Positions 1 through 64,000 of a stretch of DNA of 64,000 nucleotides are shown piece by piece. The stretch's first letter is position 1. Each line of letters starts with the position of its first letter. Where the stretch lies: sequence record NC_031043.1; one strand, given 5' to 3'. Below the pieces are notes generated by a model. The model had not been told where the DNA came from, made no database searches, and was given only the letters and a program-made list of their open reading frames with translations. The position numbers were made by a program, and so were the translations under genes.

Positions 1-1
1 G

Positions 2-772
2 GAGTCCAAAGCCTTACAGTACGCTGAGGAATCTCAAACACTCTACGAGACGGTGGTGATTCCTGACGGGACACCGTTCCGTGGCATCTTTGATTACCTG
101 CAAAACCGTTACGGGGTGTACAGTCAGGGGCTAGGGGTCTTTAACTATCAAGACGTCTGGTTCTTGTTCCGTCCGTGGAATAAAACCCGTTTCCAAGACA
201 ACGACTACCGCCTCGTCGTTTATGCGTTGTCCACTGACCAAATGGCCCAGCCCGAACATTCATTCTACATGGATGGGAAAACGTATTACATGATTGTGGC
301 CGGTGATTCGCGATTGGTGGATAAGCGTGACCAAGAAGCTTTGAACGAGGGTACCGGTTATCGTGTGGGTTCAGTTCGTGCGCTTGATGGCCGTACTACC
401 GACTTAACCAACCAAGGCGTCTCTCAGACGACCCCTGGAGCGTTTGTCAGTAATTCTAACCCTACGCCCCACAATTCGCAATTAACCAACGCAGGCTTCG
501 GCTCAGCCCGTTTTGTGGATGATGACAAAGCCATTCGCAGTGAACTGGCGCGTAAGGGCGGTCGTTACTTAACGGTGACGTGGAACCATGCGATGTTTGG
601 TGCTGTCCGTCCGGGTATGGGTGTGCAGTACAACTATGCGAATGACGGTGGGATGTTTACCAAGCATGGGACAGTGATTGGGGAAGTACACCATACTGCG
701 ATGGATGGTGGGGGTGCTGCGGGTGACCGTTACATCAGTAGTGCTGAGATTACCCTGTGGATTGCTGACTAA
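2..772 (+). CDS. 5'-truncated phiKZ-like virion structural protein (C-terminal part)
   Basis: The frame is open from base 2, so the gene starts upstream of the window. YGVYSQGLG...WFLF resembles phiKZ-family virion proteins (recalled, not searched). Confidence 0.55.
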   Translation, partial: ESKALQYAEESQTLYETVVIPDGTPFRGIFDYLQNRYGVYSQGLGVFNYQDVWFLFRPWNKTRFQDNDYRLVVYALSTDQMAQPEHSFYMDGKTYYMIVAGDSRLVDKRDQEALNEGTGYRVGSVRALDGRTTDLTNQGVSQTTPGAFVSNSNPTPHNSQLTNAGFGSARFVDDDKAIRSELARKGGRYLTVTWNHAMFGAVRPGMGVQYNYANDGGMFTKHGTVIGEVHHTAMDGGGAAGDRYISSAEITLWIAD

Positions 773-802
773 CTTATTTTTTACGTTACCGGGATTAAAT
801 AT

Positions 803-945
803 AGGAAGCTTAGGGGATACCTAAGATTGGGAGGGGGTTTTTTAACGAGTAATGAGCGTAGCGAATTACGACTTCCTTATTCCTAAGTAATCTCCTTTAG
901 AGATTACGCTAAGCCGTTAGCTCTCCCTTCGGGGAGAGTCCTATT
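803..945 (+). other. Multi-hairpin intergenic element ending in a UUCG intrinsic terminator
   Basis: Stems: 809-814/820-825, 849-853/865-869, 887-894/900-907, 908-912/917-921 and 921-927/932-938 (TTCG loop, T-run after). Confidence 0.6.
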
Positions 946-950
946 TTCTT

Positions 951-974
951 TTTACGTCATTTTCTATTGGTATG
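951..974 (+). promoter_or_regulatory. Candidate late/middle promoter (TTTACGT-N13-TATG)
   Basis: The same spacing recurs at 8350-8373. TATG is the established phiKZ late-promoter core. Confidence 0.35.
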
Positions 975-1006
975 CTAGCAAAACACTTTAACAAGGAATC
1001 ATTCGA

Positions 1007-1747
1007 ATGAAAAGTATCGTACGTTATATGCTCTCCGCTGATATCATTAAACTGATTGATGACTACGAGAAAGCTACTTTCAGTAAACCTACCAAACTGT
1101 GGGACCGCTTACTGAAAGTTCTGCCGCACGGTGGGGAACTTGAAATCTTAGGCGTGCAAGCGACCAGCATGGATACCACCATTGCTATCATCTATCGTCA
1201 TGACGGTGTGGAAGGCGGTAAGAACCTGCCTATCGCGGATATTGGTAGTCTGGGTCACATTCTGTTCATGCACTGCATTGCGTTCGCTACCCCGTATCAG
1301 ATTCTGCACAAAATCTATGCGATTGACTACATCTACGCGCTGAGCCAAGTTATCGCCAGCCGTATTACTGCCGGTGACTTCACCACGTATCCTGAATACG
1401 TCAAGCGTATCAAACCTGAAGACTTCGACGATTCCGTTTCGCTCGACCTCTACCGTTTTGAAATCGTGGGTGAGAACCGTACTGACGATTACGTGACTTA
1501 TCTGAAAGCGATGGTGCGTCTGTTCGCTGAGATGGTAACGCCGGACACGTCAAACAACCACAACGAAATCTTCCCGGCACTGATGTACGGTAACAAGATT
1601 GCGTTCGGTACTTACATCCCGTTCCCGGCACGTATCGTTATGCCGTTCGATGATAAGACCATTCTGCCAGAACCGCAGGAACTGGAACTGACCTTCAGTA
1701 CCGCCGTGACTGCTATCTCTGAAAAGCGCTATAACCTCGAACACTAA
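1007..1747 (+). CDS. Hypothetical protein, 246 aa
   Basis: SD aagga, host-like codon bias, strong terminator downstream. Confidence 0.85.
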   Translation: MKSIVRYMLSADIIKLIDDYEKATFSKPTKLWDRLLKVLPHGGELEILGVQATSMDTTIAIIYRHDGVEGGKNLPIADIGSLGHILFMHCIAFATPYQILHKIYAIDYIYALSQVIASRITAGDFTTYPEYVKRIKPEDFDDSVSLDLYRFEIVGENRTDDYVTYLKAMVRLFAEMVTPDTSNNHNEIFPALMYGNKIAFGTYIPFPARIVMPFDDKTILPEPQELELTFSTAVTAISEKRYNLEH

Positions 1748-1754
1748 GTAAGTC

Positions 1755-1798
1755 CCTACTACCGCCTTTTGGGCGGTAGTAGGCGTATTTCTTTTTTT
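1755..1798 (+). terminator. Intrinsic terminator
   Basis: 12-bp stem cctactaccgcc/ggcggtagtagg followed by a T-run. Confidence 0.85.
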
Positions 1799-1838
1799 GT
1801 CAATAAAAATAATTTCAGATATATATTACTTTAATGAA
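1793..1838 (+). promoter_or_regulatory. Early (virion RNAP-type) promoter
   Basis: Contains TATATTAC (phiKZ early consensus). Matches 26766-26811 at 43 of 46 positions. Confidence 0.75.
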
Positions 1839-1885
1839 CGAGAAGCAATATCTCATCTAATTATAAACTTAAAAGGAATACGACT

Positions 1886-2059
1886 ATGCGCAAATTAGAC
1901 AATATCGACCTGCTGCTGAAACTCTCTGGTAAAGAACTCGGTGCTGTAATGGCACAGATTAAAGCAGAGAAGGAAGCCGGTCAGCAGTTACCACCGGTTA
2001 AACCATTTCGTGGATACGACATCGAATTCAACCCACGTCACATCATCACCAAGGCGTAA
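1886..2059 (+). CDS. Small early hypothetical protein, 57 aa (not in ORF track)
   Basis: SD aaggaa; MRKLDNIDLLLKLSGKELG...; first ORF after the early promoter. Confidence 0.75.
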   Translation: MRKLDNIDLLLKLSGKELGAVMAQIKAEKEAGQQLPPVKPFRGYDIEFNPRHIITKA

Positions 2060-2064
2060 TAAAC

Positions 2065-2526
2065 ATGGCATACCTAAACAGTAAAGGTGCAGCTCGCCTG
2101 CAAGACCAAAACGTATTGGCAGGGATTCTGCTGGTACAACTTCACCCAACCAAGCTTATCGAAAGAGAAGGAGACGTCTATCGGAGATTCAAATTAGTTA
2201 ATCACAAAAAGATTATGTTTGTTGACTTGCAGTTAGACGAGTACAGCCACATCCATCCGGCTGACATCGAACCGTTCTATCTGGATGAAGTCACACCTAT
2301 CGAGTTTGGCATTCTCCACTTTGCCCAACGTGGGGTGCAGTACAAAGTCGAGTTCTGTCAAGACAACCGCCGTTGCTTCTTCCGGGTACTGATGGCTAAC
2401 GGTTCTAAACCTGAAACATACAGTTACCCAATCAACTTTATTATCAGCGAAAAGATGGATGATGCTATCCAGAACCTTCGCATTAACTTTACCACTATCC
2501 CACAAATCGCAGGAGAATTACAATGA
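2065..2526 (+). CDS. Hypothetical protein, 153 aa
   Basis: ORF in a tight operon. Confidence 0.75.
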   Translation: MAYLNSKGAARLQDQNVLAGILLVQLHPTKLIEREGDVYRRFKLVNHKKIMFVDLQLDEYSHIHPADIEPFYLDEVTPIEFGILHFAQRGVQYKVEFCQDNRRCFFRVLMANGSKPETYSYPINFIISEKMDDAIQNLRINFTTIPQIAGELQ

Positions 2527-2660
2527 AAGCTTACTTCAACACACGTGTTCTGGCAGTATTCGTTATCGCTACTCTGGTCGGCGCAGGCTACATTACGTTC
2601 GCCAAAGGTTATGAGCAGTGCCGTGCAAATGGCTACTCGCAGATGACCTGTAATCGTTAA
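2523..2660 (+). CDS. Small membrane/secreted protein, 45 aa (not in ORF track)
   Basis: ATGA overlap, SD ggag, hydrophobic segment VLAVFVIATLVGAGYI, two C-terminal Cys. Confidence 0.7.
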   Translation: MKAYFNTRVLAVFVIATLVGAGYITFAKGYEQCRANGYSQMTCNR

Positions 2661-2725
2661 TCAGTAAATTGCTCAAGTAAAAGATGTACCTCTCTCAATC
2701 TATCTAATATCCCGTGGAGCTTATC

Positions 2726-3163
2726 ATGACAACTATCAATCTGAAACCATCTACTATCTCTACCGAAGTTAAAGCGTTCGTTCGTAACCACCCTGTCGCA
2801 CTCCTGTGCTTAACCAATTTCATCTACAGTGGTCGGGACTTGAAAGACTTGACCGTTGAAGAACTGCAAACGGTTCACGAAGACGCCCTCGCTAAAGCTG
2901 CACAGTTCAATGTAGAAGTGCCTTCTGCAGATGAACCACAAGAAGTGTTAAATGAGTATTACAACAACGTTATTGCTCAGACCATTATGAGCGAAGAAGT
3001 CAGTGTCCCGTTCGAAGCAGACACCATCGTTGGCATGATTGACGAATTAGTAGAACGCGTGAAAAGCCATCCACGTACCGGTACCTACTACGCCATTCTG
3101 GAAAAGTCTGACCCTAATCAGGCGCGGTTCTTCGATGACATGAAAGCGTTAGTTTTAGAGTAA
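2726..3163 (+). CDS. Hypothetical protein
   Basis: SD ggag; terminator follows. Confidence 0.8.
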   Translation: MTTINLKPSTISTEVKAFVRNHPVALLCLTNFIYSGRDLKDLTVEELQTVHEDALAKAAQFNVEVPSADEPQEVLNEYYNNVIAQTIMSEEVSVPFEADTIVGMIDELVERVKSHPRTGTYYAILEKSDPNQARFFDDMKALVLE

Positions 3164-3171
3164 GACCAAAC

Positions 3172-3205
3172 GGGGAACTTCGGTTCCCCAATCACTTTAT
3201 TTTTT
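3172..3205 (+). terminator. Intrinsic terminator (TTCG loop)
   Basis: ggggaac-ttcg-gttcccc followed by a T-run. Confidence 0.75.
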
Positions 3206-3220
3206 CCTGAGGAGTATCCC

Positions 3221-3826
3221 ATGATTACAGAAGTTGGTGTTTACGGTTTGAAGATTCCTGTGCTTAACGGCTTAGGTGTTGCAGCCCACCCTTATGCCCC
3301 ATTGAAAGAAGGGATGCTGGTATATCAGCGCAGTCGTCACGACATGATGCAGCCCGACGAAGTTCGTAAATCGTCGTTTGTCTTTGACTGGGAGAATGTC
3401 TACTACTTCATTCATCTCGAAGATAACATGATGGATTGGGTCGATAGCAGCCCGCTGCTAACCAAACCGATTTATATCGACCAAGCGTACTCAGAAGAAT
3501 CGTACCACGACGATTATAAACGTTCTGGGGTTCCTATTCAGTTCGTACTGTCGCCATTAAAGCAATACGGTTGTCAGGTGCTAACGACTATTGCGTACGG
3601 CGATGTCAACGGCAACAATGAACTGGGGGTGAATTTCCTTAAGTTTAAATGCGACTATCTGAACGCGCTGAAAAACAATATCCCGGACATTCAATTCCCG
3701 CTGGATAATTACATCAGTGTCGACACGCATACTCGCCACAACGTGTTAACTCGCACCAGCATGTTCCAACTCGATGAAGTGTTACGCCGTCGTGTTGATA
3801 ACAACCCGGACGGTCCGAAGGGTTAA
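3221..3826 (+). CDS. Hypothetical protein, 201 aa
   Basis: SD gaggag. Confidence 0.8.
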   Translation: MITEVGVYGLKIPVLNGLGVAAHPYAPLKEGMLVYQRSRHDMMQPDEVRKSSFVFDWENVYYFIHLEDNMMDWVDSSPLLTKPIYIDQAYSEESYHDDYKRSGVPIQFVLSPLKQYGCQVLTTIAYGDVNGNNELGVNFLKFKCDYLNALKNNIPDIQFPLDNYISVDTHTRHNVLTRTSMFQLDEVLRRRVDNNPDGPKG

Positions 3827-3843
3827 GACAGACATAAAGCCTA

Positions 3844-3869
3844 CCCCCGTACCCAGTTGGGTACGGGGG
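3844..3869. terminator. Probable bidirectional terminator between convergent genes
   Basis: 11-bp stem cccccgtaccc/gggtacggggg. Confidence 0.75.
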
Positions 3870-3900
3870 CTATAAACCGCATGGGTTTATTTTTTTGTGC

Positions 3901-5442
3901 TTAGAACAAATCGCCGGACATTCCGCCGGTAAACTTATTGATGCTGGTAGCAGTTACTTCAATTTCCTTATCCACATCCCAAGGAAGGATGCAATGGTCT
4001 TCGAACGGTATAACTGTGTAGTGATGTTTTTCTGGTGTATCGATAATCGTACGATGTTTGCCACGCTGGACTTCTAAATAGCTACGTCCTTCAATAATAC
4101 GTTTGTTGAAGAACATCTCACCATCAGCTTCGTTATCCAGGGAAGAACAGGTATCGTACAAACCACGGCCCGGTAATGACTTCACAAAGGAAGCCTCGTC
4201 CATTGCTTTCAGACGTTTACCTTCTGGGCTAATCTGGTGAGGACCTAACAGGAACCCACGGTTACGTACCACTTGGATGTTACGAGCGATACGATAAATC
4301 TCTTTAATGTCGGAACCGGCAATACCGTTCCCGTGCCCTGCTTTGTTGATGGTACCAAAGTAGTCCGCACGAACACCCACAACATGATAACCGCGACGCT
4401 TAGCATCACTAATCAAATCGTTCAGGTAATGTACTTTAAAGTCGGAGTTGGTATGCTTCTGGAATTCATACTCCCAACCATTACGACGCAGCTTAGAACA
4501 AACGTAGTCTGCCATGCCGTCTTTATCGGCTGCTACCATGTCCGCCTTCTTACCTTCGAAGTGACCGTAAATCATCTGGTAAGCAGTGGCGATGTTAATA
4601 TCCAATTCGTTCTCAAGCGAGAGGTCGAGAATCATTGGTTGTAAATCACCCTTCACGTTAGCCATCACGTATTCAGGGGAGTTGAAGATAGGTACTGAGA
4701 TTGCGGTACACAAGCTGAACAGAGATTTACAGTTGAACGGCAGAGCAGGCATCAGCCACATCTCTTCAGTAATCCCACCGTTACAACCCATCATGCGGTT
4801 CAGCGATTGCCAGCCTGTCCGTAAACCGTGACCTGCGGCTTTGTTCTGAATCGAGTCAAACACCTTCACAAACGGAGCGGCGTTGTTCGTGTTCAGTGAA
4901 TTCACTAAAGATGGAATCTTATTATGACTACGCTCAGTGTACGTCGAGATAGAGTCACGTAGGTTGCCTAGAGCTGTACTGAGGTCAATGCGACTCTCTG
5001 TACCGTTCAATGCACCGAATGCTTGACCCAGTGTTTTGCGTAAAGTAACCGCGTTTAAAGATTGGCGAAGTTGGAAGTAGTAGCGTGATACCATCTTATT
5101 GAGGTATGCAATGCGCTCCTCAGGTTTCGTGTCATCAGGTATGGCACCGTCCTTGAGGAACTCTACTACTGTATCGTATAGGGGACGGTTCTGCGTCGTA
5201 GCCAGCATGAGTTGGCGCATAACGGCGTTATGATCGTATGGAACCTGTCCGTCAATGATAGGTTCGATGACTGCTTTGATTTCGGTGAGAGCGAGACGTT
5301 CATCGTCTTCTTCTATAAATTCCGGGAGACGAGCTTCCGCCAATACCTTTCTTATGACCTCATGATCTGTTTGTGGTTCGGTAAGAAGGCTTTCCGCGTG
5401 CAAAGTGGCTAATGCGGTAATCAACATCGTCTTGATATTCAT
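3901..5442 (-). CDS. DnaB-like replicative helicase (phiKZ gp118-like)
   Basis: GLRTGWQSLNRMMG, atypical Walker A ALPFNCKS, ADY (Walker B-like), HQIS and RGKHR motifs; immediately upstream of the capsid block as in phiKZ. Confidence 0.85.
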   Translation of the reverse strand: MNIKTMLITALATLHAESLLTEPQTDHEVIRKVLAEARLPEFIEEDDERLALTEIKAVIEPIIDGQVPYDHNAVMRQLMLATTQNRPLYDTVVEFLKDGAIPDDTKPEERIAYLNKMVSRYYFQLRQSLNAVTLRKTLGQAFGALNGTESRIDLSTALGNLRDSISTYTERSHNKIPSLVNSLNTNNAAPFVKVFDSIQNKAAGHGLRTGWQSLNRMMGCNGGITEEMWLMPALPFNCKSLFSLCTAISVPIFNSPEYVMANVKGDLQPMILDLSLENELDINIATAYQMIYGHFEGKKADMVAADKDGMADYVCSKLRRNGWEYEFQKHTNSDFKVHYLNDLISDAKRRGYHVVGVRADYFGTINKAGHGNGIAGSDIKEIYRIARNIQVVRNRGFLLGPHQISPEGKRLKAMDEASFVKSLPGRGLYDTCSSLDNEADGEMFFNKRIIEGRSYLEVQRGKHRTIIDTPEKHHYTVIPFEDHCILPWDVDKEIEVTATSINKFTGGMSGDLF

Positions 5443-5453
5443 GGAGCAACCTT

Positions 5454-5996
5454 ATGAGAGTTCGTTATAGTCCGCCGTGGGAAGATGGTCCTGACATAAA
5501 TAATGGAGCCAGCGTAAAAAAGATCGCTGACCTCCAGGCCATGTTCTTTAACTGGCTGTACGATTGTGCTCAGGGATTCAGTTCGAAAACGCTGCCTGAA
5601 CAATCCCCCACAGTTTTATTTCCGATACTCATGGCCCCGCCTGAGTGTCCGAACAGTTATTATGACTACGTACTCAATTTAGTAGAACGTGGTGATAAAG
5701 TGACTTTATCTGAATTATATGGGATAGAGTTTCCTGAAAGTCGGCTCCGTTGGAAGTTCAAACTCCAGGACGACAAAACGGTTGTGGCTACGTTGGTTAG
5801 TGAATCAGACCCATCATGTGGATTTGATTGCGCTGACGAACCTACTGCAAAAAAGATGTTCTGCGCAGAACTTTTTAAATTCATGCGTCCGAAGACTCGC
5901 GTCGTCGACGACACGTATAGCACTTCTACGCAATTCGCGCAAAACGAAGTGTTAACGGCGTTATACGCATGTCATCTACTTGAGAAGGTAACTTAA
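5454..5996 (+). CDS. Probable virion structural protein (phiKZ gp119-like by synteny)
   Basis: SD ggag; lies between helicase and capsid genes. Confidence 0.5.
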   Translation: MRVRYSPPWEDGPDINNGASVKKIADLQAMFFNWLYDCAQGFSSKTLPEQSPTVLFPILMAPPECPNSYYDYVLNLVERGDKVTLSELYGIEFPESRLRWKFKLQDDKTVVATLVSESDPSCGFDCADEPTAKKMFCAELFKFMRPKTRVVDDTYSTSTQFAQNEVLTALYACHLLEKVT

Positions 5997-5997
5997 G

Positions 5998-8262
5998 ATG
6001 AAAGAAAGTCGTATTGTTAAGCTGGAGTCGCTGATCGACGTCGGCCAGAAACTGGTTGAGAACGCAAAGCGTAGCGGCAGCTCCGAAACGTTATGGAAAA
6101 CCATGGTTGGGCGCGAGTCTATCAAAGGTAGCAGCGAAATGGCTCGTGGTCAGGTAGAAGCTGCAACTGCAGACTACCAGAGCATCACCAGCAAGAAACT
6201 GGGTGCAGCTGCTCAACGCGCTTCAAACATGATCCTGGCCGCAGCACACAACCCATTGGGCTTTGTGACCCAAGTTGCTCAAGAGTCCACTAAGGACGAA
6301 TATAGCAACTATCTGTCTGCAGGCTTCGCCGGTGCAACTGACGTTGACTACGGCAAAAACTTCGTAGGTCAGGAATACTATTCCGACAAAGACCTCGACA
6401 AAAACCTGGGCCTGAGCTGGACTCTGAACGTTCGCTCCCTGGAAACTCAGTCTCGCTTTGCCGAAACTCTGTATCCAACCATCACCGTTGACAGCAACGA
6501 TGTTGGTATCACGATCCGTACCAAAATCACCACCGTAACTCGCGGTGTGATGAACGCCCTTCTGGCGAAAGACAGCGTACTCGACAACCGTCGTCCGCTG
6601 CACGATGCGCTGACCGACCACCGTGTTCTGCAGGATGATGCAATCCGCATCGTTCCGTACATCATGGAAGACGGCAAAAACAGCGAGTTCTTCGTTGATC
6701 CAGCTATCATCGAAAACACCACTGTACAGCTGGGCCGCGTACCAGTATACCCAACGAACTACCTGAACTTCGAACAGCCTTCTCTGAACCTGTTCCGTCT
6801 GGCAGCTCACCCGGGTATCGTTACTGAAGGCTACGACGAAACTGATGAAATCGCACCGGGCGCAGCTCTGGGTGAGATTCTTCTGTCTGTTCGTAAGAAA
6901 GCTGAAAGCCTGGCCGATGGCGCGCTGTTCAAAATCAACACTCGCGACATGCAATACTCTACCTTCCAGCGTCCTGCTGAAGGTGGCGGTCGTGAACTGC
7001 TGCTGAACTTCCGTGCAACTGTCTTCACCATCAACGGCGCATCTAAAGACTGGAAAGGCAATGAAATGCCTGCCCTGGATGCACTGAAGGCGAACGACTA
7101 CAGCCTGCGCTTCGTTATCTCTGTGAACATGAGCATGCACACCACTGGTGACCGCTCTGGCTTCGTAGAAATCACCGGCAAATCCCTGCGTGTTGATTCT
7201 GTTGTCACCAAAGACGGTACTAAACTGCCGATCGACAGTGGCTCTGTCAAAACCATGCTGGAAAACATCACTCTGGAACTGTACGGCTGGCGCTTCGATG
7301 GTACTCGTACCAACGAAAACCGGAGAACTCAGGGCCTGATGCTTGACCCAATCTGGGAAATGGAAAACTACAAACTGCAATACGGTTCTCCGATTCTGAC
7401 CAAATCTCCAATCGGTCAGGAATACGACGACGCCGAGCGTTTGGACGATCTGATTTCCGCAGTTAACATCCGTAACGAATCTCTGGCTGTTAGCCAGACC
7501 CTGAACTACACTGAACAGCTGCGTGACGTTGTTGCTAATAAAGTAACTGCGTACGACAAATCTGCGATTCGTGGTCTGGGCCGTCACTGGGTGTCTGCAT
7601 GGTTCGAAGAGCTGGAATTCGATGTGTCTAAACACATCCAGACTTCCGATACCAAAGATGCGCTGGTCAACGCCCGTCAGGGCCTGTTGAACCGCCTGGG
7701 TGATCAGGTTACTCGTGCAATTCAGGAATCTCGCTACATGCCAGCTCTGCGCTTGCTGACCGCGAACCCTGACGCACGTCCGGTAGTTGTAATCGCAACC
7801 GACGAGCCAACCGCTTCTATGCTGCTGCTGCAGCAGGGCGAAACTCGTATCCTGGGCGACCGCTACCAGTACGAAGTTGTTACCACGAACGATGACCGCT
7901 GGCGTGTGAAAGACACTGACTACAATTCTGTAGTTCGTCGTCTGCAATGGGTTCTGCGTGTTGACCAAGAGAGCGACGGTTCTTACTGCGTTCTGAACTG
8001 GGGTAACCACTTCTGGTCTCCAGTGATGGTAACCAACATCAACATCCAGCGTAACGGTGGCGTGTCTAAAGAGCTGGCAGTTCAGCCTCGTAACGCGCAC
8101 ATCAACCACTGCCCGGTCTCTGGTGTTATCCTGATTAAAGGTATCACTGAGTTCGTTGCTAAGAAACTGGCTTACTATGTGGAACTGGCTAATGCTCCGG
8201 CAGACGGTTCTAACCTGGGTCCAGTAACTGGCGGTACTACCGGCGGTACTACTAATCCGTAA
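5998..8262 (+). CDS. Major capsid protein (phiKZ gp120 / SPN3US gp75-like)
   Basis: 754 aa, extreme high-expression codon bias, A/G-x-E protease-site-like motifs in the N-terminal propeptide (VAQE, VGQE), synteny, strong terminator. Confidence 0.85.
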   Translation: MKESRIVKLESLIDVGQKLVENAKRSGSSETLWKTMVGRESIKGSSEMARGQVEAATADYQSITSKKLGAAAQRASNMILAAAHNPLGFVTQVAQESTKDEYSNYLSAGFAGATDVDYGKNFVGQEYYSDKDLDKNLGLSWTLNVRSLETQSRFAETLYPTITVDSNDVGITIRTKITTVTRGVMNALLAKDSVLDNRRPLHDALTDHRVLQDDAIRIVPYIMEDGKNSEFFVDPAIIENTTVQLGRVPVYPTNYLNFEQPSLNLFRLAAHPGIVTEGYDETDEIAPGAALGEILLSVRKKAESLADGALFKINTRDMQYSTFQRPAEGGGRELLLNFRATVFTINGASKDWKGNEMPALDALKANDYSLRFVISVNMSMHTTGDRSGFVEITGKSLRVDSVVTKDGTKLPIDSGSVKTMLENITLELYGWRFDGTRTNENRRTQGLMLDPIWEMENYKLQYGSPILTKSPIGQEYDDAERLDDLISAVNIRNESLAVSQTLNYTEQLRDVVANKVTAYDKSAIRGLGRHWVSAWFEELEFDVSKHIQTSDTKDALVNARQGLLNRLGDQVTRAIQESRYMPALRLLTANPDARPVVVIATDEPTASMLLLQQGETRILGDRYQYEVVTTNDDRWRVKDTDYNSVVRRLQWVLRVDQESDGSYCVLNWGNHFWSPVMVTNINIQRNGGVSKELAVQPRNAHINHCPVSGVILIKGITEFVAKKLAYYVELANAPADGSNLGPVTGGTTGGTTNP

Positions 8263-8315
8263 TTATACGGCTTAGTAAGTAAAAAATACATCAAGAAATT
8301 GATGTGTGGTAAATG

Positions 8316-8352
8316 GGAGTCCCTTCGGGGACTCCTGTTTATTTTATTTTTT
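8316..8352 (+). terminator. Intrinsic terminator after capsid gene
   Basis: ggagtccc-ttcg-gggactcc followed by a T-run. Confidence 0.85.
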
Positions 8353-8390
8353 ACGTTCAGTACCAGTGTTATGCTGGAGAGGTGTAGTCT

Positions 8391-8422
8391 AAAAAAAGAA
8401 AGATATATGTTATTTTGTTGAC
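8391..8422 (+). promoter_or_regulatory. Candidate early promoter variant
   Basis: A-run followed by AGATATATGTTATTTTGTTGAC, which resembles the 1793/26766 motif; lies upstream of the nvRNAP-containing operon. Confidence 0.45.
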
Positions 8423-8449
8423 ATCCTGCAATAAATAGAGGTCAACGTT

Positions 8450-9457
8450 GTGAACTTCCAGCAACAACGGCCCTCTGCTGAACCATCAATCTTACCAACT
8501 TATCAACCGTTTACACGGACTGTTGTGTACGAGAACCGAACGAATGTTCCGGTCACCGTATCACAGGCACATGGTGAGTACATTGTTATCCATCCGCTAA
8601 CCGAAAGGGTACCCGCGATGGAGTTCAATGTGTATGTTCATTATCAAGCCCGGACTGAGTCAAGTTTGGCTGGTTTGAAGGGGGCCTTAACCGACAAAGA
8701 ATACGGTCTGGTTAGGGAAGGTATTGTAGAACGAGGTTACGCAACTCTTAAGTTCCGTGTAACCGACTTCTCAGCGTTTGTATTAGATGAAGGGATACAC
8801 CTGCCCAACATCGGTATCGCGATTGCGAAAGGTGTTCATGCCAAGCACTTATTCCCATCCGATAAACCGGCTCCCACTGAAAAGGAAAATATCTCACACC
8901 TGCAAATATCAGTAAGTGTGATTACAGATAATCCTTTAAAGGCGGAGCGAAAGTACATTCGTTTTCTCTCTAGCATAATCGAGGTACAACCTCAGGTCAG
9001 TTCTGTATACGAACCTGGCGTGTACATCGTTATTAATTCCAACGGACCAAATCCGTTCATGGAGTTTTTCAACTTGGAGGATAAGTCGTGTCCTTTCCGA
9101 GTATTTCCTACCCGTGCACAAGCTGAGGCATTTGAATGGGCAGACTCATCGCCTGAGTATCTCAACATGCTGAAAGAACAGTTAGCAAGGGATAGGTTAA
9201 TAATAGATAAGGAGGCTAACGAAAAACGTAACGAGTTGGAGTTTACGCATAAACGCCAGCTTGACGAACTTACCCTACGTAAAGAAGAGATGGGACTGGA
9301 GAGGAAGGAACGTGAGGCGGAATTCAAGATGCGGCTTGAGCAGCAAAAAGCTTATTACGAAGAACGCTCTTATGCTCGAAAAGATTCCTCAGAGTTGCTG
9401 AAATGGTTACCTGCAATGATTACGGGTGCCGCAGCTTTATTTGGATTTTTGGCTTAG
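8450..9457 (+). CDS. Hypothetical protein with C-terminal coiled coil and hydrophobic tail
   Basis: GTG start with SD agagg; charged E/K/R-rich helix; ends WLPAMITGAAALFGFLA. Confidence 0.8.
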   Translation: MNFQQQRPSAEPSILPTYQPFTRTVVYENRTNVPVTVSQAHGEYIVIHPLTERVPAMEFNVYVHYQARTESSLAGLKGALTDKEYGLVREGIVERGYATLKFRVTDFSAFVLDEGIHLPNIGIAIAKGVHAKHLFPSDKPAPTEKENISHLQISVSVITDNPLKAERKYIRFLSSIIEVQPQVSSVYEPGVYIVINSNGPNPFMEFFNLEDKSCPFRVFPTRAQAEAFEWADSSPEYLNMLKEQLARDRLIIDKEANEKRNELEFTHKRQLDELTLRKEEMGLERKEREAEFKMRLEQQKAYYEERSYARKDSSELLKWLPAMITGAAALFGFLA

Positions 9458-9467
9458 CGAGGCAATA

Positions 9468-11243
9468 ATGTTTAAGGACGCAATCGACTTACTGGTGTCC
9501 TCGGGGGCTGTCCCAAAATTTAACAAAGCGATAGCCGAAGGTGTGGGCTTTACGCAGGCGAAGGATGGCATCCATAAACGAGTACACTCAATCCTTAAGC
9601 GTGAGCTCGTCCACAGTAGCGACAACCCTAAACTCCCCGAGGGTTTGGAATACGTAGGGCTACGACATATGTCGCCGCTGGAAACCTACGTATATAGTCT
9701 GCGTGATGATAACAGCAAGAAAAGCCGTCGGCGCGGTGTTACCATCTCCCCATCCGATAAGTACATGGTGGCGTTGGAATTTAAAGTGCCGGGTGTCACT
9801 ACGTCTGTTTGGCGTCAATTGTTCTTACCATTCATTCGTCGCGGCGGTTTGATGTACTCATGGGGTACCTTGTATCACGTAGCACCGGTTATTCATACGC
9901 CGGGTATCTGTCGTGAACATGGCGGTCTCTTCATTAACTTTGACTTCACTCGTAAGGTAACGTTGCAGTTCTGTGACCGTACGGTAAAAGTGTTAGTTAA
10001 TGGCCGTGAAGAGCAGTTGTTCATTCCAGGTTCCTCTACCATCTACGGTGGTAAAGGTGCAGGGGGTGCTGAGAACGGCCCGAAAGCGTTACCTTATTGG
10101 ATCTTCGGTAAGTACGGATTCACAGAAGGTGTTAAACGCATGACCGGGGCCAACGTATTCATCTATCCTGCGTTCAGGGTACATGAGCTGGACTTGACGA
10201 AGTATGTAGTCATCCAATCGGGCGAACGTGCACACTCTCGTGAAATCCAATACGTGCTGGTCACTGATGCTGCTACTATGCCATCCTCCACTCGTGGCGG
10301 TTGGACTGAAGACGAACACGTCTTACTGGTAATGTGTGCTGCCTTCTTCCGTGCTGCACATTTCTACGCGGGTAAACGTATCGGTCGCCGTGGCGGTGGA
10401 CGTGAGTTAGCTCCATTGTTTACTCGTCTTGAGTTAGACAGTGAAGCAGAAGATTTGGCGAACCTTGACTCCCCAGATACTTGGAAGGAGATTCTTGGCC
10501 GTAGCCTGTTGGGGAACAAACCGACGGATGTGGATGTGCTCCGCAGTATGGAAACGCACTTCTCAGAATGTGAACGTTATCTGACGTCACAGTTCCGTGG
10601 GGAATTGATGATTACCGACCCGGAGATTAAGCCGGACATCGACTTCTTTGAATTCCTATTCTACATTGTGAAGTTGATGACTCGTACTCGCCTGACACGT
10701 CAGCGTGATATCTCATCGATGTACGGTAAGCGTCTGACAGTAACAGATTATCTGCTGCTGGGTAACACGGGCTTTACAGCAACTATCTCTCGTCTTCGTT
10801 GGCGACTGGAAGGGCTGGATAAGTACAATAGTAACGGTGAACGTGCCAACCTGGGTAAAGTGATTACCGACCAGTTGAATAGAAACATCATTGCGAATTT
10901 GGTCCAACGCTCCGAATCCAGCAATGGGGCTATCAGTACCTTCAACGCGTCAACTGAATCCTTGGTACTGGCAATCTCCACCCACGCTATTTCGCAGACG
11001 GAAACTGATGCGAAGAAAGGAGGTAGCGGGAAAACCGTTAACCTCAACGACAAAACTAAACATGTTAGCGCGTCCATGGTTGAACTGGGTAACGTCTTCT
11101 ATATACCGAAGTCTGCGCCGTATAAGTTCGGCATGCTGAACACTTACATGAAAACCACGCCAACCTTGGTGATGGTGCCTAACCCGAAACTGCAACCTAA
11201 GATTCGGGAAATTGAAAACGATTTGGCCAAAATCGGTAGTTAA
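9468..11243 (+). CDS. Non-virion RNA polymerase beta-like subunit (phiKZ gp123-like)
   Basis: LFLPFI...GTLYHVAPV and DISSMYGKRL resemble RpoB N-terminal-half motifs; position two genes after capsid matches phiKZ; SD gagg before 9468. Confidence 0.75.
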   Translation: MFKDAIDLLVSSGAVPKFNKAIAEGVGFTQAKDGIHKRVHSILKRELVHSSDNPKLPEGLEYVGLRHMSPLETYVYSLRDDNSKKSRRRGVTISPSDKYMVALEFKVPGVTTSVWRQLFLPFIRRGGLMYSWGTLYHVAPVIHTPGICREHGGLFINFDFTRKVTLQFCDRTVKVLVNGREEQLFIPGSSTIYGGKGAGGAENGPKALPYWIFGKYGFTEGVKRMTGANVFIYPAFRVHELDLTKYVVIQSGERAHSREIQYVLVTDAATMPSSTRGGWTEDEHVLLVMCAAFFRAAHFYAGKRIGRRGGGRELAPLFTRLELDSEAEDLANLDSPDTWKEILGRSLLGNKPTDVDVLRSMETHFSECERYLTSQFRGELMITDPEIKPDIDFFEFLFYIVKLMTRTRLTRQRDISSMYGKRLTVTDYLLLGNTGFTATISRLRWRLEGLDKYNSNGERANLGKVITDQLNRNIIANLVQRSESSNGAISTFNASTESLVLAISTHAISQTETDAKKGGSGKTVNLNDKTKHVSASMVELGNVFYIPKSAPYKFGMLNTYMKTTPTLVMVPNPKLQPKIREIENDLAKIGS

Positions 11244-11276
11244 ATTAAACCTAAAAATCTAATGGAGTATTAAGAC

Positions 11277-12830
11277 ATGTCTCAAGTAACTCAGAACGAC
11301 CTGAAAGAAATCCTTGGCGCTGCTATGCAAAACCAACCACGTTTGAAAACTATCACTGACGGTGCGAACGCTAAACGCGTCAGCATGGATAACGCAGCTA
11401 AGGCAGCGTTGATAGTGGCCAACCTGATGTTCAGCCAAAACCAGCCGGGTTCTGTTGCTGCCGGTGCAGCAGTGCGTACCTTCGAAGCCGTACTGTATAA
11501 AGATGTTTCTGCAGCCACGGGTATCCAGTTTGATGCCGCCTCTCACAATGAGCTGACTACCGCACTTAACCAAGCTGTTGAGTTCGTTCAGAAAGCCAAT
11601 GGTAGCAACAACAATAGCAATAACCCGTTCCTCGCATCTGGCGGCAGTAGCAACAACCCGTTCTTGGCGAACACCAGCGCAGGGAATAGCAACAGCAACA
11701 ATCCATTCCTTGCGAACAACAACAATGCAGGTAACACTGCAAACAATCCATTCCTGAACAATAACCAAGCAACACCTGCTCAGGATGAAAACATTTTCAC
11801 TTCTGCACCTCCAGCAGCCGCAGAGCCTGCGAAACCAGCGATTGCAACTGCTGATACTAAGGCTCAGGTAGTTACCACCCAACAACCTAAGAAGGCAGGC
11901 ACTTCAATGGAATCGTATCGCGACCATGAACTTGTTGTGGATTATTCCACGCAAGCACAACCACCACGTAAGACCAACGAATCCCTGAAACAGTTTAAGC
12001 TGTCAGGCGATTGGGCTGAACGTGTACGTCAGGGCCTGTCAGAAGGTAAACTGGTTATTACGTTTGACAATGCAGAAATCATGTGCAAAGTAAACGACGA
12101 CCACCGTACCTTTATTGGCTACAATGCGGAAACCAAAGACAAGTTCGATGAAATGTTGGCGGTACATGCACAAGAGCTCGGCAACATGGAAGGGCTGGAA
12201 GAAGAAGACGATGTGCAGGTTATCATGAAGACGGTGAATTCTACCATCGCCAAACTGCGTGATAATGCTGTAGCGTACTATCGTCATCTGGATAGTCTGG
12301 AAGTTCCGAACACCCTGAAGATGGATGTGTCTGCTATGGTAGCGTGCTACCTGAACCGTTTGGAAGAGCTGGTTATGAAAGGCTTCACCATCGGTTCTGA
12401 CCAGTGCCGTACACCAGACGGTCGTCGTTTCGGTATCAAGAATACCTTCGGTGATTTGGCTGACTTCGCAGACAGCGTGTTCAATCATTATTGCGATAAC
12501 AACGGCCTGTGTAAAGAATCAGACTACTTCCGTGAGCTGTTCCTGTCTGTCGGTGCCCAGTTGAAAAAGCTGCGCATCACGTTGCAGGAAACCGGTGAAA
12601 TGAATATTGAAATCTTCAACGTTCAGATCGTCACTGCAGGTAACTACGCGAACTACGAAAAAGAAAACGTGGTCACCGTAAACTCCTTCGGCCCGCTGGC
12701 AGAAGTTATCAGTTCTATCTACGAAGCGGTAATCGAAAAGATGCCATTCGCAGCTGTTACTGTACAACTGCCTACCGGTAGCGTAGAAGTGCTCCAGTCT
12801 CTTGAACTGGGTGCACCTATCCGTTACTAA
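11277..12830 (+). CDS. Hypothetical protein, 517 aa, with Asn-rich NNPFL repeat linker
   Basis: SD ggag, strong codon bias, four NNPFL motifs. Confidence 0.85.
   Translation: MSQVTQNDLKEILGAAMQNQPRLKTITDGANAKRVSMDNAAKAALIVANLMFSQNQPGSVAAGAAVRTFEAVLYKDVSAATGIQFDAASHNELTTALNQAVEFVQKANGSNNNSNNPFLASGGSSNNPFLANTSAGNSNSNNPFLANNNNAGNTANNPFLNNNQATPAQDENIFTSAPPAAAEPAKPAIATADTKAQVVTTQQPKKAGTSMESYRDHELVVDYSTQAQPPRKTNESLKQFKLSGDWAERVRQGLSEGKLVITFDNAEIMCKVNDDHRTFIGYNAETKDKFDEMLAVHAQELGNMEGLEEEDDVQVIMKTVNSTIAKLRDNAVAYYRHLDSLEVPNTLKMDVSAMVACYLNRLEELVMKGFTIGSDQCRTPDGRRFGIKNTFGDLADFADSVFNHYCDNNGLCKESDYFRELFLSVGAQLKKLRITLQETGEMNIEIFNVQIVTAGNYANYEKENVVTVNSFGPLAEVISSIYEAVIEKMPFAAVTVQLPTGSVEVLQSLELGAPIRY
11599..11770 (+). 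repeat. Four NNPFL peptide repeats in an Asn/Ser/Gly-rich region
   Basis: Copies at 11619, 11652, 11697 and 11742; the codons differ, so the repeat is conserved at protein level. Confidence 0.9.
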
Positions 12831-12851
12831 CAGGTAAAAAAATAATAAAGG

Positions 12852-12873
12852 TACACCCCCGGTTGGGGGTGTA
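12852..12873. terminator. Bidirectional terminator
   Basis: tacaccccc-ggtt-gggggtgta with an A-run before and a T-run after, between convergent genes. Confidence 0.85.
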
Positions 12874-12893
12874 TTCTTTTTTTTTGTTTCAGA

Positions 12894-15626
12894 TTAGAAC
12901 TTCATGTCATCATCTAACCCGTCCCCACCATCTGTTCCGTCCCCGTCTCCAGTGCCATCACCTGCACCATCCCCAGTAACGTCATCAGTAGTGTCCCCGG
13001 TGCCGTCGCCCGTACCATCACCATCGGTACCATCTCCGCCACCGTCATTGTTGTCATCAGTCCAGTCGTCGTCACCACCGCCTTCACCGCCAGCATTATC
13101 ATCATCTGTATTCTCTACAAAGGATGTATCGTTGCCGTTGGAATCGAAGCCTGCACCGTCAGCTTGGTTTTCACCACCTTTCGCTTTCGCAGCGGTTTCC
13201 ACCTTACCGGTCACTTTCTTAGCCAGCATCAAGAACAGTTCGGCCGTGTTCTTCGTATCATCGGTAATCGCCTTGATAATATCCTGACGATTCTCAGTGT
13301 TATAGAACAGGTCAAAGAAGTCGTTCTCAATCCCGTTGTTCTTGAGCCAAGTACGCAGATAGTAGTTCTTAACCAAAGATTTCAATTGGTCGGGGTCCAT
13401 CGCAATACCGTTCTCAGACAACAGCGCCGCCAAGTCATCAGTCATTACAGAGTTAGACAACTCTTCAATGAACTCAACACGTTTATCGTATTGTTCCATC
13501 TGAGAGCTTGCCGCCGAAGTATCCGGTGGTGGCAAGGTTACCTTAATCGCATCAATGAACGACTGAACGGAACCACTAATCTCCGGCATCAGTTCTTCAA
13601 TGTTCGTGTCAGGCTTCTGAGTCTTCACGTAATCAACTGCTTCTTTCAACAGGTCAGCCATTACGCCCGGTGATGCCATAGACATCGTTTGAACATACAG
13701 GGTAATTGGTTTAGAAAGCTGTTCCTGCTTCTTAGTGACTTGCTGCGTGGTAATCAGTGACTTGGAATAAATCTGACTTGCAAACTCCAAGTTCTCCGGC
13801 GTCAGTACCAAATCCGGGTCAACCCCAGCAATGGCGCAAGTGCGGCGTAGAAGCTTGTCATCAAGCTCAGCATCAGGTTCTTTATAGTCTGGAGTAGTAT
13901 CGGACACTGAGACACGGTGAGAGCCGTAGTGGTCGTTACCTTGGACGTTAAAGGCCATCCCTGCGTTCGTTGCGTTAGCGAAGGTGTCATTCATGTCACC
14001 CCACTGCGGCATCTTACGGTTATGCGAGTTAATGATGTCTGACTTCAGACGGTCAATCGTTTCCTGTGGGTTCATGTCGTCAGGAGACAGTTCAATATCG
14101 AACTGCATGTGACGTGCTGAGTTCAGGATAGCGGTGTTCATGCCCGCGAACAGCAAGGACATACGGATAGTCGAGATAACAAAGGAACGTTCGGTAATAG
14201 AAACACCGATACCGTCTTCGTTAAAGTCGGTAGCAAAGTAAGGCATGTTCTCATACGGCACGTACAGAATCTGCGTATGTTCTTTTGCCAAGTGACGACC
14301 AAACATTACACGACCGAAGTCTTCAGTAATGTTGACCGAGACATCCCCACCACCTAAGGCAGTAGAAATCATACGGTTCATTTGGTCTTCTGCTAATTCA
14401 CCGTAACGCGATACCAGACGGTTAGCAATGTCCGGATTCACACCCTGCTGATTACCCATGTTAATGCTGGCACGGTTTACGATGGAGTCCATCATGCCGT
14501 CGTTGGTCAGGTAGTTCATGAAGGATGCATCGCCGTAAATAGACGACTTAGCACTCACGAAGTTCCCGATATCGTCGAGGATTAACAACCAGCCAATTGG
14601 GTTACGAACGTCACCGGCCAAAACTACTGGCAGGGCACATTCTGGTGGGACACGACGACGGATTGGTTCGAGTTTATTTTTTTGCCCGAATTCAATCAGC
14701 GGTGCTTCTTTATACGGCTTGTGTTCAAACTGACGGTCGTACTGCGGGTTTAAATCCTTCCCGCTAATCAGTTTGCTTTCATCCGTCTGACCTTCTAACA
14801 GGTCACCCTGTGGCCCACTGATACCACCCGACCCGTCATTATATGACGGCACGCCCATCTGCTTACGTAAAGCGCCACGTGCGCTCTCTCTCGCTAAACG
14901 GCGACGGAAGGTAGACAGTTGTGTAACCTGAGGGTTATCAGTAATCACCAGTTTCTGGGTGTGGAAATCAGAGTCGTCCTTAAACATCTTCGAGAGGTCT
15001 AATTTAAACTCTTGAGGGCCAGACACGGTTGACGTGTTCAGAATAGATTCTAACCCCATCAGTTTCCGGTCGGGGTTAATGTTGCGAAGTATACCCAGTT
15101 GTGCTTCGAACGTGTTTTTCAGTTTACTACGGAACGATTCCGTTGCCACCTTTTCGTCGAGGTTGAACATCTCATCGAAGCCGGAATCGGACGTAATCAG
15201 GATAGGCGTTGCCCCTTTAGAACGTTGGGCATCGTATAACCATTCGTACAAGTTCCGTGGCAACTCATCCTCGTCATTAAAGAAGTCACGTACGACACGC
15301 AAGAAGTTATTGCGCAGGTCTAACGGGATTTCACTATCCAGGCAGTCGTAGACCAGTGACGTAGTCACTAAGTCTTTGGTGGATAATAATGAAGAGGTCG
15401 AGATGGTGACGATTGTCTCCAACTCAGGTAACGCATCGAAAATCTTTTCTGCGTTGCGGATAGCGCGAATACGAGAACTAGCAAGGCCGATGAGTTCCCC
15501 GCGGTTAGGGGTTACGCCGCCTTGCTCTCTTTGCCCACGTTTCTGGGCTGGTGCTGGACTCGTTGTTTTACGCAGGATAGCGGCCATCGAGTCATCATGC
15601 GCTGTTAATTTATTTAAATCGTCCAT
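12894..15626 (-). CDS. Probable portal protein (phiKZ gp129 / SPN3US gp81-like)
   Basis: About 910 aa, inverted relative to neighbours as in phiKZ-like phages; acidic GDG/TDD C-terminal tail; A/G-x-E sites near the N-terminus; SD ggag on the - strand. Confidence 0.65.
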   Translation of the reverse strand: MDDLNKLTAHDDSMAAILRKTTSPAPAQKRGQREQGGVTPNRGELIGLASSRIRAIRNAEKIFDALPELETIVTISTSSLLSTKDLVTTSLVYDCLDSEIPLDLRNNFLRVVRDFFNDEDELPRNLYEWLYDAQRSKGATPILITSDSGFDEMFNLDEKVATESFRSKLKNTFEAQLGILRNINPDRKLMGLESILNTSTVSGPQEFKLDLSKMFKDDSDFHTQKLVITDNPQVTQLSTFRRRLARESARGALRKQMGVPSYNDGSGGISGPQGDLLEGQTDESKLISGKDLNPQYDRQFEHKPYKEAPLIEFGQKNKLEPIRRRVPPECALPVVLAGDVRNPIGWLLILDDIGNFVSAKSSIYGDASFMNYLTNDGMMDSIVNRASINMGNQQGVNPDIANRLVSRYGELAEDQMNRMISTALGGGDVSVNITEDFGRVMFGRHLAKEHTQILYVPYENMPYFATDFNEDGIGVSITERSFVISTIRMSLLFAGMNTAILNSARHMQFDIELSPDDMNPQETIDRLKSDIINSHNRKMPQWGDMNDTFANATNAGMAFNVQGNDHYGSHRVSVSDTTPDYKEPDAELDDKLLRRTCAIAGVDPDLVLTPENLEFASQIYSKSLITTQQVTKKQEQLSKPITLYVQTMSMASPGVMADLLKEAVDYVKTQKPDTNIEELMPEISGSVQSFIDAIKVTLPPPDTSAASSQMEQYDKRVEFIEELSNSVMTDDLAALLSENGIAMDPDQLKSLVKNYYLRTWLKNNGIENDFFDLFYNTENRQDIIKAITDDTKNTAELFLMLAKKVTGKVETAAKAKGGENQADGAGFDSNGNDTSFVENTDDDNAGGEGGGDDDWTDDNNDGGGDGTDGDGTGDGTGDTTDDVTGDGAGDGTGDGDGTDGGDGLDDDMKF

Positions 15627-15641
15627 CCGGAGTTGTCTCCA

Positions 15642-17813
15642 ATGCAAAGATACAATATATTTGTTGGGCAATGTATTGACTTGGCAGACTCTTTGATTAT
15701 TAAATCAGAGGCAATTGCCGATGCCATGAACATGCCTTTAGTCGAAGCGGGTATTCTCGTACCTACTGACAAGACACAATGGCGTTATTATCAGCATCTT
15801 GCCGGTCAGCGGTTTAATACCGACAGTCCGGTGATGATAACGTCACTGGATACACAAGAGGTTATGGAGCTTACGGTCAGTAACCTTGCTCGCCATAAGA
15901 AGACTTCCAATGTGTATCGGGCCAACCCGGATTATATCACGGCGTTGATTTCCGAGTATCCGGATATGGTGGTTTATATCCGTGGGGTATTCAACCCGAT
16001 TCTGATGGGTGATGCTATTGGTGCGGCAGACTGTACTGTGTTGTACTACAGCCAGAAATTGGTTGAAGAGCAAGAACAATCTATTATCAGTGACTTACAG
16101 ACGTGGATACAGGCAGCGCACGTTCGCTGGATGGCAGAAGGGTGGAAGGTGCACAACGATGCATTCGTTGCAGCATTCTATTCTCAGCTGTTCCCTGCTA
16201 TTCCGGGTAAGATTCAAGACCTGCGCTTAGCGCGTTGTCACACGCAGGAAGTGCATAGCTTCCATGTGGAAGAGTTCCTTGCGTCTCACCAACGTCTGAA
16301 TGAGTTCCTGCCTTACCTCACGGCCAAGCAAAAGTTCACTTTGTACCGCAACATTCGATACTGGGAACGTAACACAGGTAAAGAAGATATCTTCCAGTGG
16401 TTGATTGACGTCTTCCTGACGGGCTGGAACATGCCTGTGGCCTCGTACGAGGTAGGGCAACAGATTCATGACCCTGTCGACGACAACAGCTTACGCCCGC
16501 TCCCAGTGGGTTATAAGAACCCATTGAACTTCGACGAGATGCAAGGTGGTCGTGACTTACAGTTGGTCACCACCACAGAAATTATCAGTAAAGAATACGG
16601 GTTGGCTACAGAGAACCCCCTCTATCAAGAGGAGATGCTCGACGACCTGAACGAACGCCTTTCATTAACGCAGTATCCTGACCAGCCGACTAAGCTGATT
16701 GAGATTACCGCGATTGACCCTGAGGCGGTTGAGCGTGACCAGCTAGACATGACGCTGTTCAATGAACTGCTGCATTTAGCCTGTCTGGGCCGCTACAACA
16801 TTCAGCATGAAATCATCAACCCCACTAACGGGGATACGATGCGGATGGCCACCAAAGAACTGATAGCGCTGTTCTTGTACGCCGCTTATCAGGGCTACTC
16901 GGGCATTGAGTTGGAACACATCCCAACCATGAACTGTCAGGGCGTGTTGATTAAACGTTGGGTGACGGTCGATGAGTTACTGGCGTTCTTGCCAGAGTCT
17001 TATCCTGACCGTTGGCTCCCAACCGTCAACTATTACGTGGACACCCACACCGAGATTTACAGCAACTTACTCTCTGCGGATGAGTTCTACACGGCAGCTA
17101 CGGGCATCCTAGCCATGAAGCGTAACCGTTGGAAGTACACGCAAAACCGTCGTCGTGATACTGATACCATTGCAGGTGACCTGCTGTATCAATATTACTA
17201 TCGCAGCTATAAATGCGATTTGGAGTTAGGCTTTGCTGACTATAAAGAGTTCTTCGCCAAGTTTGCTATGGACTATGAGATTATCTCCTCAGAGTCGTGG
17301 GCAGACATCGCTGTGGATGCGTTTAACATCCTGACCGCGTACGAAACCAACTCTTCGGTCACTCAAAGTGAAATACAGCGCGCGATGGTCAAACTGCTGA
17401 CAATGCTTTCTTCGTACACCATCCACTTCGCTACACGTATGGCCTCTGACTCGTTTATCGTGACAGACCCGCTCGTGATTAAGCCGGATGAGACGATGAC
17501 CTCCGCAGCACTGGGTGAGATTATCATTCAAGAAGTGATAGAACCTATCGACACTAAAATCAAAGCGCGTGGCAGCATGGAACTGCAGCCTACGATGCCC
17601 GAGATTGTGGAAACGGTGATACCGCAAAACTTCCTGTTCTGGTTTAATCTACGCCCTCGTGTTGAGGTGCAAGTACACAGTAGCCTTGATGTTGTCATTG
17701 ACATGCCGTTGATTGAGGCCGAAGTCACAGATATTACTCGTGTCCCTTGGGATGGGGTGACTCTGGAAGAGCGCGTGGTTGTAAGGAATAATGGACCGTA
17801 CAATACGCCTTAA
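15642..17813 (+). CDS. Virion structural protein (phiKZ gp128-like)
   Basis: Large ORF divergent from the portal gene; W(R)YYQHLAG motif typical of the family (recalled). Confidence 0.6.
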   Translation: MQRYNIFVGQCIDLADSLIIKSEAIADAMNMPLVEAGILVPTDKTQWRYYQHLAGQRFNTDSPVMITSLDTQEVMELTVSNLARHKKTSNVYRANPDYITALISEYPDMVVYIRGVFNPILMGDAIGAADCTVLYYSQKLVEEQEQSIISDLQTWIQAAHVRWMAEGWKVHNDAFVAAFYSQLFPAIPGKIQDLRLARCHTQEVHSFHVEEFLASHQRLNEFLPYLTAKQKFTLYRNIRYWERNTGKEDIFQWLIDVFLTGWNMPVASYEVGQQIHDPVDDNSLRPLPVGYKNPLNFDEMQGGRDLQLVTTTEIISKEYGLATENPLYQEEMLDDLNERLSLTQYPDQPTKLIEITAIDPEAVERDQLDMTLFNELLHLACLGRYNIQHEIINPTNGDTMRMATKELIALFLYAAYQGYSGIELEHIPTMNCQGVLIKRWVTVDELLAFLPESYPDRWLPTVNYYVDTHTEIYSNLLSADEFYTAATGILAMKRNRWKYTQNRRRDTDTIAGDLLYQYYYRSYKCDLELGFADYKEFFAKFAMDYEIISSESWADIAVDAFNILTAYETNSSVTQSEIQRAMVKLLTMLSSYTIHFATRMASDSFIVTDPLVIKPDETMTSAALGEIIIQEVIEPIDTKIKARGSMELQPTMPEIVETVIPQNFLFWFNLRPRVEVQVHSSLDVVIDMPLIEAEVTDITRVPWDGVTLEERVVVRNNGPYNTP

Positions 17814-17836
17814 TCGGCTTAATCTAGGGAGGTTTT

Positions 17837-18352
17837 ATGAGTTACCGTTTAGACATGACTCTGCGTCCAGAGGTGATACTGCGTGCTTTAGTTAACTATC
17901 GCATGAACACCAATTACAAAGAGTCTCAACTAATATGGCACCCCAGTGGGTCTCGTGTACTTTCGAAAGTATTGCAAGACACCTTAGTCCCTCGCTGTGA
18001 CACTTATGCGCTGGCTGAGTTTGCCAATGGGGTTATCGGCCAAAAGACATATACTTACTTGCGTGTCAACCTCGATGAGATGTTTGACGGTCAAGTGGCG
18101 TATGCCCCGGCAGATACGCATATTGAAACCGACGAACTACTACCGTACATCGCCGCCGACCTCGGTGTTAGCCTCACCCGTAAAGACATTGTCCCACTGC
18201 TTATCCCGGAAGGGGCGGTAGAGGTTGACGTGTTAATCGCTCCCCGTCATCTGACCTATAAAGGAAAGATTACGGTGGCGCTGACCGGTGGGGCGAAGCG
18301 GTTGGTAGAGCGTGTATTAATTACCGACGTGGGTGCCTACCCAACAGCTTAA
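17837..18352 (+). CDS. Virion protein, single-domain member of the tail paralogue family
   Basis: TYLRVNLDEMF...LLPYI...LGVSL..KDI...LTYKG matches the domain repeated at 52-63 kb. Confidence 0.7.
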   Translation: MSYRLDMTLRPEVILRALVNYRMNTNYKESQLIWHPSGSRVLSKVLQDTLVPRCDTYALAEFANGVIGQKTYTYLRVNLDEMFDGQVAYAPADTHIETDELLPYIAADLGVSLTRKDIVPLLIPEGAVEVDVLIAPRHLTYKGKITVALTGGAKRLVERVLITDVGAYPTA

Positions 18353-18363
18353 TGGAGCTATAA

Positions 18364-19245
18364 ATGTCAAAGGTTTATGATGGGAAACTTTCGACCCCCA
18401 CGCTGAGCGCCATGCGTCTGGCCACGGCGTTGTTAACCGGGGCGTTGGTTAAGTACCCGGAGAAGTCCACACTTAACGAACACTTTAATCTGCTGACCAA
18501 CCGTATCCCGGCTGGTACAGAGCGCCCAACAATCAAATACCTGTGTATTGGTAACCGCGGTCATGTTGCGAAAACCGAAGCCGACGGCTTTACTGACTTT
18601 GTGCCAGTTGGCAAAGTCGCAAACGCCTCAGGTATGTTTAATGCCGTCCCATTCGTACTGCGTGAAGTGGATAATGACCTGAGTGACGAACAGCGTAAGA
18701 ACTACGCCTTCCGTACTCGCATGACCATCAACACCCGTAACTACTGGGCGTATTACCTCAAACGCATTGACATGCGTACGGTAGAAACCAGCGATTACCT
18801 GATTACTAAAGCAGGTACCACGCAAACTATCGTTGACCACGTCTATACCGACAAAGAACTCTTCCCTAACCCGACTGAGTTGCCGGATTACGACTACGAC
18901 GACGATAGTCGTATTGATATTCCTGACGGTCGTTACGTCACGTCCAATGCGGACATCAAAATTCTATTCGATGAGTTCGATGTGCAGGAGTACATGAACG
19001 TCACGTCTATTATGCGTGGCAGTGCACGTTCTTCCGTCATCTCTGAAATCGCGCTGGCCTCAGGTATCGATGGCGTAGCAACCGGTGAGTCTGCAACCGG
19101 TTCCCAGTTCTCCTATGATGAAGCACTGGGCGTGCAGGTTATGTACTACATCACGTTGTACAGCAACTTGGCTATCACCAACGAAAACCTGAACATGACG
19201 GTCAAAATCGGCCAGTCTGCTCCATTCTTTATCGGAGCCGTCTGA
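18364..19245 (+). CDS. Virion structural protein (phiKZ gp139-like)
   Basis: YLCIGNRGH, PFVLR and YYLKRID motifs; adjacent to RuvC as in phiKZ. Confidence 0.6.
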   Translation: MSKVYDGKLSTPTLSAMRLATALLTGALVKYPEKSTLNEHFNLLTNRIPAGTERPTIKYLCIGNRGHVAKTEADGFTDFVPVGKVANASGMFNAVPFVLREVDNDLSDEQRKNYAFRTRMTINTRNYWAYYLKRIDMRTVETSDYLITKAGTTQTIVDHVYTDKELFPNPTELPDYDYDDDSRIDIPDGRYVTSNADIKILFDEFDVQEYMNVTSIMRGSARSSVISEIALASGIDGVATGESATGSQFSYDEALGVQVMYYITLYSNLAITNENLNMTVKIGQSAPFFIGAV

Positions 19246-19907
19246 TGCTAATCCCTGCTCCACGTAAACCAGAAGCCATGGTGCGTATAGTCGGGGTTGA
19301 CCCCGGCACTGCCCATCTTGGTTTAGCAGTTCTGGACTGGGAGTGGGGTACCGACCAAGCCGAAGTGGTTTGGGCCAAAACGATTCATGTGAAAGATGCC
19401 ACCCACGAAACGGACTTCACGGAAAGTTGTGGAAAGCGTGATAAACGAATGCAACAGTTAGCGGAAGGTTGGGCAGAGTTCTTAGGGATATCTGGTCTGA
19501 CCTTTGTGATTACTGAAACACCGTTTATGCAACGTAGTAAGCTTAGCGCTTATGAGTCCGGTGTCGAGTTACAAAAGATGTTAAGGACGGGTCTTTACGA
19601 ACTGCATCCGCAGAAGTTCTTGCATGGCATTAATCCGATACTGGTTAAATCTTTTGTGGGAGTTGAGGCCAAAGGTACTACCAAGGACGATATGCACGCC
19701 GCGGTGAATAAGCTGTACGCTGGGCATACGTTGATTGACCTCTCAGTTTTAGACGAACACTCGATAGATGCCATTGCAGTGGCGAACTACTTTGTACGTT
19801 CCTCGCTGCTAAGTCTCAACAACCTGTTACCGCCCCGTGAGAAGAAGCCAGCCAGTGGTATTGGTGGGAAGAAACGCGGACGTCGTTTCCGGAGAAAGAA
19901 AAAATGA
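19245..19907 (+). CDS. ruvC: RuvC-like Holliday junction resolvase
   Basis: IVGVDPG (D), VITETPF (E) and HSIDAIAVA (D) form the RNase H-fold catalytic set. Confidence 0.85.
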   Translation: MLIPAPRKPEAMVRIVGVDPGTAHLGLAVLDWEWGTDQAEVVWAKTIHVKDATHETDFTESCGKRDKRMQQLAEGWAEFLGISGLTFVITETPFMQRSKLSAYESGVELQKMLRTGLYELHPQKFLHGINPILVKSFVGVEAKGTTKDDMHAAVNKLYAGHTLIDLSVLDEHSIDAIAVANYFVRSSLLSLNNLLPPREKKPASGIGGKKRGRRFRRKKK

Positions 19908-20497
19908 GTGAAGTTATTGAAACTACCGCAGCAGAAGCTGTCAAAGCGCCGAGCGCCCATGACATGGTTGGTCCGATTCTCGACATCCTGATTCAATACG
20001 GGACTGAGAAAATCTCCAATGATGCCGACGCAAAGAAAGTGGTGGATGCCGCTAAAGATGCGTTGGGGGTGACTGTCGATATCACTAAACCCGCCTCAGA
20101 AATTCTGGGTGGGCTGCGACCAATGATTGTGGGTACGGTAGACCAAATGTCTGCAGTGTTTGCAAACAAGGCTGCAACAGCGGTAGACAGTCTGGATGAA
20201 ATCTACGGCAAAGAAACCTTGCTGACTATCTACACCATGTTGAAGACCCCCCAGAAATTAATCATCTGGATGTTGGCCTTGACGTGTGTAGCTGTCTCAG
20301 CCGCTATCTGTTACGACTTTACCCGTGCAGATACGTATGACTACTTCGACCTGCTGTTCGCAGCTGGCGTTCCTGTGGTTGCGCTGTTCGCCTTCTGCAC
20401 GTGGCCAATTAAGAGTCTGGCATTAGCCTCACTTCAGATTGGTACAAAGGCAGTGGCAATTAAGCTGGAACGCACCGCGAAGAAAACCAAGGTATAA
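19904..20497 (+). CDS. Membrane protein with two C-terminal TM helices
   Basis: LIIWMLALTCVAVSAAICY and LLFAAGVPVVALFAFCTW; basic C-tail. Confidence 0.75.
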   Translation: MSEVIETTAAEAVKAPSAHDMVGPILDILIQYGTEKISNDADAKKVVDAAKDALGVTVDITKPASEILGGLRPMIVGTVDQMSAVFANKAATAVDSLDEIYGKETLLTIYTMLKTPQKLIIWMLALTCVAVSAAICYDFTRADTYDYFDLLFAAGVPVVALFAFCTWPIKSLALASLQIGTKAVAIKLERTAKKTKV

Positions 20498-20502
20498 GGT
20501 AC

Positions 20503-20536
20503 GCCAGTCACTTCGGTGGCTGGCCCTTTATTTTTA
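20503..20536 (+). terminator. Intrinsic terminator
   Basis: gccagtcac-ttcg-gtggctggc followed by a T-run. Confidence 0.8.
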
Positions 20537-20580
20537 AACGTTGTAGCGCCATTATGTGTATAACAAACTTGAGGTGTACT

Positions 20581-21168
20581 ATGGATGTTAGAATTGTTTA
20601 TCGGGATATCTTAATTCCTGCACGCCAGCTTATGACTGTGATTCCATCTGGGAAGAAAGTACCCCTTACGGTTGATAAGAAAGAAGCGATTATTCTGGCC
20701 GCATTTCGTGACCATTTTAGCACGGAGCACTTCTTCCCTCATGTGGAAGATACCATTGGTACCCCGAAACGTGATTGGCTACGTATATGTTTATCTGCTA
20801 TGCCGGGACTGTCGACAGAGCAACGTAACTACCTGTTGACGACAATGCCAAAAGAAGTTGATCGTATCTTGGAAGGGTACCACATGCGCAGTTCTGACTA
20901 CGGGGATTATCTGACTCAGGCCATTTGGGGTGAAGCCGCATACTCGCTGCGTTATACCCGTAACTGTGTGGTGTTCCGTTTCCCACGGGTGCTGTACAAT
21001 TATAAGAACATTAGCGCTGCGCGCTATATCTTCGAATGTTCATCGAAAGCAGGCCTGCGTACAAAGTGCTCCAGCGAAGATATCAAGAAAGCGTCTGCAC
21101 ATCTCCCGTACAGTCAGCTCTTACGCACTGACTTGATTGATTACTTTATTAAACTGATACGAGGGTAA
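20581..21168 (+). CDS. Hypothetical protein
   Basis: SD gaggtg before 20581. Confidence 0.8.
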   Translation: MDVRIVYRDILIPARQLMTVIPSGKKVPLTVDKKEAIILAAFRDHFSTEHFFPHVEDTIGTPKRDWLRICLSAMPGLSTEQRNYLLTTMPKEVDRILEGYHMRSSDYGDYLTQAIWGEAAYSLRYTRNCVVFRFPRVLYNYKNISAARYIFECSSKAGLRTKCSSEDIKKASAHLPYSQLLRTDLIDYFIKLIRG

Positions 21169-21171
21169 GCC

Positions 21172-21657
21172 ATGTATTTGATTGATGTGGAACGCGACAA
21201 AATCCCAGTCGGGGTCTTCCCTGGACTGAATGAATGGCTGGACGATATGAACTCCTACCGTTCGAACCCAGTGTCCTTTACACTGGCGATAGAAGATGAT
21301 GTGGCGGTGGGGGTGTGTGTACATGAACCCGGACACATCATTTATTTGGTGGTGGCAGAAACCGAACGTCGTCAGGGTGTAGGCACCACGCTGGTGAAGA
21401 ATGTGCTGAACGCCCACAAGGGCTCTACATGGCTCCGTGTCAATCCTTACGATACAATGGCCGTCTGCTTCTTCTCGAGGCTTGGTGGCGTTGTAGACCG
21501 TGTACACATCGCAGATGACGATGTTACGGGTGGGGCGTATCATCGTATGGTGCTTGGCACCAAATCGAAACGCGCAACCCCGCCAGAGGAGACTTCTTTA
21601 GTACATTATTTAGCTAACACACCTGTGTTCGTTTCGGTGGCGGGTAAGATCGTATAA
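21172..21657 (+). CDS. GNAT-family acetyltransferase
   Basis: Acetyl-CoA motif A LVVAETERRQGVGTTLV; AVCFFSRLG. Confidence 0.8.
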   Translation: MYLIDVERDKIPVGVFPGLNEWLDDMNSYRSNPVSFTLAIEDDVAVGVCVHEPGHIIYLVVAETERRQGVGTTLVKNVLNAHKGSTWLRVNPYDTMAVCFFSRLGGVVDRVHIADDDVTGGAYHRMVLGTKSKRATPPEETSLVHYLANTPVFVSVAGKIV

Positions 21658-21680
21658 TTTACCCCTGGGAGCGAAAAAGT

Positions 21681-22202
21681 ATGAAACGTGTTGTCTACGA
21701 AAAATGGATTTCGAGTGAGCACGGACCCCACAAGGTTCGTTGCGTGGATGTGGTACCTCATCACGAGGTAAATGTGGCTGCATCCACTCTCCGAGGTTCG
21801 ACAGTAAACTTTCTCAATGTTAAAACCGTGGAACTGCGATTGCCTCAGCAACCCAGAACTACAACCCGTTATTCAGGGCCTAAGTTCGAACCTTTGAGAC
21901 AACACCTGTACAGACATTATCGCCGCTCGACTTGGCGTAAAGCCGTTGAGCTATTAATAGATGAGCTAATCACGGACCTAGAATGGGACAGGGTAGTGGC
22001 GCAAGCCGGATACGACCAGATACCGTTCCATGTACGATGGGAAGCCTTTAAAGTACGTTACCACCGTGAGTTGTATTGGTCTCCTAACACACGGAATATG
22101 ATGTGCCGCTTGGAGACTATGCCTTGGCTGCTAAGTTATCTCAATGATAAACCTTGTCACAACAATAATGTTCTCTGCGCCGCATTGCCTGACGCCCGTT
22201 AA
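21681..22202 (+). CDS. Hypothetical protein
   Basis: SD ggag; ORF in operon. Confidence 0.7.
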   Translation: MKRVVYEKWISSEHGPHKVRCVDVVPHHEVNVAASTLRGSTVNFLNVKTVELRLPQQPRTTTRYSGPKFEPLRQHLYRHYRRSTWRKAVELLIDELITDLEWDRVVAQAGYDQIPFHVRWEAFKVRYHRELYWSPNTRNMMCRLETMPWLLSYLNDKPCHNNNVLCAALPDAR

Positions 22203-22231
22203 TATGATTCCCCATTAACGAGGAAAGGGTA

Positions 22232-22906
22232 ATGACTATCGAACTTTATAAAGTCATTCAAACACGAATGGCCAAAGACCTCACGTATACCGGTAAGATT
22301 GACGGTGACTGGGGTGGCGGAAGTGAACGCGCATTTGCTACCGGGTTAGCAAAGGGTATCGACTACGGTGATGGTCTGTTAGACATTGCATGGTCGAAGA
22401 AAGTTACCCCGCAGTTTACCCAAAAAGTAAAGACTATTGCACAGCAGCTCAAACTTACCAGTAAAGGCCCGCACGAACTGATGGGGTGCATGGCATTCGA
22501 ATCGGGTGAGACGTTCAGTCCTACCATTCGTAACGGTGCCGGTGCTCCGTACTACGGTATTATTCAGTTCGGTGAGGCAGCAGCCAAAGACGCAGGTACC
22601 ACACTTCCTGCATTGTTAAAGATGTCCGCTGAAGAACAGCTCGACTACGTGTACAAGTTCTTTAAACCGTACACCGGGAAACTGTTTGACATCGGAGACA
22701 TTTACATGCGCATCCTGTGGCCAGCGGCCGTAGGTAAACCTGCAAACTCCGTAATCTGGGACCAGAAAACCCGTCCTACTACTTACGTGCAGAACAAAGG
22801 CTTGGATATTAATGGGGATAAACTCATTACCAAAGCTGAAGCAATTGTAAAGGTTCAGCAGAAACTGGATCGTGGCATGTCGCCTCTTTTCCGTCGTCCG
22901 CTCTAG
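22232..22906 (+). CDS. Endolysin / lytic transglycosylase with N-terminal peptidoglycan-binding motif
   Basis: YTGKIDGDWG (PG-binding); LMGCMAFES (catalytic Glu) and GIIQF (lysozyme/SLT-like). Confidence 0.8.
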   Translation: MTIELYKVIQTRMAKDLTYTGKIDGDWGGGSERAFATGLAKGIDYGDGLLDIAWSKKVTPQFTQKVKTIAQQLKLTSKGPHELMGCMAFESGETFSPTIRNGAGAPYYGIIQFGEAAAKDAGTTLPALLKMSAEEQLDYVYKFFKPYTGKLFDIGDIYMRILWPAAVGKPANSVIWDQKTRPTTYVQNKGLDINGDKLITKAEAIVKVQQKLDRGMSPLFRRPL

Positions 22907-22915
22907 GCACATCAG

Positions 22916-22942
22916 TAAAGGGGCTTCGGCCCCTTTATTTTT
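22916..22942 (+). terminator. Intrinsic terminator (identical copy at 29787-29813)
   Basis: taaaggggc-ttcg-gcccctttattttt. Confidence 0.85.
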
Positions 22943-22980
22943 ATGTCCCGAATATTATGACGGCCAGAAGGAGTATTGTC

Positions 22981-23511
22981 ATGAGTTACATCCTTGATTT
23001 TGCAACAAAGCACGACACTGCGCTTTTAGAGAAAATCAATGCGGTGAACGCCGCGACTGTGGGACGCAAATTAGTTGTAGCGGATATTGAAATCGTTGAG
23101 CTTTCCCAGCTCGCTAATGGCAGTTATAGTGTTGAGTTGATTAACCGCGCGGACTTAACCGATACGGTGACCATCTCACACCAAAAACTGGACTTAGCCG
23201 ATTTCTTGAAATACGAAGTAGCGGACTTGGCGTGGTGGGACCCGGCCAATATTGACCCAGACACGGATACCGCCCTTGCTCAAGCCATGTTTGACACGGC
23301 CTTGACTAAAGCAGGTATTATTGCCTCCGTGGCATGGGAACCGGGCGTAGGGGTGAGTATCATTCATGATGCAGCTACCTCACAATACACCCTGCTCTTC
23401 TCACCATTCTCGCATGTGTGGAAAGAGTATCGCTACGACCTACCGCGTAGTTTCCCAGCAGTCTTCTCTAATCAAGTGTTGGACGGATTTAAAGAAGAAG
23501 TAGTGGCATAA
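22981..23511 (+). CDS. Divergent member of the virion paralogue family
   Basis: LLEKINAVN...HQKLDLADFL and C-terminal LDGF resemble the 52-63 kb family. Confidence 0.5.
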   Translation: MSYILDFATKHDTALLEKINAVNAATVGRKLVVADIEIVELSQLANGSYSVELINRADLTDTVTISHQKLDLADFLKYEVADLAWWDPANIDPDTDTALAQAMFDTALTKAGIIASVAWEPGVGVSIIHDAATSQYTLLFSPFSHVWKEYRYDLPRSFPAVFSNQVLDGFKEEVVA

Positions 23512-23516
23512 ACCCC

Positions 23517-23556
23517 AGAGTGTATCTTCGGATACACTCTTTTCCTTTTATTTTTT
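23517..23556 (+). terminator. Intrinsic terminator
   Basis: agagtgtatc-ttcg-gatacactct followed by a T-run. Confidence 0.85.
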
Positions 23557-23602
23557 ACATCAGAGTAGATTGATATAGATGTGTAATGAGGGAACAGGTA
23601 AA

Positions 23603-24199
23603 ATGGGAGATTCCGTACAAATAGTTGTTATCGGTTCAAGAAAAACTGACGCTGAGACCATGACCACTATGGGAAAGGTATTGGCAGCAGCTATTAGAAA
23701 AGCCCTAGCTATGAACATAGGCGTTCTTGTAACGTCTGGGGCTTGTGCGGAAGGACCTGACCAAGTGCAGCTTCTGTTGTCGCGTATATTCGACGACGAA
23801 CGCGTCACGTTCATTGCTTATCTGCCGGATGACCGAAAGCTTTGGCTTTCTAAAGTCTATCCAAACGTCAAGTTTGTAGTGGGTACAGATGACGAGCGCC
23901 ACCGCGCCATAGTCAGAGAACTTCATCCTGCGCCCGACAACTTGAAAGACTTCGCTTATCGACTACATGGGAGGAACTTAGAAATAATCGCCGGTCCTGA
24001 TTTGGAAACCCTGGCGGATGTAGTATACTTTTCAGCGCCCGAAAATGACAAAGGAATTGTATCGGGTGGCACAGCAATGGGGGTCTCGTATGCGCGCTCA
24101 CGCAGCGTCCCTGCATTTAACGCATTTCTTCCTGACGGAACAGATGCATTTATTAGACATGTGCGAACTCTTCTCCGCAATACCTCAGGAAGAGAGTAA
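23603..24199 (+). CDS. SLOG-superfamily (DprA/YspA-like) nucleotide-binding protein
   Basis: VIGSR, SGACAEGPD, RNLEII and SGGTAMGVSYARSRSVPAFN motifs. Confidence 0.75.
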   Translation: MGDSVQIVVIGSRKTDAETMTTMGKVLAAAIRKALAMNIGVLVTSGACAEGPDQVQLLLSRIFDDERVTFIAYLPDDRKLWLSKVYPNVKFVVGTDDERHRAIVRELHPAPDNLKDFAYRLHGRNLEIIAGPDLETLADVVYFSAPENDKGIVSGGTAMGVSYARSRSVPAFNAFLPDGTDAFIRHVRTLLRNTSGRE

Positions 24200-24257
24200 T
24201 ACGGTATGAACGGAATGACGGATGAGAGTTGCAGTAAGACCCAGTAGGGGGTTACTT

Positions 24258-25505
24258 ATGCTTTCTATCAGCAACGCGAATCTGGAGATGGTTCGTAAGT
24301 TCTGTACTATAGAGACAGCAATACACACGTGCCCAGACACGGTTATCGATCTCGAGAAAAACGAGATATTAGATATGCTCGACCGCAACGAAATCTCGAA
24401 AGAGGTTGCCCTGCGTTCAGCGTACGTTTTAGGATGCACTTTGGGAACGGTTCGGGACATGACTCTGTTGGAGCGTATTGCTTCACTGAGCAACCCAGCC
24501 TACGCAAAGAGCTGGTATAACCTTCGTGATTATTGGTCGCGGTTATTGTACTGTAACCCAGAAAATTCCGACCTCTTATCTATCGTCCTGCGGAACCTGT
24601 CTGCACAAGACATTCACCGTCACGATTATAGCCAAGAGCGCTATTTGGCCGCAAAGGTCGCATTTATCGGCGACATTGTCGATGCACCTTGCAGTGGGAC
24701 ACTGCGTTACTCCCAGCCTCAGTTCGAACCGAACGATAAGGTACTGGCAGAGTGGCGTCGTCAGCTCACCCCAGCCATGGCAGTTAAATTGTTTGAGAGT
24801 ACCGGTTGGGATATTTTCAATCCGGCTTCTGATGATTACATCATGGTCCAAACCACCGAAGAACAGACAGAAATGCTGTTAGCGTCGGATAAACCGCTGT
24901 CGGTGATTGTTTCTCGTGGACGTTGGACACGTGCAAATATAGAACGTATCCTTGGCCTCGTGGAGTCTTCGGACAAACGCGATGGGCTGATGATTATTCT
25001 GTACGAGCGTGTTTGTGAGCTATGGGGGGACACCTCGGTACTGGCGAAGTTAGTACATGACCACCTGCGTTACGCAGCGATTATGGACGCCCGCCATGTA
25101 CAGAGAATCTACACCGCAGATTGGCATTGTTGTGTTCCGCCGATTCACTATTACTTGGTCAATGCGAATTTCCTTGACCTGCGTCGGCTGATTGAAACCA
25201 ACTTCAATGCCCGAGTCACCATTTTCGATATTGTGAGAAACGCTACCCCGGAAGCTATTCGTTCTGTTGCAGTTGAGACGGTACGCTGGTTATCGGAGTA
25301 CAACCCACACGACTATAAAGGTATCCGCAACGTACTGAATGTTATTGCTAATAACACGACGTCTGTTCCGTGGTCGCCTGAAACAGCCGAAGTGGTTATG
25401 CGTGGTTTACGTCGGACGTACACGAAGAAGTTGATTCTTCAGTTCATCCTGATGTCTACTTTCCCACAAGAGTTGAAAGAGGAGCTCGTTAAGCTACCGT
25501 GTTAA
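24258..25505 (+). CDS. Hypothetical helical protein, about 415 aa
   Basis: Long ORF; SD aggggg before 24258. Confidence 0.8.
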   Translation: MLSISNANLEMVRKFCTIETAIHTCPDTVIDLEKNEILDMLDRNEISKEVALRSAYVLGCTLGTVRDMTLLERIASLSNPAYAKSWYNLRDYWSRLLYCNPENSDLLSIVLRNLSAQDIHRHDYSQERYLAAKVAFIGDIVDAPCSGTLRYSQPQFEPNDKVLAEWRRQLTPAMAVKLFESTGWDIFNPASDDYIMVQTTEEQTEMLLASDKPLSVIVSRGRWTRANIERILGLVESSDKRDGLMIILYERVCELWGDTSVLAKLVHDHLRYAAIMDARHVQRIYTADWHCCVPPIHYYLVNANFLDLRRLIETNFNARVTIFDIVRNATPEAIRSVAVETVRWLSEYNPHDYKGIRNVLNVIANNTTSVPWSPETAEVVMRGLRRTYTKKLILQFILMSTFPQELKEELVKLPC

Positions 25506-25553
25506 CAATTGCGGCTCTTGGTATGGACATCCATCACTCCAAGAGAGGGTACT

Positions 25554-25823
25554 ATGAATATGCAATTAGTTAAAGCGGGCGCAGCACTACTAAAACTGTT
25601 CTCATTGGTAAAGCGTCCCAATCCCGTGGCCCGTCATGTGCCTTGGGTTGGTTCCGAGGAAGAGTTCTTTGACAAGATGCTCAATGAAGGCACGTATACG
25701 GTCAGCGATAGTCCGACACGACCTATCGTTACTACGTACCACGATAATGAAACACACGAACAACTTGGGATGGTTATTCGTTGGCCGAACCGCCAATTCT
25801 ACTTCGAAACCACAAAGAAGTAG
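25554..25823 (+). CDS. Hypothetical protein
   Basis: SD gaggg before 25554. Confidence 0.7.
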   Translation: MNMQLVKAGAALLKLFSLVKRPNPVARHVPWVGSEEEFFDKMLNEGTYTVSDSPTRPIVTTYHDNETHEQLGMVIRWPNRQFYFETTKK

Positions 25824-25969
25824 GTGTGCGATGGTAAAAGCAGCCGCGTTGGCATGACGCTCGCGCGGCGCTTATTTCAAAACAACACATTACCCTTATT
25901 GTGAGCAGTACAAATCTCTCTTACTCGTATTGAGTGAGACATTTTGACTACAACAGTAAGGTGCGTGCT

Positions 25970-26725
25970 ATGGGACGTGAAAAGAAAGCTCCACGTGTAA
26001 GTCGTAAAGCAAAGCAGTCCACCAACGGCCAAGTCATTCCTTTCCCGGATAACGGCTTTGACGAATCACTGCCCCAAGTCAAACGCGACACCCGCCCTAT
26101 TGAGGCCCGCAATGAAAACCAGCAGCAATACATGAATGCGCTGGAAACCAAACAACTGATATTCGCCACCGGTGAAGCAGGGTGCGGTAAAACATTCCTT
26201 TGCGCCGCCTACGCTGCCGAACGTCTACTGGCAAAAGACTTTGACCGTATCATTGTCACCCGTCCAGTCCTCTCTGCAGATGAAGACCTTGGCTTCTTGC
26301 CCGGCGACGTCTCAGAGAAGTTCGCCCCTTACTTCCGTCCTGTCTACGACGTGCTAAGCAAACGCTTAGGTGGTCAATTCTTACGCTACTGTTTAAAGCC
26401 GGGAATTGACAAGGTAGAGATTGCTCCCTTCGCCTACATGCGCGGACGTAGCTTTGAAAATGCAGTCATTTTATTAGATGAAGCTCAGAACACTACTGCT
26501 CAGCAGATGAAGCTCTTCCTGACACGTATCGGGGAGAACTGTCTCGTGATTGTCAATGGCGATATTACTCAGTGCGACTTACCGAAAGGGGTACGTTCTG
26601 GGCTGGCCGATGCGCTAACGCGTTTTGACACTGACGACTTAGTTAGCGTTATTCACTTTGTGAAAGACGACTGTGTACGCTCCGAGCTTTGTCAACGTGC
26701 GTTGTATGCTTACGGTGACGAGTAA
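25970..26725 (+). CDS. phoH: PhoH-family ATPase
   Basis: GEAGCGKT, RPVL..DEDLGFLPGD, YMRGRSF and LDEAQN; very close to E. coli PhoH; SD taaggtg. Confidence 0.95.
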   Translation: MGREKKAPRVSRKAKQSTNGQVIPFPDNGFDESLPQVKRDTRPIEARNENQQQYMNALETKQLIFATGEAGCGKTFLCAAYAAERLLAKDFDRIIVTRPVLSADEDLGFLPGDVSEKFAPYFRPVYDVLSKRLGGQFLRYCLKPGIDKVEIAPFAYMRGRSFENAVILLDEAQNTTAQQMKLFLTRIGENCLVIVNGDITQCDLPKGVRSGLADALTRFDTDDLVSVIHFVKDDCVRSELCQRALYAYGDE

Positions 26726-26728
26726 ATA

Positions 26729-26753
26729 AGCGAGGGGCAAAATGCCCCTCGCT
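26729..26753 (+). terminator. Intrinsic terminator
   Basis: agcgaggggc/gcccctcgct 10-bp stem, T-run downstream. Confidence 0.8.
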
Positions 26754-26765
26754 GTAGTATTTTTC

Positions 26766-26811
26766 TTTTTTGTCAATAAAAATAATCTCAGATATATATT
26801 ACCTTAGTGAA
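26766..26811 (+). promoter_or_regulatory. Early promoter
   Basis: Contains TATATTAC; near-identical to 1793-1838. Confidence 0.75.
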
Positions 26812-26852
26812 TGACAAAGGTTATTCTTTTCTATCACTGTGGAGAATTCATT

Positions 26853-27323
26853 ATGTTTGCACCAGCGCTGATTAACTTCGAAAGAGCATGTAAAGTAATT
26901 CGTCAAGATGGGTATTACAAAAATGCCAAAGATGAGTTGCCAAAGAACATGCAATGTTTAGAGAAGGCGAGTGAACTACAAATCACTTCCTTCATTGCGC
27001 ATCGTCACGGTGTCAATAAATGTGTCGTGCCGTGGATGCCAGAACTATCACTCACTCCGATTAAACGCTATCAGTCCTTACTAATTGTTGACCGCGGGGA
27101 TAAGACCTTCATCGAAACTATCAACGGTTTCAAAGTAGCACGTATGCGTCGTATCCCAAACGGAACAGATGAACCGATTCTGAATCACCAGAACACTATC
27201 ATCATTAATCTCTCAGATTACCGAGTCGCTTATGACTTCATAGGCGGATTCTTTATTGGACTCGTTACCGGTTATTACGAGTCAAGTAAAAAGGCCATGT
27301 TAAAACGCCTTGGCCGTAAGTAG
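26853..27323 (+). CDS. Early hypothetical protein
   Basis: SD ggag; first gene after the early promoter. Confidence 0.75.
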   Translation: MFAPALINFERACKVIRQDGYYKNAKDELPKNMQCLEKASELQITSFIAHRHGVNKCVVPWMPELSLTPIKRYQSLLIVDRGDKTFIETINGFKVARMRRIPNGTDEPILNHQNTIIINLSDYRVAYDFIGGFFIGLVTGYYESSKKAMLKRLGRK

Positions 27324-27374
27324 TATCTGCTGTTATCCCGTAGTAAAAAACCTATACATATCTCAGGAGCTATC

Positions 27375-27833
27375 ATGGACCATATCTTTGAATCAATTAC
27401 TACTCGCAAATACACTGTTGGTACTTGCACCATTTACTTCCTCGACAACGGTAATGTCCGTAAAGCGTGGCTGGAAATAAAGGGCAAACAAATGGTTAAG
27501 TGGCAAGAGTCTGACAACGAACGTTGGTTGGCCTCCGCCCTGTATCACTTCGTCACCCGTTTGAAGAAACGTACGTTCAGCAAAGAAGACACTTACTGCG
27601 TGTTCGCCTGCATTGGTCGTGCGTTAGAGTCCCGTAACGTTGGACGTTACTGGCAAGAGTACCACAATCCGGGCACTGTAAGCTACGCTATCTCCGAAGC
27701 ACAGTCGCGTTGCGGGCTGGTCTTCCGTTTGGCACCGGTTAAAACACGTACTGTGTCTGGTTCGAAGTTCAATAACCCAGACCAGCCTCGTGGTAATAAA
27801 GGCGAAGCCAATCCGTCCCTGCAACTGCACTAA
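27375..27833 (+). CDS. Hypothetical protein
   Basis: SD aggag. Confidence 0.8.
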   Translation: MDHIFESITTRKYTVGTCTIYFLDNGNVRKAWLEIKGKQMVKWQESDNERWLASALYHFVTRLKKRTFSKEDTYCVFACIGRALESRNVGRYWQEYHNPGTVSYAISEAQSRCGLVFRLAPVKTRTVSGSKFNNPDQPRGNKGEANPSLQLH

Positions 27834-27842
27834 TCTAATCGA

Positions 27843-27877
27843 CCCCTACTTCGGTAGGGGTAAACCTTTTATTTTCT
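27843..27877 (+). terminator. Intrinsic terminator
   Basis: cccctac-ttcg-gtagggg followed by a T-run. Confidence 0.75.
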
Positions 27878-27892
27878 TTGGAGTTACCAATC

Positions 27893-28657
27893 ATGTTAAA
27901 ATTCACAATTGTAAACCTGCTGCAAGACACTAACCCAACTTCTATCCATAACCTGTATCCGGTTGACTGGGCGAAACTGGCCGAAAGCAAATATCACGTC
28001 GAAGGGTTCCACAAAGTCCACGAAGGTGTGGAATATATGCTGCTGCGTTATCGTCGCAATCTGGCGATGCTGACTCGCACTGATAATGGCCCGGTGGAAG
28101 CAGTACGTATTGCCGAAGACCTGAAAACCATCGACGATGTGATTCAGACCATTGGCCGTAATCTGGAATGGCGCCACATTGAAAACGGTAGCGATACTTA
28201 CACCCTACAGAAACCACGTGCCTTCCTCGGCCGTCTGTTGGGTAACGACGGTGCGAAAGTGGGCATCACCGAAGCGGCTGAAGTACGCGTAAAACTGCAA
28301 CTGGCGAAGAATGCGGTTGCTGAAGCCCGTGGTACTATCCCGGCAGACGATACCAGTATCGAAGCCAATAACGCCCGCAGCGTTATCGAAGTGCTGGACG
28401 TGGTTATGAACGAAGTCCAAGAAGGTCTTGAATCAAGTGAGACTATCGAAACCATTATCAACGCTAACGAAGAGCCAGTACAGGCTAAACCTAAAACTCT
28501 GACTCAAGCCGTCGCCACCATCAACTACAGTGGACTGACACGTAAAGAACGTATCGAAGCGTTCCGTGCGCTGCTGAACGACGAGCAGTATAAAGAAGAT
28601 AAAGGCCTTGCAACTCTGGCAGCCAATCTTGGCGAGCCGGTAGCTGTAGCGGCGTAA
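27893..28657 (+). CDS. Hypothetical protein
   Basis: SD ggag; high-expression codon bias. Confidence 0.85.
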   Translation: MLKFTIVNLLQDTNPTSIHNLYPVDWAKLAESKYHVEGFHKVHEGVEYMLLRYRRNLAMLTRTDNGPVEAVRIAEDLKTIDDVIQTIGRNLEWRHIENGSDTYTLQKPRAFLGRLLGNDGAKVGITEAAEVRVKLQLAKNAVAEARGTIPADDTSIEANNARSVIEVLDVVMNEVQEGLESSETIETIINANEEPVQAKPKTLTQAVATINYSGLTRKERIEAFRALLNDEQYKEDKGLATLAANLGEPVAVAA

Positions 28658-28660
28658 GAG

Positions 28661-28692
28661 AGAAAGGGGATTCGTCCCCTTTCTTTTTTTTG
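28661..28692 (+). terminator. Intrinsic terminator
   Basis: agaaagggga-ttcg-tcccctttct followed by a T-run. Confidence 0.85.
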
Positions 28693-28729
28693 TCCTTTGG
28701 TATGTAACCCACAACCTCCGAGACTGACT

Positions 28730-29782
28730 ATGGAAAATTTAGACCAAGACTTGGACAAAGATTACGCCACACTGTCTGAGGATTTCGAAACGGTGCTGGC
28801 CCTCGAGTCCATGGGTGCTAGACCGCATGACGTAGCAATGCTCACCATTGCCAAGCGTTGGGTAGCACAAGAGTATTACGGTGAGAATGGCGTTGCGCTC
28901 GGTAAGCGTATTACCAAGGACGCTGCGAAGGCTGCGTTAAAAGGCGGCTGGAAAGGCACGAAGAAACTCTCATCACATTTAGCCAATACTTTTATGGAGT
29001 GGGCAAAAGCGCGTGATGGACAGATTCGCCAGAAGCTGGCAGACGCTACTTCCAAAGGGGAGACGATTCGCCGTCGTTCTCAGAAGATGCAATCCACCGT
29101 ATTGGGTATGAAGTCGTGGCCTAAACACGAAATCAAATCTGGTGGGTGGACCGCTAAAGTTTGTCAGGAAGATGATATCAATGTTGACGCATGCATTCAA
29201 CTGGCTCAGAGCCATGGTAGTCTTGACGATATTGTCGAAGCCTACACCGTATTTACCAAATCCATCCTTAAGAACCCGGCCAAGCGTGAGGGGGACTCCC
29301 TTGCCAAGCTCGGCCACTCGACTTCTAAGGCTGTAAAACGCGCCTCAGGTATTCTGGGCATCGTAAAAACCAAAGCAGTGAATGCTTATCCGTTACCGGG
29401 TAACGTTATTGTGGTGGTACGTAACCCTGGCGTTGATTCTGAGGCCATACAGTTCGCTGTGGCCCGTGATGGGGAATATGGGGACACTATCCCCGCTTTA
29501 GACTTAGCGACGTGTAAGAAGGCTTTGATGGCCGCTGAGAAGCTCGGTGAAGCTATCTATGCCCGTGGCACCAAACGCGGGGTATTCTCGTATAACGGTA
29601 TCTACGACAGCATCCAGTCTATTGAAGGTGAGTTAGAGCGCGACGATTTATCGAACCGTGAAGTTCACCGTATTACCCAACGTTATAAAAACGCCATTGA
29701 AGTGGAAGATGCGATTACCACGGCACTGGTTCGTGTGGCTGAAGGTTTGATGGATTACGTTCAGCACTCCATTAAAAAATAA
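28730..29782 (+). CDS. Probable internal head (inner-body/ejection-type) virion protein
   Basis: Acidic propeptide with ALE and VAQE|YY sites, like the capsid VGQE|YY; TATG at 28701; terminators on both sides. Confidence 0.55.
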   Translation: MENLDQDLDKDYATLSEDFETVLALESMGARPHDVAMLTIAKRWVAQEYYGENGVALGKRITKDAAKAALKGGWKGTKKLSSHLANTFMEWAKARDGQIRQKLADATSKGETIRRRSQKMQSTVLGMKSWPKHEIKSGGWTAKVCQEDDINVDACIQLAQSHGSLDDIVEAYTVFTKSILKNPAKREGDSLAKLGHSTSKAVKRASGILGIVKTKAVNAYPLPGNVIVVVRNPGVDSEAIQFAVARDGEYGDTIPALDLATCKKALMAAEKLGEAIYARGTKRGVFSYNGIYDSIQSIEGELERDDLSNREVHRITQRYKNAIEVEDAITTALVRVAEGLMDYVQHSIKK

Positions 29783-29786
29783 AGGA

Positions 29787-29813
29787 TAAAGGGGCTTCGG
29801 CCCCTTTATTTTT
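29787..29813 (+). terminator. Intrinsic terminator
   Basis: Identical to 22916-22942. Confidence 0.85.
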
Positions 29814-29836
29814 TTAATACAAGACGAGGTCCTAAT

Positions 29837-30310
29837 ATGGACGAAATACAGGGTGTTGAATTTGTGGTGTTTACAGACCGGGACAGTGGGCTGTATTTAC
29901 AACTCGAGCCACAGATGTTGGAAATGGAAGCCGATTTAATTAAGCAGGAGCTTTTGTCCATGATGACCACATTCGGGTTATCGGCAGAGGGGGTGAGTTT
30001 TCCACCGGTCAAGCCGGATTGGTGGAAGAATACTTTGCTGGTAGCTTATAATGACGAACGTGTACACGGGTTCATCAGTCTCAGAGAAGAAGTGAGTACC
30101 CAAGGTAAGATTTATAACCTTTACGTTCATCCACAATCCCGTGGCTATGGCATTGCATCGGAACTGATTGCTCGTGCAGAGACGATGGCCAAGGAGATGG
30201 GTTATGACACAGTCTGTCTGGAAGTGATGCATGATAACCCGGTTGCTGAAGCTTTATACAGCAAACAGGGTTATAAAATGCTGACCAGAAAGATGTCTAA
30301 ACTCATTTAA
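29837..30310 (+). CDS. GNAT acetyltransferase (RimI-like)
   Basis: LYVHPQSRGYGIASEL; V..DNPVAEALYSKQGY. Confidence 0.9.
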   Translation: MDEIQGVEFVVFTDRDSGLYLQLEPQMLEMEADLIKQELLSMMTTFGLSAEGVSFPPVKPDWWKNTLLVAYNDERVHGFISLREEVSTQGKIYNLYVHPQSRGYGIASELIARAETMAKEMGYDTVCLEVMHDNPVAEALYSKQGYKMLTRKMSKLI

Positions 30311-30366
30311 TGCAATAAAAACAATAAGATACTGTAGTATGGATACCCGGGCATGGAGTTTTTTAT

Positions 30367-31002
30367 ATGGTCACTATTAAAAACGCTGTTGCAAGCGAAG
30401 GACGTCGCTACACCTTTAAAGTTAAGTGTTATTCACTACCGGTTCATTTAGGTTGGACGGCAGCCCGTATTTGGGGAAGGGTTTGGTATCTTCCTCCTGG
30501 TCTGTCACGCCACCTCGAGGCAAATTACATTGACGCGGTCTTCCGCGCTGGTGAATCTCCTCAACTCCGCGACTTCAATCGTATCTGTGCGGCTTACACA
30601 ACACGTGTGGGTACAACAGACGCGACAAGGAATGGAGTCTATTGGGACGGCAAGAATCTCTTTTACGTTGGTCAAAAATACTCAAAGCCTACTGTTAAAG
30701 AAGTAAGGGTGGAGACAGCAAAGGGCAACTATATCGGTATTGACGTTACTGTCACCGGTGAAAATGAAACCCTGCGCTATCAATTACTCACCGATATGGA
30801 TGTCGATATTCGCACCTTTTATAAATATCTTCTCTTTTATAAGCACCGTATATCGGTGCGTGCTGTGGTTGGTGCATTTGGCAAGTTTGCCTCCATGCCC
30901 TACCCGCGAGACAAACGTCTGGAGGGCGAATGTATTACGATGAACTTAGACGGTACACTGCTGGATTGTGCTCGGCAGTTACGGCAAAAGACAACAGCCT
31001 AG
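30367..31002 (+). CDS. Hypothetical protein
   Basis: SD ggag. Confidence 0.7.
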   Translation: MVTIKNAVASEGRRYTFKVKCYSLPVHLGWTAARIWGRVWYLPPGLSRHLEANYIDAVFRAGESPQLRDFNRICAAYTTRVGTTDATRNGVYWDGKNLFYVGQKYSKPTVKEVRVETAKGNYIGIDVTVTGENETLRYQLLTDMDVDIRTFYKYLLFYKHRISVRAVVGAFGKFASMPYPRDKRLEGECITMNLDGTLLDCARQLRQKTTA

Positions 31003-31301
31003 CTGATGTAAAGGTTGCACTGGAGGCGCTCCCCAATCCACCTAAGGTGGTGTTGGAAGAACGTACGAAGGGCAACTCTACCCAATGTCACATTCGGGTT
31101 TACGTTGGCAATGACTGCTTCCACATGCGTTGTGTAATTAGCGAGTTGGCATTCGCGGTTATGCGGTCCAGTGTGAGTGTGGCAGGCGAACGGAAAGAGT
31201 GGTGCTGGAACTCAAAACCAGATGACTTTAAATTCGAAGGTACTGACGTTGAACGACAAACAGTACATTCATTTATAGCCGCAATCATTAACGCGTTATA
31301 A
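30930..31301 (+). CDS. Hypothetical protein (73-nt overlap with previous gene)
   Basis: SD ggaggg before 30930; fills the gap to the next gene. Confidence 0.6.
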   Translation: MYYDELRRYTAGLCSAVTAKDNSLADVKVALEALPNPPKVVLEERTKGNSTQCHIRVYVGNDCFHMRCVISELAFAVMRSSVSVAGERKEWCWNSKPDDFKFEGTDVERQTVHSFIAAIINAL

Positions 31302-31310
31302 GGTGCAGTT

Positions 31311-31913
31311 ATGATTTTAGAATCTCTTTTTCGTATTACCAACTCCCGCTACCAAAAAAAGAACGAGCTCCCTGCACATGTCACAATTCGCCGACATGGG
31401 TTTGAACGTAAGTATCACATTCAAACTATCGTGGCGATAGCATCGCGCATCGCGGGCAAGAAACGCACTATCGGTGTGAGCGATGCAGCTAACGCTGCAG
31501 CGATTATCCGGATTGCTGCCCGTGAAATGTTTAAGTACCGTAAGTCATCCCCTGTAGCATGTTGGGCGTTGCGTGATGTACCTAAAACGCAATTGCCTGC
31601 AGAAGCCCGTGTGGTTGACTTGCGTGAGCAACATCTGAATGTAGAAGGGTTGGTTCTGGACCGACTGATGCGGGTTATTAGCGGTGACCAAGAAGGTCTC
31701 TGTACGCAACAGCACGGCCAAGCAGCGATTGCCAAATTGCTGGAAACCGACATCATCATTGTTAACACGCCTCTTGAGTCGTCACGTATGCAAGACTATC
31801 TTGCGCGTCGTGTCCTGAAGCCGGTTGTGGTAACAGGGGACGAAATCAAAGGCTACTACGAGGCACCGGTAACTGAGGGCCAGTGGAGTAAGCCAACAGT
31901 GGCGTACGGTTGA
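31311..31913 (+). CDS. Hypothetical protein, 200 aa
   Basis: SD aaggtg; coupled to the dTMP kinase gene. Confidence 0.8.
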   Translation: MILESLFRITNSRYQKKNELPAHVTIRRHGFERKYHIQTIVAIASRIAGKKRTIGVSDAANAAAIIRIAAREMFKYRKSSPVACWALRDVPKTQLPAEARVVDLREQHLNVEGLVLDRLMRVISGDQEGLCTQQHGQAAIAKLLETDIIIVNTPLESSRMQDYLARRVLKPVVVTGDEIKGYYEAPVTEGQWSKPTVAYG

Positions 31914-31917
31914 TAAC

Positions 31918-32565
31918 ATGAAAAAACCTTTTGTAATTGCTGTGGGTGGGCCGGACTACGGTGGCAAGTCGACGTTCTGTGCGGCTGTCACTAATTTACT
32001 GGCGGCTGCTGGGTATACCGCGGAGACCATTGGTTTCCCAAGTGCTGCGCCCACAGGTTTGGCTGCACGTGAGTCAATTCGAGCATTTGAACCTCCGGCA
32101 GTCCAAGCTCAGAAACTGGTGAAAGATTTCAAAACTCACCTCAATGAGTTTGGACGCAAGACGGCTGATGTTATTCTCCTCGACCACTTTGTCGTTTCGA
32201 CGATTATGCACCAGGGTGACGAGGGGAAAGAAGCGGTCTTCTCAAGTGGTATCCTACGCCACAACTTTAGTCCTGAAGTCTACGTAGAGATTACGTGTGA
32301 CTACGATACCATGCAGACGCGTGCTATAGAGCGACTCAGGGAGAAGGGTGAAGTCTGGGATGACGTGCTGACTGCGAAATACATGGCAACGCCTGAAGCT
32401 TGGCAGAAGCTGGTAGAACGTAGTGAGTTTGGCCACCGCATCGTAACAGACTCCGGTGAACGCCGTGAATGGATTAGACTCAATGCTCGCTGGAATAGCA
32501 GCCATGCATTGGATCTTGTTCTGAAGCTGGTACGGACGTTTGAGAGCGAACGCGAACCTGCCTAA
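31918..32565 (+). CDS. Thymidylate (dNMP) kinase-like protein
   Basis: P-loop GPDYGGKST, FPS motif, LLDHFVVST (DR-motif variant), P...V...C...T...R lid region. Confidence 0.75.
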   Translation: MKKPFVIAVGGPDYGGKSTFCAAVTNLLAAAGYTAETIGFPSAAPTGLAARESIRAFEPPAVQAQKLVKDFKTHLNEFGRKTADVILLDHFVVSTIMHQGDEGKEAVFSSGILRHNFSPEVYVEITCDYDTMQTRAIERLREKGEVWDDVLTAKYMATPEAWQKLVERSEFGHRIVTDSGERREWIRLNARWNSSHALDLVLKLVRTFESEREPA

Positions 32566-32571
32566 TGGTGT

Positions 32572-32610
32572 ACGCCTTGACTTCGGTCAGGGCGTCATCA
32601 ATTATTTTTT
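32572..32610 (+). terminator. Intrinsic terminator
   Basis: acgccttgac-ttcg-gtcagggcgt followed by a T-run. Confidence 0.75.
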
Positions 32611-32633
32611 CAGATAGATATTATCTTTGTGAA
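32604..32633 (+). promoter_or_regulatory. Early promoter variant
   Basis: CAGATAGATATTATCTTTGTGAA, same spacing as the 1793/26766 motif and nearly identical to 44090-44112. Confidence 0.65.
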
Positions 32634-32680
32634 AATAACATGGTAATGCCATGCTATGCCGAAAAACGTGGAGTAATAAA

Positions 32681-33538
32681 ATGCAGACCAAAAGACTTAC
32701 CTTGACCCATTTGCAAAGGAGTGAATGGAGAGGTCAATTGAATGCGATGTCTGATGCCTATCCGGTTCGTGATACTCTGTGGAACATGGAGAAGAATGGA
32801 GCACAGACCGCAATTCAGGTAGATGAGAATAATCGCATCGTGGCGTTCTTTACCATGATGCCGGGTGTGCAAGAAGGCGACGCGGTGGGCTTAATCTTCG
32901 GTAATGGCGAAGGGGCGACAGAAACCTTTACAGAAGAGGCCATGCGCTTATTCGGCCACAAGGTACTGCGGATGCAAGTACCACAAAAACATTTCCATGC
33001 CACAGCAGAACGCTTGGGCATTATTAAGAACTTTACTATTCTGCACTACCATGGCGATGCGCCGGGTAGCCAGCCCGATGGTGTGGAGTTAGTCAGCGGG
33101 GATATGTTCGAAGCGCTCTCGGGCGAAGACATTGTCCAGATGCGCCGACTGTTAGAATACGCTGTTAGTGTGGAAGAGAAACACGACCGTTTGAAGCGTG
33201 AGCATCTGAAGCACTACGACAGCAGTAATGTAATTAAACGCATGAAAGACTTTGGGTTCTTCTCCATGGTCTATCGTGTTGAAGGTGAAGTGGTGGGAAT
33301 GATTGCCGCACAAGCCGGTAGTCAGTGGGTAGAAGTTTGTGGATTGGCCGTCTCGGAAGAACACCAACGTAAAGGTGTTGGTACCAACCTGATTCTTGGC
33401 TTGATGCATTTGCTGGGCGAGTATTACAACCAGTTCGCGGCCATGGTGTTTACCGATAACGTAGACTCTGTTGGACTGTTTACTAAATTAGGCTTCGAAG
33501 AAGAAGCTGCATTATTCATGAAACTTGTTGAGGATTAA
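32681..33538 (+). CDS. Tandem-domain GNAT acetyltransferase 1
   Basis: C-terminal motif A LAVSEEHQRKGVGTNL and N..SVGLFTKLGF; N-terminal half looks like a degenerate GNAT. Confidence 0.85.
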   Translation: MQTKRLTLTHLQRSEWRGQLNAMSDAYPVRDTLWNMEKNGAQTAIQVDENNRIVAFFTMMPGVQEGDAVGLIFGNGEGATETFTEEAMRLFGHKVLRMQVPQKHFHATAERLGIIKNFTILHYHGDAPGSQPDGVELVSGDMFEALSGEDIVQMRRLLEYAVSVEEKHDRLKREHLKHYDSSNVIKRMKDFGFFSMVYRVEGEVVGMIAAQAGSQWVEVCGLAVSEEHQRKGVGTNLILGLMHLLGEYYNQFAAMVFTDNVDSVGLFTKLGFEEEAALFMKLVED

Positions 33539-33542
33539 TAAC

Positions 33543-34409
33543 ATGCTGTTCTCTAAAATTCCTGCAGTAAGCGGAAGTTACGTTATTCCAGACATGGCTA
33601 TCGAGCTGGGCGAGATGATTCGTCATTTCCAGATGCAAGGTGGCGAGGTCTACGCGATGAAAACTGAAACGCAAGAGTACGCTGCGTTCATTGGTATCAT
33701 GAAGTCACACATCGAAGGTATCCTGGAAATCGGCATGATGCACACCGTTGCCAACAGCGAAGACCTGACACTGAACGACCGCTTCCTTGAGCACATTCTC
33801 AGTGAAGAAAACGCGCAGGCTTTGCGTTGTCAGTTGACCGACGAAAGCAGTTGTGGATTGGTGGAAGGTCTGGGCTTCTCGCACGAATCGACCATCTTCG
33901 GCTCTGACCTGCTGGAACAGGACACCGACGAATCCCTTATCAGTGTCGCGGGGAAAGCGTTTGATTACCTGACCCCTGACCAGATTACCCAACTGCGTGC
34001 ATTGGTAGTAGATGGGGCGAAGGAAGAGTCTGAGTATACAGGCCAGCCGTATCACACGCCAGATGAGCAACTCGACCAACTCATCGAACGTATCCGTAAT
34101 GCGCAGGATGATGTCTTCGTGAAAGTGGTTGATGAACAGCTTATTGCTGCACTGGCCATTGACCCGAACGCACAATATCCAATCATCAGCACCGTACTGG
34201 TGCACCCTGAGCATCGTCTCCAGGGAATTGGTCGTGCACTGATTAACAAAGCGGTGAAGGAATATGCCCGTGAAGACACGCTGGTCCTGGCAGTTGTGTT
34301 AGAAGCGACTCCTCACCTGAAAGAGTTCTTCACCAATTCGGGTCTGATTCCAGTCGCCCGCATTTACCGTTACCTGCGTCTTGAAGGTGTTGAGGGTGAA
34401 TCTGCATGA
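33543..34409 (+). CDS. Tandem-domain GNAT acetyltransferase 2
   Basis: VLVHPEHRLQGIGRALI; FFTNSGL. Confidence 0.85.
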   Translation: MLFSKIPAVSGSYVIPDMAIELGEMIRHFQMQGGEVYAMKTETQEYAAFIGIMKSHIEGILEIGMMHTVANSEDLTLNDRFLEHILSEENAQALRCQLTDESSCGLVEGLGFSHESTIFGSDLLEQDTDESLISVAGKAFDYLTPDQITQLRALVVDGAKEESEYTGQPYHTPDEQLDQLIERIRNAQDDVFVKVVDEQLIAALAIDPNAQYPIISTVLVHPEHRLQGIGRALINKAVKEYAREDTLVLAVVLEATPHLKEFFTNSGLIPVARIYRYLRLEGVEGESA

Positions 34410-35242
34410 TTACAGTCGGCCACGCTAAATCGTTCCCAGTTGCTATCTGGGATCAAATTCAGGCAGTTGCTACTCCAGAAATTCTGGAAGCTGCGAATGA
34501 GTTAGATGTAAAGTTCATTGTAGAGTCGGACGAGGGTGGTTTCCTCGTTGCGTACTCAGCAGGCAAATGCCTAGAGAACTATTACCTCTGTTTCGGTATT
34601 TGGTGTTTTGGCAGTCCACCGTCTGATAACTTCATGCACGAAGGTATGGCTGCGCTTAAAATGGTAGTTGCGCCTTTAACTTCGGAATACGACTCAGAAG
34701 AGTTCGAACGGCTAGGTTTTACACTGCAGCATCGTCTTTACTGCTCGTCCGGACATATCCCGTTGGAAACCCCGGAAGGGATTCAGGGGATGGACGCAGT
34801 GCCAGTAGTTGACTGGAAGAAGTACGAGTTGTCACTCGCCATGCAATTGGAAATTCATAACCCGACTGAATCTGGGCGGGGTTACGAAGAACCGTGTAAG
34901 AAACTGTTCGAACGTATTACTGCGGAGCCGGAACTGGCATATGTTAAGATTGTTGATGGGCAGATTCAAGGCCTATTGATAATGCAGAAGTCAGAGTGGC
35001 CGCCCGGGCAGAATATCCACCCGAGCCTGAACACTGAGCTGTATATGCCGGTATCCTTGGTGGCGCTACATCCCGAAGCTTCGGGCACTATCGCTTCTGA
35101 ATTACTGCATTATGCTGCTGTCCGTTTGGAATCTCAGAACCGCCGTATCAGTCTGCAAGTCACGGAAGAAAGTGAATCTTTTCTTCGCGACACCCTGAAA
35201 TTCCAATATATTTATACCGCATACCAGTACGTCAAGGAATAG
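34406..35242 (+). CDS. GNAT-like protein 3 (degenerate motif A)
   Basis: Same size and layout as its neighbours; VALHPEASGTIASELL lacks the R/Q-x-x-G-x-G/A consensus; ATGA overlap. Confidence 0.6.
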   Translation: MITVGHAKSFPVAIWDQIQAVATPEILEAANELDVKFIVESDEGGFLVAYSAGKCLENYYLCFGIWCFGSPPSDNFMHEGMAALKMVVAPLTSEYDSEEFERLGFTLQHRLYCSSGHIPLETPEGIQGMDAVPVVDWKKYELSLAMQLEIHNPTESGRGYEEPCKKLFERITAEPELAYVKIVDGQIQGLLIMQKSEWPPGQNIHPSLNTELYMPVSLVALHPEASGTIASELLHYAAVRLESQNRRISLQVTEESESFLRDTLKFQYIYTAYQYVKE

Positions 35243-35262
35243 CCTCCCGACGACCCTTACTG

Positions 35263-35334
35263 ACCCACACATGCTATGGATAACGTTGCCAGCTTAGAAG
35301 CCGCTACCCAAGCGGATGTGTGGGTTTTATTTTA
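35263..35334 (+). other. Branched RNA structure / atypical terminator
   Basis: 10-bp stem acccacacat/atgtgtgggt encloses the hairpin ccgct-accca-agcgg; T-run follows. Confidence 0.45.
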
Positions 35335-35374
35335 CCCCCCCGTATTGCGTTACAAGTCCTTTTATGGAGAAACC

Positions 35375-35641
35375 ATGAGTCAGAACATCAATCGCAAAGT
35401 TAGTGCCAAGAAAGACGTGTACTATATCGTTGACGACGTTATCCGCGGTGTCATCGACAAGGAGGGTGTGTTACACCTAGCAGTATCGGACGACATCGGA
35501 CGCCCCGAGCGCCGTATGTTGGACCAGCTGGTTGTCAAAGCAAAACATCGTGACGGTGTTCGTAGCGTTAGCGAAATCGCAGGTGCCAACATGATGCTGG
35601 TAAACGGCGAGGTAGCTGTCAAACGCACTGCTGCAGTATGA
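35375..35641 (+). CDS. Hypothetical protein
   Basis: SD ggag before 35375. Confidence 0.75.
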   Translation: MSQNINRKVSAKKDVYYIVDDVIRGVIDKEGVLHLAVSDDIGRPERRMLDQLVVKAKHRDGVRSVSEIAGANMMLVNGEVAVKRTAAV

Positions 35642-36033
35642 CGACGTCAAAGTTCGATCTCAAAGTACACCCAGACCGGGTGCATCGTTGCGAAGATAAT
35701 ATCGCAAAACTGTCTAAAATGATTGAGTTGAAAGGTCCCCGCTCGCCGGAGGGTCTGATACGGATTCGTCGTAAGTTGATGCTTATCCATTCTTACATCT
35801 ATTATAAGGTGGGGGCGAGTGCAATTTCTGATGATGTGTGGCAACGTTGGGCATATGACCTCGTAGTGCTACAAGACAGTTTCCCACACCTGTGTAACAT
35901 CGACTACTACGATGAGGCATTTGTGGACTGGGACGGTTCTACTGGTATGGACCTTCCGTACGACGACACTATCGTGGCAGAAGCCGTGAAAGAGTATCGT
36001 ATGTACACGGGTCAAGTTTTGGATGTTGTCTAG
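35638..36033 (+). CDS. Stand-alone NAD-dependent DNA ligase domain Ia-like protein
   Basis: IHSYIYYKVGASAISDDVWQRW..DL..LQDSFP aligns with E. coli LigA [26 protein letters not shown].KHP. Confidence 0.7.
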   Translation: MTTSKFDLKVHPDRVHRCEDNIAKLSKMIELKGPRSPEGLIRIRRKLMLIHSYIYYKVGASAISDDVWQRWAYDLVVLQDSFPHLCNIDYYDEAFVDWDGSTGMDLPYDDTIVAEAVKEYRMYTGQVLDVV

Positions 36034-36077
36034 CGAACACCGAGTGCGATGAGAAACGTCACTCAATGGGGGTTCGT

Positions 36078-36236
36078 ATGGCTATTCATGTCCTAATGGG
36101 TGCATTAATCTCAGCAGCGGTTTGGGAATGTCTGACTATGCTTTTACGGATAGGTAGCGTTCCCATTATTCAGCGACTGGGGATAATGGGAATATGGATG
36201 GGAATGTATTTTGCCATGTTCCATTTCGAAGTATAA
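36078..36236 (+). CDS. Small two-TM membrane protein, 52 aa (not in ORF track)
   Basis: MAIHVLMGALISAAVWECLTMLLRIG...IMGIWMGMYFAMFHFEV; fills an intergenic gap. Confidence 0.55.
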   Translation: MAIHVLMGALISAAVWECLTMLLRIGSVPIIQRLGIMGIWMGMYFAMFHFEV

Positions 36237-36268
36237 TTGCCGCAAGATTTCTCTGGGAGTAGAGAGTC

Positions 36269-36457
36269 ATGTCGTATAACATTGAAATAGTTCCTAAACG
36301 TAAAATTGGTGCAGCACGCCGTATTAGTGCCGTACAACTATATGCACAGCGTAATGGTTTAGATTACACAGAAGCAGCTAGCAAACTGGCATCCACGCCT
36401 CTTGATGACATCCTCATCGAGCTCGGTCTAAGACCGAAACAAGAAGCTGTAGTGTAG
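36269..36457 (+). CDS. Small hypothetical protein, 62 aa
   Basis: SD ggag; terminator follows. Confidence 0.7.
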   Translation: MSYNIEIVPKRKIGAARRISAVQLYAQRNGLDYTEAASKLASTPLDDILIELGLRPKQEAVV

Positions 36458-36466
36458 CGTTTCACT

Positions 36467-36502
36467 GGCGACCTCTTCGGGGGTCGTCGTCTTATATTTT
36501 TT
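36467..36502 (+). terminator. Intrinsic terminator
   Basis: ggcgacctc-ttcg-ggggtcgtc (with GU pairs) followed by a T-run. Confidence 0.6.
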
Positions 36503-36516
36503 ATTTGGAGTAATCA

Positions 36517-36975
36517 ATGAGAACCAGTCCCGCATTAGAAGAGATTATGGAATCGTTCGGCGCTCAAGGTAGCGACTGCGCCCATTTCATTAGCAATGCC
36601 CGTGTCGGTTACCGTATCCGCCGTAGTAAGATAAAGAATGGGCAGCGTGACATCCTCCTTATTAGCAGTGGCATCTATATCTGGTATCATCGTATCGATA
36701 TCGAGAAGATGCTAAGTGGTATTAGCGTGGTGGTATATAACCCACAAGACCCACCGCGTGATATTATCCAGCGTACTCTACATCTGCAGAACATGGACGA
36801 GTTAAAGTTCAGCGACATCAAGTGCGATAAAAAGAAACGTAAACTGTACGTTACTATATCGGCGAAACGCGACTCGATGATATATCGGGGTGGTGGGCGT
36901 GTTTATCTGACATTGCGCGGCGAAGATTTCAATACGATGCTATTAACTTGGACTAAGCGAGTTAGCAGCAAATAA
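36517..36975 (+). CDS. Dispersed paralogue of the virion tail-protein domain
   Basis: IWYHRIDIEKML.GISVVVYNPQD..RDII...SMIYRG aligns with ITYNRLEMPVMF..VVPVVVTNPVD..SDLL...SLAWTG of 53133. Confidence 0.55.
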   Translation: MRTSPALEEIMESFGAQGSDCAHFISNARVGYRIRRSKIKNGQRDILLISSGIYIWYHRIDIEKMLSGISVVVYNPQDPPRDIIQRTLHLQNMDELKFSDIKCDKKKRKLYVTISAKRDSMIYRGGGRVYLTLRGEDFNTMLLTWTKRVSSK

Positions 36976-36984
36976 AAAATTACA

Positions 36985-37027
36985 TTAGTGCGCAGTCATA
37001 TGCGCACTAAGAACCCTTATTTTTTTG
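36985..37027 (+). terminator. Intrinsic terminator
   Basis: ttagtgcgca/tgcgcactaa 10-bp stem followed by a T-run. Confidence 0.7.
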
Positions 37028-37038
37028 TGGAGTAGAGA

Positions 37039-37458
37039 ATGAACGTAGCTCTCTTTGTTGACCAGGCTCGAATGCACTGTAGTAATGAAATCGACCGCAT
37101 GACCGACCGTAAATTGGCATTACGTTTTGCCTCCCTTATTGATACGCTAACGACAACTGCGATTAAACGCGAAGTCGCTATCGAAACCGCCCAAGAGGCG
37201 CTGCGTACTTTGACCACGCTGGGTATTCGTATCGGCCTCGATGAAGATGACCTCCTCGTCTCTTTGCATTCGCCGTCTACCCCATCAGTCCCGCCTCTCG
37301 TGCAGTCCGGTTACCTCTCTGCCAAATACGCGTTGGACTGTGTTGTGGCTGTACACGTTGCGAACTGGGACCGTGCCGTAGGTTCGTTCAAAGCATTATT
37401 AGAGTGGCGCAATATTACGTTTCAAGATGTGCTCTCCTCATTCATCCTTCGCGATTAA
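37039..37458 (+). CDS. Hypothetical protein
   Basis: SD ggag. Confidence 0.75.
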   Translation: MNVALFVDQARMHCSNEIDRMTDRKLALRFASLIDTLTTTAIKREVAIETAQEALRTLTTLGIRIGLDEDDLLVSLHSPSTPSVPPLVQSGYLSAKYALDCVVAVHVANWDRAVGSFKALLEWRNITFQDVLSSFILRD

Positions 37459-37467
37459 GGTTTTAGC

Positions 37468-38487
37468 ATGAAACAATATTTGGAATTAATGAGTAAGGTT
37501 TTAAATGAAGGCGTTGTTAAAGGCGACCGTACTGGCACTGGTACGTTGTCTCTGTTTGGGCATCAAATGCGTTTTAATTTGGCTGAAGGTTTTCCTCTGG
37601 TCACTACTAAGCGCTGTCACCTCCGTTCTATTATTCATGAACTCCTTTGGTTCCTGAAAGGGGATACCAATACCCAGTACCTGAAAGATAACGGCGTCAC
37701 TATCTGGAATGAGTGGGAAAACGAGAACGGTGACTTAGGACCGGTATACGGAAAGCAGTGGCGGTCTTGGCCCGAAACCCGTGCTGTGCCTTACGAGCAG
37801 TTCAACGAATTAACCGCTGCAGGCTATGAAGACCTCGATGCCGCGACGTGGAGTATGGATGAAAATTGCACACTTTACTTTGTTCAGAAAACCATTGACC
37901 AAATCTCCAAGGTCATTGACCAGTTGAAAAACGACCCAGATAACCGACGCATTATTGTCAGTGCATGGAACGTTGCCGACCTCGACGATATGGCCTTAGC
38001 GCCATGCCATGCGTTCTTCCAGTTCTACACCCGTGAACTGTCGCTTATCGAACGCTCTCGATTAAACGGAGGGGGTGACGATGGGGATTACTACCGCTTC
38101 CTCAACGCTAAGCATCAGGAGCAAGAGCATGATGAGTTTGACGATTTAGGCGTCCCACGCCGTATCCTGTCCTGTCAACTCTACCAACGTAGCGCGGACG
38201 TGTTCTTAGGTGTGCCGTTCAATATCGCGTCGTACGCTCTGCTGGTTCACATGTTTGCACAACAAGCCAACATGGCCGTGGGCGACTTCGTCTGGACGGG
38301 TGGTGACGTACATCTGTATTCCAACCATCTGGAACAGACACGTACTCAGCTAGGACGCACTCCGCGCACATTACCTAAATTGGTTATCAACCGTAAGCCT
38401 GACTCTATCTTCGACTATAAGTTTGAAGACTTCGAGATTGAGGACTACGAGCCTTACCCCGCCATTAAAGCGCCGGTGGCGATATGA
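37468..38487 (+). CDS. thyA: Thymidylate synthase
   Basis: DRTGTG, ELLWFL, LAPCH (catalytic Cys), [18 protein letters not shown] (Asn indicates dUMP specificity), and C-terminal IKAPVAI as in E. coli; two insertions. Confidence 0.97.
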
Positions 38488-38759
38488 ACCAGTCCACTTC
38501 AAAAAATCGTTCTCAGCAAGCTAGGCACGGCATCACGATTCGCTTAGCTAAAAAAGATGCCATGGCTAAAGGAGATTATTTCTCCCAAGAACAATGGGAA
38601 GCTCTTAAACAGCTCCGCCCAGAGTTGTCTGGTTCTTCACTGGCACAGTTAGCGCTGGTAGAATACGCTAAGAATCTTCCGGATATCCTTATTAAGGAGC
38701 AGGAGCAAGAATTGGAAAGGCTTCGCGCCCTCAAGCAGTTCTTACACACCGCGGAGTAA
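38484..38759 (+). CDS. Small protein, possible ribbon-helix-helix DNA-binding protein
   Basis: ITIRL strand followed by two helices ([11 protein letters not shown]). Confidence 0.4.
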
Positions 38760-38761
38760 GT

Positions 38762-38953
38762 ATGTCTAGTGATAGACCACCGCAGGAGCTCTTAGATGAG
38801 ATTCTTGCTGACTTTAAAGAGCGTGGGCTTGAAGAAGTTACTATCCACCACATGGGTTCGCATATCCACGTCTCTGCGATTAACGTGAAACGTAAACGTG
38901 TGGTCAATGCCTTCGCCAGAACGGAGTATAAAAAGCGATGGGGAATGAATTAA
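38762..38953 (+). CDS. Small hypothetical protein
   Basis: SD ggag; coupled to neighbours. Confidence 0.65.
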   Translation: MSSDRPPQELLDEILADFKERGLEEVTIHHMGSHIHVSAINVKRKRVVNAFARTEYKKRWGMN

Positions 38954-39669
38954 AGAATGTTGCGAAACGAGATGCGGGCGGTAAGCTGTATTATCCTGTT
39001 ACGTTGATTGACAGTGATGGCTACTTTGCTATTAACCGTATTAATTACCGTTTGGATGCTACCAGACTAAAAGATTTCACTGCCTTCACTCGCAAGCAAC
39101 TGTATGTTGAGTTAGAACATCCAGTGAACGAGCCGCTGGAGCTTAACGACAGACATAAATGTATTGCGATTGAAAATGTGATTGGTAGCCTTGAGCATAT
39201 CGACATTGATATCCGTGGATTCCGTGACTTCTCAGTTAAAGCGCGGTTCTATCCGAACCCTAAGCTGCCGGAAAGTATTCATCAGTGCTTCCGAGATGGA
39301 AAAGCTGGACTGGGGATACGCGCTACCCTCGACCTTAAAAATAATATTGAAGATATTATTACGTGGGACTTAATCGTTTCCCCTGAACCGATATTCCCAC
39401 CATTAGTGGGCGAACGTCCTCCGGTTAATGAAACTGTCTTCGTCAGTTCGAACCGCGGCTTTACGTGGTTCCCAGCCCAGTTCCTTTGGATTGGTGAGAA
39501 GTCTTTCGTCTGGCGGAACATGGTGCCGGGCGCTCGTGCTGATGGGGAAATAACCCACAACGGACATTACACGTACTTCTTGTGGGCTTCTGCACCTGAC
39601 TGGTTAGAGCTGGCCAAGTATCAGGGGGACGAGCGTCCAGATTATCTTCGCAGTAGGAGCGATAAATAA
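38938..39669 (+). CDS. Prohead-protease-like protein (phiKZ gp175/T4 gp21 fold), probably inactive
   Basis: YVELEHP, ENV...LEHI, GLGIRA (Ser absent) and ITWDLIVSP. Confidence 0.55.
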   Translation: MGNELKNVAKRDAGGKLYYPVTLIDSDGYFAINRINYRLDATRLKDFTAFTRKQLYVELEHPVNEPLELNDRHKCIAIENVIGSLEHIDIDIRGFRDFSVKARFYPNPKLPESIHQCFRDGKAGLGIRATLDLKNNIEDIITWDLIVSPEPIFPPLVGERPPVNETVFVSSNRGFTWFPAQFLWIGEKSFVWRNMVPGARADGEITHNGHYTYFLWASAPDWLELAKYQGDERPDYLRSRSDK

Positions 39670-40196
39670 TGGCTGAAAATAATATCGTGGGGTTTAAACC
39701 ACGACCTGCAACCGAATCCAAAAGTGAGCCTGTGGAACCAAGTGAAGTTGCTGAGTTCTCCCGTCACGATACTGGGCGCCTTGAATTCCCACAACCGGAC
39801 GGTGGGGTCATGAACCTTATCTTCTCGATGGACGAGGCGGATTGGTGGGCATCTCTCGCAGCACGTATGCATGTTACCATGCCGCAGGGGCCATACGGCC
39901 GTGTATTCGTATCGTTGAACGCTATCGACCATTTTACAACTAAGCTCTATCCTTTGCGTAAGCGGGTGTTGGAATTAACTCTCACCCGTCCGCAGTTTGA
40001 GCAGTTTGTTGAAGGCGTTCCTTTCTTCGTACTGGAAACCTCCGCACGAACGTGTCAACTGAGTGTCGCCGAGGATTTACTCAAACGCGCAGAAGACACT
40101 ATCGCTGCAACCCAGATTGACTCTGAGTTATCGTCGGCTATTTTCTTACAGCAGCTGAACGAAAACGATTTCCGTTTAACGTATATTGAGCAGTAA
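39669..40196 (+). CDS. Hypothetical protein
   Basis: TAATG coupling. Confidence 0.75.
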   Translation: MAENNIVGFKPRPATESKSEPVEPSEVAEFSRHDTGRLEFPQPDGGVMNLIFSMDEADWWASLAARMHVTMPQGPYGRVFVSLNAIDHFTTKLYPLRKRVLELTLTRPQFEQFVEGVPFFVLETSARTCQLSVAEDLLKRAEDTIAATQIDSELSSAIFLQQLNENDFRLTYIEQ

Positions 40197-40205
40197 GGAC
40201 AGATA

Positions 40206-40499
40206 ATGAAAGAACGTAATGGCGTAGTAGATAACTCGCACCTCTCAGCCCGCGCCTCCGGTGTGTCTCTGACCGGTGACCCGATTGAACCTGCATGGAG
40301 AACTATTAAAGGTGAAGAACGGGAAGCCCTACAGAAAGCTGACCCTAAACTTCAGGGTCGTGGTGAAATGGGTTGTCTGACTACGCTCGATGAACCGGCG
40401 TTTGCTATCCCGGGTCTCGACCCTGACGCAGTTGCACCAGAAGGTGTGGATGCTGGTCTCGACGAAGGTGGTTGTGAGAGTGGCGCATGCAAACTTTAG
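40206..40499 (+). CDS. 97-aa protein ending in an NrdA-like redox tail (CESGACKL)
   Basis: SD taagga; C-terminus DAGLDEGGCESGACKL versus E. coli NrdA ...SIQDDGCESGACKI. Confidence 0.75.
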   Translation: MKERNGVVDNSHLSARASGVSLTGDPIEPAWRTIKGEEREALQKADPKLQGRGEMGCLTTLDEPAFAIPGLDPDAVAPEGVDAGLDEGGCESGACKL

Positions 40500-40933
40500 C
40501 ATTTACTGATTACTCTCGAAAGGTAGCCCCCGACCCAAAGCAGTGCACGTTCTACGGGACTAAGCGTGAGGTTCTCACAGAAGAGCAGCACATCGATATC
40601 CCGTGGTTCTGCTTTAAGTACGTAGGCGGAAAAACCTTTACGCAGCGTATTATCGTATCCGCAGCGATGCGCTATAAAGAGCTGGGCTTAGTTCTGCCCT
40701 GTGCCCGTCATTATAGTGCTGACTTATCACGCACCTTAGACCGCCTTATTGAGCTGGGGGTGATGAAGGATAAGAAAACCCAAGTGGTCGGCGAAGACCA
40801 AGGTTTCATTGATAACTTTGGTGATTACTGGAACCGCGCACAGGCCCTGCATATCGCAAAGTGTGCTGGGCAGTTGGAAGGCCGGGATAAAACCGGCGGT
40901 GAAGACGAATTGTATTCCGAAGACCTTTACTAA
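40487..40933 (+). CDS. Conserved phage hypothetical protein (QGFID...A...AGQ...LYSEDLY family)
   Basis: Motif pattern recalled from many phage hypothetical proteins; function unknown. Confidence 0.7.
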   Translation: MQTLAFTDYSRKVAPDPKQCTFYGTKREVLTEEQHIDIPWFCFKYVGGKTFTQRIIVSAAMRYKELGLVLPCARHYSADLSRTLDRLIELGVMKDKKTQVVGEDQGFIDNFGDYWNRAQALHIAKCAGQLEGRDKTGGEDELYSEDLY

Positions 40934-40952
40934 CTTTAAAATGGAAAAGACC

Positions 40953-41822
40953 ATGACCGTAGAAGCAATCAAAGTTTTTCAAGTACCTGTAAAACACAAA
41001 GTCATCAAATTCGCTACCACGGATGACAAACTTGTCCATGTTGTTAATAAGTGGTCGCAGAGAATGTTTGAGGGTCTGTCGGGCCCTGGCGTTCAGTTAG
41101 AGTCGATTCAAGAAATCTCCCTTACTGGCAAAACTCTGCGCGTGGTCGGTACTGAACGTATTAACGGGGAAGTCTGGTTCTGGATGCCTGCGAGTGCAAT
41201 CGACTGCGGCTATGAAGTGATTGGGGAAAAGGAATACCCTCGCGATGTTCCACTGTTCTCTATTCGTGAGTGTGTAGAGAACGTACTGGCGTGGTCTTCG
41301 GCTCGTGGTATTCTCGATAACGGCGTCTGGTACACACAAGGTACTAAGTTGTACGAAGAAGATGGCGAAGCTGCTACCGGGGTCGGCAAGAACAAACATC
41401 CGCTTATCATGGATGGTATCGGCGATGCAATCGTTGTGCTGGTGAACCTGATGGAACTGACTGGCTACGAAGCCATGGAAATCGCTTGTCATGTCCACGC
41501 GGCTCAGAACGAAGAAGCGCCTGCAGGTAACAGCCATTACCTGTTCCACAAAATGCGTTTCCACATCACTAACGCGATTGATTACCTCTGGGATGAAGCG
41601 GGTATCGATTCGCCGAAAAAGCTGGACTTCAAATCGATTGAGAACAGCGTATGTACCTGCATTGAATATCATTACGAACAGATGCTGTCATACGCTAACG
41701 CTCTGGCGAATGCGTATGACATGACACTGGAGCAATGCTTCTCTCTGGCGTGGGATGAAATCAAAGACCGTAAAGGCTACTTAAACGCAGACGGTATTTT
41801 CATCAAAGAATCTGACGCGTAA
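40953..41822 (+). CDS. MazG-like NTP pyrophosphohydrolase with N-terminal extra domain and internal insertion
   Basis: W...RG, KLYEEDGE, DGIGDAIVVL and LEQC...AWDEIKDRKG...GIFIKE. Confidence 0.8.
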   Translation: MTVEAIKVFQVPVKHKVIKFATTDDKLVHVVNKWSQRMFEGLSGPGVQLESIQEISLTGKTLRVVGTERINGEVWFWMPASAIDCGYEVIGEKEYPRDVPLFSIRECVENVLAWSSARGILDNGVWYTQGTKLYEEDGEAATGVGKNKHPLIMDGIGDAIVVLVNLMELTGYEAMEIACHVHAAQNEEAPAGNSHYLFHKMRFHITNAIDYLWDEAGIDSPKKLDFKSIENSVCTCIEYHYEQMLSYANALANAYDMTLEQCFSLAWDEIKDRKGYLNADGIFIKESDA

Positions 41823-41835
41823 TAACAAAAACAAA

Positions 41836-41872
41836 TGGGTGATGCACTATGTGTCACCCACCTTTATTTTTT
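41836..41872 (+). terminator. Intrinsic terminator
   Basis: tgggtga...tcaccca stem followed by a T-run. Confidence 0.6.
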
Positions 41873-41885
41873 TGAGGATTCAACG

Positions 41886-43319
41886 ATGAACTTCATCATG
41901 GACTGGTATAGCCTCCTTACCTCATCATTAAAAGAATACCCAGCTTTACTGACCGCGTTCCTCACTGTAATGTCCGGTGGGTTGATGGCGGCAGTTGGTT
42001 TCGCTCTGGTCAGACTCCCGCGGGGGTTCGCTGATTTCTTCCGACGACAATGTATCACCACTCTGGTGTTCAACACCGCCTCCTCTGGCTGGTCTGATTA
42101 TAACCAGATGCAATACGTTGCCTTTATTAAGTGGTTCTCGAAAAACCGTTGGTTCGGTTGGTCGCGTACTATTACGTTTGATTCTGACGGCCGTAATGAC
42201 GGGGCTGGTGTGGGTCCGGGCATTGGGCGTCATTTCTTCTGGCATGGCTACCGCTTATTCATCTTCACGATTAGTGAGATGGACTCACAAGGTACTAACT
42301 CACAGAAGTATAAAGTGACCTTGTCCTGCGTAGGCCGCTCGAAGAAACCGATTTACGATGTGATGGAACAGTTCATGGTCAAACCCGACCGTGCTAACCG
42401 CATCGGCGTGTACCGTAACGGCACGGACGGCTGGAACTGGGTAACCTATGCAAACAAACGTTCACTCAGCTCGGTAATAATGTCGCCAGAGTTAGAAGAA
42501 GAGTTAGTCGGCAGTATGACAAACTTCCTGAATAACGAAGCGTGGTATCGTGAACGTGGCCTGAATTATAAGCTCACCTATTTACTGTACGGCCCTCCGG
42601 GGACGGGTAAGAGCACATTAGGTCGCGCACTGGCTTCGCACTTCAACCGCGACCTTTACATCCTGAGCCTGTCTGAATCTTCCGACATCTTTACTCTGCT
42701 GCAGAATGCTAAGGGTGGGATGGTGTTGATTGAAGATATCGATGGGTTCAGTGCGGCACGCAAGCGCACAAACAAAAAGAATCAGGTCGAATCACTCAAC
42801 ACCATTAAGTCTTCTGACCAGCCTATGAAGTTCGACGCGAAAGGAGAGCAGATAGCAGAGTCTGTATCGCCTTCTAAGAACCTCGAAGACATCATGGCTG
42901 AATGGGGCGGGATGACAACTTCATCGCTTCTCAATGCGTTAGACGGCGTTGTAGGGCTAGATGACGTTATCATTCTCCTGTCCACTAACCATCCTGAGAA
43001 ACTCGACGAAGCGTTAGTGCGTGATGGACGTGTTGACATCCGTGCAGAAGTCGGTTATCTGAATGACGCGGAGATTCGTCGTTACGTGAATATGTTCTTC
43101 CCGGATTATGTCGTCCCAGAAAGTATTCAGTTCTCATCGATGCCGGGTTGTACGGTGCAGAAACATTTCATGAACAACAAATACGATCCGGTTGCGTTTG
43201 TTGCTGATTTGGTAGAAGCGTCTGTTGGGGGTAATGTCGTCACTTCCCGACCACGTCCTGAAATGGCTTTTGTTGACTCGAAGTATCTGGTTGGCGAATC
43301 AATGAAGGAGGCGGGATAA
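41886..43319 (+). CDS. BCS1-like membrane AAA+ ATPase
   Basis: N-terminal TM, BCS1_N-like region, WYRERG..YK..YLLYGPPGTGKS, IEDID, LLNALDG and TNHPEKLDEALVRDGRVD. Confidence 0.85.
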   Translation: MNFIMDWYSLLTSSLKEYPALLTAFLTVMSGGLMAAVGFALVRLPRGFADFFRRQCITTLVFNTASSGWSDYNQMQYVAFIKWFSKNRWFGWSRTITFDSDGRNDGAGVGPGIGRHFFWHGYRLFIFTISEMDSQGTNSQKYKVTLSCVGRSKKPIYDVMEQFMVKPDRANRIGVYRNGTDGWNWVTYANKRSLSSVIMSPELEEELVGSMTNFLNNEAWYRERGLNYKLTYLLYGPPGTGKSTLGRALASHFNRDLYILSLSESSDIFTLLQNAKGGMVLIEDIDGFSAARKRTNKKNQVESLNTIKSSDQPMKFDAKGEQIAESVSPSKNLEDIMAEWGGMTTSSLLNALDGVVGLDDVIILLSTNHPEKLDEALVRDGRVDIRAEVGYLNDAEIRRYVNMFFPDYVVPESIQFSSMPGCTVQKHFMNNKYDPVAFVADLVEASVGGNVVTSRPRPEMAFVDSKYLVGESMKEAG

Positions 43320-43543
43320 TGGCTAAGTATATCAGCTGGACACTGGCAGAGTTTGTCATGTTCCTCGTTATCGGTGTGGGGTTACTCCTCGCTATCGTCC
43401 CTGCGCTAATGTTAATGGTTGGGTACTGCGTTGCAGATTTCATTGTAGACCGTAAAGCAGCCCACCGCGATGCAGCGCGTATCAAGTGGCGTGAGAGTCG
43501 TCGTGCAGCTGCACAACGTGCTTGTGGTAAGCGTCCTAACTAA
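43319..43543 (+). CDS. Small membrane protein with basic tail
   Basis: Long hydrophobic stretch; TAATG coupling to the AAA gene. Confidence 0.7.
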   Translation: MAKYISWTLAEFVMFLVIGVGLLLAIVPALMLMVGYCVADFIVDRKAAHRDAARIKWRESRRAAAQRACGKRPN

Positions 43544-43592
43544 GTCCTTCTGTATGAGACCACGTTCGTGGTGTTAATTAGAGGAAACACCC

Positions 43593-44081
43593 ATGGAAAG
43601 TATCGACTTGACTCAACTCGAGTCACACGATTACGACTTAAAAGTGCGAGATGAGTCAGGCGCTGATGCGAATACGTTGTTGTCTCGTTACCACGAGTTG
43701 TTCACTGGGGATAAGCTTGATGATGAGCATGTCTCCCGTTTTGAAAAACTGCTCGTCGGTTTGATTCACAACGATTCTGCCAACGCCGCAATGTTGACTG
43801 AACTGGGCTTCGCTACGGTTGAAGCATGTGACTTACAATCCATCCTGCAACAATCTATCGCACCTACTGATGACATTCAAGACCGTGCCATGGTTTTGCG
43901 TGGGCAATTGGAAGAACTCGCAGAAGACTACATGGAACAACTCGCTGGGTTGAACTGTGCTGGTCCGGCTGGCGAACCCTTACCTGATAATGAAGAGACT
44001 ACCTCGTATAAGCAGCGTTTAGCGTTGTTCGTGGTGGCGTCTTTGTTAACGGGTATCCCGGATGACCCAGAAGACGCGTAA
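43593..44081 (+). CDS. Acidic hypothetical protein
   Basis: SD gagga; TATG at about 43552. Confidence 0.8.
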   Translation: MESIDLTQLESHDYDLKVRDESGADANTLLSRYHELFTGDKLDDEHVSRFEKLLVGLIHNDSANAAMLTELGFATVEACDLQSILQQSIAPTDDIQDRAMVLRGQLEELAEDYMEQLAGLNCAGPAGEPLPDNEETTSYKQRLALFVVASLLTGIPDDPEDA

Positions 44082-44083
44082 AG

Positions 44084-44112
44084 TTTTTACAGATAGATAT
44101 TATCTGTATGAA
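44084..44112 (+). promoter_or_regulatory. Early promoter variant
   Basis: CAGATAGATATTATCTGTATGAA; near-identical to 32611-32633. Confidence 0.65.
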
Positions 44113-44147
44113 CCAATCGCATCAATCATTTAAAACGGAGTTATACC

Positions 44148-44486
44148 ATGCAAGAACTGATTAAGATTCTACCACTGCTGCCAGTTAAAGACGGCAAATC
44201 CGAACTGCGCATTCTGGAAGTAAAAGGTAGTGACTTCACTATTGTCGCTAACCCTAAAGCGGAAGTTGGTGGCTTGTCTGGCGTTCGCGAATTTACCATC
44301 GAATCCCCTACGCTCAAAGAGCTGGGTATTGGTAAAGGTGAAACCGCGTATATGGTCGCCTCAGAAAGTGAAGTGCCGGGGCAGGACAACTACCGCATCG
44401 AATTCCAACCAAAGGCTGCTAAGGTAGCTCAGGAATCTGTCGGTACTGGTCGTGCTGCCACTCCGAACTTCAGCATTCAGCGTTAA
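44148..44486 (+). CDS. Early hypothetical protein
   Basis: SD ggag; high-expression codons. Confidence 0.8.
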   Translation: MQELIKILPLLPVKDGKSELRILEVKGSDFTIVANPKAEVGGLSGVREFTIESPTLKELGIGKGETAYMVASESEVPGQDNYRIEFQPKAAKVAQESVGTGRAATPNFSIQR

Positions 44487-44548
44487 GCAGTAAACAGGTG
44501 GTCCTCGGGGCTGCCTGTTCTTTATTATTTTTTCGTGGAGTATTCAGA

Positions 44549-45052
44549 ATGACAACCGTGTTTGTTTGTAAGGACTTCATAGTCGCTGACCGTGTGTTAA
44601 CCCGGGGCGATGAAACCATCCATGCTGACTTTAAGAAACTGCACGTCAACAGTGAGAAGACCATTGCGATTGCGGTGGTGGGTAATGTGAACTTTCGCGA
44701 CCACCACAAAATGGTGGCTAAGCATTTCTTCGGTGTTATCAAGAAACGTTATACCAGCATACCGGCACCTGTCCTGACAAAGTCGGAGGCTGCGTTAATT
44801 GGGGATTTGCAATTATACGTGTTGACCGCAAAAGACGTGTTCGTGATTACCAAAGCAGAGAACGTCCAGTGGGTAGCGGACGGATTAACCGAAGGGGCAG
44901 GGACAGGCTACGCATTAGCGTGTGCGGCTTTCTCGCTGGGTGCTAAACCAGAACACATTGTTCCTCTTGTTTCCAAGATAGACCCGATGTCCTCGACTGC
45001 GTTTAACATCGCATATCGCGTCGACCTCAAACCGATCACCTTAAAGGCGTAA
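44549..45052 (+). CDS. HslV/proteasome-beta-like Ntn-hydrolase peptidase
   Basis: SD ggag; starts MTT (catalytic Thr after Met removal), then IVADR, KKL, GAGTGYAL and VSKIDPMSS. Confidence 0.7.
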   Translation: MTTVFVCKDFIVADRVLTRGDETIHADFKKLHVNSEKTIAIAVVGNVNFRDHHKMVAKHFFGVIKKRYTSIPAPVLTKSEAALIGDLQLYVLTAKDVFVITKAENVQWVADGLTEGAGTGYALACAAFSLGAKPEHIVPLVSKIDPMSSTAFNIAYRVDLKPITLKA

Positions 45053-45054
45053 TC

Positions 45055-45603
45055 ATGGATATTGCTGCGATTATTACCCAGAAAGAGTTGTTCATCCGTA
45101 ACGTTGCGTGGGCTGCAGGATTACCGCAACCCATTAACTTGGACATTTGCTATACACCATTCGGGTTTGTTTTTCCGACGAACAATTACCAGCCTGTACT
45201 TGACGCAATAAATACAAAACAGGCCGATGCTATGCCGACGGGAGCTATACGTTGGGCAGTCTTAGGACATGACAACGTACTACGTTATGGCCGTATAAAT
45301 AATGAGTGGTGGACACTTAACATCGTGCCTGACACCCAACGCTTCTATTGCTTAGCAGATGAGGCGGAGACACATTACCTGACGTCTATGATTCATTTGA
45401 TGTCCAGTGGGTTAATCGAACCTGAAATGGCTTTAACCGATACTGCCCCGCAGCTGATACGTAGACTGAAGAAACATTGGCCGATGGTTGGTGACTTCCT
45501 GAAATTTAAACGGTCAGATGTTCTGGCCGAGTTACACAAACGATTCCCTAACCCTGAAGAAATTTATTTCCATTCCCAATTTACGAGTGTATTAAAAGAT
45601 TAA
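45055..45603 (+). CDS. Hypothetical protein
   Basis: Operon coupling. Confidence 0.75.
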   Translation: MDIAAIITQKELFIRNVAWAAGLPQPINLDICYTPFGFVFPTNNYQPVLDAINTKQADAMPTGAIRWAVLGHDNVLRYGRINNEWWTLNIVPDTQRFYCLADEAETHYLTSMIHLMSSGLIEPEMALTDTAPQLIRRLKKHWPMVGDFLKFKRSDVLAELHKRFPNPEEIYFHSQFTSVLKD

Positions 45604-45604
45604 C

Positions 45605-46342
45605 ATGGCTAAATCTAAATCCCCCCGCAAAAAGAAACCTGCTAAACCTAACCATGGCGCGCGTCACATTGTACTGGCAATTAAAGCAGCGTATAACAAG
45701 CTGTTCTTCTTAGGCTCCTCGAACCTGCCTATTACCGCTATGCGCACTAACACGCTGCGCGCTCATTTAAAACCTGCTGATGTGGAGATAGCCATCCCGA
45801 CGTTACTGGACGAGCTGCGTTTCTTCCCGCGCGACTGGCATATCTGGGTTGGCGCCTTCTGTGAAAATGGTGAAGAGCGTTGGGTGGAAACTTCCATCAG
45901 TAAGATGCCTCAGTTCGTGGTCAGTGACTTCTCTGATAACGCGGAGTCTATCGTTCGTGGGGTAATGGAAACAGAGAACCTCGAACACATGGTCGGGTAT
46001 GCGTACATGGTCGCCCCTAACGACTATTACAACATGGAAGTCATGAATGATGAGCTGTGCGACAAGTGGGTTGATGCGAATATCTACGATAAGTCCACAC
46101 ATCTCTCAGCAGACCTCCTCAAACTGCGTGAGAACGACTTAGCAGCCGCGTTCATGGGTTTGCCGGGTTATGTCGCGCAATCGCGTGAGAAGATTGTACA
46201 GAAGACTATTGAGAACCTCGAAAAGAAAGGTATCAAAGTTGATAAAGCGTATGTCGACTCCAAGTTCAATCAACAAGATATCGTGGACGCCCTCGTATCG
46301 GCAGGACGTCAATTCAATCCGTTTGAAGGAGAAACGTTATAA
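45605..46342 (+). CDS. Hypothetical protein with basic N-terminal arm
   Basis: MAKSKSPRKKKP; coupled to neighbours. Confidence 0.8.
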   Translation: MAKSKSPRKKKPAKPNHGARHIVLAIKAAYNKLFFLGSSNLPITAMRTNTLRAHLKPADVEIAIPTLLDELRFFPRDWHIWVGAFCENGEERWVETSISKMPQFVVSDFSDNAESIVRGVMETENLEHMVGYAYMVAPNDYYNMEVMNDELCDKWVDANIYDKSTHLSADLLKLRENDLAAAFMGLPGYVAQSREKIVQKTIENLEKKGIKVDKAYVDSKFNQQDIVDALVSAGRQFNPFEGETL

Positions 46343-46590
46343 TGGAAAACGAACAGCCTGTCTTCCCGGTGTACAATGAACCCTCCAATCCAGAATTTGC
46401 TATTGCGCACCAGCGAATGTACAACCTGGCTCGTGAGAAACAAGTCAGCTATGAGTTACACTACTCGGAAGTGGAGGACTCTTGGTACGTTGTGGTCAGT
46501 AGCTGCGCCCAATCTGAAAACCTTATCACCAAGACACGTTCTTTATCCCTTGTGATGGACGTCGCCATTAAGCATCTCGAAGCACTTTAA
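46342..46590 (+). CDS. Small hypothetical protein
   Basis: SD aaggag; TAATG coupling. Confidence 0.75.
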   Translation: MENEQPVFPVYNEPSNPEFAIAHQRMYNLAREKQVSYELHYSEVEDSWYVVVSSCAQSENLITKTRSLSLVMDVAIKHLEAL

Positions 46591-46604
46591 AAAATTACAT
46601 TTAG

Positions 46605-46640
46605 ACCCCTTACTTTGTGTAAGGGGTTATTACTTTTTTT
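46605..46640 (+). terminator. Intrinsic terminator
   Basis: accccttac/gtaaggggt stem followed by a T-run. Confidence 0.7.
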
Positions 46641-46671
46641 GCACGCAAAAAACATACCTGTTGAGGATACA

Positions 46672-46989
46672 ATGAAAAGAAAAATATTGGTGCTGGCATT
46701 AGTAATGATGTCCGCCGGGTGTGACGCTTCAGAAACCAACTTGTACTACGACCAGCAGCTCCGACGGGAAATCTTCAAAGAGTGTCTGGCATCCATTCCA
46801 AAAGGGCCTGAGAAAATCGATAACTCTAACGACTGGCAGGAAGTGGTTGAAGAGTGCGGCGAACAGGCCAGGAAGATGTCGGCGTTCTATGTGAAGATTC
46901 CTTCCTCTGGTGGTGAAGGTTATTATTTCAATAACAGCATCAAAGGCGGCGAAATGAAAGAACGTACTCCTCAGAAGGTGCAGAAATGA
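46672..46989 (+). CDS. Lipoprotein 1
   Basis: SD gagga; signal peptide MKRKILVLALVMM with lipobox SAGC; Asp at +2. Confidence 0.8.
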   Translation: MKRKILVLALVMMSAGCDASETNLYYDQQLRREIFKECLASIPKGPEKIDNSNDWQEVVEECGEQARKMSAFYVKIPSSGGEGYYFNNSIKGGEMKERTPQKVQK

Positions 46990-47243
46990 AAACACTCATT
47001 TTAGCACTAACTACTACCGCACTACTGGCGGGTTGTGATACGGGACCGGCCCAGAAGGCCGTCTATCGCACAGACGAGGCCAAAGAAGAGCGGTTGTACA
47101 TGGCGTGTCTCGACGCTGTGAAGGTTAAAGTTAAAGCAGGCGAAGATAATCTCGAGGACGCGATTACCTCTTGCCGTACTAACGCGTCGGCGCTGTCATC
47201 CAAAATGGTTTATGTCAATGCGAATCCTAAAAAGCCTCAGTAA
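46986..47243 (+). CDS. Lipoprotein 2 (paralogue of lipoprotein 1)
   Basis: MKTLILALTTTAL with lipobox LAGC; Asp at +2; same two-Cys pattern. Confidence 0.85.
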   Translation: MKTLILALTTTALLAGCDTGPAQKAVYRTDEAKEERLYMACLDAVKVKVKAGEDNLEDAITSCRTNASALSSKMVYVNANPKKPQ

Positions 47244-47331
47244 TCTCGCCGGTTACGGTATTAGCACGATAGCGGCAGGGACCCTTGCATTCTTTGCCGT
47301 TTATTACTTAGCGTTCTACGTCATTATTTAA
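47218..47331 (+). CDS. 37-aa single-TM peptide (not in ORF track)
   Basis: MRILKSLSNLAGYGISTIAAGTLAFFAVYYLAFYVII; fills the gap before the HslU-like gene. Confidence 0.45.
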   Translation: MRILKSLSNLAGYGISTIAAGTLAFFAVYYLAFYVII

Positions 47332-47379
47332 CCCGTCACCCGACTACCCTTGCGTGGTTGGGTACAATGAGGAATAAGC

Positions 47380-49428
47380 ATGAAAGGTTCTAAAGGTATT
47401 CGCACTCCGGTAGAAATGGTTGAAATCTTCGATAAGTCAGTCCGTGGTCAGCATGACGCTAAGCGTATGCTTGCCGTTGCGATTGCAAACCGTCACCGTC
47501 GTACCAAACTCTCAGCAGAAGACCGCAAGTTCATCAAGAAACAAAACATCTTGATTGAAGGCCCTACCGGTTCAGGTAAGACTGCGCTGATGCGTGTACT
47601 GCGTGAAGACTTTGGCTTGCCGGTATTGGAAGTGGATATCACAGAGTACAGTGAAACCGGTTATCACGGTAAGTCCGTCGCGGATATGATTGGTCAGCTC
47701 TCGCAGCTCGACTTTACGGTGCCGAAGTGGTTTAAGGAAAAGCCCGAAGTTAAGGAAGTGAAGAAGGCCGAAGATGTTAAGCTTACTGCGAACAGCTCCT
47801 TCGATAGTGGGACTAAAGACAAAGACACCGCCCGCAAGCATCTCATCGTCTCCCGTATCCTACTGATTGGGTTAATCGCCGGACGTGTATACAGTAATCA
47901 TGCGCTCTCTGATGCTGGTGTGGGCTCTATGATTCACAAGACGGTGGAAGATTACGGCTCAGAAAACCCCGCTGAACTGATTAACTTCTTCCAGCGTGGT
48001 TGTGATTTGGTAGATAACCACGAAATCCCTATTCTTGCCGACTCCACAGCGTTCATTGAAGCGGCCGCCCGGGCTATCATACCGTTTGAAGAGTCAGGCG
48101 ATAAAGACCGCGTACCGACCCCTGAGTTCTTCGCACGTTATAAACTCGAAGGGTCGACTGTTAATGGGCTGCTCGGCGGTTTGATGGCATTAGACGTAGC
48201 CGACATTAACGCCCTGTGGGATGTCAAAACGCCAGTTGAAGAAATTGAAGCTTGGCCGAAGGTAGCACTTGCCGGTGAAAAGAACGGGTTCTATCGTGAA
48301 CGCTTGAAAGCCGCCATGACAACGTACTTCTTCCGTTCGTTGATTGCAGGCATGCTTCGTAACGACGTGGCAAAAGTTACCGACCACGCTTCACGTACCA
48401 TGGCGATGCAGAAGTACAACGGCAAAGACATGACCAAAGAAGTAACGACAATTTTATCTTCCGATAATCAAGAAGAGAAAGACAAGTTACTTAAGTACGT
48501 CAAAGATGGGATGCCGGTATTGTGTGCCAGCTCAATGGTTTCCTTGAGCCGTGGATTCCGTTCGTGGACTAATGCGCTACCTAAGCTGAAACTGACTACC
48601 AAGTCAGAACTGTTATTCCCGCCTAAGGTGACAGCGGCATGGGATGAGCTAATCGACATGACCTTTGAAACGTTTTGGGACTTAACCACCAAAGATTTTC
48701 AAAGTAAGACGGTGAAACAAGTCCGTGACGATGTCAACAATGGGGGCTTGCTGTTCGCTCCGAGCGGGGATACTGGTTTGGATAACGACATGCCGTGGAA
48801 TCGTCGACCACCAATGGGTGGTATTCCGGGTCTGGGTATGATGTTCAACATGGGCGGCGGCGCTAACGTTACTGGAGATTCCAAAGAGTTCCTCGAGAAC
48901 TTTGCGGTCGTCTTCATTGATGAAATCGATAAACTGATTCAGGCATCTGACCGTTCTGATGACGTTTCACGTATTGGCGTACAACGCGGTCTACTGAAGC
49001 TGGTAGAGGGCGGCGTCTATAGTGGTATCGACACTAGCAACATTCTGTTCGTGGGCGCAGGAGCCTTCTCAGGCACCACACCGTCGAAGCTGTTACCTGA
49101 GCTGGTTGGCCGCTTCCCAATTCGTGCCCGTCTGAAGGCATTAACGCACGATGACTACAAAGCCATCTGTCAGTTAAGTAAATCAGCGTTCAACATGTAT
49201 CTGAAGATGCTCGAAACGGATGGCGTTAAAGTTATCCATGATGACGACACCTTTGGTTACATTGCGCAGATTACTGAACTGGAAAACCAGGAATTCAATC
49301 TGGGTGCTCGTCGCATTGAAGCGATTATCGAGCGTGTTTTTGAACCGGCCATGTTTGAGCCGGAGAAGTTCTTAGAACACGGGTTTGATATCCGTGGTGA
49401 AACACTACGTAAATCATTAAGAGGTTAA
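47380..49428 (+). CDS. hslU: HslU (ClpY)-like AAA+ unfoldase with enlarged I-domain
   Basis: GQHDAKRMLAVAIANRHRR, GPTGSGKT, GYHG, VFIDEIDK, SRIGVQRGLLKLVEG, PELVGRFPIR and LGARRI. Confidence 0.85.
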   Translation: MKGSKGIRTPVEMVEIFDKSVRGQHDAKRMLAVAIANRHRRTKLSAEDRKFIKKQNILIEGPTGSGKTALMRVLREDFGLPVLEVDITEYSETGYHGKSVADMIGQLSQLDFTVPKWFKEKPEVKEVKKAEDVKLTANSSFDSGTKDKDTARKHLIVSRILLIGLIAGRVYSNHALSDAGVGSMIHKTVEDYGSENPAELINFFQRGCDLVDNHEIPILADSTAFIEAAARAIIPFEESGDKDRVPTPEFFARYKLEGSTVNGLLGGLMALDVADINALWDVKTPVEEIEAWPKVALAGEKNGFYRERLKAAMTTYFFRSLIAGMLRNDVAKVTDHASRTMAMQKYNGKDMTKEVTTILSSDNQEEKDKLLKYVKDGMPVLCASSMVSLSRGFRSWTNALPKLKLTTKSELLFPPKVTAAWDELIDMTFETFWDLTTKDFQSKTVKQVRDDVNNGGLLFAPSGDTGLDNDMPWNRRPPMGGIPGLGMMFNMGGGANVTGDSKEFLENFAVVFIDEIDKLIQASDRSDDVSRIGVQRGLLKLVEGGVYSGIDTSNILFVGAGAFSGTTPSKLLPELVGRFPIRARLKALTHDDYKAICQLSKSAFNMYLKMLETDGVKVIHDDDTFGYIAQITELENQEFNLGARRIEAIIERVFEPAMFEPEKFLEHGFDIRGETLRKSLRG

Positions 49429-49432
49429 TATC

Positions 49433-50458
49433 ATGCCATTCCAATCGGTCGAAGAACTGCGTACGTTTATTGCTAGCTCTTCTATTAATGATAGAATGAA
49501 CTGGGCGCGGGAAGTGCTCATCAACAATGATGGTTGGTTGAAATTCGTCACTGATAACATTGTTGAAGTTGCCGATGACCTGATGGTCGCAAACTGTCGG
49601 GGCTGGGATAAACAAAAGCGGCTGGCCCGCTTAACCTTTAGTCGTTACGACGGCTTTTTGTGGGGCGACATTGTCTATAACCGGGCAATGCGTCAAACCG
49701 GGGATTCCTATTTTGCAACACAGTACCAACGCGCTGTAGCCTCGTTCCGTCATGCCACCGATGCGCACATCATCGAAATGACATTCAGTATCTTCAAGCA
49801 TCTGATTAATGTCAGCGAGAAGGCGTACGTTTACGAATTCAGTTCTTGCGCAGAACGGGTCTTTAAACAGTTTGACCTGCGACTTAAACCTGACCAGCGC
49901 CGTACCATTCAAACCCTCCTGATTCTCCAACGGATGTTCCCGGGATTAGATATCCGGGTTGGGGATTTCAAATGGTTGGAAAGTCACATGGCGTTGTTCC
50001 GTGGATTACATGAGGGGGTAGGTGAGCATCTTGTTGAAATGCGTGAAAACGGATTCCAATGGAGACGTTTGGACGGGGCAGTTAATACGCACACCTACAC
50101 CACCGTGGGGTTAGCGGCAGGGAACCGTTCGGAACTGAAGTTAGTTTTCACCAACACGGACAAGATGCATCCGGACGCCTTCAGTAATTTGTTAGATGGC
50201 GGTCAGGCCACAGCTGAACTGATGCGTAATGCCATTGGCGCAATCCTGCAGCGGGAGTGTGTAGAGTACGGCGTGGACATTCGTTACGTACAACGTGATA
50301 TCCAGCAGTACATCCGTAAACAAGGTAAGCGTATTGCGAAACAAGGCAGTACCTACCAGCACTTAGCAATGGCTGGTTCGGTGTTCCCACAACACACTTC
50401 TATTATCGAGATTGACATGACCCATGAAAGTCTTCACGGTAAGCCTGTCGCATCATAA
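49433..50458 (+). CDS. Hypothetical protein, 341 aa
   Basis: SD gagg. Confidence 0.8.
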   Translation: MPFQSVEELRTFIASSSINDRMNWAREVLINNDGWLKFVTDNIVEVADDLMVANCRGWDKQKRLARLTFSRYDGFLWGDIVYNRAMRQTGDSYFATQYQRAVASFRHATDAHIIEMTFSIFKHLINVSEKAYVYEFSSCAERVFKQFDLRLKPDQRRTIQTLLILQRMFPGLDIRVGDFKWLESHMALFRGLHEGVGEHLVEMRENGFQWRRLDGAVNTHTYTTVGLAAGNRSELKLVFTNTDKMHPDAFSNLLDGGQATAELMRNAIGAILQRECVEYGVDIRYVQRDIQQYIRKQGKRIAKQGSTYQHLAMAGSVFPQHTSIIEIDMTHESLHGKPVAS

Positions 50459-50813
50459 AGCCGCCACGGGGAAAGGAATCCCCTTGTTGGACATTACGGT
50501 CAAATCGGGGCTAAAGGAACTAGCCCCTGACTGGGATTTCTTGATGGAGTACAAGAAGTCTAAAATGGATGAAGCGGCGCAAGCAGAATACACCCGCAAA
50601 TACTTCGCGAAACTGAACCGGATATGGAAAGCTAATCCTGACTTATTCTTGAATCTGTTTCGTGATTACGTTGAAGTTGCCTTTGCGTGTTACTGCGGTC
50701 CGAACGCCTGCTTCTGTCACCGCTTTTTATTAGTCGATGCTCTAGAAAAGATGGCGAAGAAACTTAACCTGCCTTTTGAACGAGGCGGTGAGTTAACGTT
50801 AACAAAAAAATAA
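50424..50813 (+). CDS. DUF488-like protein
   Basis: ELAPDW...Y...Y..KL and ACYC....FCHRFLL pattern. Confidence 0.6.
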   Translation: MKVFTVSLSHHKAATGKGIPLLDITVKSGLKELAPDWDFLMEYKKSKMDEAAQAEYTRKYFAKLNRIWKANPDLFLNLFRDYVEVAFACYCGPNACFCHRFLLVDALEKMAKKLNLPFERGGELTLTKK

Positions 50814-50827
50814 GTGGAGTAATAACG

Positions 50828-51349
50828 ATGCAATTGAATTTCTACACGCCGCGCGAGCGGTCGTACCTCTCCGGGAATATCCCACCGGGCGGTAACAGCT
50901 TAAACATCGAACACTTAAAAGAAGTGGTCGCTCGTAAGTTCCCCAATGAAGATTGGGACCGTATCTATTTCGTTTCCAAAGTGGTCGGTAATGCACTGGT
51001 GGGGCTGGCGAACATGAACACCTGTCACCGTGACCGTTGGGAATGGTACGTTCCAAAAACACCACAACGTATTTTTATTGGCGGTGAAGAAGTGCAGGTT
51101 TGCCCGGTTGCGCACAGCATGGCTTCGTCTGAAATGCTTAATGTAATATGGGGCCGTCCGCGTCGTGAAATAATCGAAGCGGTGGCTGCCTTACAAGAAG
51201 CAGGCTTTGACGGTCTGAAAGACGTCAGTATCGAATCTGAAGATATTAACCGTTGCTTCCTCACCCTGTCGTGGCACGGTGAGAAGTTCCCGACTACTCG
51301 TAATGTGATTTACTTGCATAAAGGCAGTCTGTGGCGTGGTAAGCGGTAG
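50828..51349 (+). CDS. Hypothetical protein
   Basis: SD ggag. Confidence 0.75.
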   Translation: MQLNFYTPRERSYLSGNIPPGGNSLNIEHLKEVVARKFPNEDWDRIYFVSKVVGNALVGLANMNTCHRDRWEWYVPKTPQRIFIGGEEVQVCPVAHSMASSEMLNVIWGRPRREIIEAVAALQEAGFDGLKDVSIESEDINRCFLTLSWHGEKFPTTRNVIYLHKGSLWRGKR

Positions 51350-51383
51350 TTCGCTTGTCGGCCTCAGGCTGACAGGTGACCGT

Positions 51384-51593
51384 ATGTTTTCACGTTTGTT
51401 TTGGTGTATCGTTGTAAAAGTCAATAAGCGTAATGCGGAATTGATGAAACGCAATAACGAGTTAACTGCAATGTTGAATGCAGAAAAGCTCGCACACGTC
51501 CAAACCAAAGATGAAGTATTTGGGCTCAAAGAGGATATCGCTCGGGGTGCTGTTAGAATGGCCGACTTAGTAAGGAAGTTAGACCATGTGTAA
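51384..51593 (+). CDS. Small coiled-coil protein
   Basis: SD aggtg; heptad pattern. Confidence 0.6.
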   Translation: MFSRLFWCIVVKVNKRNAELMKRNNELTAMLNAEKLAHVQTKDEVFGLKEDIARGAVRMADLVRKLDHV

Positions 51594-51930
51594 ATTATGC
51601 GATTTCCTTGATGATGATGTGCTTGGTCGTTTAGAAACGCATTTGGTAGTTATTCAGCTGGCACCGCTAAAGGGCTGGCGTCAAAAGAAACTCTCAGTCG
51701 AGACCTTTAAGTTGCTGGACCGGTTCTATGACGTAGAAGGGGATATACTGCCCCGACTGACAGAAGACTGTGACCAAGCTTACGCACGTTACAAAGTCTC
51801 CCCGACGGAGTTTAATCGTGAAGTGCGTAACCAGCTAGACCGCACGATGATGTTGATGTGCATGAAGCTGGGCACCATTAAAGGGCTTATCAATTCAGCC
51901 ACACCATGGCTTTCGGTAATGGAGGCGTAG
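51586..51930 (+). CDS. Hypothetical protein (N-terminal CxxC)
   Basis: SD aagga; overlap coupling. Confidence 0.7.
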   Translation: MCKLCDFLDDDVLGRLETHLVVIQLAPLKGWRQKKLSVETFKLLDRFYDVEGDILPRLTEDCDQAYARYKVSPTEFNREVRNQLDRTMMLMCMKLGTIKGLINSATPWLSVMEA

Positions 51931-52214
51931 TGATAGACACGAACGAGTTAATTAGGCGAGTGATGCGAGGTGAGAAGATAGAGGACACGTATGAACATGC
52001 GGACGCCCTCTTGCAAGCTTTCTGCCCGCTACACTCTGAACATTACGAAATTTACCCGGCGGGTCAGGAATATATTTTCCGTTCCCGTGACCGCAAGTAT
52101 GAAGTAATGCGCTATCCCCGTACACTCGGCGGGGTAATAATTCTCCAAGGTCAATTCGAAGCGGCAATAGCGAAAGTCCTCGTCTATTACGCAACGGGTG
52201 GTCAGGGGTTTTAA
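51930..52214 (+). CDS. Hypothetical protein
   Basis: GTG start with SD ggagg. Confidence 0.65.
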   Translation: MIDTNELIRRVMRGEKIEDTYEHADALLQAFCPLHSEHYEIYPAGQEYIFRSRDRKYEVMRYPRTLGGVIILQGQFEAAIAKVLVYYATGGQGF

Positions 52215-52219
52215 TAGAC

Positions 52220-52253
52220 GGAGCCTTCGGGCTCCCCTACCTTTTATTTTTTT
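52220..52253 (+). terminator. Intrinsic terminator ending the early region
   Basis: ggagcc-ttcg-ggctcc followed by a T-run. Confidence 0.7.
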
Positions 52254-52322
52254 GTCCTTACACCTTTTCCCTAATCGTATGTATCTACGAGTACGTTTAA
52301 ACTTGTCATAAGGCGCTTCAAG

Positions 52323-53123
52323 ATGAGGTCAGTCGCATTAGAGAATTTAATCTCGCTAATTAATTCCGCTAACTCAGCTGAAACCCCCATCTCGCTTGAA
52401 GATGTCGACGTTTCAGTCCCGTACGAAATCAATACTGATGGTTGCGACACTGAGGTCGTCGTCACTACCAAGCCTGATTATCTGCCATTGCGTGGTAAGC
52501 AGACCTTCCGTTATCTGCGCCGTGCTATTGGTAGCGTTGTCAAAGGGGATTTGGAACTGTATTTAGACCCGGAGATGCAAACCAGTTACGATTTGATTCC
52601 GTTCTTGAACCAAGAGCTCGGGATTCAACTCACCGAAGACGATGTGATTAACGACCCGATTGTGGACGAGATTCACCTCCTACGTGCCGCCCCCCGTTCT
52701 TACGAATGGAAAGACACGGCTATCGTGCTGATGAAGCAAGCCACGAAACTGGAAGAAGTGATTACTGAGACGGGCTTAGACGGTCTGGTGTATCCGGACT
52801 CTCAAGACCCGATAGGACAAGCCTACATCTATTCCTACGGGGTAGACTGTTCGCGGATTAAACCGTTCTTATCAGTAATGGCTCCTGGCGTGGAGTTTGA
52901 TGATACTGCTCTTGCGGTAGAATTGAACAAGGCCGTACCAGAAGTGTGGGTAGCGGTGTCAACGCAGGCCGACTGGAACCTGAAAGACGCCCAGTGCGTG
53001 TATGAAGGTCCGACTTCGGGACTGATTGGTGCAAACCCGGCCTTCGAGCGTGTGGTGTCCATCGAGCTGAGCGAGCTGTGCAGTAATTTCGCCGGTACGC
53101 TGAACCTGCATTACAATCCATGA
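52323..53123 (+). CDS. Virion tail/baseplate paralogue 1 (phiKZ gp131-like family)
   Basis: LI.LIN..N...T......G...F.YLR...LN..LG..L..DD; C-terminal G.LNLHYN. Confidence 0.75.
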   Translation: MRSVALENLISLINSANSAETPISLEDVDVSVPYEINTDGCDTEVVVTTKPDYLPLRGKQTFRYLRRAIGSVVKGDLELYLDPEMQTSYDLIPFLNQELGIQLTEDDVINDPIVDEIHLLRAAPRSYEWKDTAIVLMKQATKLEEVITETGLDGLVYPDSQDPIGQAYIYSYGVDCSRIKPFLSVMAPGVEFDDTALAVELNKAVPEVWVAVSTQADWNLKDAQCVYEGPTSGLIGANPAFERVVSIELSELCSNFAGTLNLHYNP

Positions 53124-53132
53124 GGTTAAGAC

Positions 53133-53975
53133 ATGGCCAAATACGTTAAGACCTCGAAAGAGATGTTGTTGGATACCATCAACATCGAGAACAACCTGCA
53201 AGCCACCCCATTAACGTGGGACGTGATTGCAGCCGGTTACCCTGAACTGGTGACCACCCCGGGAGCTGACCGTAATACCCGTGTGCTGTTATACGGACTG
53301 TACGGTCAAGGCTATAAAGGTAACGTGACCATCACGTACAACCGCCTTGAAATGCCAGTGATGTTCCGGAACGTCGTGCCTGTCGTGGTGACGAACCCGG
53401 TCGATAAGCTCTCTGACCTGTTGCCATTCTTAAACAAAAAGTATGGCTTGTCTTTGATTGCGGATGACATTGTCGACCAGTCAGTGAAAGACTTAGGTGA
53501 GAGCTGGATTCTGGATGTGGTGGTGAAGCCGGGTAGTCTGGCTTGGACGGGTACCTTCCGCTTACGTTATGCGAAGTTCTTCCCGAACTTAGCCGATGTG
53601 ATTACGGATGTGGACTTAAGCGCAATCATCGCGCCGTTCACCGTGGCAGATAAACCTCAAGCGGAGTACGTGTCCTACGGTTACGACTGGACAGACCTGC
53701 GGCAGCAGTTTGAAACGGATTGGGCATTCAACCGTGCCATCACTGCTGCTGATGTGGATATGCTGAACGAGATTGTCCCGTTGAAATTCACGTATGCATT
53801 ACCTGCGGATGCCAAAGAAGGGGAAATCTCTTTGCGTGGCGCTCGCTATCAAGGTACTGCGGCAGTCGCTGCTAAGAGTCAGCATAATCCTGACTACCGG
53901 CGTGTGGCTGTTATCAAACTGGCTACGACCAGTAACTACGCGGGTAACCTCTTCTTCCATTACTTACCGCTGTAA
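53133..53975 (+). CDS. Virion tail/baseplate paralogue 2
   Basis: Same domain pair; ends GNLFFHY. Confidence 0.75.
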   Translation: MAKYVKTSKEMLLDTINIENNLQATPLTWDVIAAGYPELVTTPGADRNTRVLLYGLYGQGYKGNVTITYNRLEMPVMFRNVVPVVVTNPVDKLSDLLPFLNKKYGLSLIADDIVDQSVKDLGESWILDVVVKPGSLAWTGTFRLRYAKFFPNLADVITDVDLSAIIAPFTVADKPQAEYVSYGYDWTDLRQQFETDWAFNRAITAADVDMLNEIVPLKFTYALPADAKEGEISLRGARYQGTAAVAAKSQHNPDYRRVAVIKLATTSNYAGNLFFHYLPL

Positions 53976-53983
53976 GGGATACC

Positions 53984-54829
53984 ATGCCAATTTTAGCAAC
54001 TGCTGAACAAATTCTGATTGATGAAATCAATACAGAAAACGGGCTGGACCTGAGCGTGGAAGATGTGGAATTTGCTCTCCCCCAGGTACCAACCACTCCT
54101 GAAGAACTGACCGCGGCCAATGGCCACAATGCAATGGTGCGTATTCAGGCACTGGCTACGGCTAACGCATTAGGCCACACCTCCGTCTATTACGACCGCG
54201 TGGATTTCGCAGACCTCTTTACTGACCCGGACGGAATCTCTCCGTTACGTGTACCAGCTCGACTGGACAGTGTGTTTACGTGCCACGATATTGTTAAACT
54301 GATTAACCAGTATTACGGGTTAAGTCTCCGCGTGGGCGATGTTGAGAACACCGACGTCGATCGGGTGGCATGGAAAGTCCTCTTGAAAGCGACACCAACT
54401 TCGTTGGGCTGGATTGGGGAACAAACGGTACAACTGATTCCCGGGGATGCCTTGCTGCCGTCGAACTTCGACCCGCAAAGTGTAACCGCCTACAGTTATC
54501 CGCACTTTAATACCCGTGTGGGGCAAGGGGCAATTTACTCCTACCCGTGGCGTTTTGATAACTATGCTGCCGAGCTAAAAGCTGGCGGTATGAATCTGAC
54601 CATGGCTCGCTTGGCGCAAATCCTGAAGTTGGTTACAGGGGATGCGTGGATTGTTTATCGTAACCCGATTAACTTTAACCTGCTGGAATGTGCGGTGTCG
54701 TATAACGGCCCTAACCGTGCAGACTTACCAACGAACCCATCCGTGGATAACGTGTTAGTTATCGAACTGTCGCTTTACTGTCTTAACCTTGGCGGGCGTT
54801 TGTACCTCCATTACAACGACCCCGATTAA
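53984..54829 (+). CDS. Virion tail/baseplate paralogue 3
   Basis: YYDRVDF; ends GRLYLHYN. Confidence 0.75.
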   Translation: MPILATAEQILIDEINTENGLDLSVEDVEFALPQVPTTPEELTAANGHNAMVRIQALATANALGHTSVYYDRVDFADLFTDPDGISPLRVPARLDSVFTCHDIVKLINQYYGLSLRVGDVENTDVDRVAWKVLLKATPTSLGWIGEQTVQLIPGDALLPSNFDPQSVTAYSYPHFNTRVGQGAIYSYPWRFDNYAAELKAGGMNLTMARLAQILKLVTGDAWIVYRNPINFNLLECAVSYNGPNRADLPTNPSVDNVLVIELSLYCLNLGGRLYLHYNDPD

Positions 54830-54848
54830 ACCGTGAAAGGAAGTTAGA

Positions 54849-55772
54849 ATGAAACCTTTAAACAAAACGTCCGACCTGCTGGTTCTCGATTTCATTAACG
54901 AAAAGAACCCGACCGCCGAGCTGGAGCTGTCCAAGGTCAGCTTCGATGACCCACGCGCTAAAACTCCTGAAGACGCGACAGCTGACGGTACCAATACCGA
55001 CCTGACCGTAAAAGCCCGTAAGAACTCCGGCTATATCGGCACCCAAGACGTTGACTATAACCGTCTTGATGGCGTGTCACTGTTCCGTAACGTTACTGCG
55101 TATCTGGACGTTAAACTGCCGAAGACCACTACTGACCTGCTGACCCAGCTGAACGCCCAGTATGGCCTGAAGCTGACTGCGGACGATATCGTCCCGGCTG
55201 ACATCCCTGCGGATACTAACCCGCCAGTGACCGACCCGGATGCACCAGATCCAGTTCCAGTTGACCACACCATTACCTTTGCAGAAACCTGCTTAGCGTA
55301 CATCGGTACCATCCCGGTTAAAATCGGTCCTAAGCCACAGGTGGGTGAACGTCTGAGTCTGGTTATCCCTAACACCAAACTCGATGGTCTGGTTTACCCT
55401 GACGGCGCTGACGCAGTTAAAGGTCAGGCGTACATCTACTCGTACGGCATTGACGCGACTGCAGTGGCAACCTTCCTGAAAGCACAAGCTGAAGGCGTAA
55501 TGTCCAACGATACTGCATTTGCAGTAGAGATGAACAAAATCGTCCCAGAGCTGTGGGTTGGTTCTGAAGATGCAGCTGACTACAACCTCAAAGGCGCGAA
55601 CGTTATTTATAACGGTGCCACCATTAAGCAAGTTGACGATGGTGCAGGCGGTACTAAAGACGAACCTGTCGAAGGTGCGAACACTGAGTTCAACAACGTC
55701 ATGTTGCTGGAACTGTCTGATACACTGTGCTCTAACTTCACCGGCACAATGTTCTTGCACTACAACGCCTAA
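54849..55772 (+). CDS. Virion tail/baseplate paralogue 4
   Basis: YNRLD; Pro/Asp-rich insert; second half very similar to paralogue 1; ends GTMFLHYN. Confidence 0.75.
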   Translation: MKPLNKTSDLLVLDFINEKNPTAELELSKVSFDDPRAKTPEDATADGTNTDLTVKARKNSGYIGTQDVDYNRLDGVSLFRNVTAYLDVKLPKTTTDLLTQLNAQYGLKLTADDIVPADIPADTNPPVTDPDAPDPVPVDHTITFAETCLAYIGTIPVKIGPKPQVGERLSLVIPNTKLDGLVYPDGADAVKGQAYIYSYGIDATAVATFLKAQAEGVMSNDTAFAVEMNKIVPELWVGSEDAADYNLKGANVIYNGATIKQVDDGAGGTKDEPVEGANTEFNNVMLLELSDTLCSNFTGTMFLHYNA

Positions 55773-55778
55773 GTGCTC

Positions 55779-55822
55779 GCTAGGGGGAGGGATTCCTCCC
55801 CCTAGCCTCTCTTAGTTTTTTA
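55779..55822 (+). terminator. Intrinsic terminator
   Basis: 12-bp stem gctagggggagg/cctccccctagc. Confidence 0.75.
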
Positions 55823-55842
55823 GACCTGCCGAGGAGGCTGCT

Positions 55843-56682
55843 ATGCCACTTTATAGTAAGTCTCAGCAACAGTTCCTGCTTGACGCGATTAATGCAGTGT
55901 CGCCGGGTGCGATTATGCCTGCCGACCTTGAGAATTGTACGTTTGGTGACCCCCGTGCAATTACTGCTAAGTTACCTGAAGACCCGAATACCGAGATTAC
56001 CTTACGAGGACGTCAAGGTCGTGGTTACATCGGGGTACAAACTTATCGCTATCGCCGCCTGTCGTTGAACGACTTATTCAAAAACTTTATTCCTCAGGTC
56101 ACTGCACCGACCGCATATGGCTGGCTGAATACCGTTGCAAAGAGAACTGCGTTTGCTCAGAACCTGAATGGGCGTTACGGGTTGAATCTGGTAGCGGATG
56201 ATATTCCGGAAAACTACATTTATTTGAACCTTGAGAACACACTGGCTGTTAAAGCAACGTGCGTGCAATATACAGGTTCTATTCGCTTCATGTCCATTCG
56301 TGGGAAGAACAACCTCGAAGACATGGTGCTGAACGACTTACTGCCGGTGATGAACCACCCGGTGGATGTAGCGCTGGATAAGAAAGCTATTGGGATGCTG
56401 ACGTACGGTTACGACTTCACAGAAGAACCGCAGTTAATGAAAGGGTTTGTGAATGGCAGTATGTCGGTGGGGGCTAACTTCACCAGTGGGTATTCTGCAG
56501 CCCTGATGGATTTACTGTCTGACCGTGGACTCCCGACCTTCGATTTCACGGGGGCGAAGATTACACGCAAAGCGACCACTGCGGAGCCTCGCTCTAACTC
56601 ACGCTTTGACTGGGTATTGGTGATTACCGATATTCAGGATGCTCAAGTTGGCGGTGACTGTTTACTGCATTACAACAATTAG
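55843..56682 (+). CDS. Virion tail/baseplate paralogue 5
   Basis: LLDAIN, YRRLSL; ends GDCLLHYN. Confidence 0.75.
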   Translation: MPLYSKSQQQFLLDAINAVSPGAIMPADLENCTFGDPRAITAKLPEDPNTEITLRGRQGRGYIGVQTYRYRRLSLNDLFKNFIPQVTAPTAYGWLNTVAKRTAFAQNLNGRYGLNLVADDIPENYIYLNLENTLAVKATCVQYTGSIRFMSIRGKNNLEDMVLNDLLPVMNHPVDVALDKKAIGMLTYGYDFTEEPQLMKGFVNGSMSVGANFTSGYSAALMDLLSDRGLPTFDFTGAKITRKATTAEPRSNSRFDWVLVITDIQDAQVGGDCLLHYNN

Positions 56683-56694
56683 GAATAGACACGA

Positions 56695-57579
56695 ATGGCT
56701 ATTTATCAACCTTCGAAAAATGTTCTTCTGGATGCGATTAATGCACAGAACTCGTTGACGATTAAGCTGACGGATATCGTGTTCAGCGCGCCAAAGGACA
56801 TTCGCGGTACTGAGAAAGGTACCACCACGGGTAAGAACACCCAAATCAAAGTCTCCGCCGCCCCTGTAGGTTCTACGTGGTCTGGCAAGAAGAACGTCTT
56901 CTATAACCGCTTGAGTCTGGCAGACCTGCCGGTACTACTCGGCACGACTATCGCTATCGGTGCCTCTATGGAGACTATCCATCCTGCGCTAACCGGTCTG
57001 AACAACCGTTATGGTTTCGTTTTCGATACCGACGATTTGGAAGACAGCGAGATTGAATGGAATCCAGATGGACTGACCGGTACGGTACTGTTGAAGGCCA
57101 AAGCCGATAGCTTGGGCTGGGTTGGGCAACAGCAATTCTCCGTAGTGAAAGGCGATGAATCACTCGAGTCGTCTGTGACCACGAATATCTTGACCGGTCT
57201 GAAATACCCGAACGGCCAGATGGGTTCTGAAACCCCAACGTCTATCATGGCACAGGTGTACTCGTATCCGTTCGACTTCACCAAGTACCAAGCTGCGCTG
57301 ATGGCGATGACTCCGCAGGTTATCTCCGGTCAAGTCCTCACCGACATGACCAACCTGTTGAAAGACATCACGGCAACCGCGTGGGTGGCAACGACTGCGA
57401 GCACGTTCGGTCTGGCCGGGGCAGAAATCCTCAGCGTGGGCCTCAACGACGCTGTCGCCATGCCAACCAACGTCAAGTACAAGTACGTGTTGGTGCTGAA
57501 ACTCCCAGCGACCACAACCAACATCACGGGCAACTTGTACCTCCAGTTCAACGATCTGGAAGATCCAAACGAGGTGTAA
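56695..57579 (+). CDS. Virion tail/baseplate paralogue 6
   Basis: LLDAIN, YNRLSL; ends GNLYLQFN. Confidence 0.75.
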   Translation: MAIYQPSKNVLLDAINAQNSLTIKLTDIVFSAPKDIRGTEKGTTTGKNTQIKVSAAPVGSTWSGKKNVFYNRLSLADLPVLLGTTIAIGASMETIHPALTGLNNRYGFVFDTDDLEDSEIEWNPDGLTGTVLLKAKADSLGWVGQQQFSVVKGDESLESSVTTNILTGLKYPNGQMGSETPTSIMAQVYSYPFDFTKYQAALMAMTPQVISGQVLTDMTNLLKDITATAWVATTASTFGLAGAEILSVGLNDAVAMPTNVKYKYVLVLKLPATTTNITGNLYLQFNDLEDPNEV

Positions 57580-57582
57580 CCA

Positions 57583-58425
57583 ATGCTCAATTTCTCTAAA
57601 CCGTCGAACGAGTTGGTGTTCGACTTAATTAACTTGGCGAACCCCGACCTGCCCGCGTATGTCAATGCGCAAAACTGTATTGTTGAGAAGATTACGCAGG
57701 TGCCAGTGAATGCGGCGAGTAACAACCGCAACACCACCGCGCGTATTCGTGGGGTGCAGGGTTCTGGCTTCCGTGACCAAATCACCGTGTTCTACGACCG
57801 TATTGATTTGCGTCGCCTGTTCCCATGGGGTCAGTACATCAATGCTACCGTGCGTGACGCGGCAGCGTTTACTAACTTCACCGCCCCGAATATTCACGCC
57901 GCTCTGTCCACTATCAATGAAACCTATGGCATTAACTTAGGTACCATGGACGTGGCGAACAGTGGCTTAGCCGGGATAAGTTCGCCTAACTACGTCTCTA
58001 CGGTTACGTTGGGCGCACAGGTGGCATCACCGGCTTACATCAACTCGGTGGTTATCACTTACAAGCGTGGACTTCCGGTACTGGATACTTCAATTGTCAC
58101 GGATTCTCTTGACACGATGAATCAGCCAGTTGACCCTGCTCTGAACCAGAAGTGTGTCGATATGCTGACTTACGGTATTGACTTCACGGCGTATCGTAAC
58201 TTGTTGACTGTCACTGCAGGTGGCTTGCCACAGTGGGATGGTCTGCGTAAGGTATTGGATGATCTGGGTATCCCTAACTATCCAGCACCTGACAGTAACA
58301 CGGTGCAAGACGTGGCGACTACCGGTTTGGCGACGGCTAATAAGGCGTATGACCGCGTTGTGGTACAAACAGGTATTGATGCAGCTGGCGTCAAGGGTCG
58401 TGCTTACTACCATTATAACAGCTAA
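57583..58425 (+). CDS. Virion tail/baseplate paralogue 7
   Basis: VFDLIN, FYDRIDL; ends GRAYYHYN. Confidence 0.75.
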   Translation: MLNFSKPSNELVFDLINLANPDLPAYVNAQNCIVEKITQVPVNAASNNRNTTARIRGVQGSGFRDQITVFYDRIDLRRLFPWGQYINATVRDAAAFTNFTAPNIHAALSTINETYGINLGTMDVANSGLAGISSPNYVSTVTLGAQVASPAYINSVVITYKRGLPVLDTSIVTDSLDTMNQPVDPALNQKCVDMLTYGIDFTAYRNLLTVTAGGLPQWDGLRKVLDDLGIPNYPAPDSNTVQDVATTGLATANKAYDRVVVQTGIDAAGVKGRAYYHYNS

Positions 58426-58428
58426 AAT

Positions 58429-58456
58429 AAGGCCCTTCGGGGCCTTTTTCTTTTTT
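58429..58456 (+). terminator. Intrinsic terminator
   Basis: aaggccc-ttcg-gggcctt followed by a T-run. Confidence 0.8.
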
Positions 58457-58468
58457 GAGGACGTTGCA

Positions 58469-59788
58469 ATGATTGACTATCGTAAGCCTGCATCGCAACT
58501 GGTTTGGGACCAAATTAATAGAGATAACCCAAACTTGCCCTATCCTGTCAACGCGAATAACGTTGCGATACTGCAAGGTCCTTTAACCACTGGGTTACAA
58601 GGCGGGAGAAATACCCGTCTGATTATTAATGGCCTGCCGAACAGCAGCTACACGGGCAAAGCTACGGTATTCTACGACCGACTTAATCTCGGTATCTATT
58701 TCCGGTCTCTTCGCCCAAGTGTTTCGGTACCTTATCGAGCCACAATGCTGAAAGAGATTGTGAATGAAGTGTCAGAAGCCACCGGGTTGAAACTCACGGT
58801 GGAAGACCTCGCCGCCCCCGACACGGTATTCGGCGCCATTAATACCACCACGGCGTCAGTCAATATCGCTATTGCAGCCACGTGCCCTGCCTTTACCGGT
58901 GTGGTACCAATTCAATTCGTTAGACAGAAGCCCAGCTTCGTCGATATGTATACCGACACAGCTACCACCGTTTGGGAAGCGCCTGACATTTACAGCACGG
59001 TCTACCAGTTAGACTGGACACCTTACAGCACGCAGATGGTCAGTGTACCGATGGGTGTTGCGTTAAGTAAAAACTCCACAGGGATGCCTGCGTTCCTTGC
59101 GGCGTTGCGAAACTGGTCAGGTATTCCGTTTACCATCGGCAGTGCGGTAAACGATGACCCGTATGACCTTTTCGGTTATGTGGCTACCCGTGATAATAAC
59201 CCTGGGGTTAATCCTGAGATGCGGGGCGAGTTTAATGTCTGTATCAAGTTAACGCCACCTGCGGCGCTGTTGAACTTGCGTAGGCCGTTCTATTTACACA
59301 TTACCCGCAAAGATGGGAAACTTTATTTAACGCAGGAAGCCGATTTACTGCGTTATGCGAAACTTGCGGGTATTACGACAGACGACACATCAGGTCCGGG
59401 TGCAGGCAACGCGAATAAACTGTTACTGGTTAAAACACCGCCGACTGTAGCAGCGCACGTCCTGTTAGGCACGCCTTACGGTGGGTACATGATGGGTAAC
59501 ATCCCGTGGACGCGAATGATGCAACATGCATACCCGACACAAGCGATGTATAACCTCAATGCTGCTGCTAACCGCACGGTACTGACCCAGTCGAATTACG
59601 TCACATGGACGTTTACCGCACAGACCACCGGTTTATTGCGTAACGGCTATCAAAGCCTAGATGCGTCGTCTACCGCAGCACTCACCTGTGTTCAGTTCGT
59701 TTACTACGATACGGATATTGCTGGCTACAAGTCCTATAACCCGTTCTCTAAAACAACACCGGCTAATTGGTATCCGCCGTTCGTTTGA
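58469..59788 (+). CDS. Virion tail paralogue 8 with C-terminal extension
   Basis: SD gagga before 58469 (the ORF-track start at 58220 overlaps the previous gene and the terminator); family domain plus a unique C-terminal region. Confidence 0.75.
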   Translation: MIDYRKPASQLVWDQINRDNPNLPYPVNANNVAILQGPLTTGLQGGRNTRLIINGLPNSSYTGKATVFYDRLNLGIYFRSLRPSVSVPYRATMLKEIVNEVSEATGLKLTVEDLAAPDTVFGAINTTTASVNIAIAATCPAFTGVVPIQFVRQKPSFVDMYTDTATTVWEAPDIYSTVYQLDWTPYSTQMVSVPMGVALSKNSTGMPAFLAALRNWSGIPFTIGSAVNDDPYDLFGYVATRDNNPGVNPEMRGEFNVCIKLTPPAALLNLRRPFYLHITRKDGKLYLTQEADLLRYAKLAGITTDDTSGPGAGNANKLLLVKTPPTVAAHVLLGTPYGGYMMGNIPWTRMMQHAYPTQAMYNLNAAANRTVLTQSNYVTWTFTAQTTGLLRNGYQSLDASSTAALTCVQFVYYDTDIAGYKSYNPFSKTTPANWYPPFV

Positions 59789-59796
59789 GGTGAAGC

Positions 59797-61956
59797 ATGG
59801 CATACGTTCCTGATTTAAAAGCAGCTGTGATTCGTTCTCTTAACAGAAAGAACGCGGTTACTGCTGCATGGGCAGTTAACCCTGACGATGTTGAGTTGGT
59901 ATCTGTAGTCCCACGGGACCACCGTACGTTAGACGTCACTGTGCAAGGCAAGCCTTCACAACCGACGTACGGCACGCTTACCGCTCAGGTGTACCGTCAG
60001 GATATTGCTGACTACTTCGCTAAGGTTGCACTGCCTACGTTCCCTACTGCCACCAGTGTTCACAAACTGTTGCCTGACTTGACTGCACAGTTAGGGATTG
60101 ATTTCGACTTGGCTGACTTTGTGGATAATCCCATCACGTGGGTCGGTAGTAATGCAACAGTGACGTTCCAAGCCACGGAGAACAGTCTGTTCTGGTTTGG
60201 TACGGCTATCGTTAATATCACGACAGCGGTCACTGACATTAATAGCGTGTATACATTAGTTAACCTTAACCTGACACTCAAGGCCGCTAATCGTCAACAG
60301 TGGATTGACTTCTATTCAGCCTCTGGTAAACGCACTATTGACGAAACCAAGGTCGATGTGGGTAATCCACAAGACCCGGCTGAGTTAGGTTTGACCAGTA
60401 CGTATAACACGGTTATTGCTTTAACAGCTAAACCAAACTCTGGACTAACCGGGGTGCGTTACGTCTTCTATACCCGCGTTGATTTAGCCAAGTCATTCGA
60501 AGGGGCCGAAACGTATGTTGATAACGCCTTTAATGGTACACTGTACGACGCGTTAGTAACCGATAACATGGGGCTGCGGAACCTCATCACGGTAGAAGAG
60601 GTGGCAGACACCGTATTAGATTTGTCGGCATGGCCGGTCACTACCCAGCTTAAACCTAACCCGCAATCATTTAAAACCTTTGGGGTTGCCAACGTCAAGC
60701 TGCTGCGTTATCAGGACGATATCAAAAAGGCAGTGTTGAATTTTAATTCGAATAGCGTATTATTAACGTTCGCTACGTTCGCGGCTAGTATTCAAGCGCT
60801 TGTAAAGAAAGCTGCCACGCTCCAGTTGGAAATTAATGTGGGGGCGGGGGTGACCCTTTGCGGTGCGTCGTTAGCCGAGCCGACATTGAGTTTCAAGCCT
60901 ATGTCCGGTTACGGTAGGATTGAGATTTACTTGACGAACCGTGGTAACATTTACGGTCGTGGGTCTGACTACGGGGCATTTACGGTAACGTCTGTCGCGA
61001 GTGACGCTATTAACGTATCGAATGACTTCATGGGAAAAATCGTCATTAATAACCTCGGTAATATTGCGGGGGGTGGTGGCGGAGGGACATCGGCTTCGGG
61101 TTGGCAGTATACCTGTCACGGCGGTGGCGGGATGCCGTTCGGTAAGACGGGTACACGGTCAAATGCAAACGACTATCCGGGTAGTAATGCGAACATATCG
61201 AACGCAGGTAGCGGGGGTTCAGCCAACGTCAGCGCCATCTCCTATAACGGTGGTCCGGGTGGGGATGCTGGTCAGCCGGGCAAATTCGGTTATCGAGCCA
61301 ACCTTTCGGCCATCCCGTACATTAACTTCATTAACAGTGACGAACTGCCTCGCCCTCCGGGTAAAGCCGTTTCTGGTAATGTCGATTTAATCGAATGGGA
61401 GTACGTCGGTAATGTTAAACCTGCGCTGTATAACAAGCTTGCGCGGTTCAAGGCTTATGTAGACAGCCTTACAAACATATCGCGGGTCGATGCCAAGGAT
61501 GAGGTGTCCACGGTTACTGACTTTACTAAACCCATTGCGGTGACATACACCCCCATCTTTACGGGTGCTAATGGAACCACCGATTACCCTTATGGGTCAG
61601 CATGGGGCGAAGCCGTTATCGGGAGTAGCTTTGCTAAGGCTTTGGTACATGCTTTCGAAGATGCACACTCAGCACACGCGGGGTTTGTCTGGGGAGGTTT
61701 AGCGCTAGTTGAGTTTGAACCGGCTCTCCTGAACGCGTCGTTCTCTACGGTTATCTACCGAAATAACGTGTCCACCGCAACGTTAACCGGTGTACGTCAA
61801 GCCCGTAAAATTGGGCGTATGGTTTATTACGATTACTATCGTGATGAAATCGTCGAGTGCTTCCCAAGTCAGAAGAAAGGCTTCACTGTATGGCCAGTCC
61901 CGTTAGCATTCAACTTGTCTGAGGCGAATGGGGAGTTGGCTGGATTTAAATCTTAA
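59797..61956 (+). CDS. Tail fibre-like protein: two family domains plus a gp38-like glycine-rich adhesin and a C-terminal domain
   Basis: NIYGRG, NIAGGGGGG, GGGGMPFG, GGDAG and GKAVSG motifs as in T-even gp38. Confidence 0.75.
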   Translation: MAYVPDLKAAVIRSLNRKNAVTAAWAVNPDDVELVSVVPRDHRTLDVTVQGKPSQPTYGTLTAQVYRQDIADYFAKVALPTFPTATSVHKLLPDLTAQLGIDFDLADFVDNPITWVGSNATVTFQATENSLFWFGTAIVNITTAVTDINSVYTLVNLNLTLKAANRQQWIDFYSASGKRTIDETKVDVGNPQDPAELGLTSTYNTVIALTAKPNSGLTGVRYVFYTRVDLAKSFEGAETYVDNAFNGTLYDALVTDNMGLRNLITVEEVADTVLDLSAWPVTTQLKPNPQSFKTFGVANVKLLRYQDDIKKAVLNFNSNSVLLTFATFAASIQALVKKAATLQLEINVGAGVTLCGASLAEPTLSFKPMSGYGRIEIYLTNRGNIYGRGSDYGAFTVTSVASDAINVSNDFMGKIVINNLGNIAGGGGGGTSASGWQYTCHGGGGMPFGKTGTRSNANDYPGSNANISNAGSGGSANVSAISYNGGPGGDAGQPGKFGYRANLSAIPYINFINSDELPRPPGKAVSGNVDLIEWEYVGNVKPALYNKLARFKAYVDSLTNISRVDAKDEVSTVTDFTKPIAVTYTPIFTGANGTTDYPYGSAWGEAVIGSSFAKALVHAFEDAHSAHAGFVWGGLALVEFEPALLNASFSTVIYRNNVSTATLTGVRQARKIGRMVYYDYYRDEIVECFPSQKKGFTVWPVPLAFNLSEANGELAGFKS

Positions 61957-61974
61957 TCGCAGCCGGGAACTTAT

Positions 61975-63378
61975 ATGAAATTTTATTCTAAGGCCGCCCT
62001 ACAACTGTTATACGACCAGGTCAATCGAGACAACCCACATCTTCCGGTGAAACTGACTCCGGAGATTGCAGCGTTAACCGATGGCCCCATCGCTAAATCA
62101 ATTAACGGGCGAAATACTCAGGTAACTTTTACGGGTTTCCCGGGTACCGGTGTACAGGGTAGGGTCTTGCTGTATTACGACCGAGTGAACCTGACCACGC
62201 TGTTCAACTTTACACCAGTGGTTTACTTCCCAGCGTCTGTGACGACGGTTACTGATGCCTTACCGTACATTAATGAAATGCTCGGTCTGTCACTCATCGC
62301 TGGGGATGTGACAACGCCTAATGCTAACGTACCTGCTCCGAATGCGAAACAGAAACCGCTGACGCTGACTATCTTAGGGTCATCCCCGGCGTATACCGGG
62401 CGGTTGGTTCTGAATTACATGATAGCTGAATCAGGGTATTATCCTAATTCAGGTCCGGGGCCGAAGTCACTGCGTATCGGTACGCAGGCGATGGGGTACT
62501 TCGGTATAGCGTCCGATGCGGAGCTGATGTCTCGTAAAGACTTCATGGCGGCAGCCTTCCTGAAGTCCACCCCGACCTTAATCTCGGGAGCGGAAGGTTG
62601 GCACAAGTTCTTCTATCAAGGAAGCGTGCTGTATCTCCCGGTGTTCATGCTCGTGCAAGGTGTCTCATGGAACACGCTGTATGCTGAAGGGCTGGTCTAC
62701 GGCACAGACAATACTGGCGTGGTTCCGGGTACTCCAGCAGTTAACCAGTCACGTATCATCGTCAGTAACGGTTCAGAGGGGCGTTTTTACTTACGCCCTC
62801 GCTTACCTAGCTATGCTCTCGGCGACCCTGCACAAGGGACGACTGCGGAGAAGGTAGGTAGTGAGCTGGACATGGTGAGTAAACTGTATAACGGTGAATG
62901 GTCAACACCTGATAATGCGACCCCGTTCACCAGTTACGTGCTGTTCCGCACCACGGTAGCCGGTAGTGCCACGGCACACCTGATGGGTTACCTGTCAAGT
63001 GCCAGTGGGTTCTCGCAGGCGAAAGCCACGGCTTACGCTACGGGTTACTGGACACCGATTGTTGAACTGGTCGACAGCAGTACCGTATTGCTAGGGCTTG
63101 AAGAGTTCCGTGGGAAAGTTGATGTGGTCACCACACCTATCTCATTTAGTGCAGCGAATCAGTTCTCGTTAGCACCAATTGAATTTGGTTTACCGGATAC
63201 CATCGATTACCAACCAGTGACATTTGTTACTGAGAACCGGATGTACTTAAGTCCTCTGCTGCCGTATGCACCGAAAACCATTGACTTCGGGCCGATCGTC
63301 TTCACGGCAAGTCTGTACGAACCACCACCGAAAATATCACTCGCGTCATTAGACGGCGAGTTAAACGGTTTTAATTAG
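61975..63378 (+). CDS. Virion tail paralogue 10 with C-terminal accessory domain
   Basis: N-terminus similar to 58469 (QLL/VYDQVNRDNP.LP); GPGP..L.IG...GYFG / W.KF..G..LYLP / W..LY..GLV.G domain shared with the next gene. Confidence 0.75.
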   Translation: MKFYSKAALQLLYDQVNRDNPHLPVKLTPEIAALTDGPIAKSINGRNTQVTFTGFPGTGVQGRVLLYYDRVNLTTLFNFTPVVYFPASVTTVTDALPYINEMLGLSLIAGDVTTPNANVPAPNAKQKPLTLTILGSSPAYTGRLVLNYMIAESGYYPNSGPGPKSLRIGTQAMGYFGIASDAELMSRKDFMAAAFLKSTPTLISGAEGWHKFFYQGSVLYLPVFMLVQGVSWNTLYAEGLVYGTDNTGVVPGTPAVNQSRIIVSNGSEGRFYLRPRLPSYALGDPAQGTTAEKVGSELDMVSKLYNGEWSTPDNATPFTSYVLFRTTVAGSATAHLMGYLSSASGFSQAKATAYATGYWTPIVELVDSSTVLLGLEEFRGKVDVVTTPISFSAANQFSLAPIEFGLPDTIDYQPVTFVTENRMYLSPLLPYAPKTIDFGPIVFTASLYEPPPKISLASLDGELNGFN

Positions 63379-63390
63379 GGGGTAATCTCT

Positions 63391-64000
63391 ATGTCATTTA
63401 CATTACGTTGGAAGAACCCTAACGCCATTGCGACCACGGTAAACATCTACCGTGATACCAAGGACATTTCTCCAGCTGCTTTACCTGCGCCTATCGTAAC
63501 ACTGACCAACGGTGAAACGGAGTGGCGTGACCCAACTGCGGTTCCGGGACAGACGTACTGGTATTTGTCCACGGTAACGGCTAATGGCAAGACGGTATTC
63601 ACGGCCAGTCAGAAATACACTATCGCGGTCAAACGCGGTATTGGGCCAATGACCTTTATTGCTGGCGATGACCGTCTGGGGTTCATGGGGGCGGTGCCCT
63701 ATGATGAATTGTGGACACCGGGGCAAATGCCTGCTGGTTTCTTGGCAATTTTCCCTACGCTATTAACCGACCGCGTGCAATTGTACAAATTCTCTCGCCA
63801 CGGGAAAATTCTGTACATCCTTGGCGTCGCTGGGCAATTCCCTGGTTATGTTAACTGGGCTTCGTTGTATCAGGCTGGGCTAGTTTTCGGTCGAGACGAC
63901 AACGGGCCTGCTGGGGCAAATGGATTATTGACCCCTACTCCGCAAGACGCGAAGATTCTCCACAACGGCGATGTGTACCGCATGCGTCTCCCACGAGGGT
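63391..64000 (+). CDS. 3'-truncated virion protein with N-terminal FN3/Ig-like domain
   Basis: SD ggggg; L.W.NP....IYR....W.D......Y.Y; then GIGP..F..GD...GFMG / W..LY.AGLV.G; no stop before the window end. Confidence 0.7.
   Translation, partial: MSFTLRWKNPNAIATTVNIYRDTKDISPAALPAPIVTLTNGETEWRDPTAVPGQTYWYLSTVTANGKTVFTASQKYTIAVKRGIGPMTFIAGDDRLGFMGAVPYDELWTPGQMPAGFLAIFPTLLTDRVQLYKFSRHGKILYILGVAGQFPGYVNWASLYQAGLVFGRDDNGPAGANGLLTPTPQDAKILHNGDVYRMRLPRG

What the first reader, a model, noticed from the sequence alone, without database searches (positions are those of the whole stretch)
40206..40499. Stand-alone mimic of the ribonucleotide reductase (NrdA) C-terminal redox tail
Seen: a separately translated 97-aa, Pro/Gly/Asp/Glu-rich and probably disordered protein ends ...DAGLDEGGCESGACKL-stop, with no RNR catalytic barrel. 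Known: E. coli NrdA ends ...IQDDGCESGACKI, and this C754/C759 pair ferries electrons from thioredoxin/glutaredoxin to the active site. Inference: the phage makes the tail as a free protein, either to re-reduce host NrdA in trans and boost dNTP supply, or as a decoy for Trx/Grx or for a defence system that senses NrdA. The context fits nucleotide metabolism (dTMP kinase, ThyA and MazG lie within about 10 kb). This is the best candidate for an undescribed system in the window.
Basis: partly seen in the sequence, partly recalled or inferred. Interest (0 to 1): 0.85.

Follow-up and report, generated by a model that had tools for sequence, protein, structure and literature searches.

The report
Free-standing copy of RNR redox tail
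A jumbo phage that has no ribonucleotide reductase of its own makes a small, probably unfolded protein whose last residues copy the electron-shuttling tail of its host's reductase. The same tail ends dozens of other small phage proteins and a few bacterial ones, which points to an undescribed way of acting on DNA-precursor supply.

Summary
Window 40206-40499 (+) is gp116 of Erwinia phage vB_EamM_Phobos, a 97-aa acidic protein ending GCESGACKL. Class Ia NrdA of Erwinia, E. coli, Salmonella and other Enterobacterales (761 aa) ends DDGCESGACKI, so the Cys spacing and distance to the C-terminus are the same.

- **Specificity:** a DNA pattern back-translated from the phage ORF hit the 3' end of nrdA in 118 of 120 bacterial genomes.
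- **Not a remnant:** gp116 has no RNR barrel and no nrdA remnants nearby. The tail is the most conserved part of the family.
- **Wider class:** an IMG/VR scan found about 59 acidic non-NrdA ORFs with the same C-x-x-G-A-C-K-I end, in several sequence families. Many lie next to thyA, dCMP deaminase, dNMP kinase or mazG.
- **Bacterial relatives:** chromosomal homologues exist in Neisseria, Eikenella and Moraxella.
- **Carriers:** three complete carrier genomes (Phobos, SPN3US, Arno18) lack class Ia NrdA and NrdB.

Function is untested. My best reading is a trans-acting copy of the alpha redox tail that engages host NrdA and thioredoxin/glutaredoxin. Whether it boosts or brakes the enzyme is open. 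I found nothing like it in the literature library searched.

The parts
40206..40499 (+). gp116: 97-aa acidic, probably disordered protein (stop codon included)
   Evidence: Translation. Annotated as a hypothetical protein. PHROG 24014, E 1e-38. pLDDT 53.
40195..40199 (+). Shine-Dalgarno-like AAGGA, 6 nt before the ATG; it overlaps the stop codon of gp115
   Evidence: Read directly from the sequence.
40401..40496 (+). Conserved C-terminal module (residues 66-97), the only part shared by all family members
   Evidence: Alignments A1 and A2. IMG/VR and representative-library members.
40407..40424 (+). IPGLDP motif (residues 68-73). It is invariant in the near family and lies 22 residues before the first Cys (21 in one member)
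40461..40496 (+). Acidic run plus redox-tail copy DEGGCESGACKL (residues 86-97). Cys90 is at 40473-40475 and Cys95 at 40488-40490
   Evidence: Matches NrdA 750-761 of Enterobacterales. Pattern specificity 118/120.
37468..38487 (+). Thymidylate synthase (gp111). It is a recurrent upstream neighbour of tail-bearing small ORFs
40899..41822 (+). MazG-like nucleotide pyrophosphohydrolase (gp118). It is a recurrent downstream neighbour
31918..32565 (+). Thymidylate kinase (gp101), 8 kb upstream
   Evidence: Annotation. Translation used.
40487..40933 (+). gp117, a hypothetical protein. Its ATG overlaps the Cys95 codon of gp116, so the two may be translationally coupled. It is not a conserved neighbour in other genera

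Best explanation
gp116 is a free-standing, intrinsically disordered carrier of the class Ia RNR alpha-subunit redox tail (acidic run, C-x4-C, two more residues, C-terminus).

In the host enzyme this tail does two things. It is reduced by thioredoxin or glutaredoxin, and it then swings into the active site to re-reduce the catalytic Cys pair after each turnover.

I propose that the phage copy uses the same two contacts in trans. Host Trx/Grx keeps it reduced, and it delivers electrons to, or at least occupies, the active site of host NrdA. The invariant IPGLDP motif, 22 residues upstream, would serve as a docking anchor.

The phages that carry it lack class Ia RNR but do carry dTMP-synthesis genes next to it. 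My lean is therefore that it sustains or raises host RNR turnover during infection rather than blocking it.

Shown: the sequence identity of the tail, its conservation, its distribution and its gene context. Inferred: every binding and redox step, and the direction of the effect.
For: 1. The tail is identical to host NrdA over GCESGACK and anchored at the C-terminus. The back-translated pattern is almost diagnostic of nrdA in bacteria, at 118/120 hits.
2. Both Cys, the G-A between them, the K and the aliphatic end are invariant in every family member, while the rest diverges beyond alignment. The positions that vary (+1 and +2 after the first Cys) are the ones that also vary among NrdA proteins: E/G/K and S/G, and A/E/D/G and S/G/D in phage NrdA.
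3. Keeping both Cys fits a protein that cycles between dithiol and disulfide better than a one-shot trap.
4. The 25-residue NrdA tail alone is a solved ligand, 1qfn_B. From my own knowledge this entry is the glutaredoxin-1 mixed-disulfide complex.
5. Complete carrier genomes lack class Ia NrdA and NrdB: Phobos, SPN3US and Arno18. No IMG/VR contig was hit both by an nrdA-type and a small-ORF-type tail.
6. Tail-bearing small ORFs of different families sit beside thyA, dCMP deaminase, dNMP kinase or mazG.
7. A scrambled-codon control shows the class is not chance. The real pattern gave 104 hits, 101 in open frames and 93 with an acidic run. The control gave 32, 7 and 0.
8. Host thioredoxin reductase contributes to infection by a Serratia nucleus-forming jumbo phage (PMC11797060). 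This is suggestive only.
Against: - No binding, redox or activity data exist.
- The native tail is tethered to NrdA at very high local concentration, so the gain from a diffusible copy is unclear.
- Known small disordered RNR regulators (yeast Sml1 and relatives) and subunit-tail peptides are inhibitors, not activators.
- Bacterial homologues lie between iscS and iscU in Neisseria and Eikenella. That context hints at a link to Fe-S assembly or general thiol redox rather than to RNR.
- The absence of class Ia RNR was checked in only three complete genomes, two of them related.
- The tail variants of phage and host are not matched one to one.
Confidence: 0.4

Rival explanations
1. Brake on host RNR. 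The free tail, docked through its upstream acidic/aromatic motif, competes with the native alpha tail (and perhaps with the beta tail) for NrdA and slows re-reduction or holoenzyme assembly. This would be analogous to yeast Sml1.
For: - Sml1-type regulators interfere with the R1 C-terminal Cys pair (PMC6382339).
- Several tail-bearing families carry an upstream motif that resembles the NrdB C-terminus, which docks on alpha. The summed PSSM score was 97.7 against 49.1 +/- 11.6 in shuffles, reached by 0 of 2000 shuffles.
- Chromosomal homologues in bacteria would make sense as endogenous regulators.
Against: - Carriers lack class Ia RNR yet invest in thyA, DHFR, tmk and dCMP deaminase, so they need RNR output.
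- The NrdB-like motif is weak in gp116 itself (2.3 bits, p 0.31), and the scored sequences are related, so the shuffle test overstates independence.
- Retention of both Cys is not needed for a steric plug.
Confidence: 0.2
2. Thioredoxin/glutaredoxin-directed decoy or recruiter. The tail is simply the best natural substrate motif for Trx1/Grx1. The phage uses it to soak up, redirect or tether these redoxins for a purpose other than RNR.
For: - The tail peptide by itself is a redoxin ligand (1qfn_B; the identity of its partner is from my own knowledge).
- The tail is modular. It is also found on unrelated N-terminal domains: an N4 gp49 family domain (L247), a phrog_10453 protein (L145), and 263-360 aa proteins of unknown family.
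- The iscS-iscU location in Neisseriaceae fits general thiol or Fe-S redox.
- trxB matters for a jumbo phage.
Against: - A turned-over substrate is a poor inhibitor.
- The repeated neighbourhood of dNTP-synthesis genes and the absence of class Ia RNR in carriers point to RNR specifically.
- The fixed-distance IPGLDP motif suggests a second contact on a rigid partner larger than a 9-12 kDa redoxin.
Confidence: 0.15
3. A function unrelated to RNR. The two Cys (four in a dimer) bind a metal or an Fe-S cluster, or carry sulfur, and the likeness to the NrdA tail reflects shared chemistry or ancient common origin only.
For: - Position between iscS and iscU in Neisseria and Eikenella.
- The protein is acidic and small, like other Isc accessory proteins (this comparison is from my own knowledge).
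Against: - The Moraxella homologue is not in an isc context.
- In phages the neighbours are nucleotide enzymes, not Fe-S genes.
- The similarity to NrdA extends to the acidic D-D-[GND] run and to the exact distance from the C-terminus.
Confidence: 0.15
4. Decayed 3' fragment of a former phage nrdA gene, or a ribosomally made peptide precursor (RiPP) for modification.
For: - Split nrdA genes whose last piece carries the tail exist in IMG/VR (L162, L182, L205). These show a route by which tail-only ORFs could arise.
- Two radical SAM genes exist elsewhere in the genome.
Against: - There are no barrel residues in gp116 and no nrdA or nrdB similarity anywhere in Phobos.
- The ORF has its own start and RBS.
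- The small ORF is conserved across at least four phage genera with the tail under constraint.
- Synonymous sites differ from host nrdA.
- The radical SAM genes are 38 kb away, and no modifying enzyme is a conserved neighbour.
Confidence: 0.04

Closest known systems
C-terminal redox tail of class Ia ribonucleotide reductase alpha (NrdA residues about 737-761; C754/C759 in E. coli)
   Same: - Acidic run, then C-x4-C, then two residues to the C-terminus.
- GCESGACK is identical to Erwinia and E. coli NrdA.
- Both are disordered: the last 24 residues of alpha are unseen in crystals, and gp116 has pLDDT 53.
   Different: - It is not attached to any RNR barrel.
- It is preceded by an IPGLDP motif that NrdA lacks.
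- It ends in L, not I. A few NrdA also end in L (L055, L058, L087).
Yeast Sml1 (and Spd1, Hug1, Dif1): small disordered regulators of RNR
   Same: These are small, disordered, separately encoded proteins that act on the large subunit and on the step that involves its C-terminal Cys pair.
   Different: - No sequence relation was found.
- Sml1 does not copy the tail. It competes with it.
- These proteins are eukaryotic and are known inhibitors.
- Binding of gp116 to NrdA is not shown.
Split phage nrdA genes (last piece carries the tail)
   Same: The tail is encoded on a separate, shorter polypeptide (L162, L182, L205).
   Different: Those pieces still contain the end of the catalytic barrel and lie beside the rest of nrdA and nrdB. 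gp116 has neither.
Thioredoxin, glutaredoxin and NrdH redoxins encoded by phages (for example T4 NrdC)
   Same: They are phage-encoded parts of the electron supply to RNR. This is from my own knowledge.
   Different: They are folded CxxC proteins of the thioredoxin fold. gp116 has no such domain and carries the substrate-side motif, not the reductant-side one.
PHROG families 24014, 14561 and 38753 (unknown function)
   Same: gp116 and its SPN3US and phiEaH2 counterparts belong to them.
   Different: These families carry no annotation. The link to the RNR tail is not recorded there.

Membership tests
Class Ia RNR alpha subunit (NrdA) | Catalytic ten-stranded barrel (Pfam PF02867), all-alpha domain (PF00317) and ATP-cone (PF03477) | tested here: not met
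   No Pfam hit even at E <= 1. BLASTP to Erwinia NrdA aligns the last 19 residues only.
Class Ia RNR alpha subunit (NrdA) | C-terminal redox Cys pair, C-x4-C, ending two residues before the C-terminus and preceded by an acidic run | tested here: met
Stand-alone RNR-alpha-tail proteins (class proposed here) | Short or non-RNR protein ending [DE]-D-x-C-x-[SG]-G-A-C-K-[IL], with no RNR barrel | tested here: met
   gp116. 59 acidic non-NrdA ORFs in IMG/VR. 61 cultured phage records. Bacterial members.
gp116 / SPN3US gp032 family (PHROG 24014, 38753, 14561) | IPG[LVM]D motif 21-22 residues before the first Cys, plus ...G[VA]D... and the tail | tested here: met
   PHROG E-values 1e-38, 3e-7 and 7e-6. 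Alignments.
Sml1-type RNR inhibitors | Binds the RNR large subunit and blocks regeneration by its C-terminal Cys pair | not testable with these tools
   No complex prediction or binding assay was available. No sequence similarity was returned by the Pfam or PDB searches.
Thioredoxin-fold redoxins (Trx, Grx, NrdH) | Thioredoxin fold with a CxxC active site | tested here: not met
   No Pfam domain. The Cys spacing is x4. No confident fold.
nrdA pseudogene or remnant | Other nrdA-derived sequence nearby and DNA-level similarity to a source nrdA | tested here: not met
   tblastn of NrdA and NrdB against the whole Phobos genome found nothing better than E 0.16. Nearly all synonymous sites of the tail codons differ from Erwinia nrdA.
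RiPP precursor peptide | A conserved adjacent modifying enzyme | tested here: not met
   Neighbours between thyA and mazG differ among genera. The radical SAM genes are distant.

The most novel reading that the evidence does not exclude
Phages of several lineages, and some bacteria, encode the RNR alpha redox tail as a diffusible small protein. This would be a new class of trans-acting electron shuttles or regulators of class Ia RNR. In some families the same peptide also copies the alpha-binding C-terminus of the beta subunit, so one 40-60 residue protein would mimic both subunit tails of the enzyme.
Probability: 0.3. Interest if true: 0.9.

Novelty: new variant of a known kind. Interest (0 to 1): 0.78.

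Why it matters
RNR is the bottleneck of DNA-precursor supply. It is a classic target both of phage takeover (T4 brings its own enzyme) and of drugs. Small proteins that regulate RNR through its large-subunit tail are known only in eukaryotes.

A free-standing copy of the tail would be new for bacteria and phages. It is conserved in phages that lack class Ia RNR, and it sits among dTMP-synthesis genes. It would show how RNR-less phages deal with the host enzyme.

It would also give a natural probe for the least understood step of the class Ia cycle: tail entry and re-reduction, which no structure has captured.

The bacterial homologues, some inside the isc operon, suggest that cells may use the same device themselves.

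Tried and rejected
**Searches that found nothing**
- Pfam and PDB sequence searches with gp116 or its last 25 residues found nothing. The likeness to NrdA is too short for HMMER. With the 42-aa Neisseria homologue, RNR alpha C-termini were the top two PDB hits, but only at E about 1.
- blastn of the 3' end against E. coli genomes found no match.
- An HMM of the near family against 1.84 billion representatives gave only 17 hits, so profile searches miss most of the class. The DNA-pattern scan found it.
- Literature searches for the motif and for phage mimics of the tail found nothing relevant.

**Ideas rejected**
- A conserved operon with gp114 and gp115 is rejected. In SPN3US the gp115 homologue is three genes away, and the genes between thyA and mazG differ among genera.
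- An nrdA remnant and a RiPP precursor are rejected (see rival explanations).
- A role specific to the phage nucleus is rejected. The class also occurs in a FelixO1-like phage of 92 kb and on roughly 60-kb contigs.

**Kept only as a lead**
- The NrdB-tail likeness of the upstream motif. It is significant overall but weak in gp116 itself, and the scored sequences are related.

**Gaps**
- The third protein-database search (NrdA tail region) listed only Enterobacterales, so it did not give the wider NrdA tail diversity I wanted.
The version that ran requires I and a TAA stop, so the census is a lower bound.

Neither was entered into a tool or used as evidence. All comparators in this report are tool-derived.

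Full report
**What the window is.** Megablast places the region at 100% identity in Erwinia phage vB_EamM_Phobos (NC_031043.1, 229,501 bp, genus Derbicusvirus). The window is record positions 62001-126000. The genome has the multiple split RNA-polymerase beta genes typical of phiKZ-like jumbo phages. The finding's ORF is gp116, annotated as a hypothetical protein.

**The observation.**
- The ORF at 40206-40499 (+) encodes 97 residues ending ...DEGGCESGACKL. An AAGGA lies 6 nt before its ATG.
- The protein is acidic (pI 4.5, net charge -8) and rich in G, A, E, D and P.
- It has no Pfam domain. AlphaFold2 gives no confident fold: mean pLDDT 53, pTM 0.16, with a shallow 6-sequence alignment.

**The NrdA comparison.** I back-translated the phage's own C-E-S-G-A-C-K-[ILMV]-stop into a DNA pattern and scanned one genome per bacterial species.
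In 118 of them the match is the last 9 codons of a long ORF ending ...DD[GD]CESGACKI, mostly in Enterobacterales including Erwinia and Escherichia.
- The 761-aa ORFs are class 1a RNR alpha by NCBIfam NF006578, at 1609-1641 bits.
- Named NrdA of E. coli, Erwinia, Salmonella and Pectobacterium from the protein database end the same way. Natural variation occurs only at the two positions after the first Cys.
- BLASTP of gp116 against Erwinia NrdA aligns residues 79-97 with 743-761 and nothing else.
- So the Cys spacing, the distance to the C-terminus, the acidic run and eight consecutive residues all coincide.
- The PDB holds the 25-residue tail as a separate chain (1qfn_B) and many full-length entries. 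In crystal structures the last 24 residues of alpha are disordered, and C754/C759 are described as the pair that re-reduces C225/C462 and is itself reduced by thioredoxin.

**Not a remnant.**
- Phobos has no annotated RNR, thioredoxin or glutaredoxin.
- tblastn with Erwinia NrdA and NrdB against the whole genome finds nothing.
- The tail codons differ from Erwinia nrdA at nearly every synonymous site.

**The near family.**
- Homologues of 39-120 aa exist in metagenomes and in 61 cultured phage records. These include Derbicus, EarlPhillipIV, CR5, SPN3US-like Salmonella, E. coli and Proteus phages, phiEaH2, Asesino, Stratton, Machina, Huxley and pEa_SNUABM_1/30.
- The N-terminal part is variable or absent.
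- The last 30 or so residues are conserved: IPG[LVM]D, then a fixed 21-22 residues containing G[VA]D and an acidic run, then C-x-[SG]-G-A-C-K-[IL].
- In Derbicusvirus, Seoulvirus and Erskinevirus the gene lies between thyA and mazG. In Alexandravirus it lies after dCMP deaminase. The genes in between are not conserved, so there is no tight operon.

**A wider class.** An IMG/VR scan for C-x-x-G-A-C-K-I-TAA gave 104 loci.
- About 45 are nrdA 3' ends. 34 were recognised by the barrel-end motif, and the rest are truncated or split pieces.
- 59 are acidic ORFs without any RNR sequence. Most are 26-130 aa, and a few are 263-360 aa. They fall into several families that share little beyond an upstream acidic/aromatic motif and the tail.
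- A control pattern with the same codons permuted gave 32 hits. Only 7 were in open frames of 35 codons or more, and none had an acidic run. The real pattern gave 101 and 93 of 104.
- In both NrdA-type and stand-alone sets the three residues before the first Cys are D-D-[GNDS].
- Stand-alone ORFs of other families also lie near thyA, dCMP deaminase, a dNMP kinase or mazG.
- Cultured carriers of these other families include Klebsiella jumbo phages of about 300 kb, Erwinia phages of about 265 kb, and the FelixO1-like Pectobacterium phages Arno18 and Wc4.
- The tail is also fused to unrelated domains: an N4 gp49 family domain in L247 and a phrog_10453 protein in L145.

**Carriers and RNR.**
- Three complete carrier genomes were checked by annotation and by local tblastn. 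Phobos, SPN3US and Arno18 all lack class Ia NrdA and NrdB. Arno18 has an annotated class III enzyme.
- No IMG/VR contig carried both an nrdA-type and a stand-alone hit.
- This is a small sample, and two of the three genomes are related.

**Bacterial members.**
- One 'viral' locus (L184) is bacterial. Its 42-aa ORF lies between iscS and iscU.
- The protein is widespread in Neisseria (annotated as hypothetical in N. meningitidis) and in Eikenella corrodens, at the same iscS-iscU position. In Moraxella pluranimalium it lies in a different housekeeping context.
- It is 55% identical to an IMG/VR small ORF (E 6e-12) and matches the gp116 family profile at 96.6% probability.
- With it as the query, the two best PDB hits are RNR alpha C-termini, but only at E about 1.
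- At least five of the fourteen Neisseria-type clusters inspected have a shifted 3' reading frame that removes the Cys pair. The gene is therefore dispensable in some strains, or those records contain errors.

**A second motif (lead only).**
- NrdB C-termini taken from the same loci end ...DD[LF]x[DN]F[EQK]L.
- Several stand-alone families carry a very similar acidic-Phe motif 20-33 residues before the Cys pair.
- A PSSM built from 49 distinct NrdB ends scores the 25 representatives far above composition-preserving shuffles: 97.7 against 49.1 +/- 11.6, reached by 0 of 2000 shuffles.
- The signal comes from about five families, is weak in gp116 itself, and the sequences are related. I treat it as a hypothesis that some members mimic both subunit tails.

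**Mechanism.**
- What the sequence shows: a disordered protein presenting, at a free C-terminus, the exact motif that in NrdA contacts the enzyme's own active site and thioredoxin/glutaredoxin. Both Cys are kept, and a second invariant motif sits at a fixed distance.
- What is inferred: that it uses those same contacts in trans.
- I lean towards support of host RNR turnover, because carriers lack class Ia RNR and surround the gene with dTMP-synthesis genes.
- A brake on RNR (as with Sml1), a redoxin decoy or recruiter, and a metal or Fe-S role suggested by the isc context all remain open.
- A report that host trxB contributes to infection by a Serratia nucleus-forming phage is compatible with this reading but not specific to it.

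**Novelty.**
- Full-text searches for the motif and for phage mimics of the RNR tail returned nothing relevant.
- The PHROG families that hold these proteins have no annotated function.
- I rate it a new variant of a known kind: viral mimicry of a host short terminal motif, and small disordered regulators of RNR. If the trans-shuttle or double-tail reading is right, it would be further from anything known.

Noticed in passing
L184:3167-3292; L256-L258:6001-6147; L259-L261:6001-6144: Chromosomal homologues of the phage tail protein. A 42-48 aa ORF lies between iscS and iscU in Neisseria and Eikenella, and between aroE and an acyl-CoA dehydrogenase in Moraxella. Several Neisseria clusters have a shifted 3' frame that loses the Cys pair.
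   Followed up: partly
L163:2193-2345, L233:1339-1473, L237:5985-6164 and others: Some stand-alone tail proteins carry an upstream acidic-Phe motif that closely resembles the C-terminus of class Ia NrdB, the part that docks on alpha.
   Followed up: partly
L247:1193-1582; L145:5071-6135; L177:1052-1840; L186:3664-4743; L198:3028-3915: The same C-terminal tail is fused to larger, unrelated proteins: an N4 gp49/Sf6 gp66 family domain, a phrog_10453 protein, and three proteins of 263-360 aa with no family.
   Followed up: partly
L162, L182, L205 (IMG/VR): Split phage nrdA genes. A short last piece still carries the end of the barrel plus the tail and lies next to nrdB.
   Followed up: no
window 37468-38487: The phage thymidylate synthase is long (339 aa) and appears to carry extra acidic segments relative to what I expect for ThyA. 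SPN3US and phiEaH2 have similarly long versions.
   Followed up: no
window 38938-39669: The N-terminal half of gp114 (243 aa, hypothetical) matches a PHROG annotated as head maturation protease (E 1e-9), although it lies among nucleotide-metabolism genes.
   Followed up: no
Phobos record 139056-141303 (outside the window); SPN3US record 140024-142139: Two adjacent radical SAM domain genes are conserved between Phobos and SPN3US. Their function is unknown.
   Followed up: no
window about 44549-49428: An HslV-family peptidase (gp123) and an HslU-like ATPase (gp130) are annotated in the phage, a few genes apart.
   Followed up: no
window about 52323-64000: A long run of similar-sized genes all annotated as virion structural protein (gp137-gp147 and beyond). 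They look like a paralogous array.
   Followed up: no
PDB 9i5r_B: The acidic Leu/Asp-rich N-terminal motif of the Neisseria homologue resembles a 23-residue Pex19 peptide. It is probably only a shared acidic amphipathic-helix composition.
   Followed up: no

Follow-up and report, generated by a model that had tools for sequence, protein, structure and literature searches.

The question raised by this locus is whether the genes for an HslV-like peptidase and an HslU-like ATPase in a jumbo phage still specify a single ATP-dependent protease. The window analyzed (the whole 64-kb stretch of DNA) is part of Erwinia phage vB_EamM_Phobos. This jumbo phage (229.5 kb) belongs to the genus Derbicusvirus, and one paper counts it among the chimallin-encoding, nucleus-forming phages. 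The plus strand carries gp123 (44549..45052), encoding a 167-aa HslV-like N-terminal-threonine (Ntn) peptidase; gp124 (45055..45603; 182 aa, PHROG 8172), which has no assigned function; gp125 (45605..46342; 245 aa, PHROG 6965); the small ORFs gp126 to gp129 (46342..47331; PHROG 31164, PHROG 10627 twice, and an annotated 37-aa ORF); and gp130 (47380..49428), encoding a 682-aa HslU-clade AAA+ ATPase that belongs to PHROG 4339. The HslV-like and HslU-like annotation of the two genes already existed. The original prediction was that their products form an HslUV-like protease with rewired substrate recognition or, as a fallback, that the ATPase may work without its HslV-like partner.

Solved HslU chains are the best matches to the protein encoded by gp130 (E = 1.3e-50). 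The similarity covers two separate regions, residues 5–120 and 500–664, and the second-best match is ClpX (E = 1e-24). The TIGR00390 hslU model is matched with an E value of 3.8e-62, at a score of 210.7 bits that lies below the trusted cutoff of 362.45 and sets gp130 apart from the bacterial protein. PHROG 4339, into which true HslU also falls, is matched at E = 1e-178. The core motifs are common to gp130 and bacterial HslU (ClpY; the Salmonella protein and the solved E. coli, H. influenzae and S. aureus chains). They include, all on the plus strand, the Walker A motif GPTGSGKT (47560..47583, residues 61–68), an aromatic pore-1 loop (GYHG in gp130; 47659..47670, residues 94–97), and the Walker B motif VVFIDEIDK (48907..48933, residues 510–518). 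Located 3' of Walker B are GVQR..L..VEG, the sensor-1 region, PEL.GRFPIR, which corresponds to a conserved arginine-rich stretch common to bacterial HslU, and GARR in the sensor-2 region. The pore loop retains the aromatic tyrosine, but the valine of the bacterial GYVG is replaced by histidine. Other phage clades have GYQG, GYVG, GYIG, GYKG or GYYG at this position.

Both the predicted HslU-like ATPase at 47380 and its GYHG loop are therefore borne out by the chain matches and aligned motifs, and sequence comparison confirms that gp130 is an AAA+ ATPase of the HslU clade whose ATPase motifs are intact. The protein would be an active, hexameric unfoldase of this clade. ClpX, an AAA+ unfoldase that falls in the same clade, is able to act as a remodeller without its peptidase. 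However, gp130 lacks the zinc-binding N-domain and the IGF loop of ClpX, and it carries an insertion at the I-domain site that is absent from ClpX.

This insertion (47707..48870, plus strand, residues 110–497; 388–392 aa) sits at the exact position of the bacterial HslU I-domain. Approximately 412 residues separate the pore loop from Walker B, in agreement with the spacing of about 400 residues first noted, and in a MAFFT alignment 392 aa of gp130 occupy the same columns as 138 aa of Salmonella HslU. Structure prediction followed by a Foldseek search had been suggested as a check on this region. The insertion was modelled as all-alpha (AF2 mean pLDDT 75.5, 18 helices), with a core at approximately residues 148–459 flanked by low-confidence linkers, one Lys/Glu-rich (110–147) and the other Gly/Met/Pro-rich (460–497). 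The model has no Foldseek match in the PDB or BFVD, and the insertion shows no structural or sequence match to the bacterial HslU I-domain. It is homologous only within the phage representatives P0001–P0010, with no detectable homology between phage clades. Between Phobos and CR5 the insertions of the HslU-like proteins are 51% identical and the ATPase cores 80–85%; between Machina and Caitlin the corresponding values are 44% and 75%. Judged from these identities, the insertion evolves much faster than the ATPase core. A lineage-specific domain of approximately 310 residues, fast-evolving, predicted to be all-alpha and flanked by flexible linkers, has taken the place of the bacterial I-domain. 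It is reasonable to infer from its rate of change that substrate recognition has been rewired, but the analysis gave no support for particular substrates such as host defence or division proteins.

The C-terminus of gp130 differs from that of bacterial HslU. In a MAFFT alignment the terminal sequence ...GETLRKSLRG stops approximately 13 residues short of the C-terminus of Salmonella HslU, and the tail of the latter, ...DLSRFIL, is absent. The absence of the canonical activating tail, originally read from the end ETLRKSLRG, is confirmed by this alignment. The HslV-activating tail is also absent from every sampled phage-clade representative except P0031, which alone ends like bacterial HslU and has an I-domain of 138–142 aa. 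Comparison with ClpX relatives did not reveal their ~35-residue IGF-loop insertion in gp130. The phage protein has lost the tail that docks on and activates HslV.

The gp123 ORF starts with an ATG at 44549, preceded 9 nt upstream by a GGAG Shine-Dalgarno sequence, and its product begins MTT. Searches of Pfam and NCBIfam gave no match to gp123. The protein matches PHROG 1040, 'peptidase HslV family' (E = 1.4e-21), against which true HslV from Salmonella reaches an equivalent score (E = 9e-23). A family profile built from 28 relatives has solved HslV chains as all of its top 13 matches in the PDB (best E = 3.2e-5), and hhalign against Salmonella HslV gives a probability of 78.5% and an E value of 1.7e-5 with approximately 21% identity over 128 aligned columns. 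Thr2, exposed after removal of Met1 with no propeptide, is nearly invariant across the 28 relatives, as is Lys30, while Asp14 and Gly118-x-Gly120 (Gly118-Thr119-Gly120 in gp123) are invariant. In the alignments, Asp14, Lys30 and the Gly-Thr-Gly loop fall on their counterparts in HslV from E. coli and Salmonella. An AF2 model from a shallow alignment reached a pLDDT of 35, too low for a confident structure, and an alpha-beta-beta-alpha Ntn fold and a double-hexamer ring are putative features of gp123. The claim that the 44549 protein is an Ntn peptidase holds in view of the PHROG 1040 and HslV-chain matches and the conserved catalytic residues, and these comparisons confirm gp123 as a remote but real member of the HslV family.

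Likeness to HslV (ClpQ) extends to the Met-Thr-Thr N-terminus, the spacing of the Asp and Lys residues, the Gly-Ser/Thr-Gly loop, the protein length (167 aa compared with 176 aa) and the shared PHROG. In contrast to HslV, the gp123 family has a distinct C-terminal motif that is its best-conserved part and to which nothing corresponds in the aligned portion of HslV. The gp123-type gene also differs in always being paired with a gp124-like gene. The gp124 homologues (173–188 aa) begin between –4 and +5 nt from the stop codon of the HslV-like gene in every lineage examined, and gp124 is probably translationally coupled to it. When compared with the HslV-like family and with PDB sequences, gp124 showed no similarity to either. 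The gp124-like gene, rather than the HslU-like gene, is the one that constantly accompanies the HslV-like gene.

A close HslU-like gene was found in 27 distinct phages, 13 of which have an HslV-like gene and 14 of which do not. All 13 HslV-like phages in the phage collection carry the HslU-like gene approximately 2–2.5 kb downstream, and the block is conserved down to approximately 35% identity in the P0009-type phage. No HslV-like gene occurs near the HslU-like gene in Caitlin, Kwan, RAY, or the P0025- and P0030-type contigs, and searches of the whole collection did not find one for the first three of these either. Conversely, three metagenomic contigs (L015–L017) keep the HslV-like and gp124-like genes, and the space at their syntenic site is too small for an HslU-like gene. 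Each gene is thus found without the other in related phages, the absence of the HslU-like gene referring to the syntenic site. The expectation that the two proteins co-occur across related phages stood from the side of the HslV-like gene in the collection, but not from that of the HslU-like gene.

The gp125 gene is conserved and syntenic, being present in Machina, Caitlin, Kwan, L015–L017 and the P0009-type contigs. The 'putative HslV-like / HslU-like ATP-dependent protease' genes of pEa_SNUABM_43 and Machina-type phages belong to the same families as those of Phobos, in the same order and with ~2 kb spacing, and gp124-like and PHROG 6965 genes lie in between. However, the Machina-type I-domain (290 aa) is not homologous to that of Phobos, the pore loop is GYVG, and a BLAST alignment of the HslV-like proteins covers only the C-terminal 44 residues. 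The HslU-like proteins of Machina, which has the HslV-like gene, and Caitlin, which does not, end at the same position.

The two genes had also been placed in a shared region driven by early promoters, and the scans lent this no support. A sigma-70 scan gave 6 sites compared with 13.3 in shuffled sequences, and two candidate upstream motifs showed no enrichment. A terminator-like hairpin with a T-run lies directly upstream of gp123 (44493..44519, plus strand; 12-bp stem, –17 kcal/mol, z = –4.3). Another follows gp126 (46604..46628, plus strand; 10-bp stem, –16.8 kcal/mol, z = –5.4) and splits gp123–gp126 from gp127–gp133. Both hairpins are stable and lie between the predicted transcription units of the two genes. 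A comparison with CR5 revealed no such hairpins at the equivalent sites.

We give about even credence to the view that a pair derived from hslVU has become uncoupled, with gp130 most likely an autonomous unfoldase and gp123 with gp124 a separate peptidase cassette. Because Phobos keeps the V-then-U order and the orientation of the Salmonella hslVU locus, both genes probably descend from a captured bacterial hslV-hslU operon and would later have become separable modules. Lacking both the HslU tail and the IGF loop, gp130 most likely works alone as an unfoldase or remodeller, and its insertion domain most likely picks substrates or adaptors. The gp123 protein would be a catalytically competent HslV-type threonine peptidase, inherited and probably translated with gp124. 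Cooperation between gp130 and gp123 in Phobos would be optional, with the canonical tail-insertion mechanism impossible. The missing docking elements, the separable distribution and the constancy of the gp124-like partner make the fallback of the original prediction the better-supported reading. Against uncoupling stand the conserved block in all 13 HslV-like phages of the collection and the missing hairpins in CR5. In addition, HslV of bacteria has almost no activity unless HslU is present, and an activator would be expected for an active HslV-like peptidase.

A plausible but less favored explanation is that gp130 and gp123 remain the two components of one ATP-dependent protease where both are present, in which substrates chosen by the I-domain would be unfolded by gp130 and fed into a gp123 ring. 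Docking would rely on a new interface in place of the C-terminal tail, possibly bridged by gp124. The common origin and retained gene order fit this explanation, as do the HslU-like gene just downstream in 13/13 HslV-like phages with synteny retained at 35% identity, and the conservation of all gp123 catalytic residues and gp130 ATPase motifs; the C-terminal motif of the HslV-like family could be the new docking surface. However, gp130 has neither tail nor IGF loop, an HslU-like gene with the same core and C-terminus persists in phages without the HslV-like gene, the HslV-like cassette persists where the syntenic site has no HslU-like gene, and six ORFs and two terminator-like hairpins separate the genes in Phobos. 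HslV-type peptidases need an HslU-type activator, and the enterobacterial host supplies HslU with an intact tail, such as that seen in Salmonella. It is conceivable that gp123 (with gp124) is directed at the host system, as an alternative or decoy peptidase ring that exploits host HslU or sequesters it, with gp130 acting separately. The persistence of the cassette in L015–L017 is in keeping with this, but at approximately 21% identity to Salmonella HslV such a role is unlikely. Delivery of substrates by gp130 to a host peptidase, HslV or ClpP, would accommodate the many phages that have the HslU-like gene and no HslV-like gene of their own. With no HslU C-terminal tail and no ClpX IGF loop in gp130, we consider it highly improbable.

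A relative of gp130 has been studied in Erwinia phage RAY, where gp116 is described as an 'HslUV-like protease' and nuclear localization was demonstrated for this protein alone (Prichard et al. 2023, PMC10299810). Like gp130, RAY gp116 falls in PHROG 4339 and is an accessory rather than a core gene. It comes from a jumbo phage that likewise forms a nucleus and infects the same host, its I-domain insertion is also enlarged, and the canonical tail is missing. However, the AAA+ parts are 28–36% identical, the I-domains are not homologous, and the pore loop is GYYG. No HslV-like or gp124-like gene was found near the RAY gene or by tblastn. By analogy with RAY gp116, gp130 may act inside the phage nucleus.

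What is new here is the fast-evolving, predicted all-alpha insertion without a structural match, the separable distribution of the two genes and the invariant pairing of HslV-like and gp124-like genes. We suggest tentatively, and with considerable doubt, that a single captured hslVU operon has given rise to two new machines in nucleus-forming jumbo phages, a tail-less unfoldase and a gp124-partnered peptidase. If so, the hypervariable and structurally novel I-domain would be a fast-evolving specificity module, and the HslU-derived unfoldase would work at the phage nucleus or inside it, where it could, for example, strip or destroy host or defence proteins or remodel phage replication complexes. 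The gp124-like protein (~180 aa) would be an obligate partner replacing the AAA+ activator, and would activate or regulate an HslV-type ring independently of an ATPase. The HslV-like family is tiny, with 23 true clusters among 1.84 billion representatives.

Phobos is a 229.5-kb jumbo phage of the genus Derbicusvirus that infects Erwinia amylovora, and Prichard et al. 2023 (PMC10299810, supplement) place it, together with CR5 and Derbicus, among the chimallin-encoding, nucleus-forming phages. The module described here lies inside a long co-directional run of genes on the + strand. It begins with gp123 (44549-45052) and ends with gp130 (47380-49428), where window coordinates equal record coordinates minus 62000, and none of the genes there looked disrupted. 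Both genes are already labelled HslV-like or HslU-like in RefSeq and GenBank, and the family is mentioned in the report on Erwinia phage RAY (PMC10299810).

The ATG at 44549, which opens gp123 with Met-Thr-Thr as originally predicted, holds as the start codon and has a GGAG 9 nt upstream; an alternative GTG start at 44498 falls within a hairpin. Searches of Pfam, NCBIfam and the PDB with the single sequence returned nothing, and the proteasome and HslV models were unmatched when gp123 and 28 relatives were scanned individually against Pfam and NCBIfam. The protein matches PHROG 1040 ('peptidase HslV family') with E = 1.4e-21, and a genuine HslV from Salmonella, used as a control, matches the same profile positions with E = 9e-23. 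In the alignment of the 28 relatives Met1, Asp14, and Gly118-x-Gly120 are invariant, and Thr2 and Lys30 are nearly so. The 13 best PDB matches of the corresponding profile are all solved HslV chains (best E = 3.2e-5), with MTT and the Asp and Lys residues each opposite an identical counterpart and G-T-G-G opposite G-S-G-G. Comparison of the gp123 family with Salmonella HslV by hhalign gave a probability of 78.5% (E = 1.7e-5, 128 columns). Homology to HslV and catalytic competence are thus well supported at the level of sequence, where gp123 falls within the definition of HslV and can be classed, as predicted, as an HslV-like Ntn peptidase. An AF2 model built from a shallow 8-sequence alignment was unusable (pLDDT 35). 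The family is small, as its profile, run against 1.84 billion representatives, returned only 25 proteins, two of which are repeat-protein artefacts. These two, P0072 and P0088, were candidate multi-domain HslV-like proteins but proved spurious, being TPR/Sel1 and PD40/RTX repeat proteins.

The second protein of the predicted pair, gp130, is HslU-like. This 682-aa protein carries a Walker A motif (GPTGSGKT, residues 61-68), a Walker B motif (VVFIDEIDK, 510-518), and the predicted GYHG pore loop at 94-97. Its best matches among solved structures are HslU chains (E = 1.3e-50), aligned over residues 5-120 and again over 500-664, with ClpX chains second at 1e-24. As comparators we aligned HslU and HslV from a Salmonella hslVU locus that was returned by the phage search. 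The segment containing the insertion spans 392 aa in gp130 versus 138 aa in Salmonella HslU, in agreement with the enlargement noted earlier. The canonical C-terminal tail is absent, since gp130 stops approximately 13 residues short of the Salmonella HslU end in the alignment. The original prediction was borne out in all of its sequence-level statements. An IGF-loop insertion (~35 residues) is missing from gp130 when it is aligned with ClpX relatives, and gp130 therefore lacks both known peptidase-docking elements of this unfoldase clade. Across the phage HslU-like clades, each representative sampled either ends at or near a conserved G[YF]DI.G..LR or bears an unrelated extension; P0031, a homologue with an I-domain of bacterial size, is the only one that ends like bacterial HslU. 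HslU appears to be the ancestor of gp130, which probably works like it. However, gp130 departs from HslU in two defining respects: it lacks the activating tail, and its equivalog score is too low, its match to TIGR00390 (hslU) falling under the trusted cutoff despite E = 3.8e-62.

We modeled the insertion (gp130 residues 110-497) using AF2 and an alignment of the nine full-length relatives in which it is also present. The model has a mean pLDDT of 75.5 and an all-alpha core of 18 helices spanning approximately gp130 residues 148-459, flanked by low-confidence linkers that are Lys/Glu-rich on the N-terminal side and Gly/Met/Pro-rich on the C-terminal side, where the chain returns to the ATPase core. 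The Foldseek search proposed in the original prediction found no match to this model in the PDB (best E 1.6, TM ~0.1, the HslU I-domain also being unmatched) or in BFVD (best E 0.74). A region-restricted search with the I-domain returned only three proteins, all close relatives, and homology to the insertion is confined to Derbicusvirus-type proteins and those of the P0007-P0010 type. Three other phage clades carry insertions of 230-450 aa that reach profile-profile probabilities of at most 11% to that of gp130 or to one another, and jackhmmer and hhalign detected no mutual homology among the four clade-specific insertions.

The insertion evolves much faster than the core. Identity in the I-domain versus the AAA+ core is 51% versus 80-85% between Phobos and CR5, 44% versus 75% between Machina and Caitlin, and about 20% versus 52-58% between genera. 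This is the pattern expected of a specificity module, although either diversifying selection or weak constraint is compatible with it. The I-domain opens with a Pro-x-Trp motif (47722-47730, gp130 residues 115-117; VPKWF in Phobos) that is invariant in 13 of 13 aligned phage HslU-like proteins, though the remaining insertion is non-homologous between clades. Salmonella HslU does not have this motif.

By tblastn of the phage collection, close HslU-like genes occur in 27 distinct phages, namely members of Derbicusvirus, Machinavirus, and Wellingtonvirus plus several jumbo phages of Salmonella. HslV-like genes are found in only 13 of these (five Derbicusvirus and eight Machina-type), in every case approximately 2-2.5 kb upstream of the HslU-like gene. 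The pair in pEa_SNUABM_43 already carries the annotation 'putative HslV-like / HslU-like ATP-dependent protease'. A more distant phage of the P0009 type (~35% identity) keeps the full block of BCS1-like AAA, HslV-like, 182-aa, 284-aa and HslU-like genes. In Caitlin and Kwan the 7 kb around the HslU-like gene contain no HslV-like gene, tblastn of the whole collection finds none either, and other PHROGs take the HslV-like position. No HslV-like gene was found near the HslU-like gene in RAY or in P0025-type and P0030-type contigs. The whole-collection search likewise detected no HslV-like gene in RAY, whose gp116, a relative of gp130, is located in the phage nucleus (PMC10299810). Conversely, a search of IMG/VR loci using a 10-sequence subset of the HslV-like alignment identified three jumbo-phage contigs (L015-L017) that retain a block of gp121-like, HslV-like, gp125-like, and gp132-like genes; only ~800 nt separate the last two, and the covered side lacks an HslU-like gene for at least 10 kb. 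An IMG/VR scan with the HslU-like alignment gave mostly ClpX-like genes, with 80 of 349 loci kept. The two genes are thus of common origin and frequently inherited together, yet each appears dispensable without the other, as seen from the HslU-like gene standing without an HslV-like gene in Caitlin, Kwan, and RAY and the HslV-like gene without a syntenic HslU-like gene in L015-L017. In co-inheritance the gp123/gp130 pair differs from HslUV. The ATPases of Machina (with an HslV-like gene) and Caitlin (without one) show no difference in core conservation or C-terminus.

The constant neighbor of the HslV-like gene is a homologue of gp124 (173-188 aa), which is the next ORF in every lineage with an HslV-like gene and starts at -4 to +5 nt relative to its stop codon. 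These ORFs lie at 45055-45603 in the window and, in other fetched loci, at L002:4636-5184, L003:5187-5753, L006:4549-5097, L008:7773-8321, L011:1078-1623, L012:8543-9085, and L015-L017:10486-11007. The gp124-like gene is retained even in lineages whose syntenic site has no HslU-like gene, and it is absent as well from phages without an HslV-like gene. Given the constant adjacency and joint absence, the conserved unit is HslV-like plus gp124-like. Members of the gp124 family are joined transitively by BLASTP, and the only Pfam signal is a weak one to SUKH-4 (E 0.024). We rejected gp124 as an inactive HslV paralogue (hhalign probability 0.2% versus the HslV-like family; no PDB match).

In Phobos a stable terminator-like hairpin followed by a T-run lies on either side of gp123-gp126, one at 44493-44519 (-17 kcal/mol, z -4.3) and the other at 46604-46628 (-16.8 kcal/mol, z -5.4). 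These weakly suggest that gp130 lies in a following transcription unit, the split being weak because equivalent hairpins were not detected in CR5. The early-promoter-driven region of the original prediction was not confirmed: a sigma-70 promoter scan gave fewer sites than in shuffles, though this has little bearing either way, as these phages transcribe with their own RNA polymerases. Neither of the candidate upstream motifs CTGTATGA and GKTACAATGA is enriched above chance.

We see about an even chance that gp130 is an autonomous unfoldase or remodeller and that gp123 and gp124 form a separate peptidase cassette. On this reading gp130 would be an HslU-derived hexamer acting on its own, with substrates or adaptors selected by its clade-specific helical I-domain. 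The HslV-derived cassette of gp123 and gp124 may cooperate with gp130, but any such cooperation would be optional and could not use tail insertion. In the main rival reading the two proteins remain coupled as a protease and dock in a new way, perhaps via gp124 or a motif conserved at the C-terminus of the HslV-like proteins. HslV has an established need for an activator, and the 13 of 13 co-occurrence in sequenced isolates also speaks for coupling. We regard continued coupling as the less likely of the two. It is unlikely that gp123 instead uses or sequesters the host HslU, and delivery by gp130 to host peptidases seems highly improbable.

HslUV serves in textbooks as the simple model for ATP-dependent proteolysis of the proteasome kind, and to our knowledge the C-terminal tail of HslU is regarded as its universal means of coupling. 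The phage proteins offer a natural family in which the catalytic and ATPase residues are all kept and the coupling element is dropped, the putative substrate-recognition domain is swapped clade by clade, and the two genes have split in evolution. This makes approachable the questions of how AAA+ unfoldases gain new specificity, whether a non-AAA+ partner can run an HslV-type ring, and which proteostasis machinery nucleus-forming phages bring with them. In the literature searched there was no analysis of the tail loss, I-domain replacement, uncoupled distribution, or gp124 cassette; one paper (PMC12345140) deals solely with transcription of host hslUV and has no bearing here.

A second AAA+ ATPase, gp119 (41886-43319), lies 1.2 kb upstream of gp123 and combines a BCS1 N-terminal domain (PF08740, E 6e-12) with an AAA domain; its counterpart in the P0009-type phage occupies the same position with 56-57% identity. 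BCS1-type ATPases translocate folded proteins, which makes gp119 noteworthy in a phage that forms a nucleus. The adjacent gp127 and gp128 (46690-47243; 99 and 85 aa, both PHROG 10627), located between the HslV-like and HslU-like genes, form a tandem duplication. The 82-aa gp126 (46342-46590; PHROG 31164) resembles the C-terminal part of a 230-258-aa PHROG 24315 protein that in Machina and Caitlin (L003:8725-9417, L004:8682-9458) is encoded immediately after the HslU-like gene and has weak similarity to head maturation protease; this points to fission or rearrangement of genes around the module. In a metagenomic 225-kb phage contig carrying the HslU-like P0030, GroES (Cpn10) and GroEL (Cpn60) homologues (L099:2699-4700) are encoded ~5 kb upstream of the HslU-like gene, giving some relatives a fuller chaperone set. 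The gene after the HslU-like gene in a P0025-type contig (L100:11966-15952) encodes a topoisomerase IV / gyrase A homologue interrupted by an intein that bears a LAGLIDADG endonuclease domain by Pfam matches.
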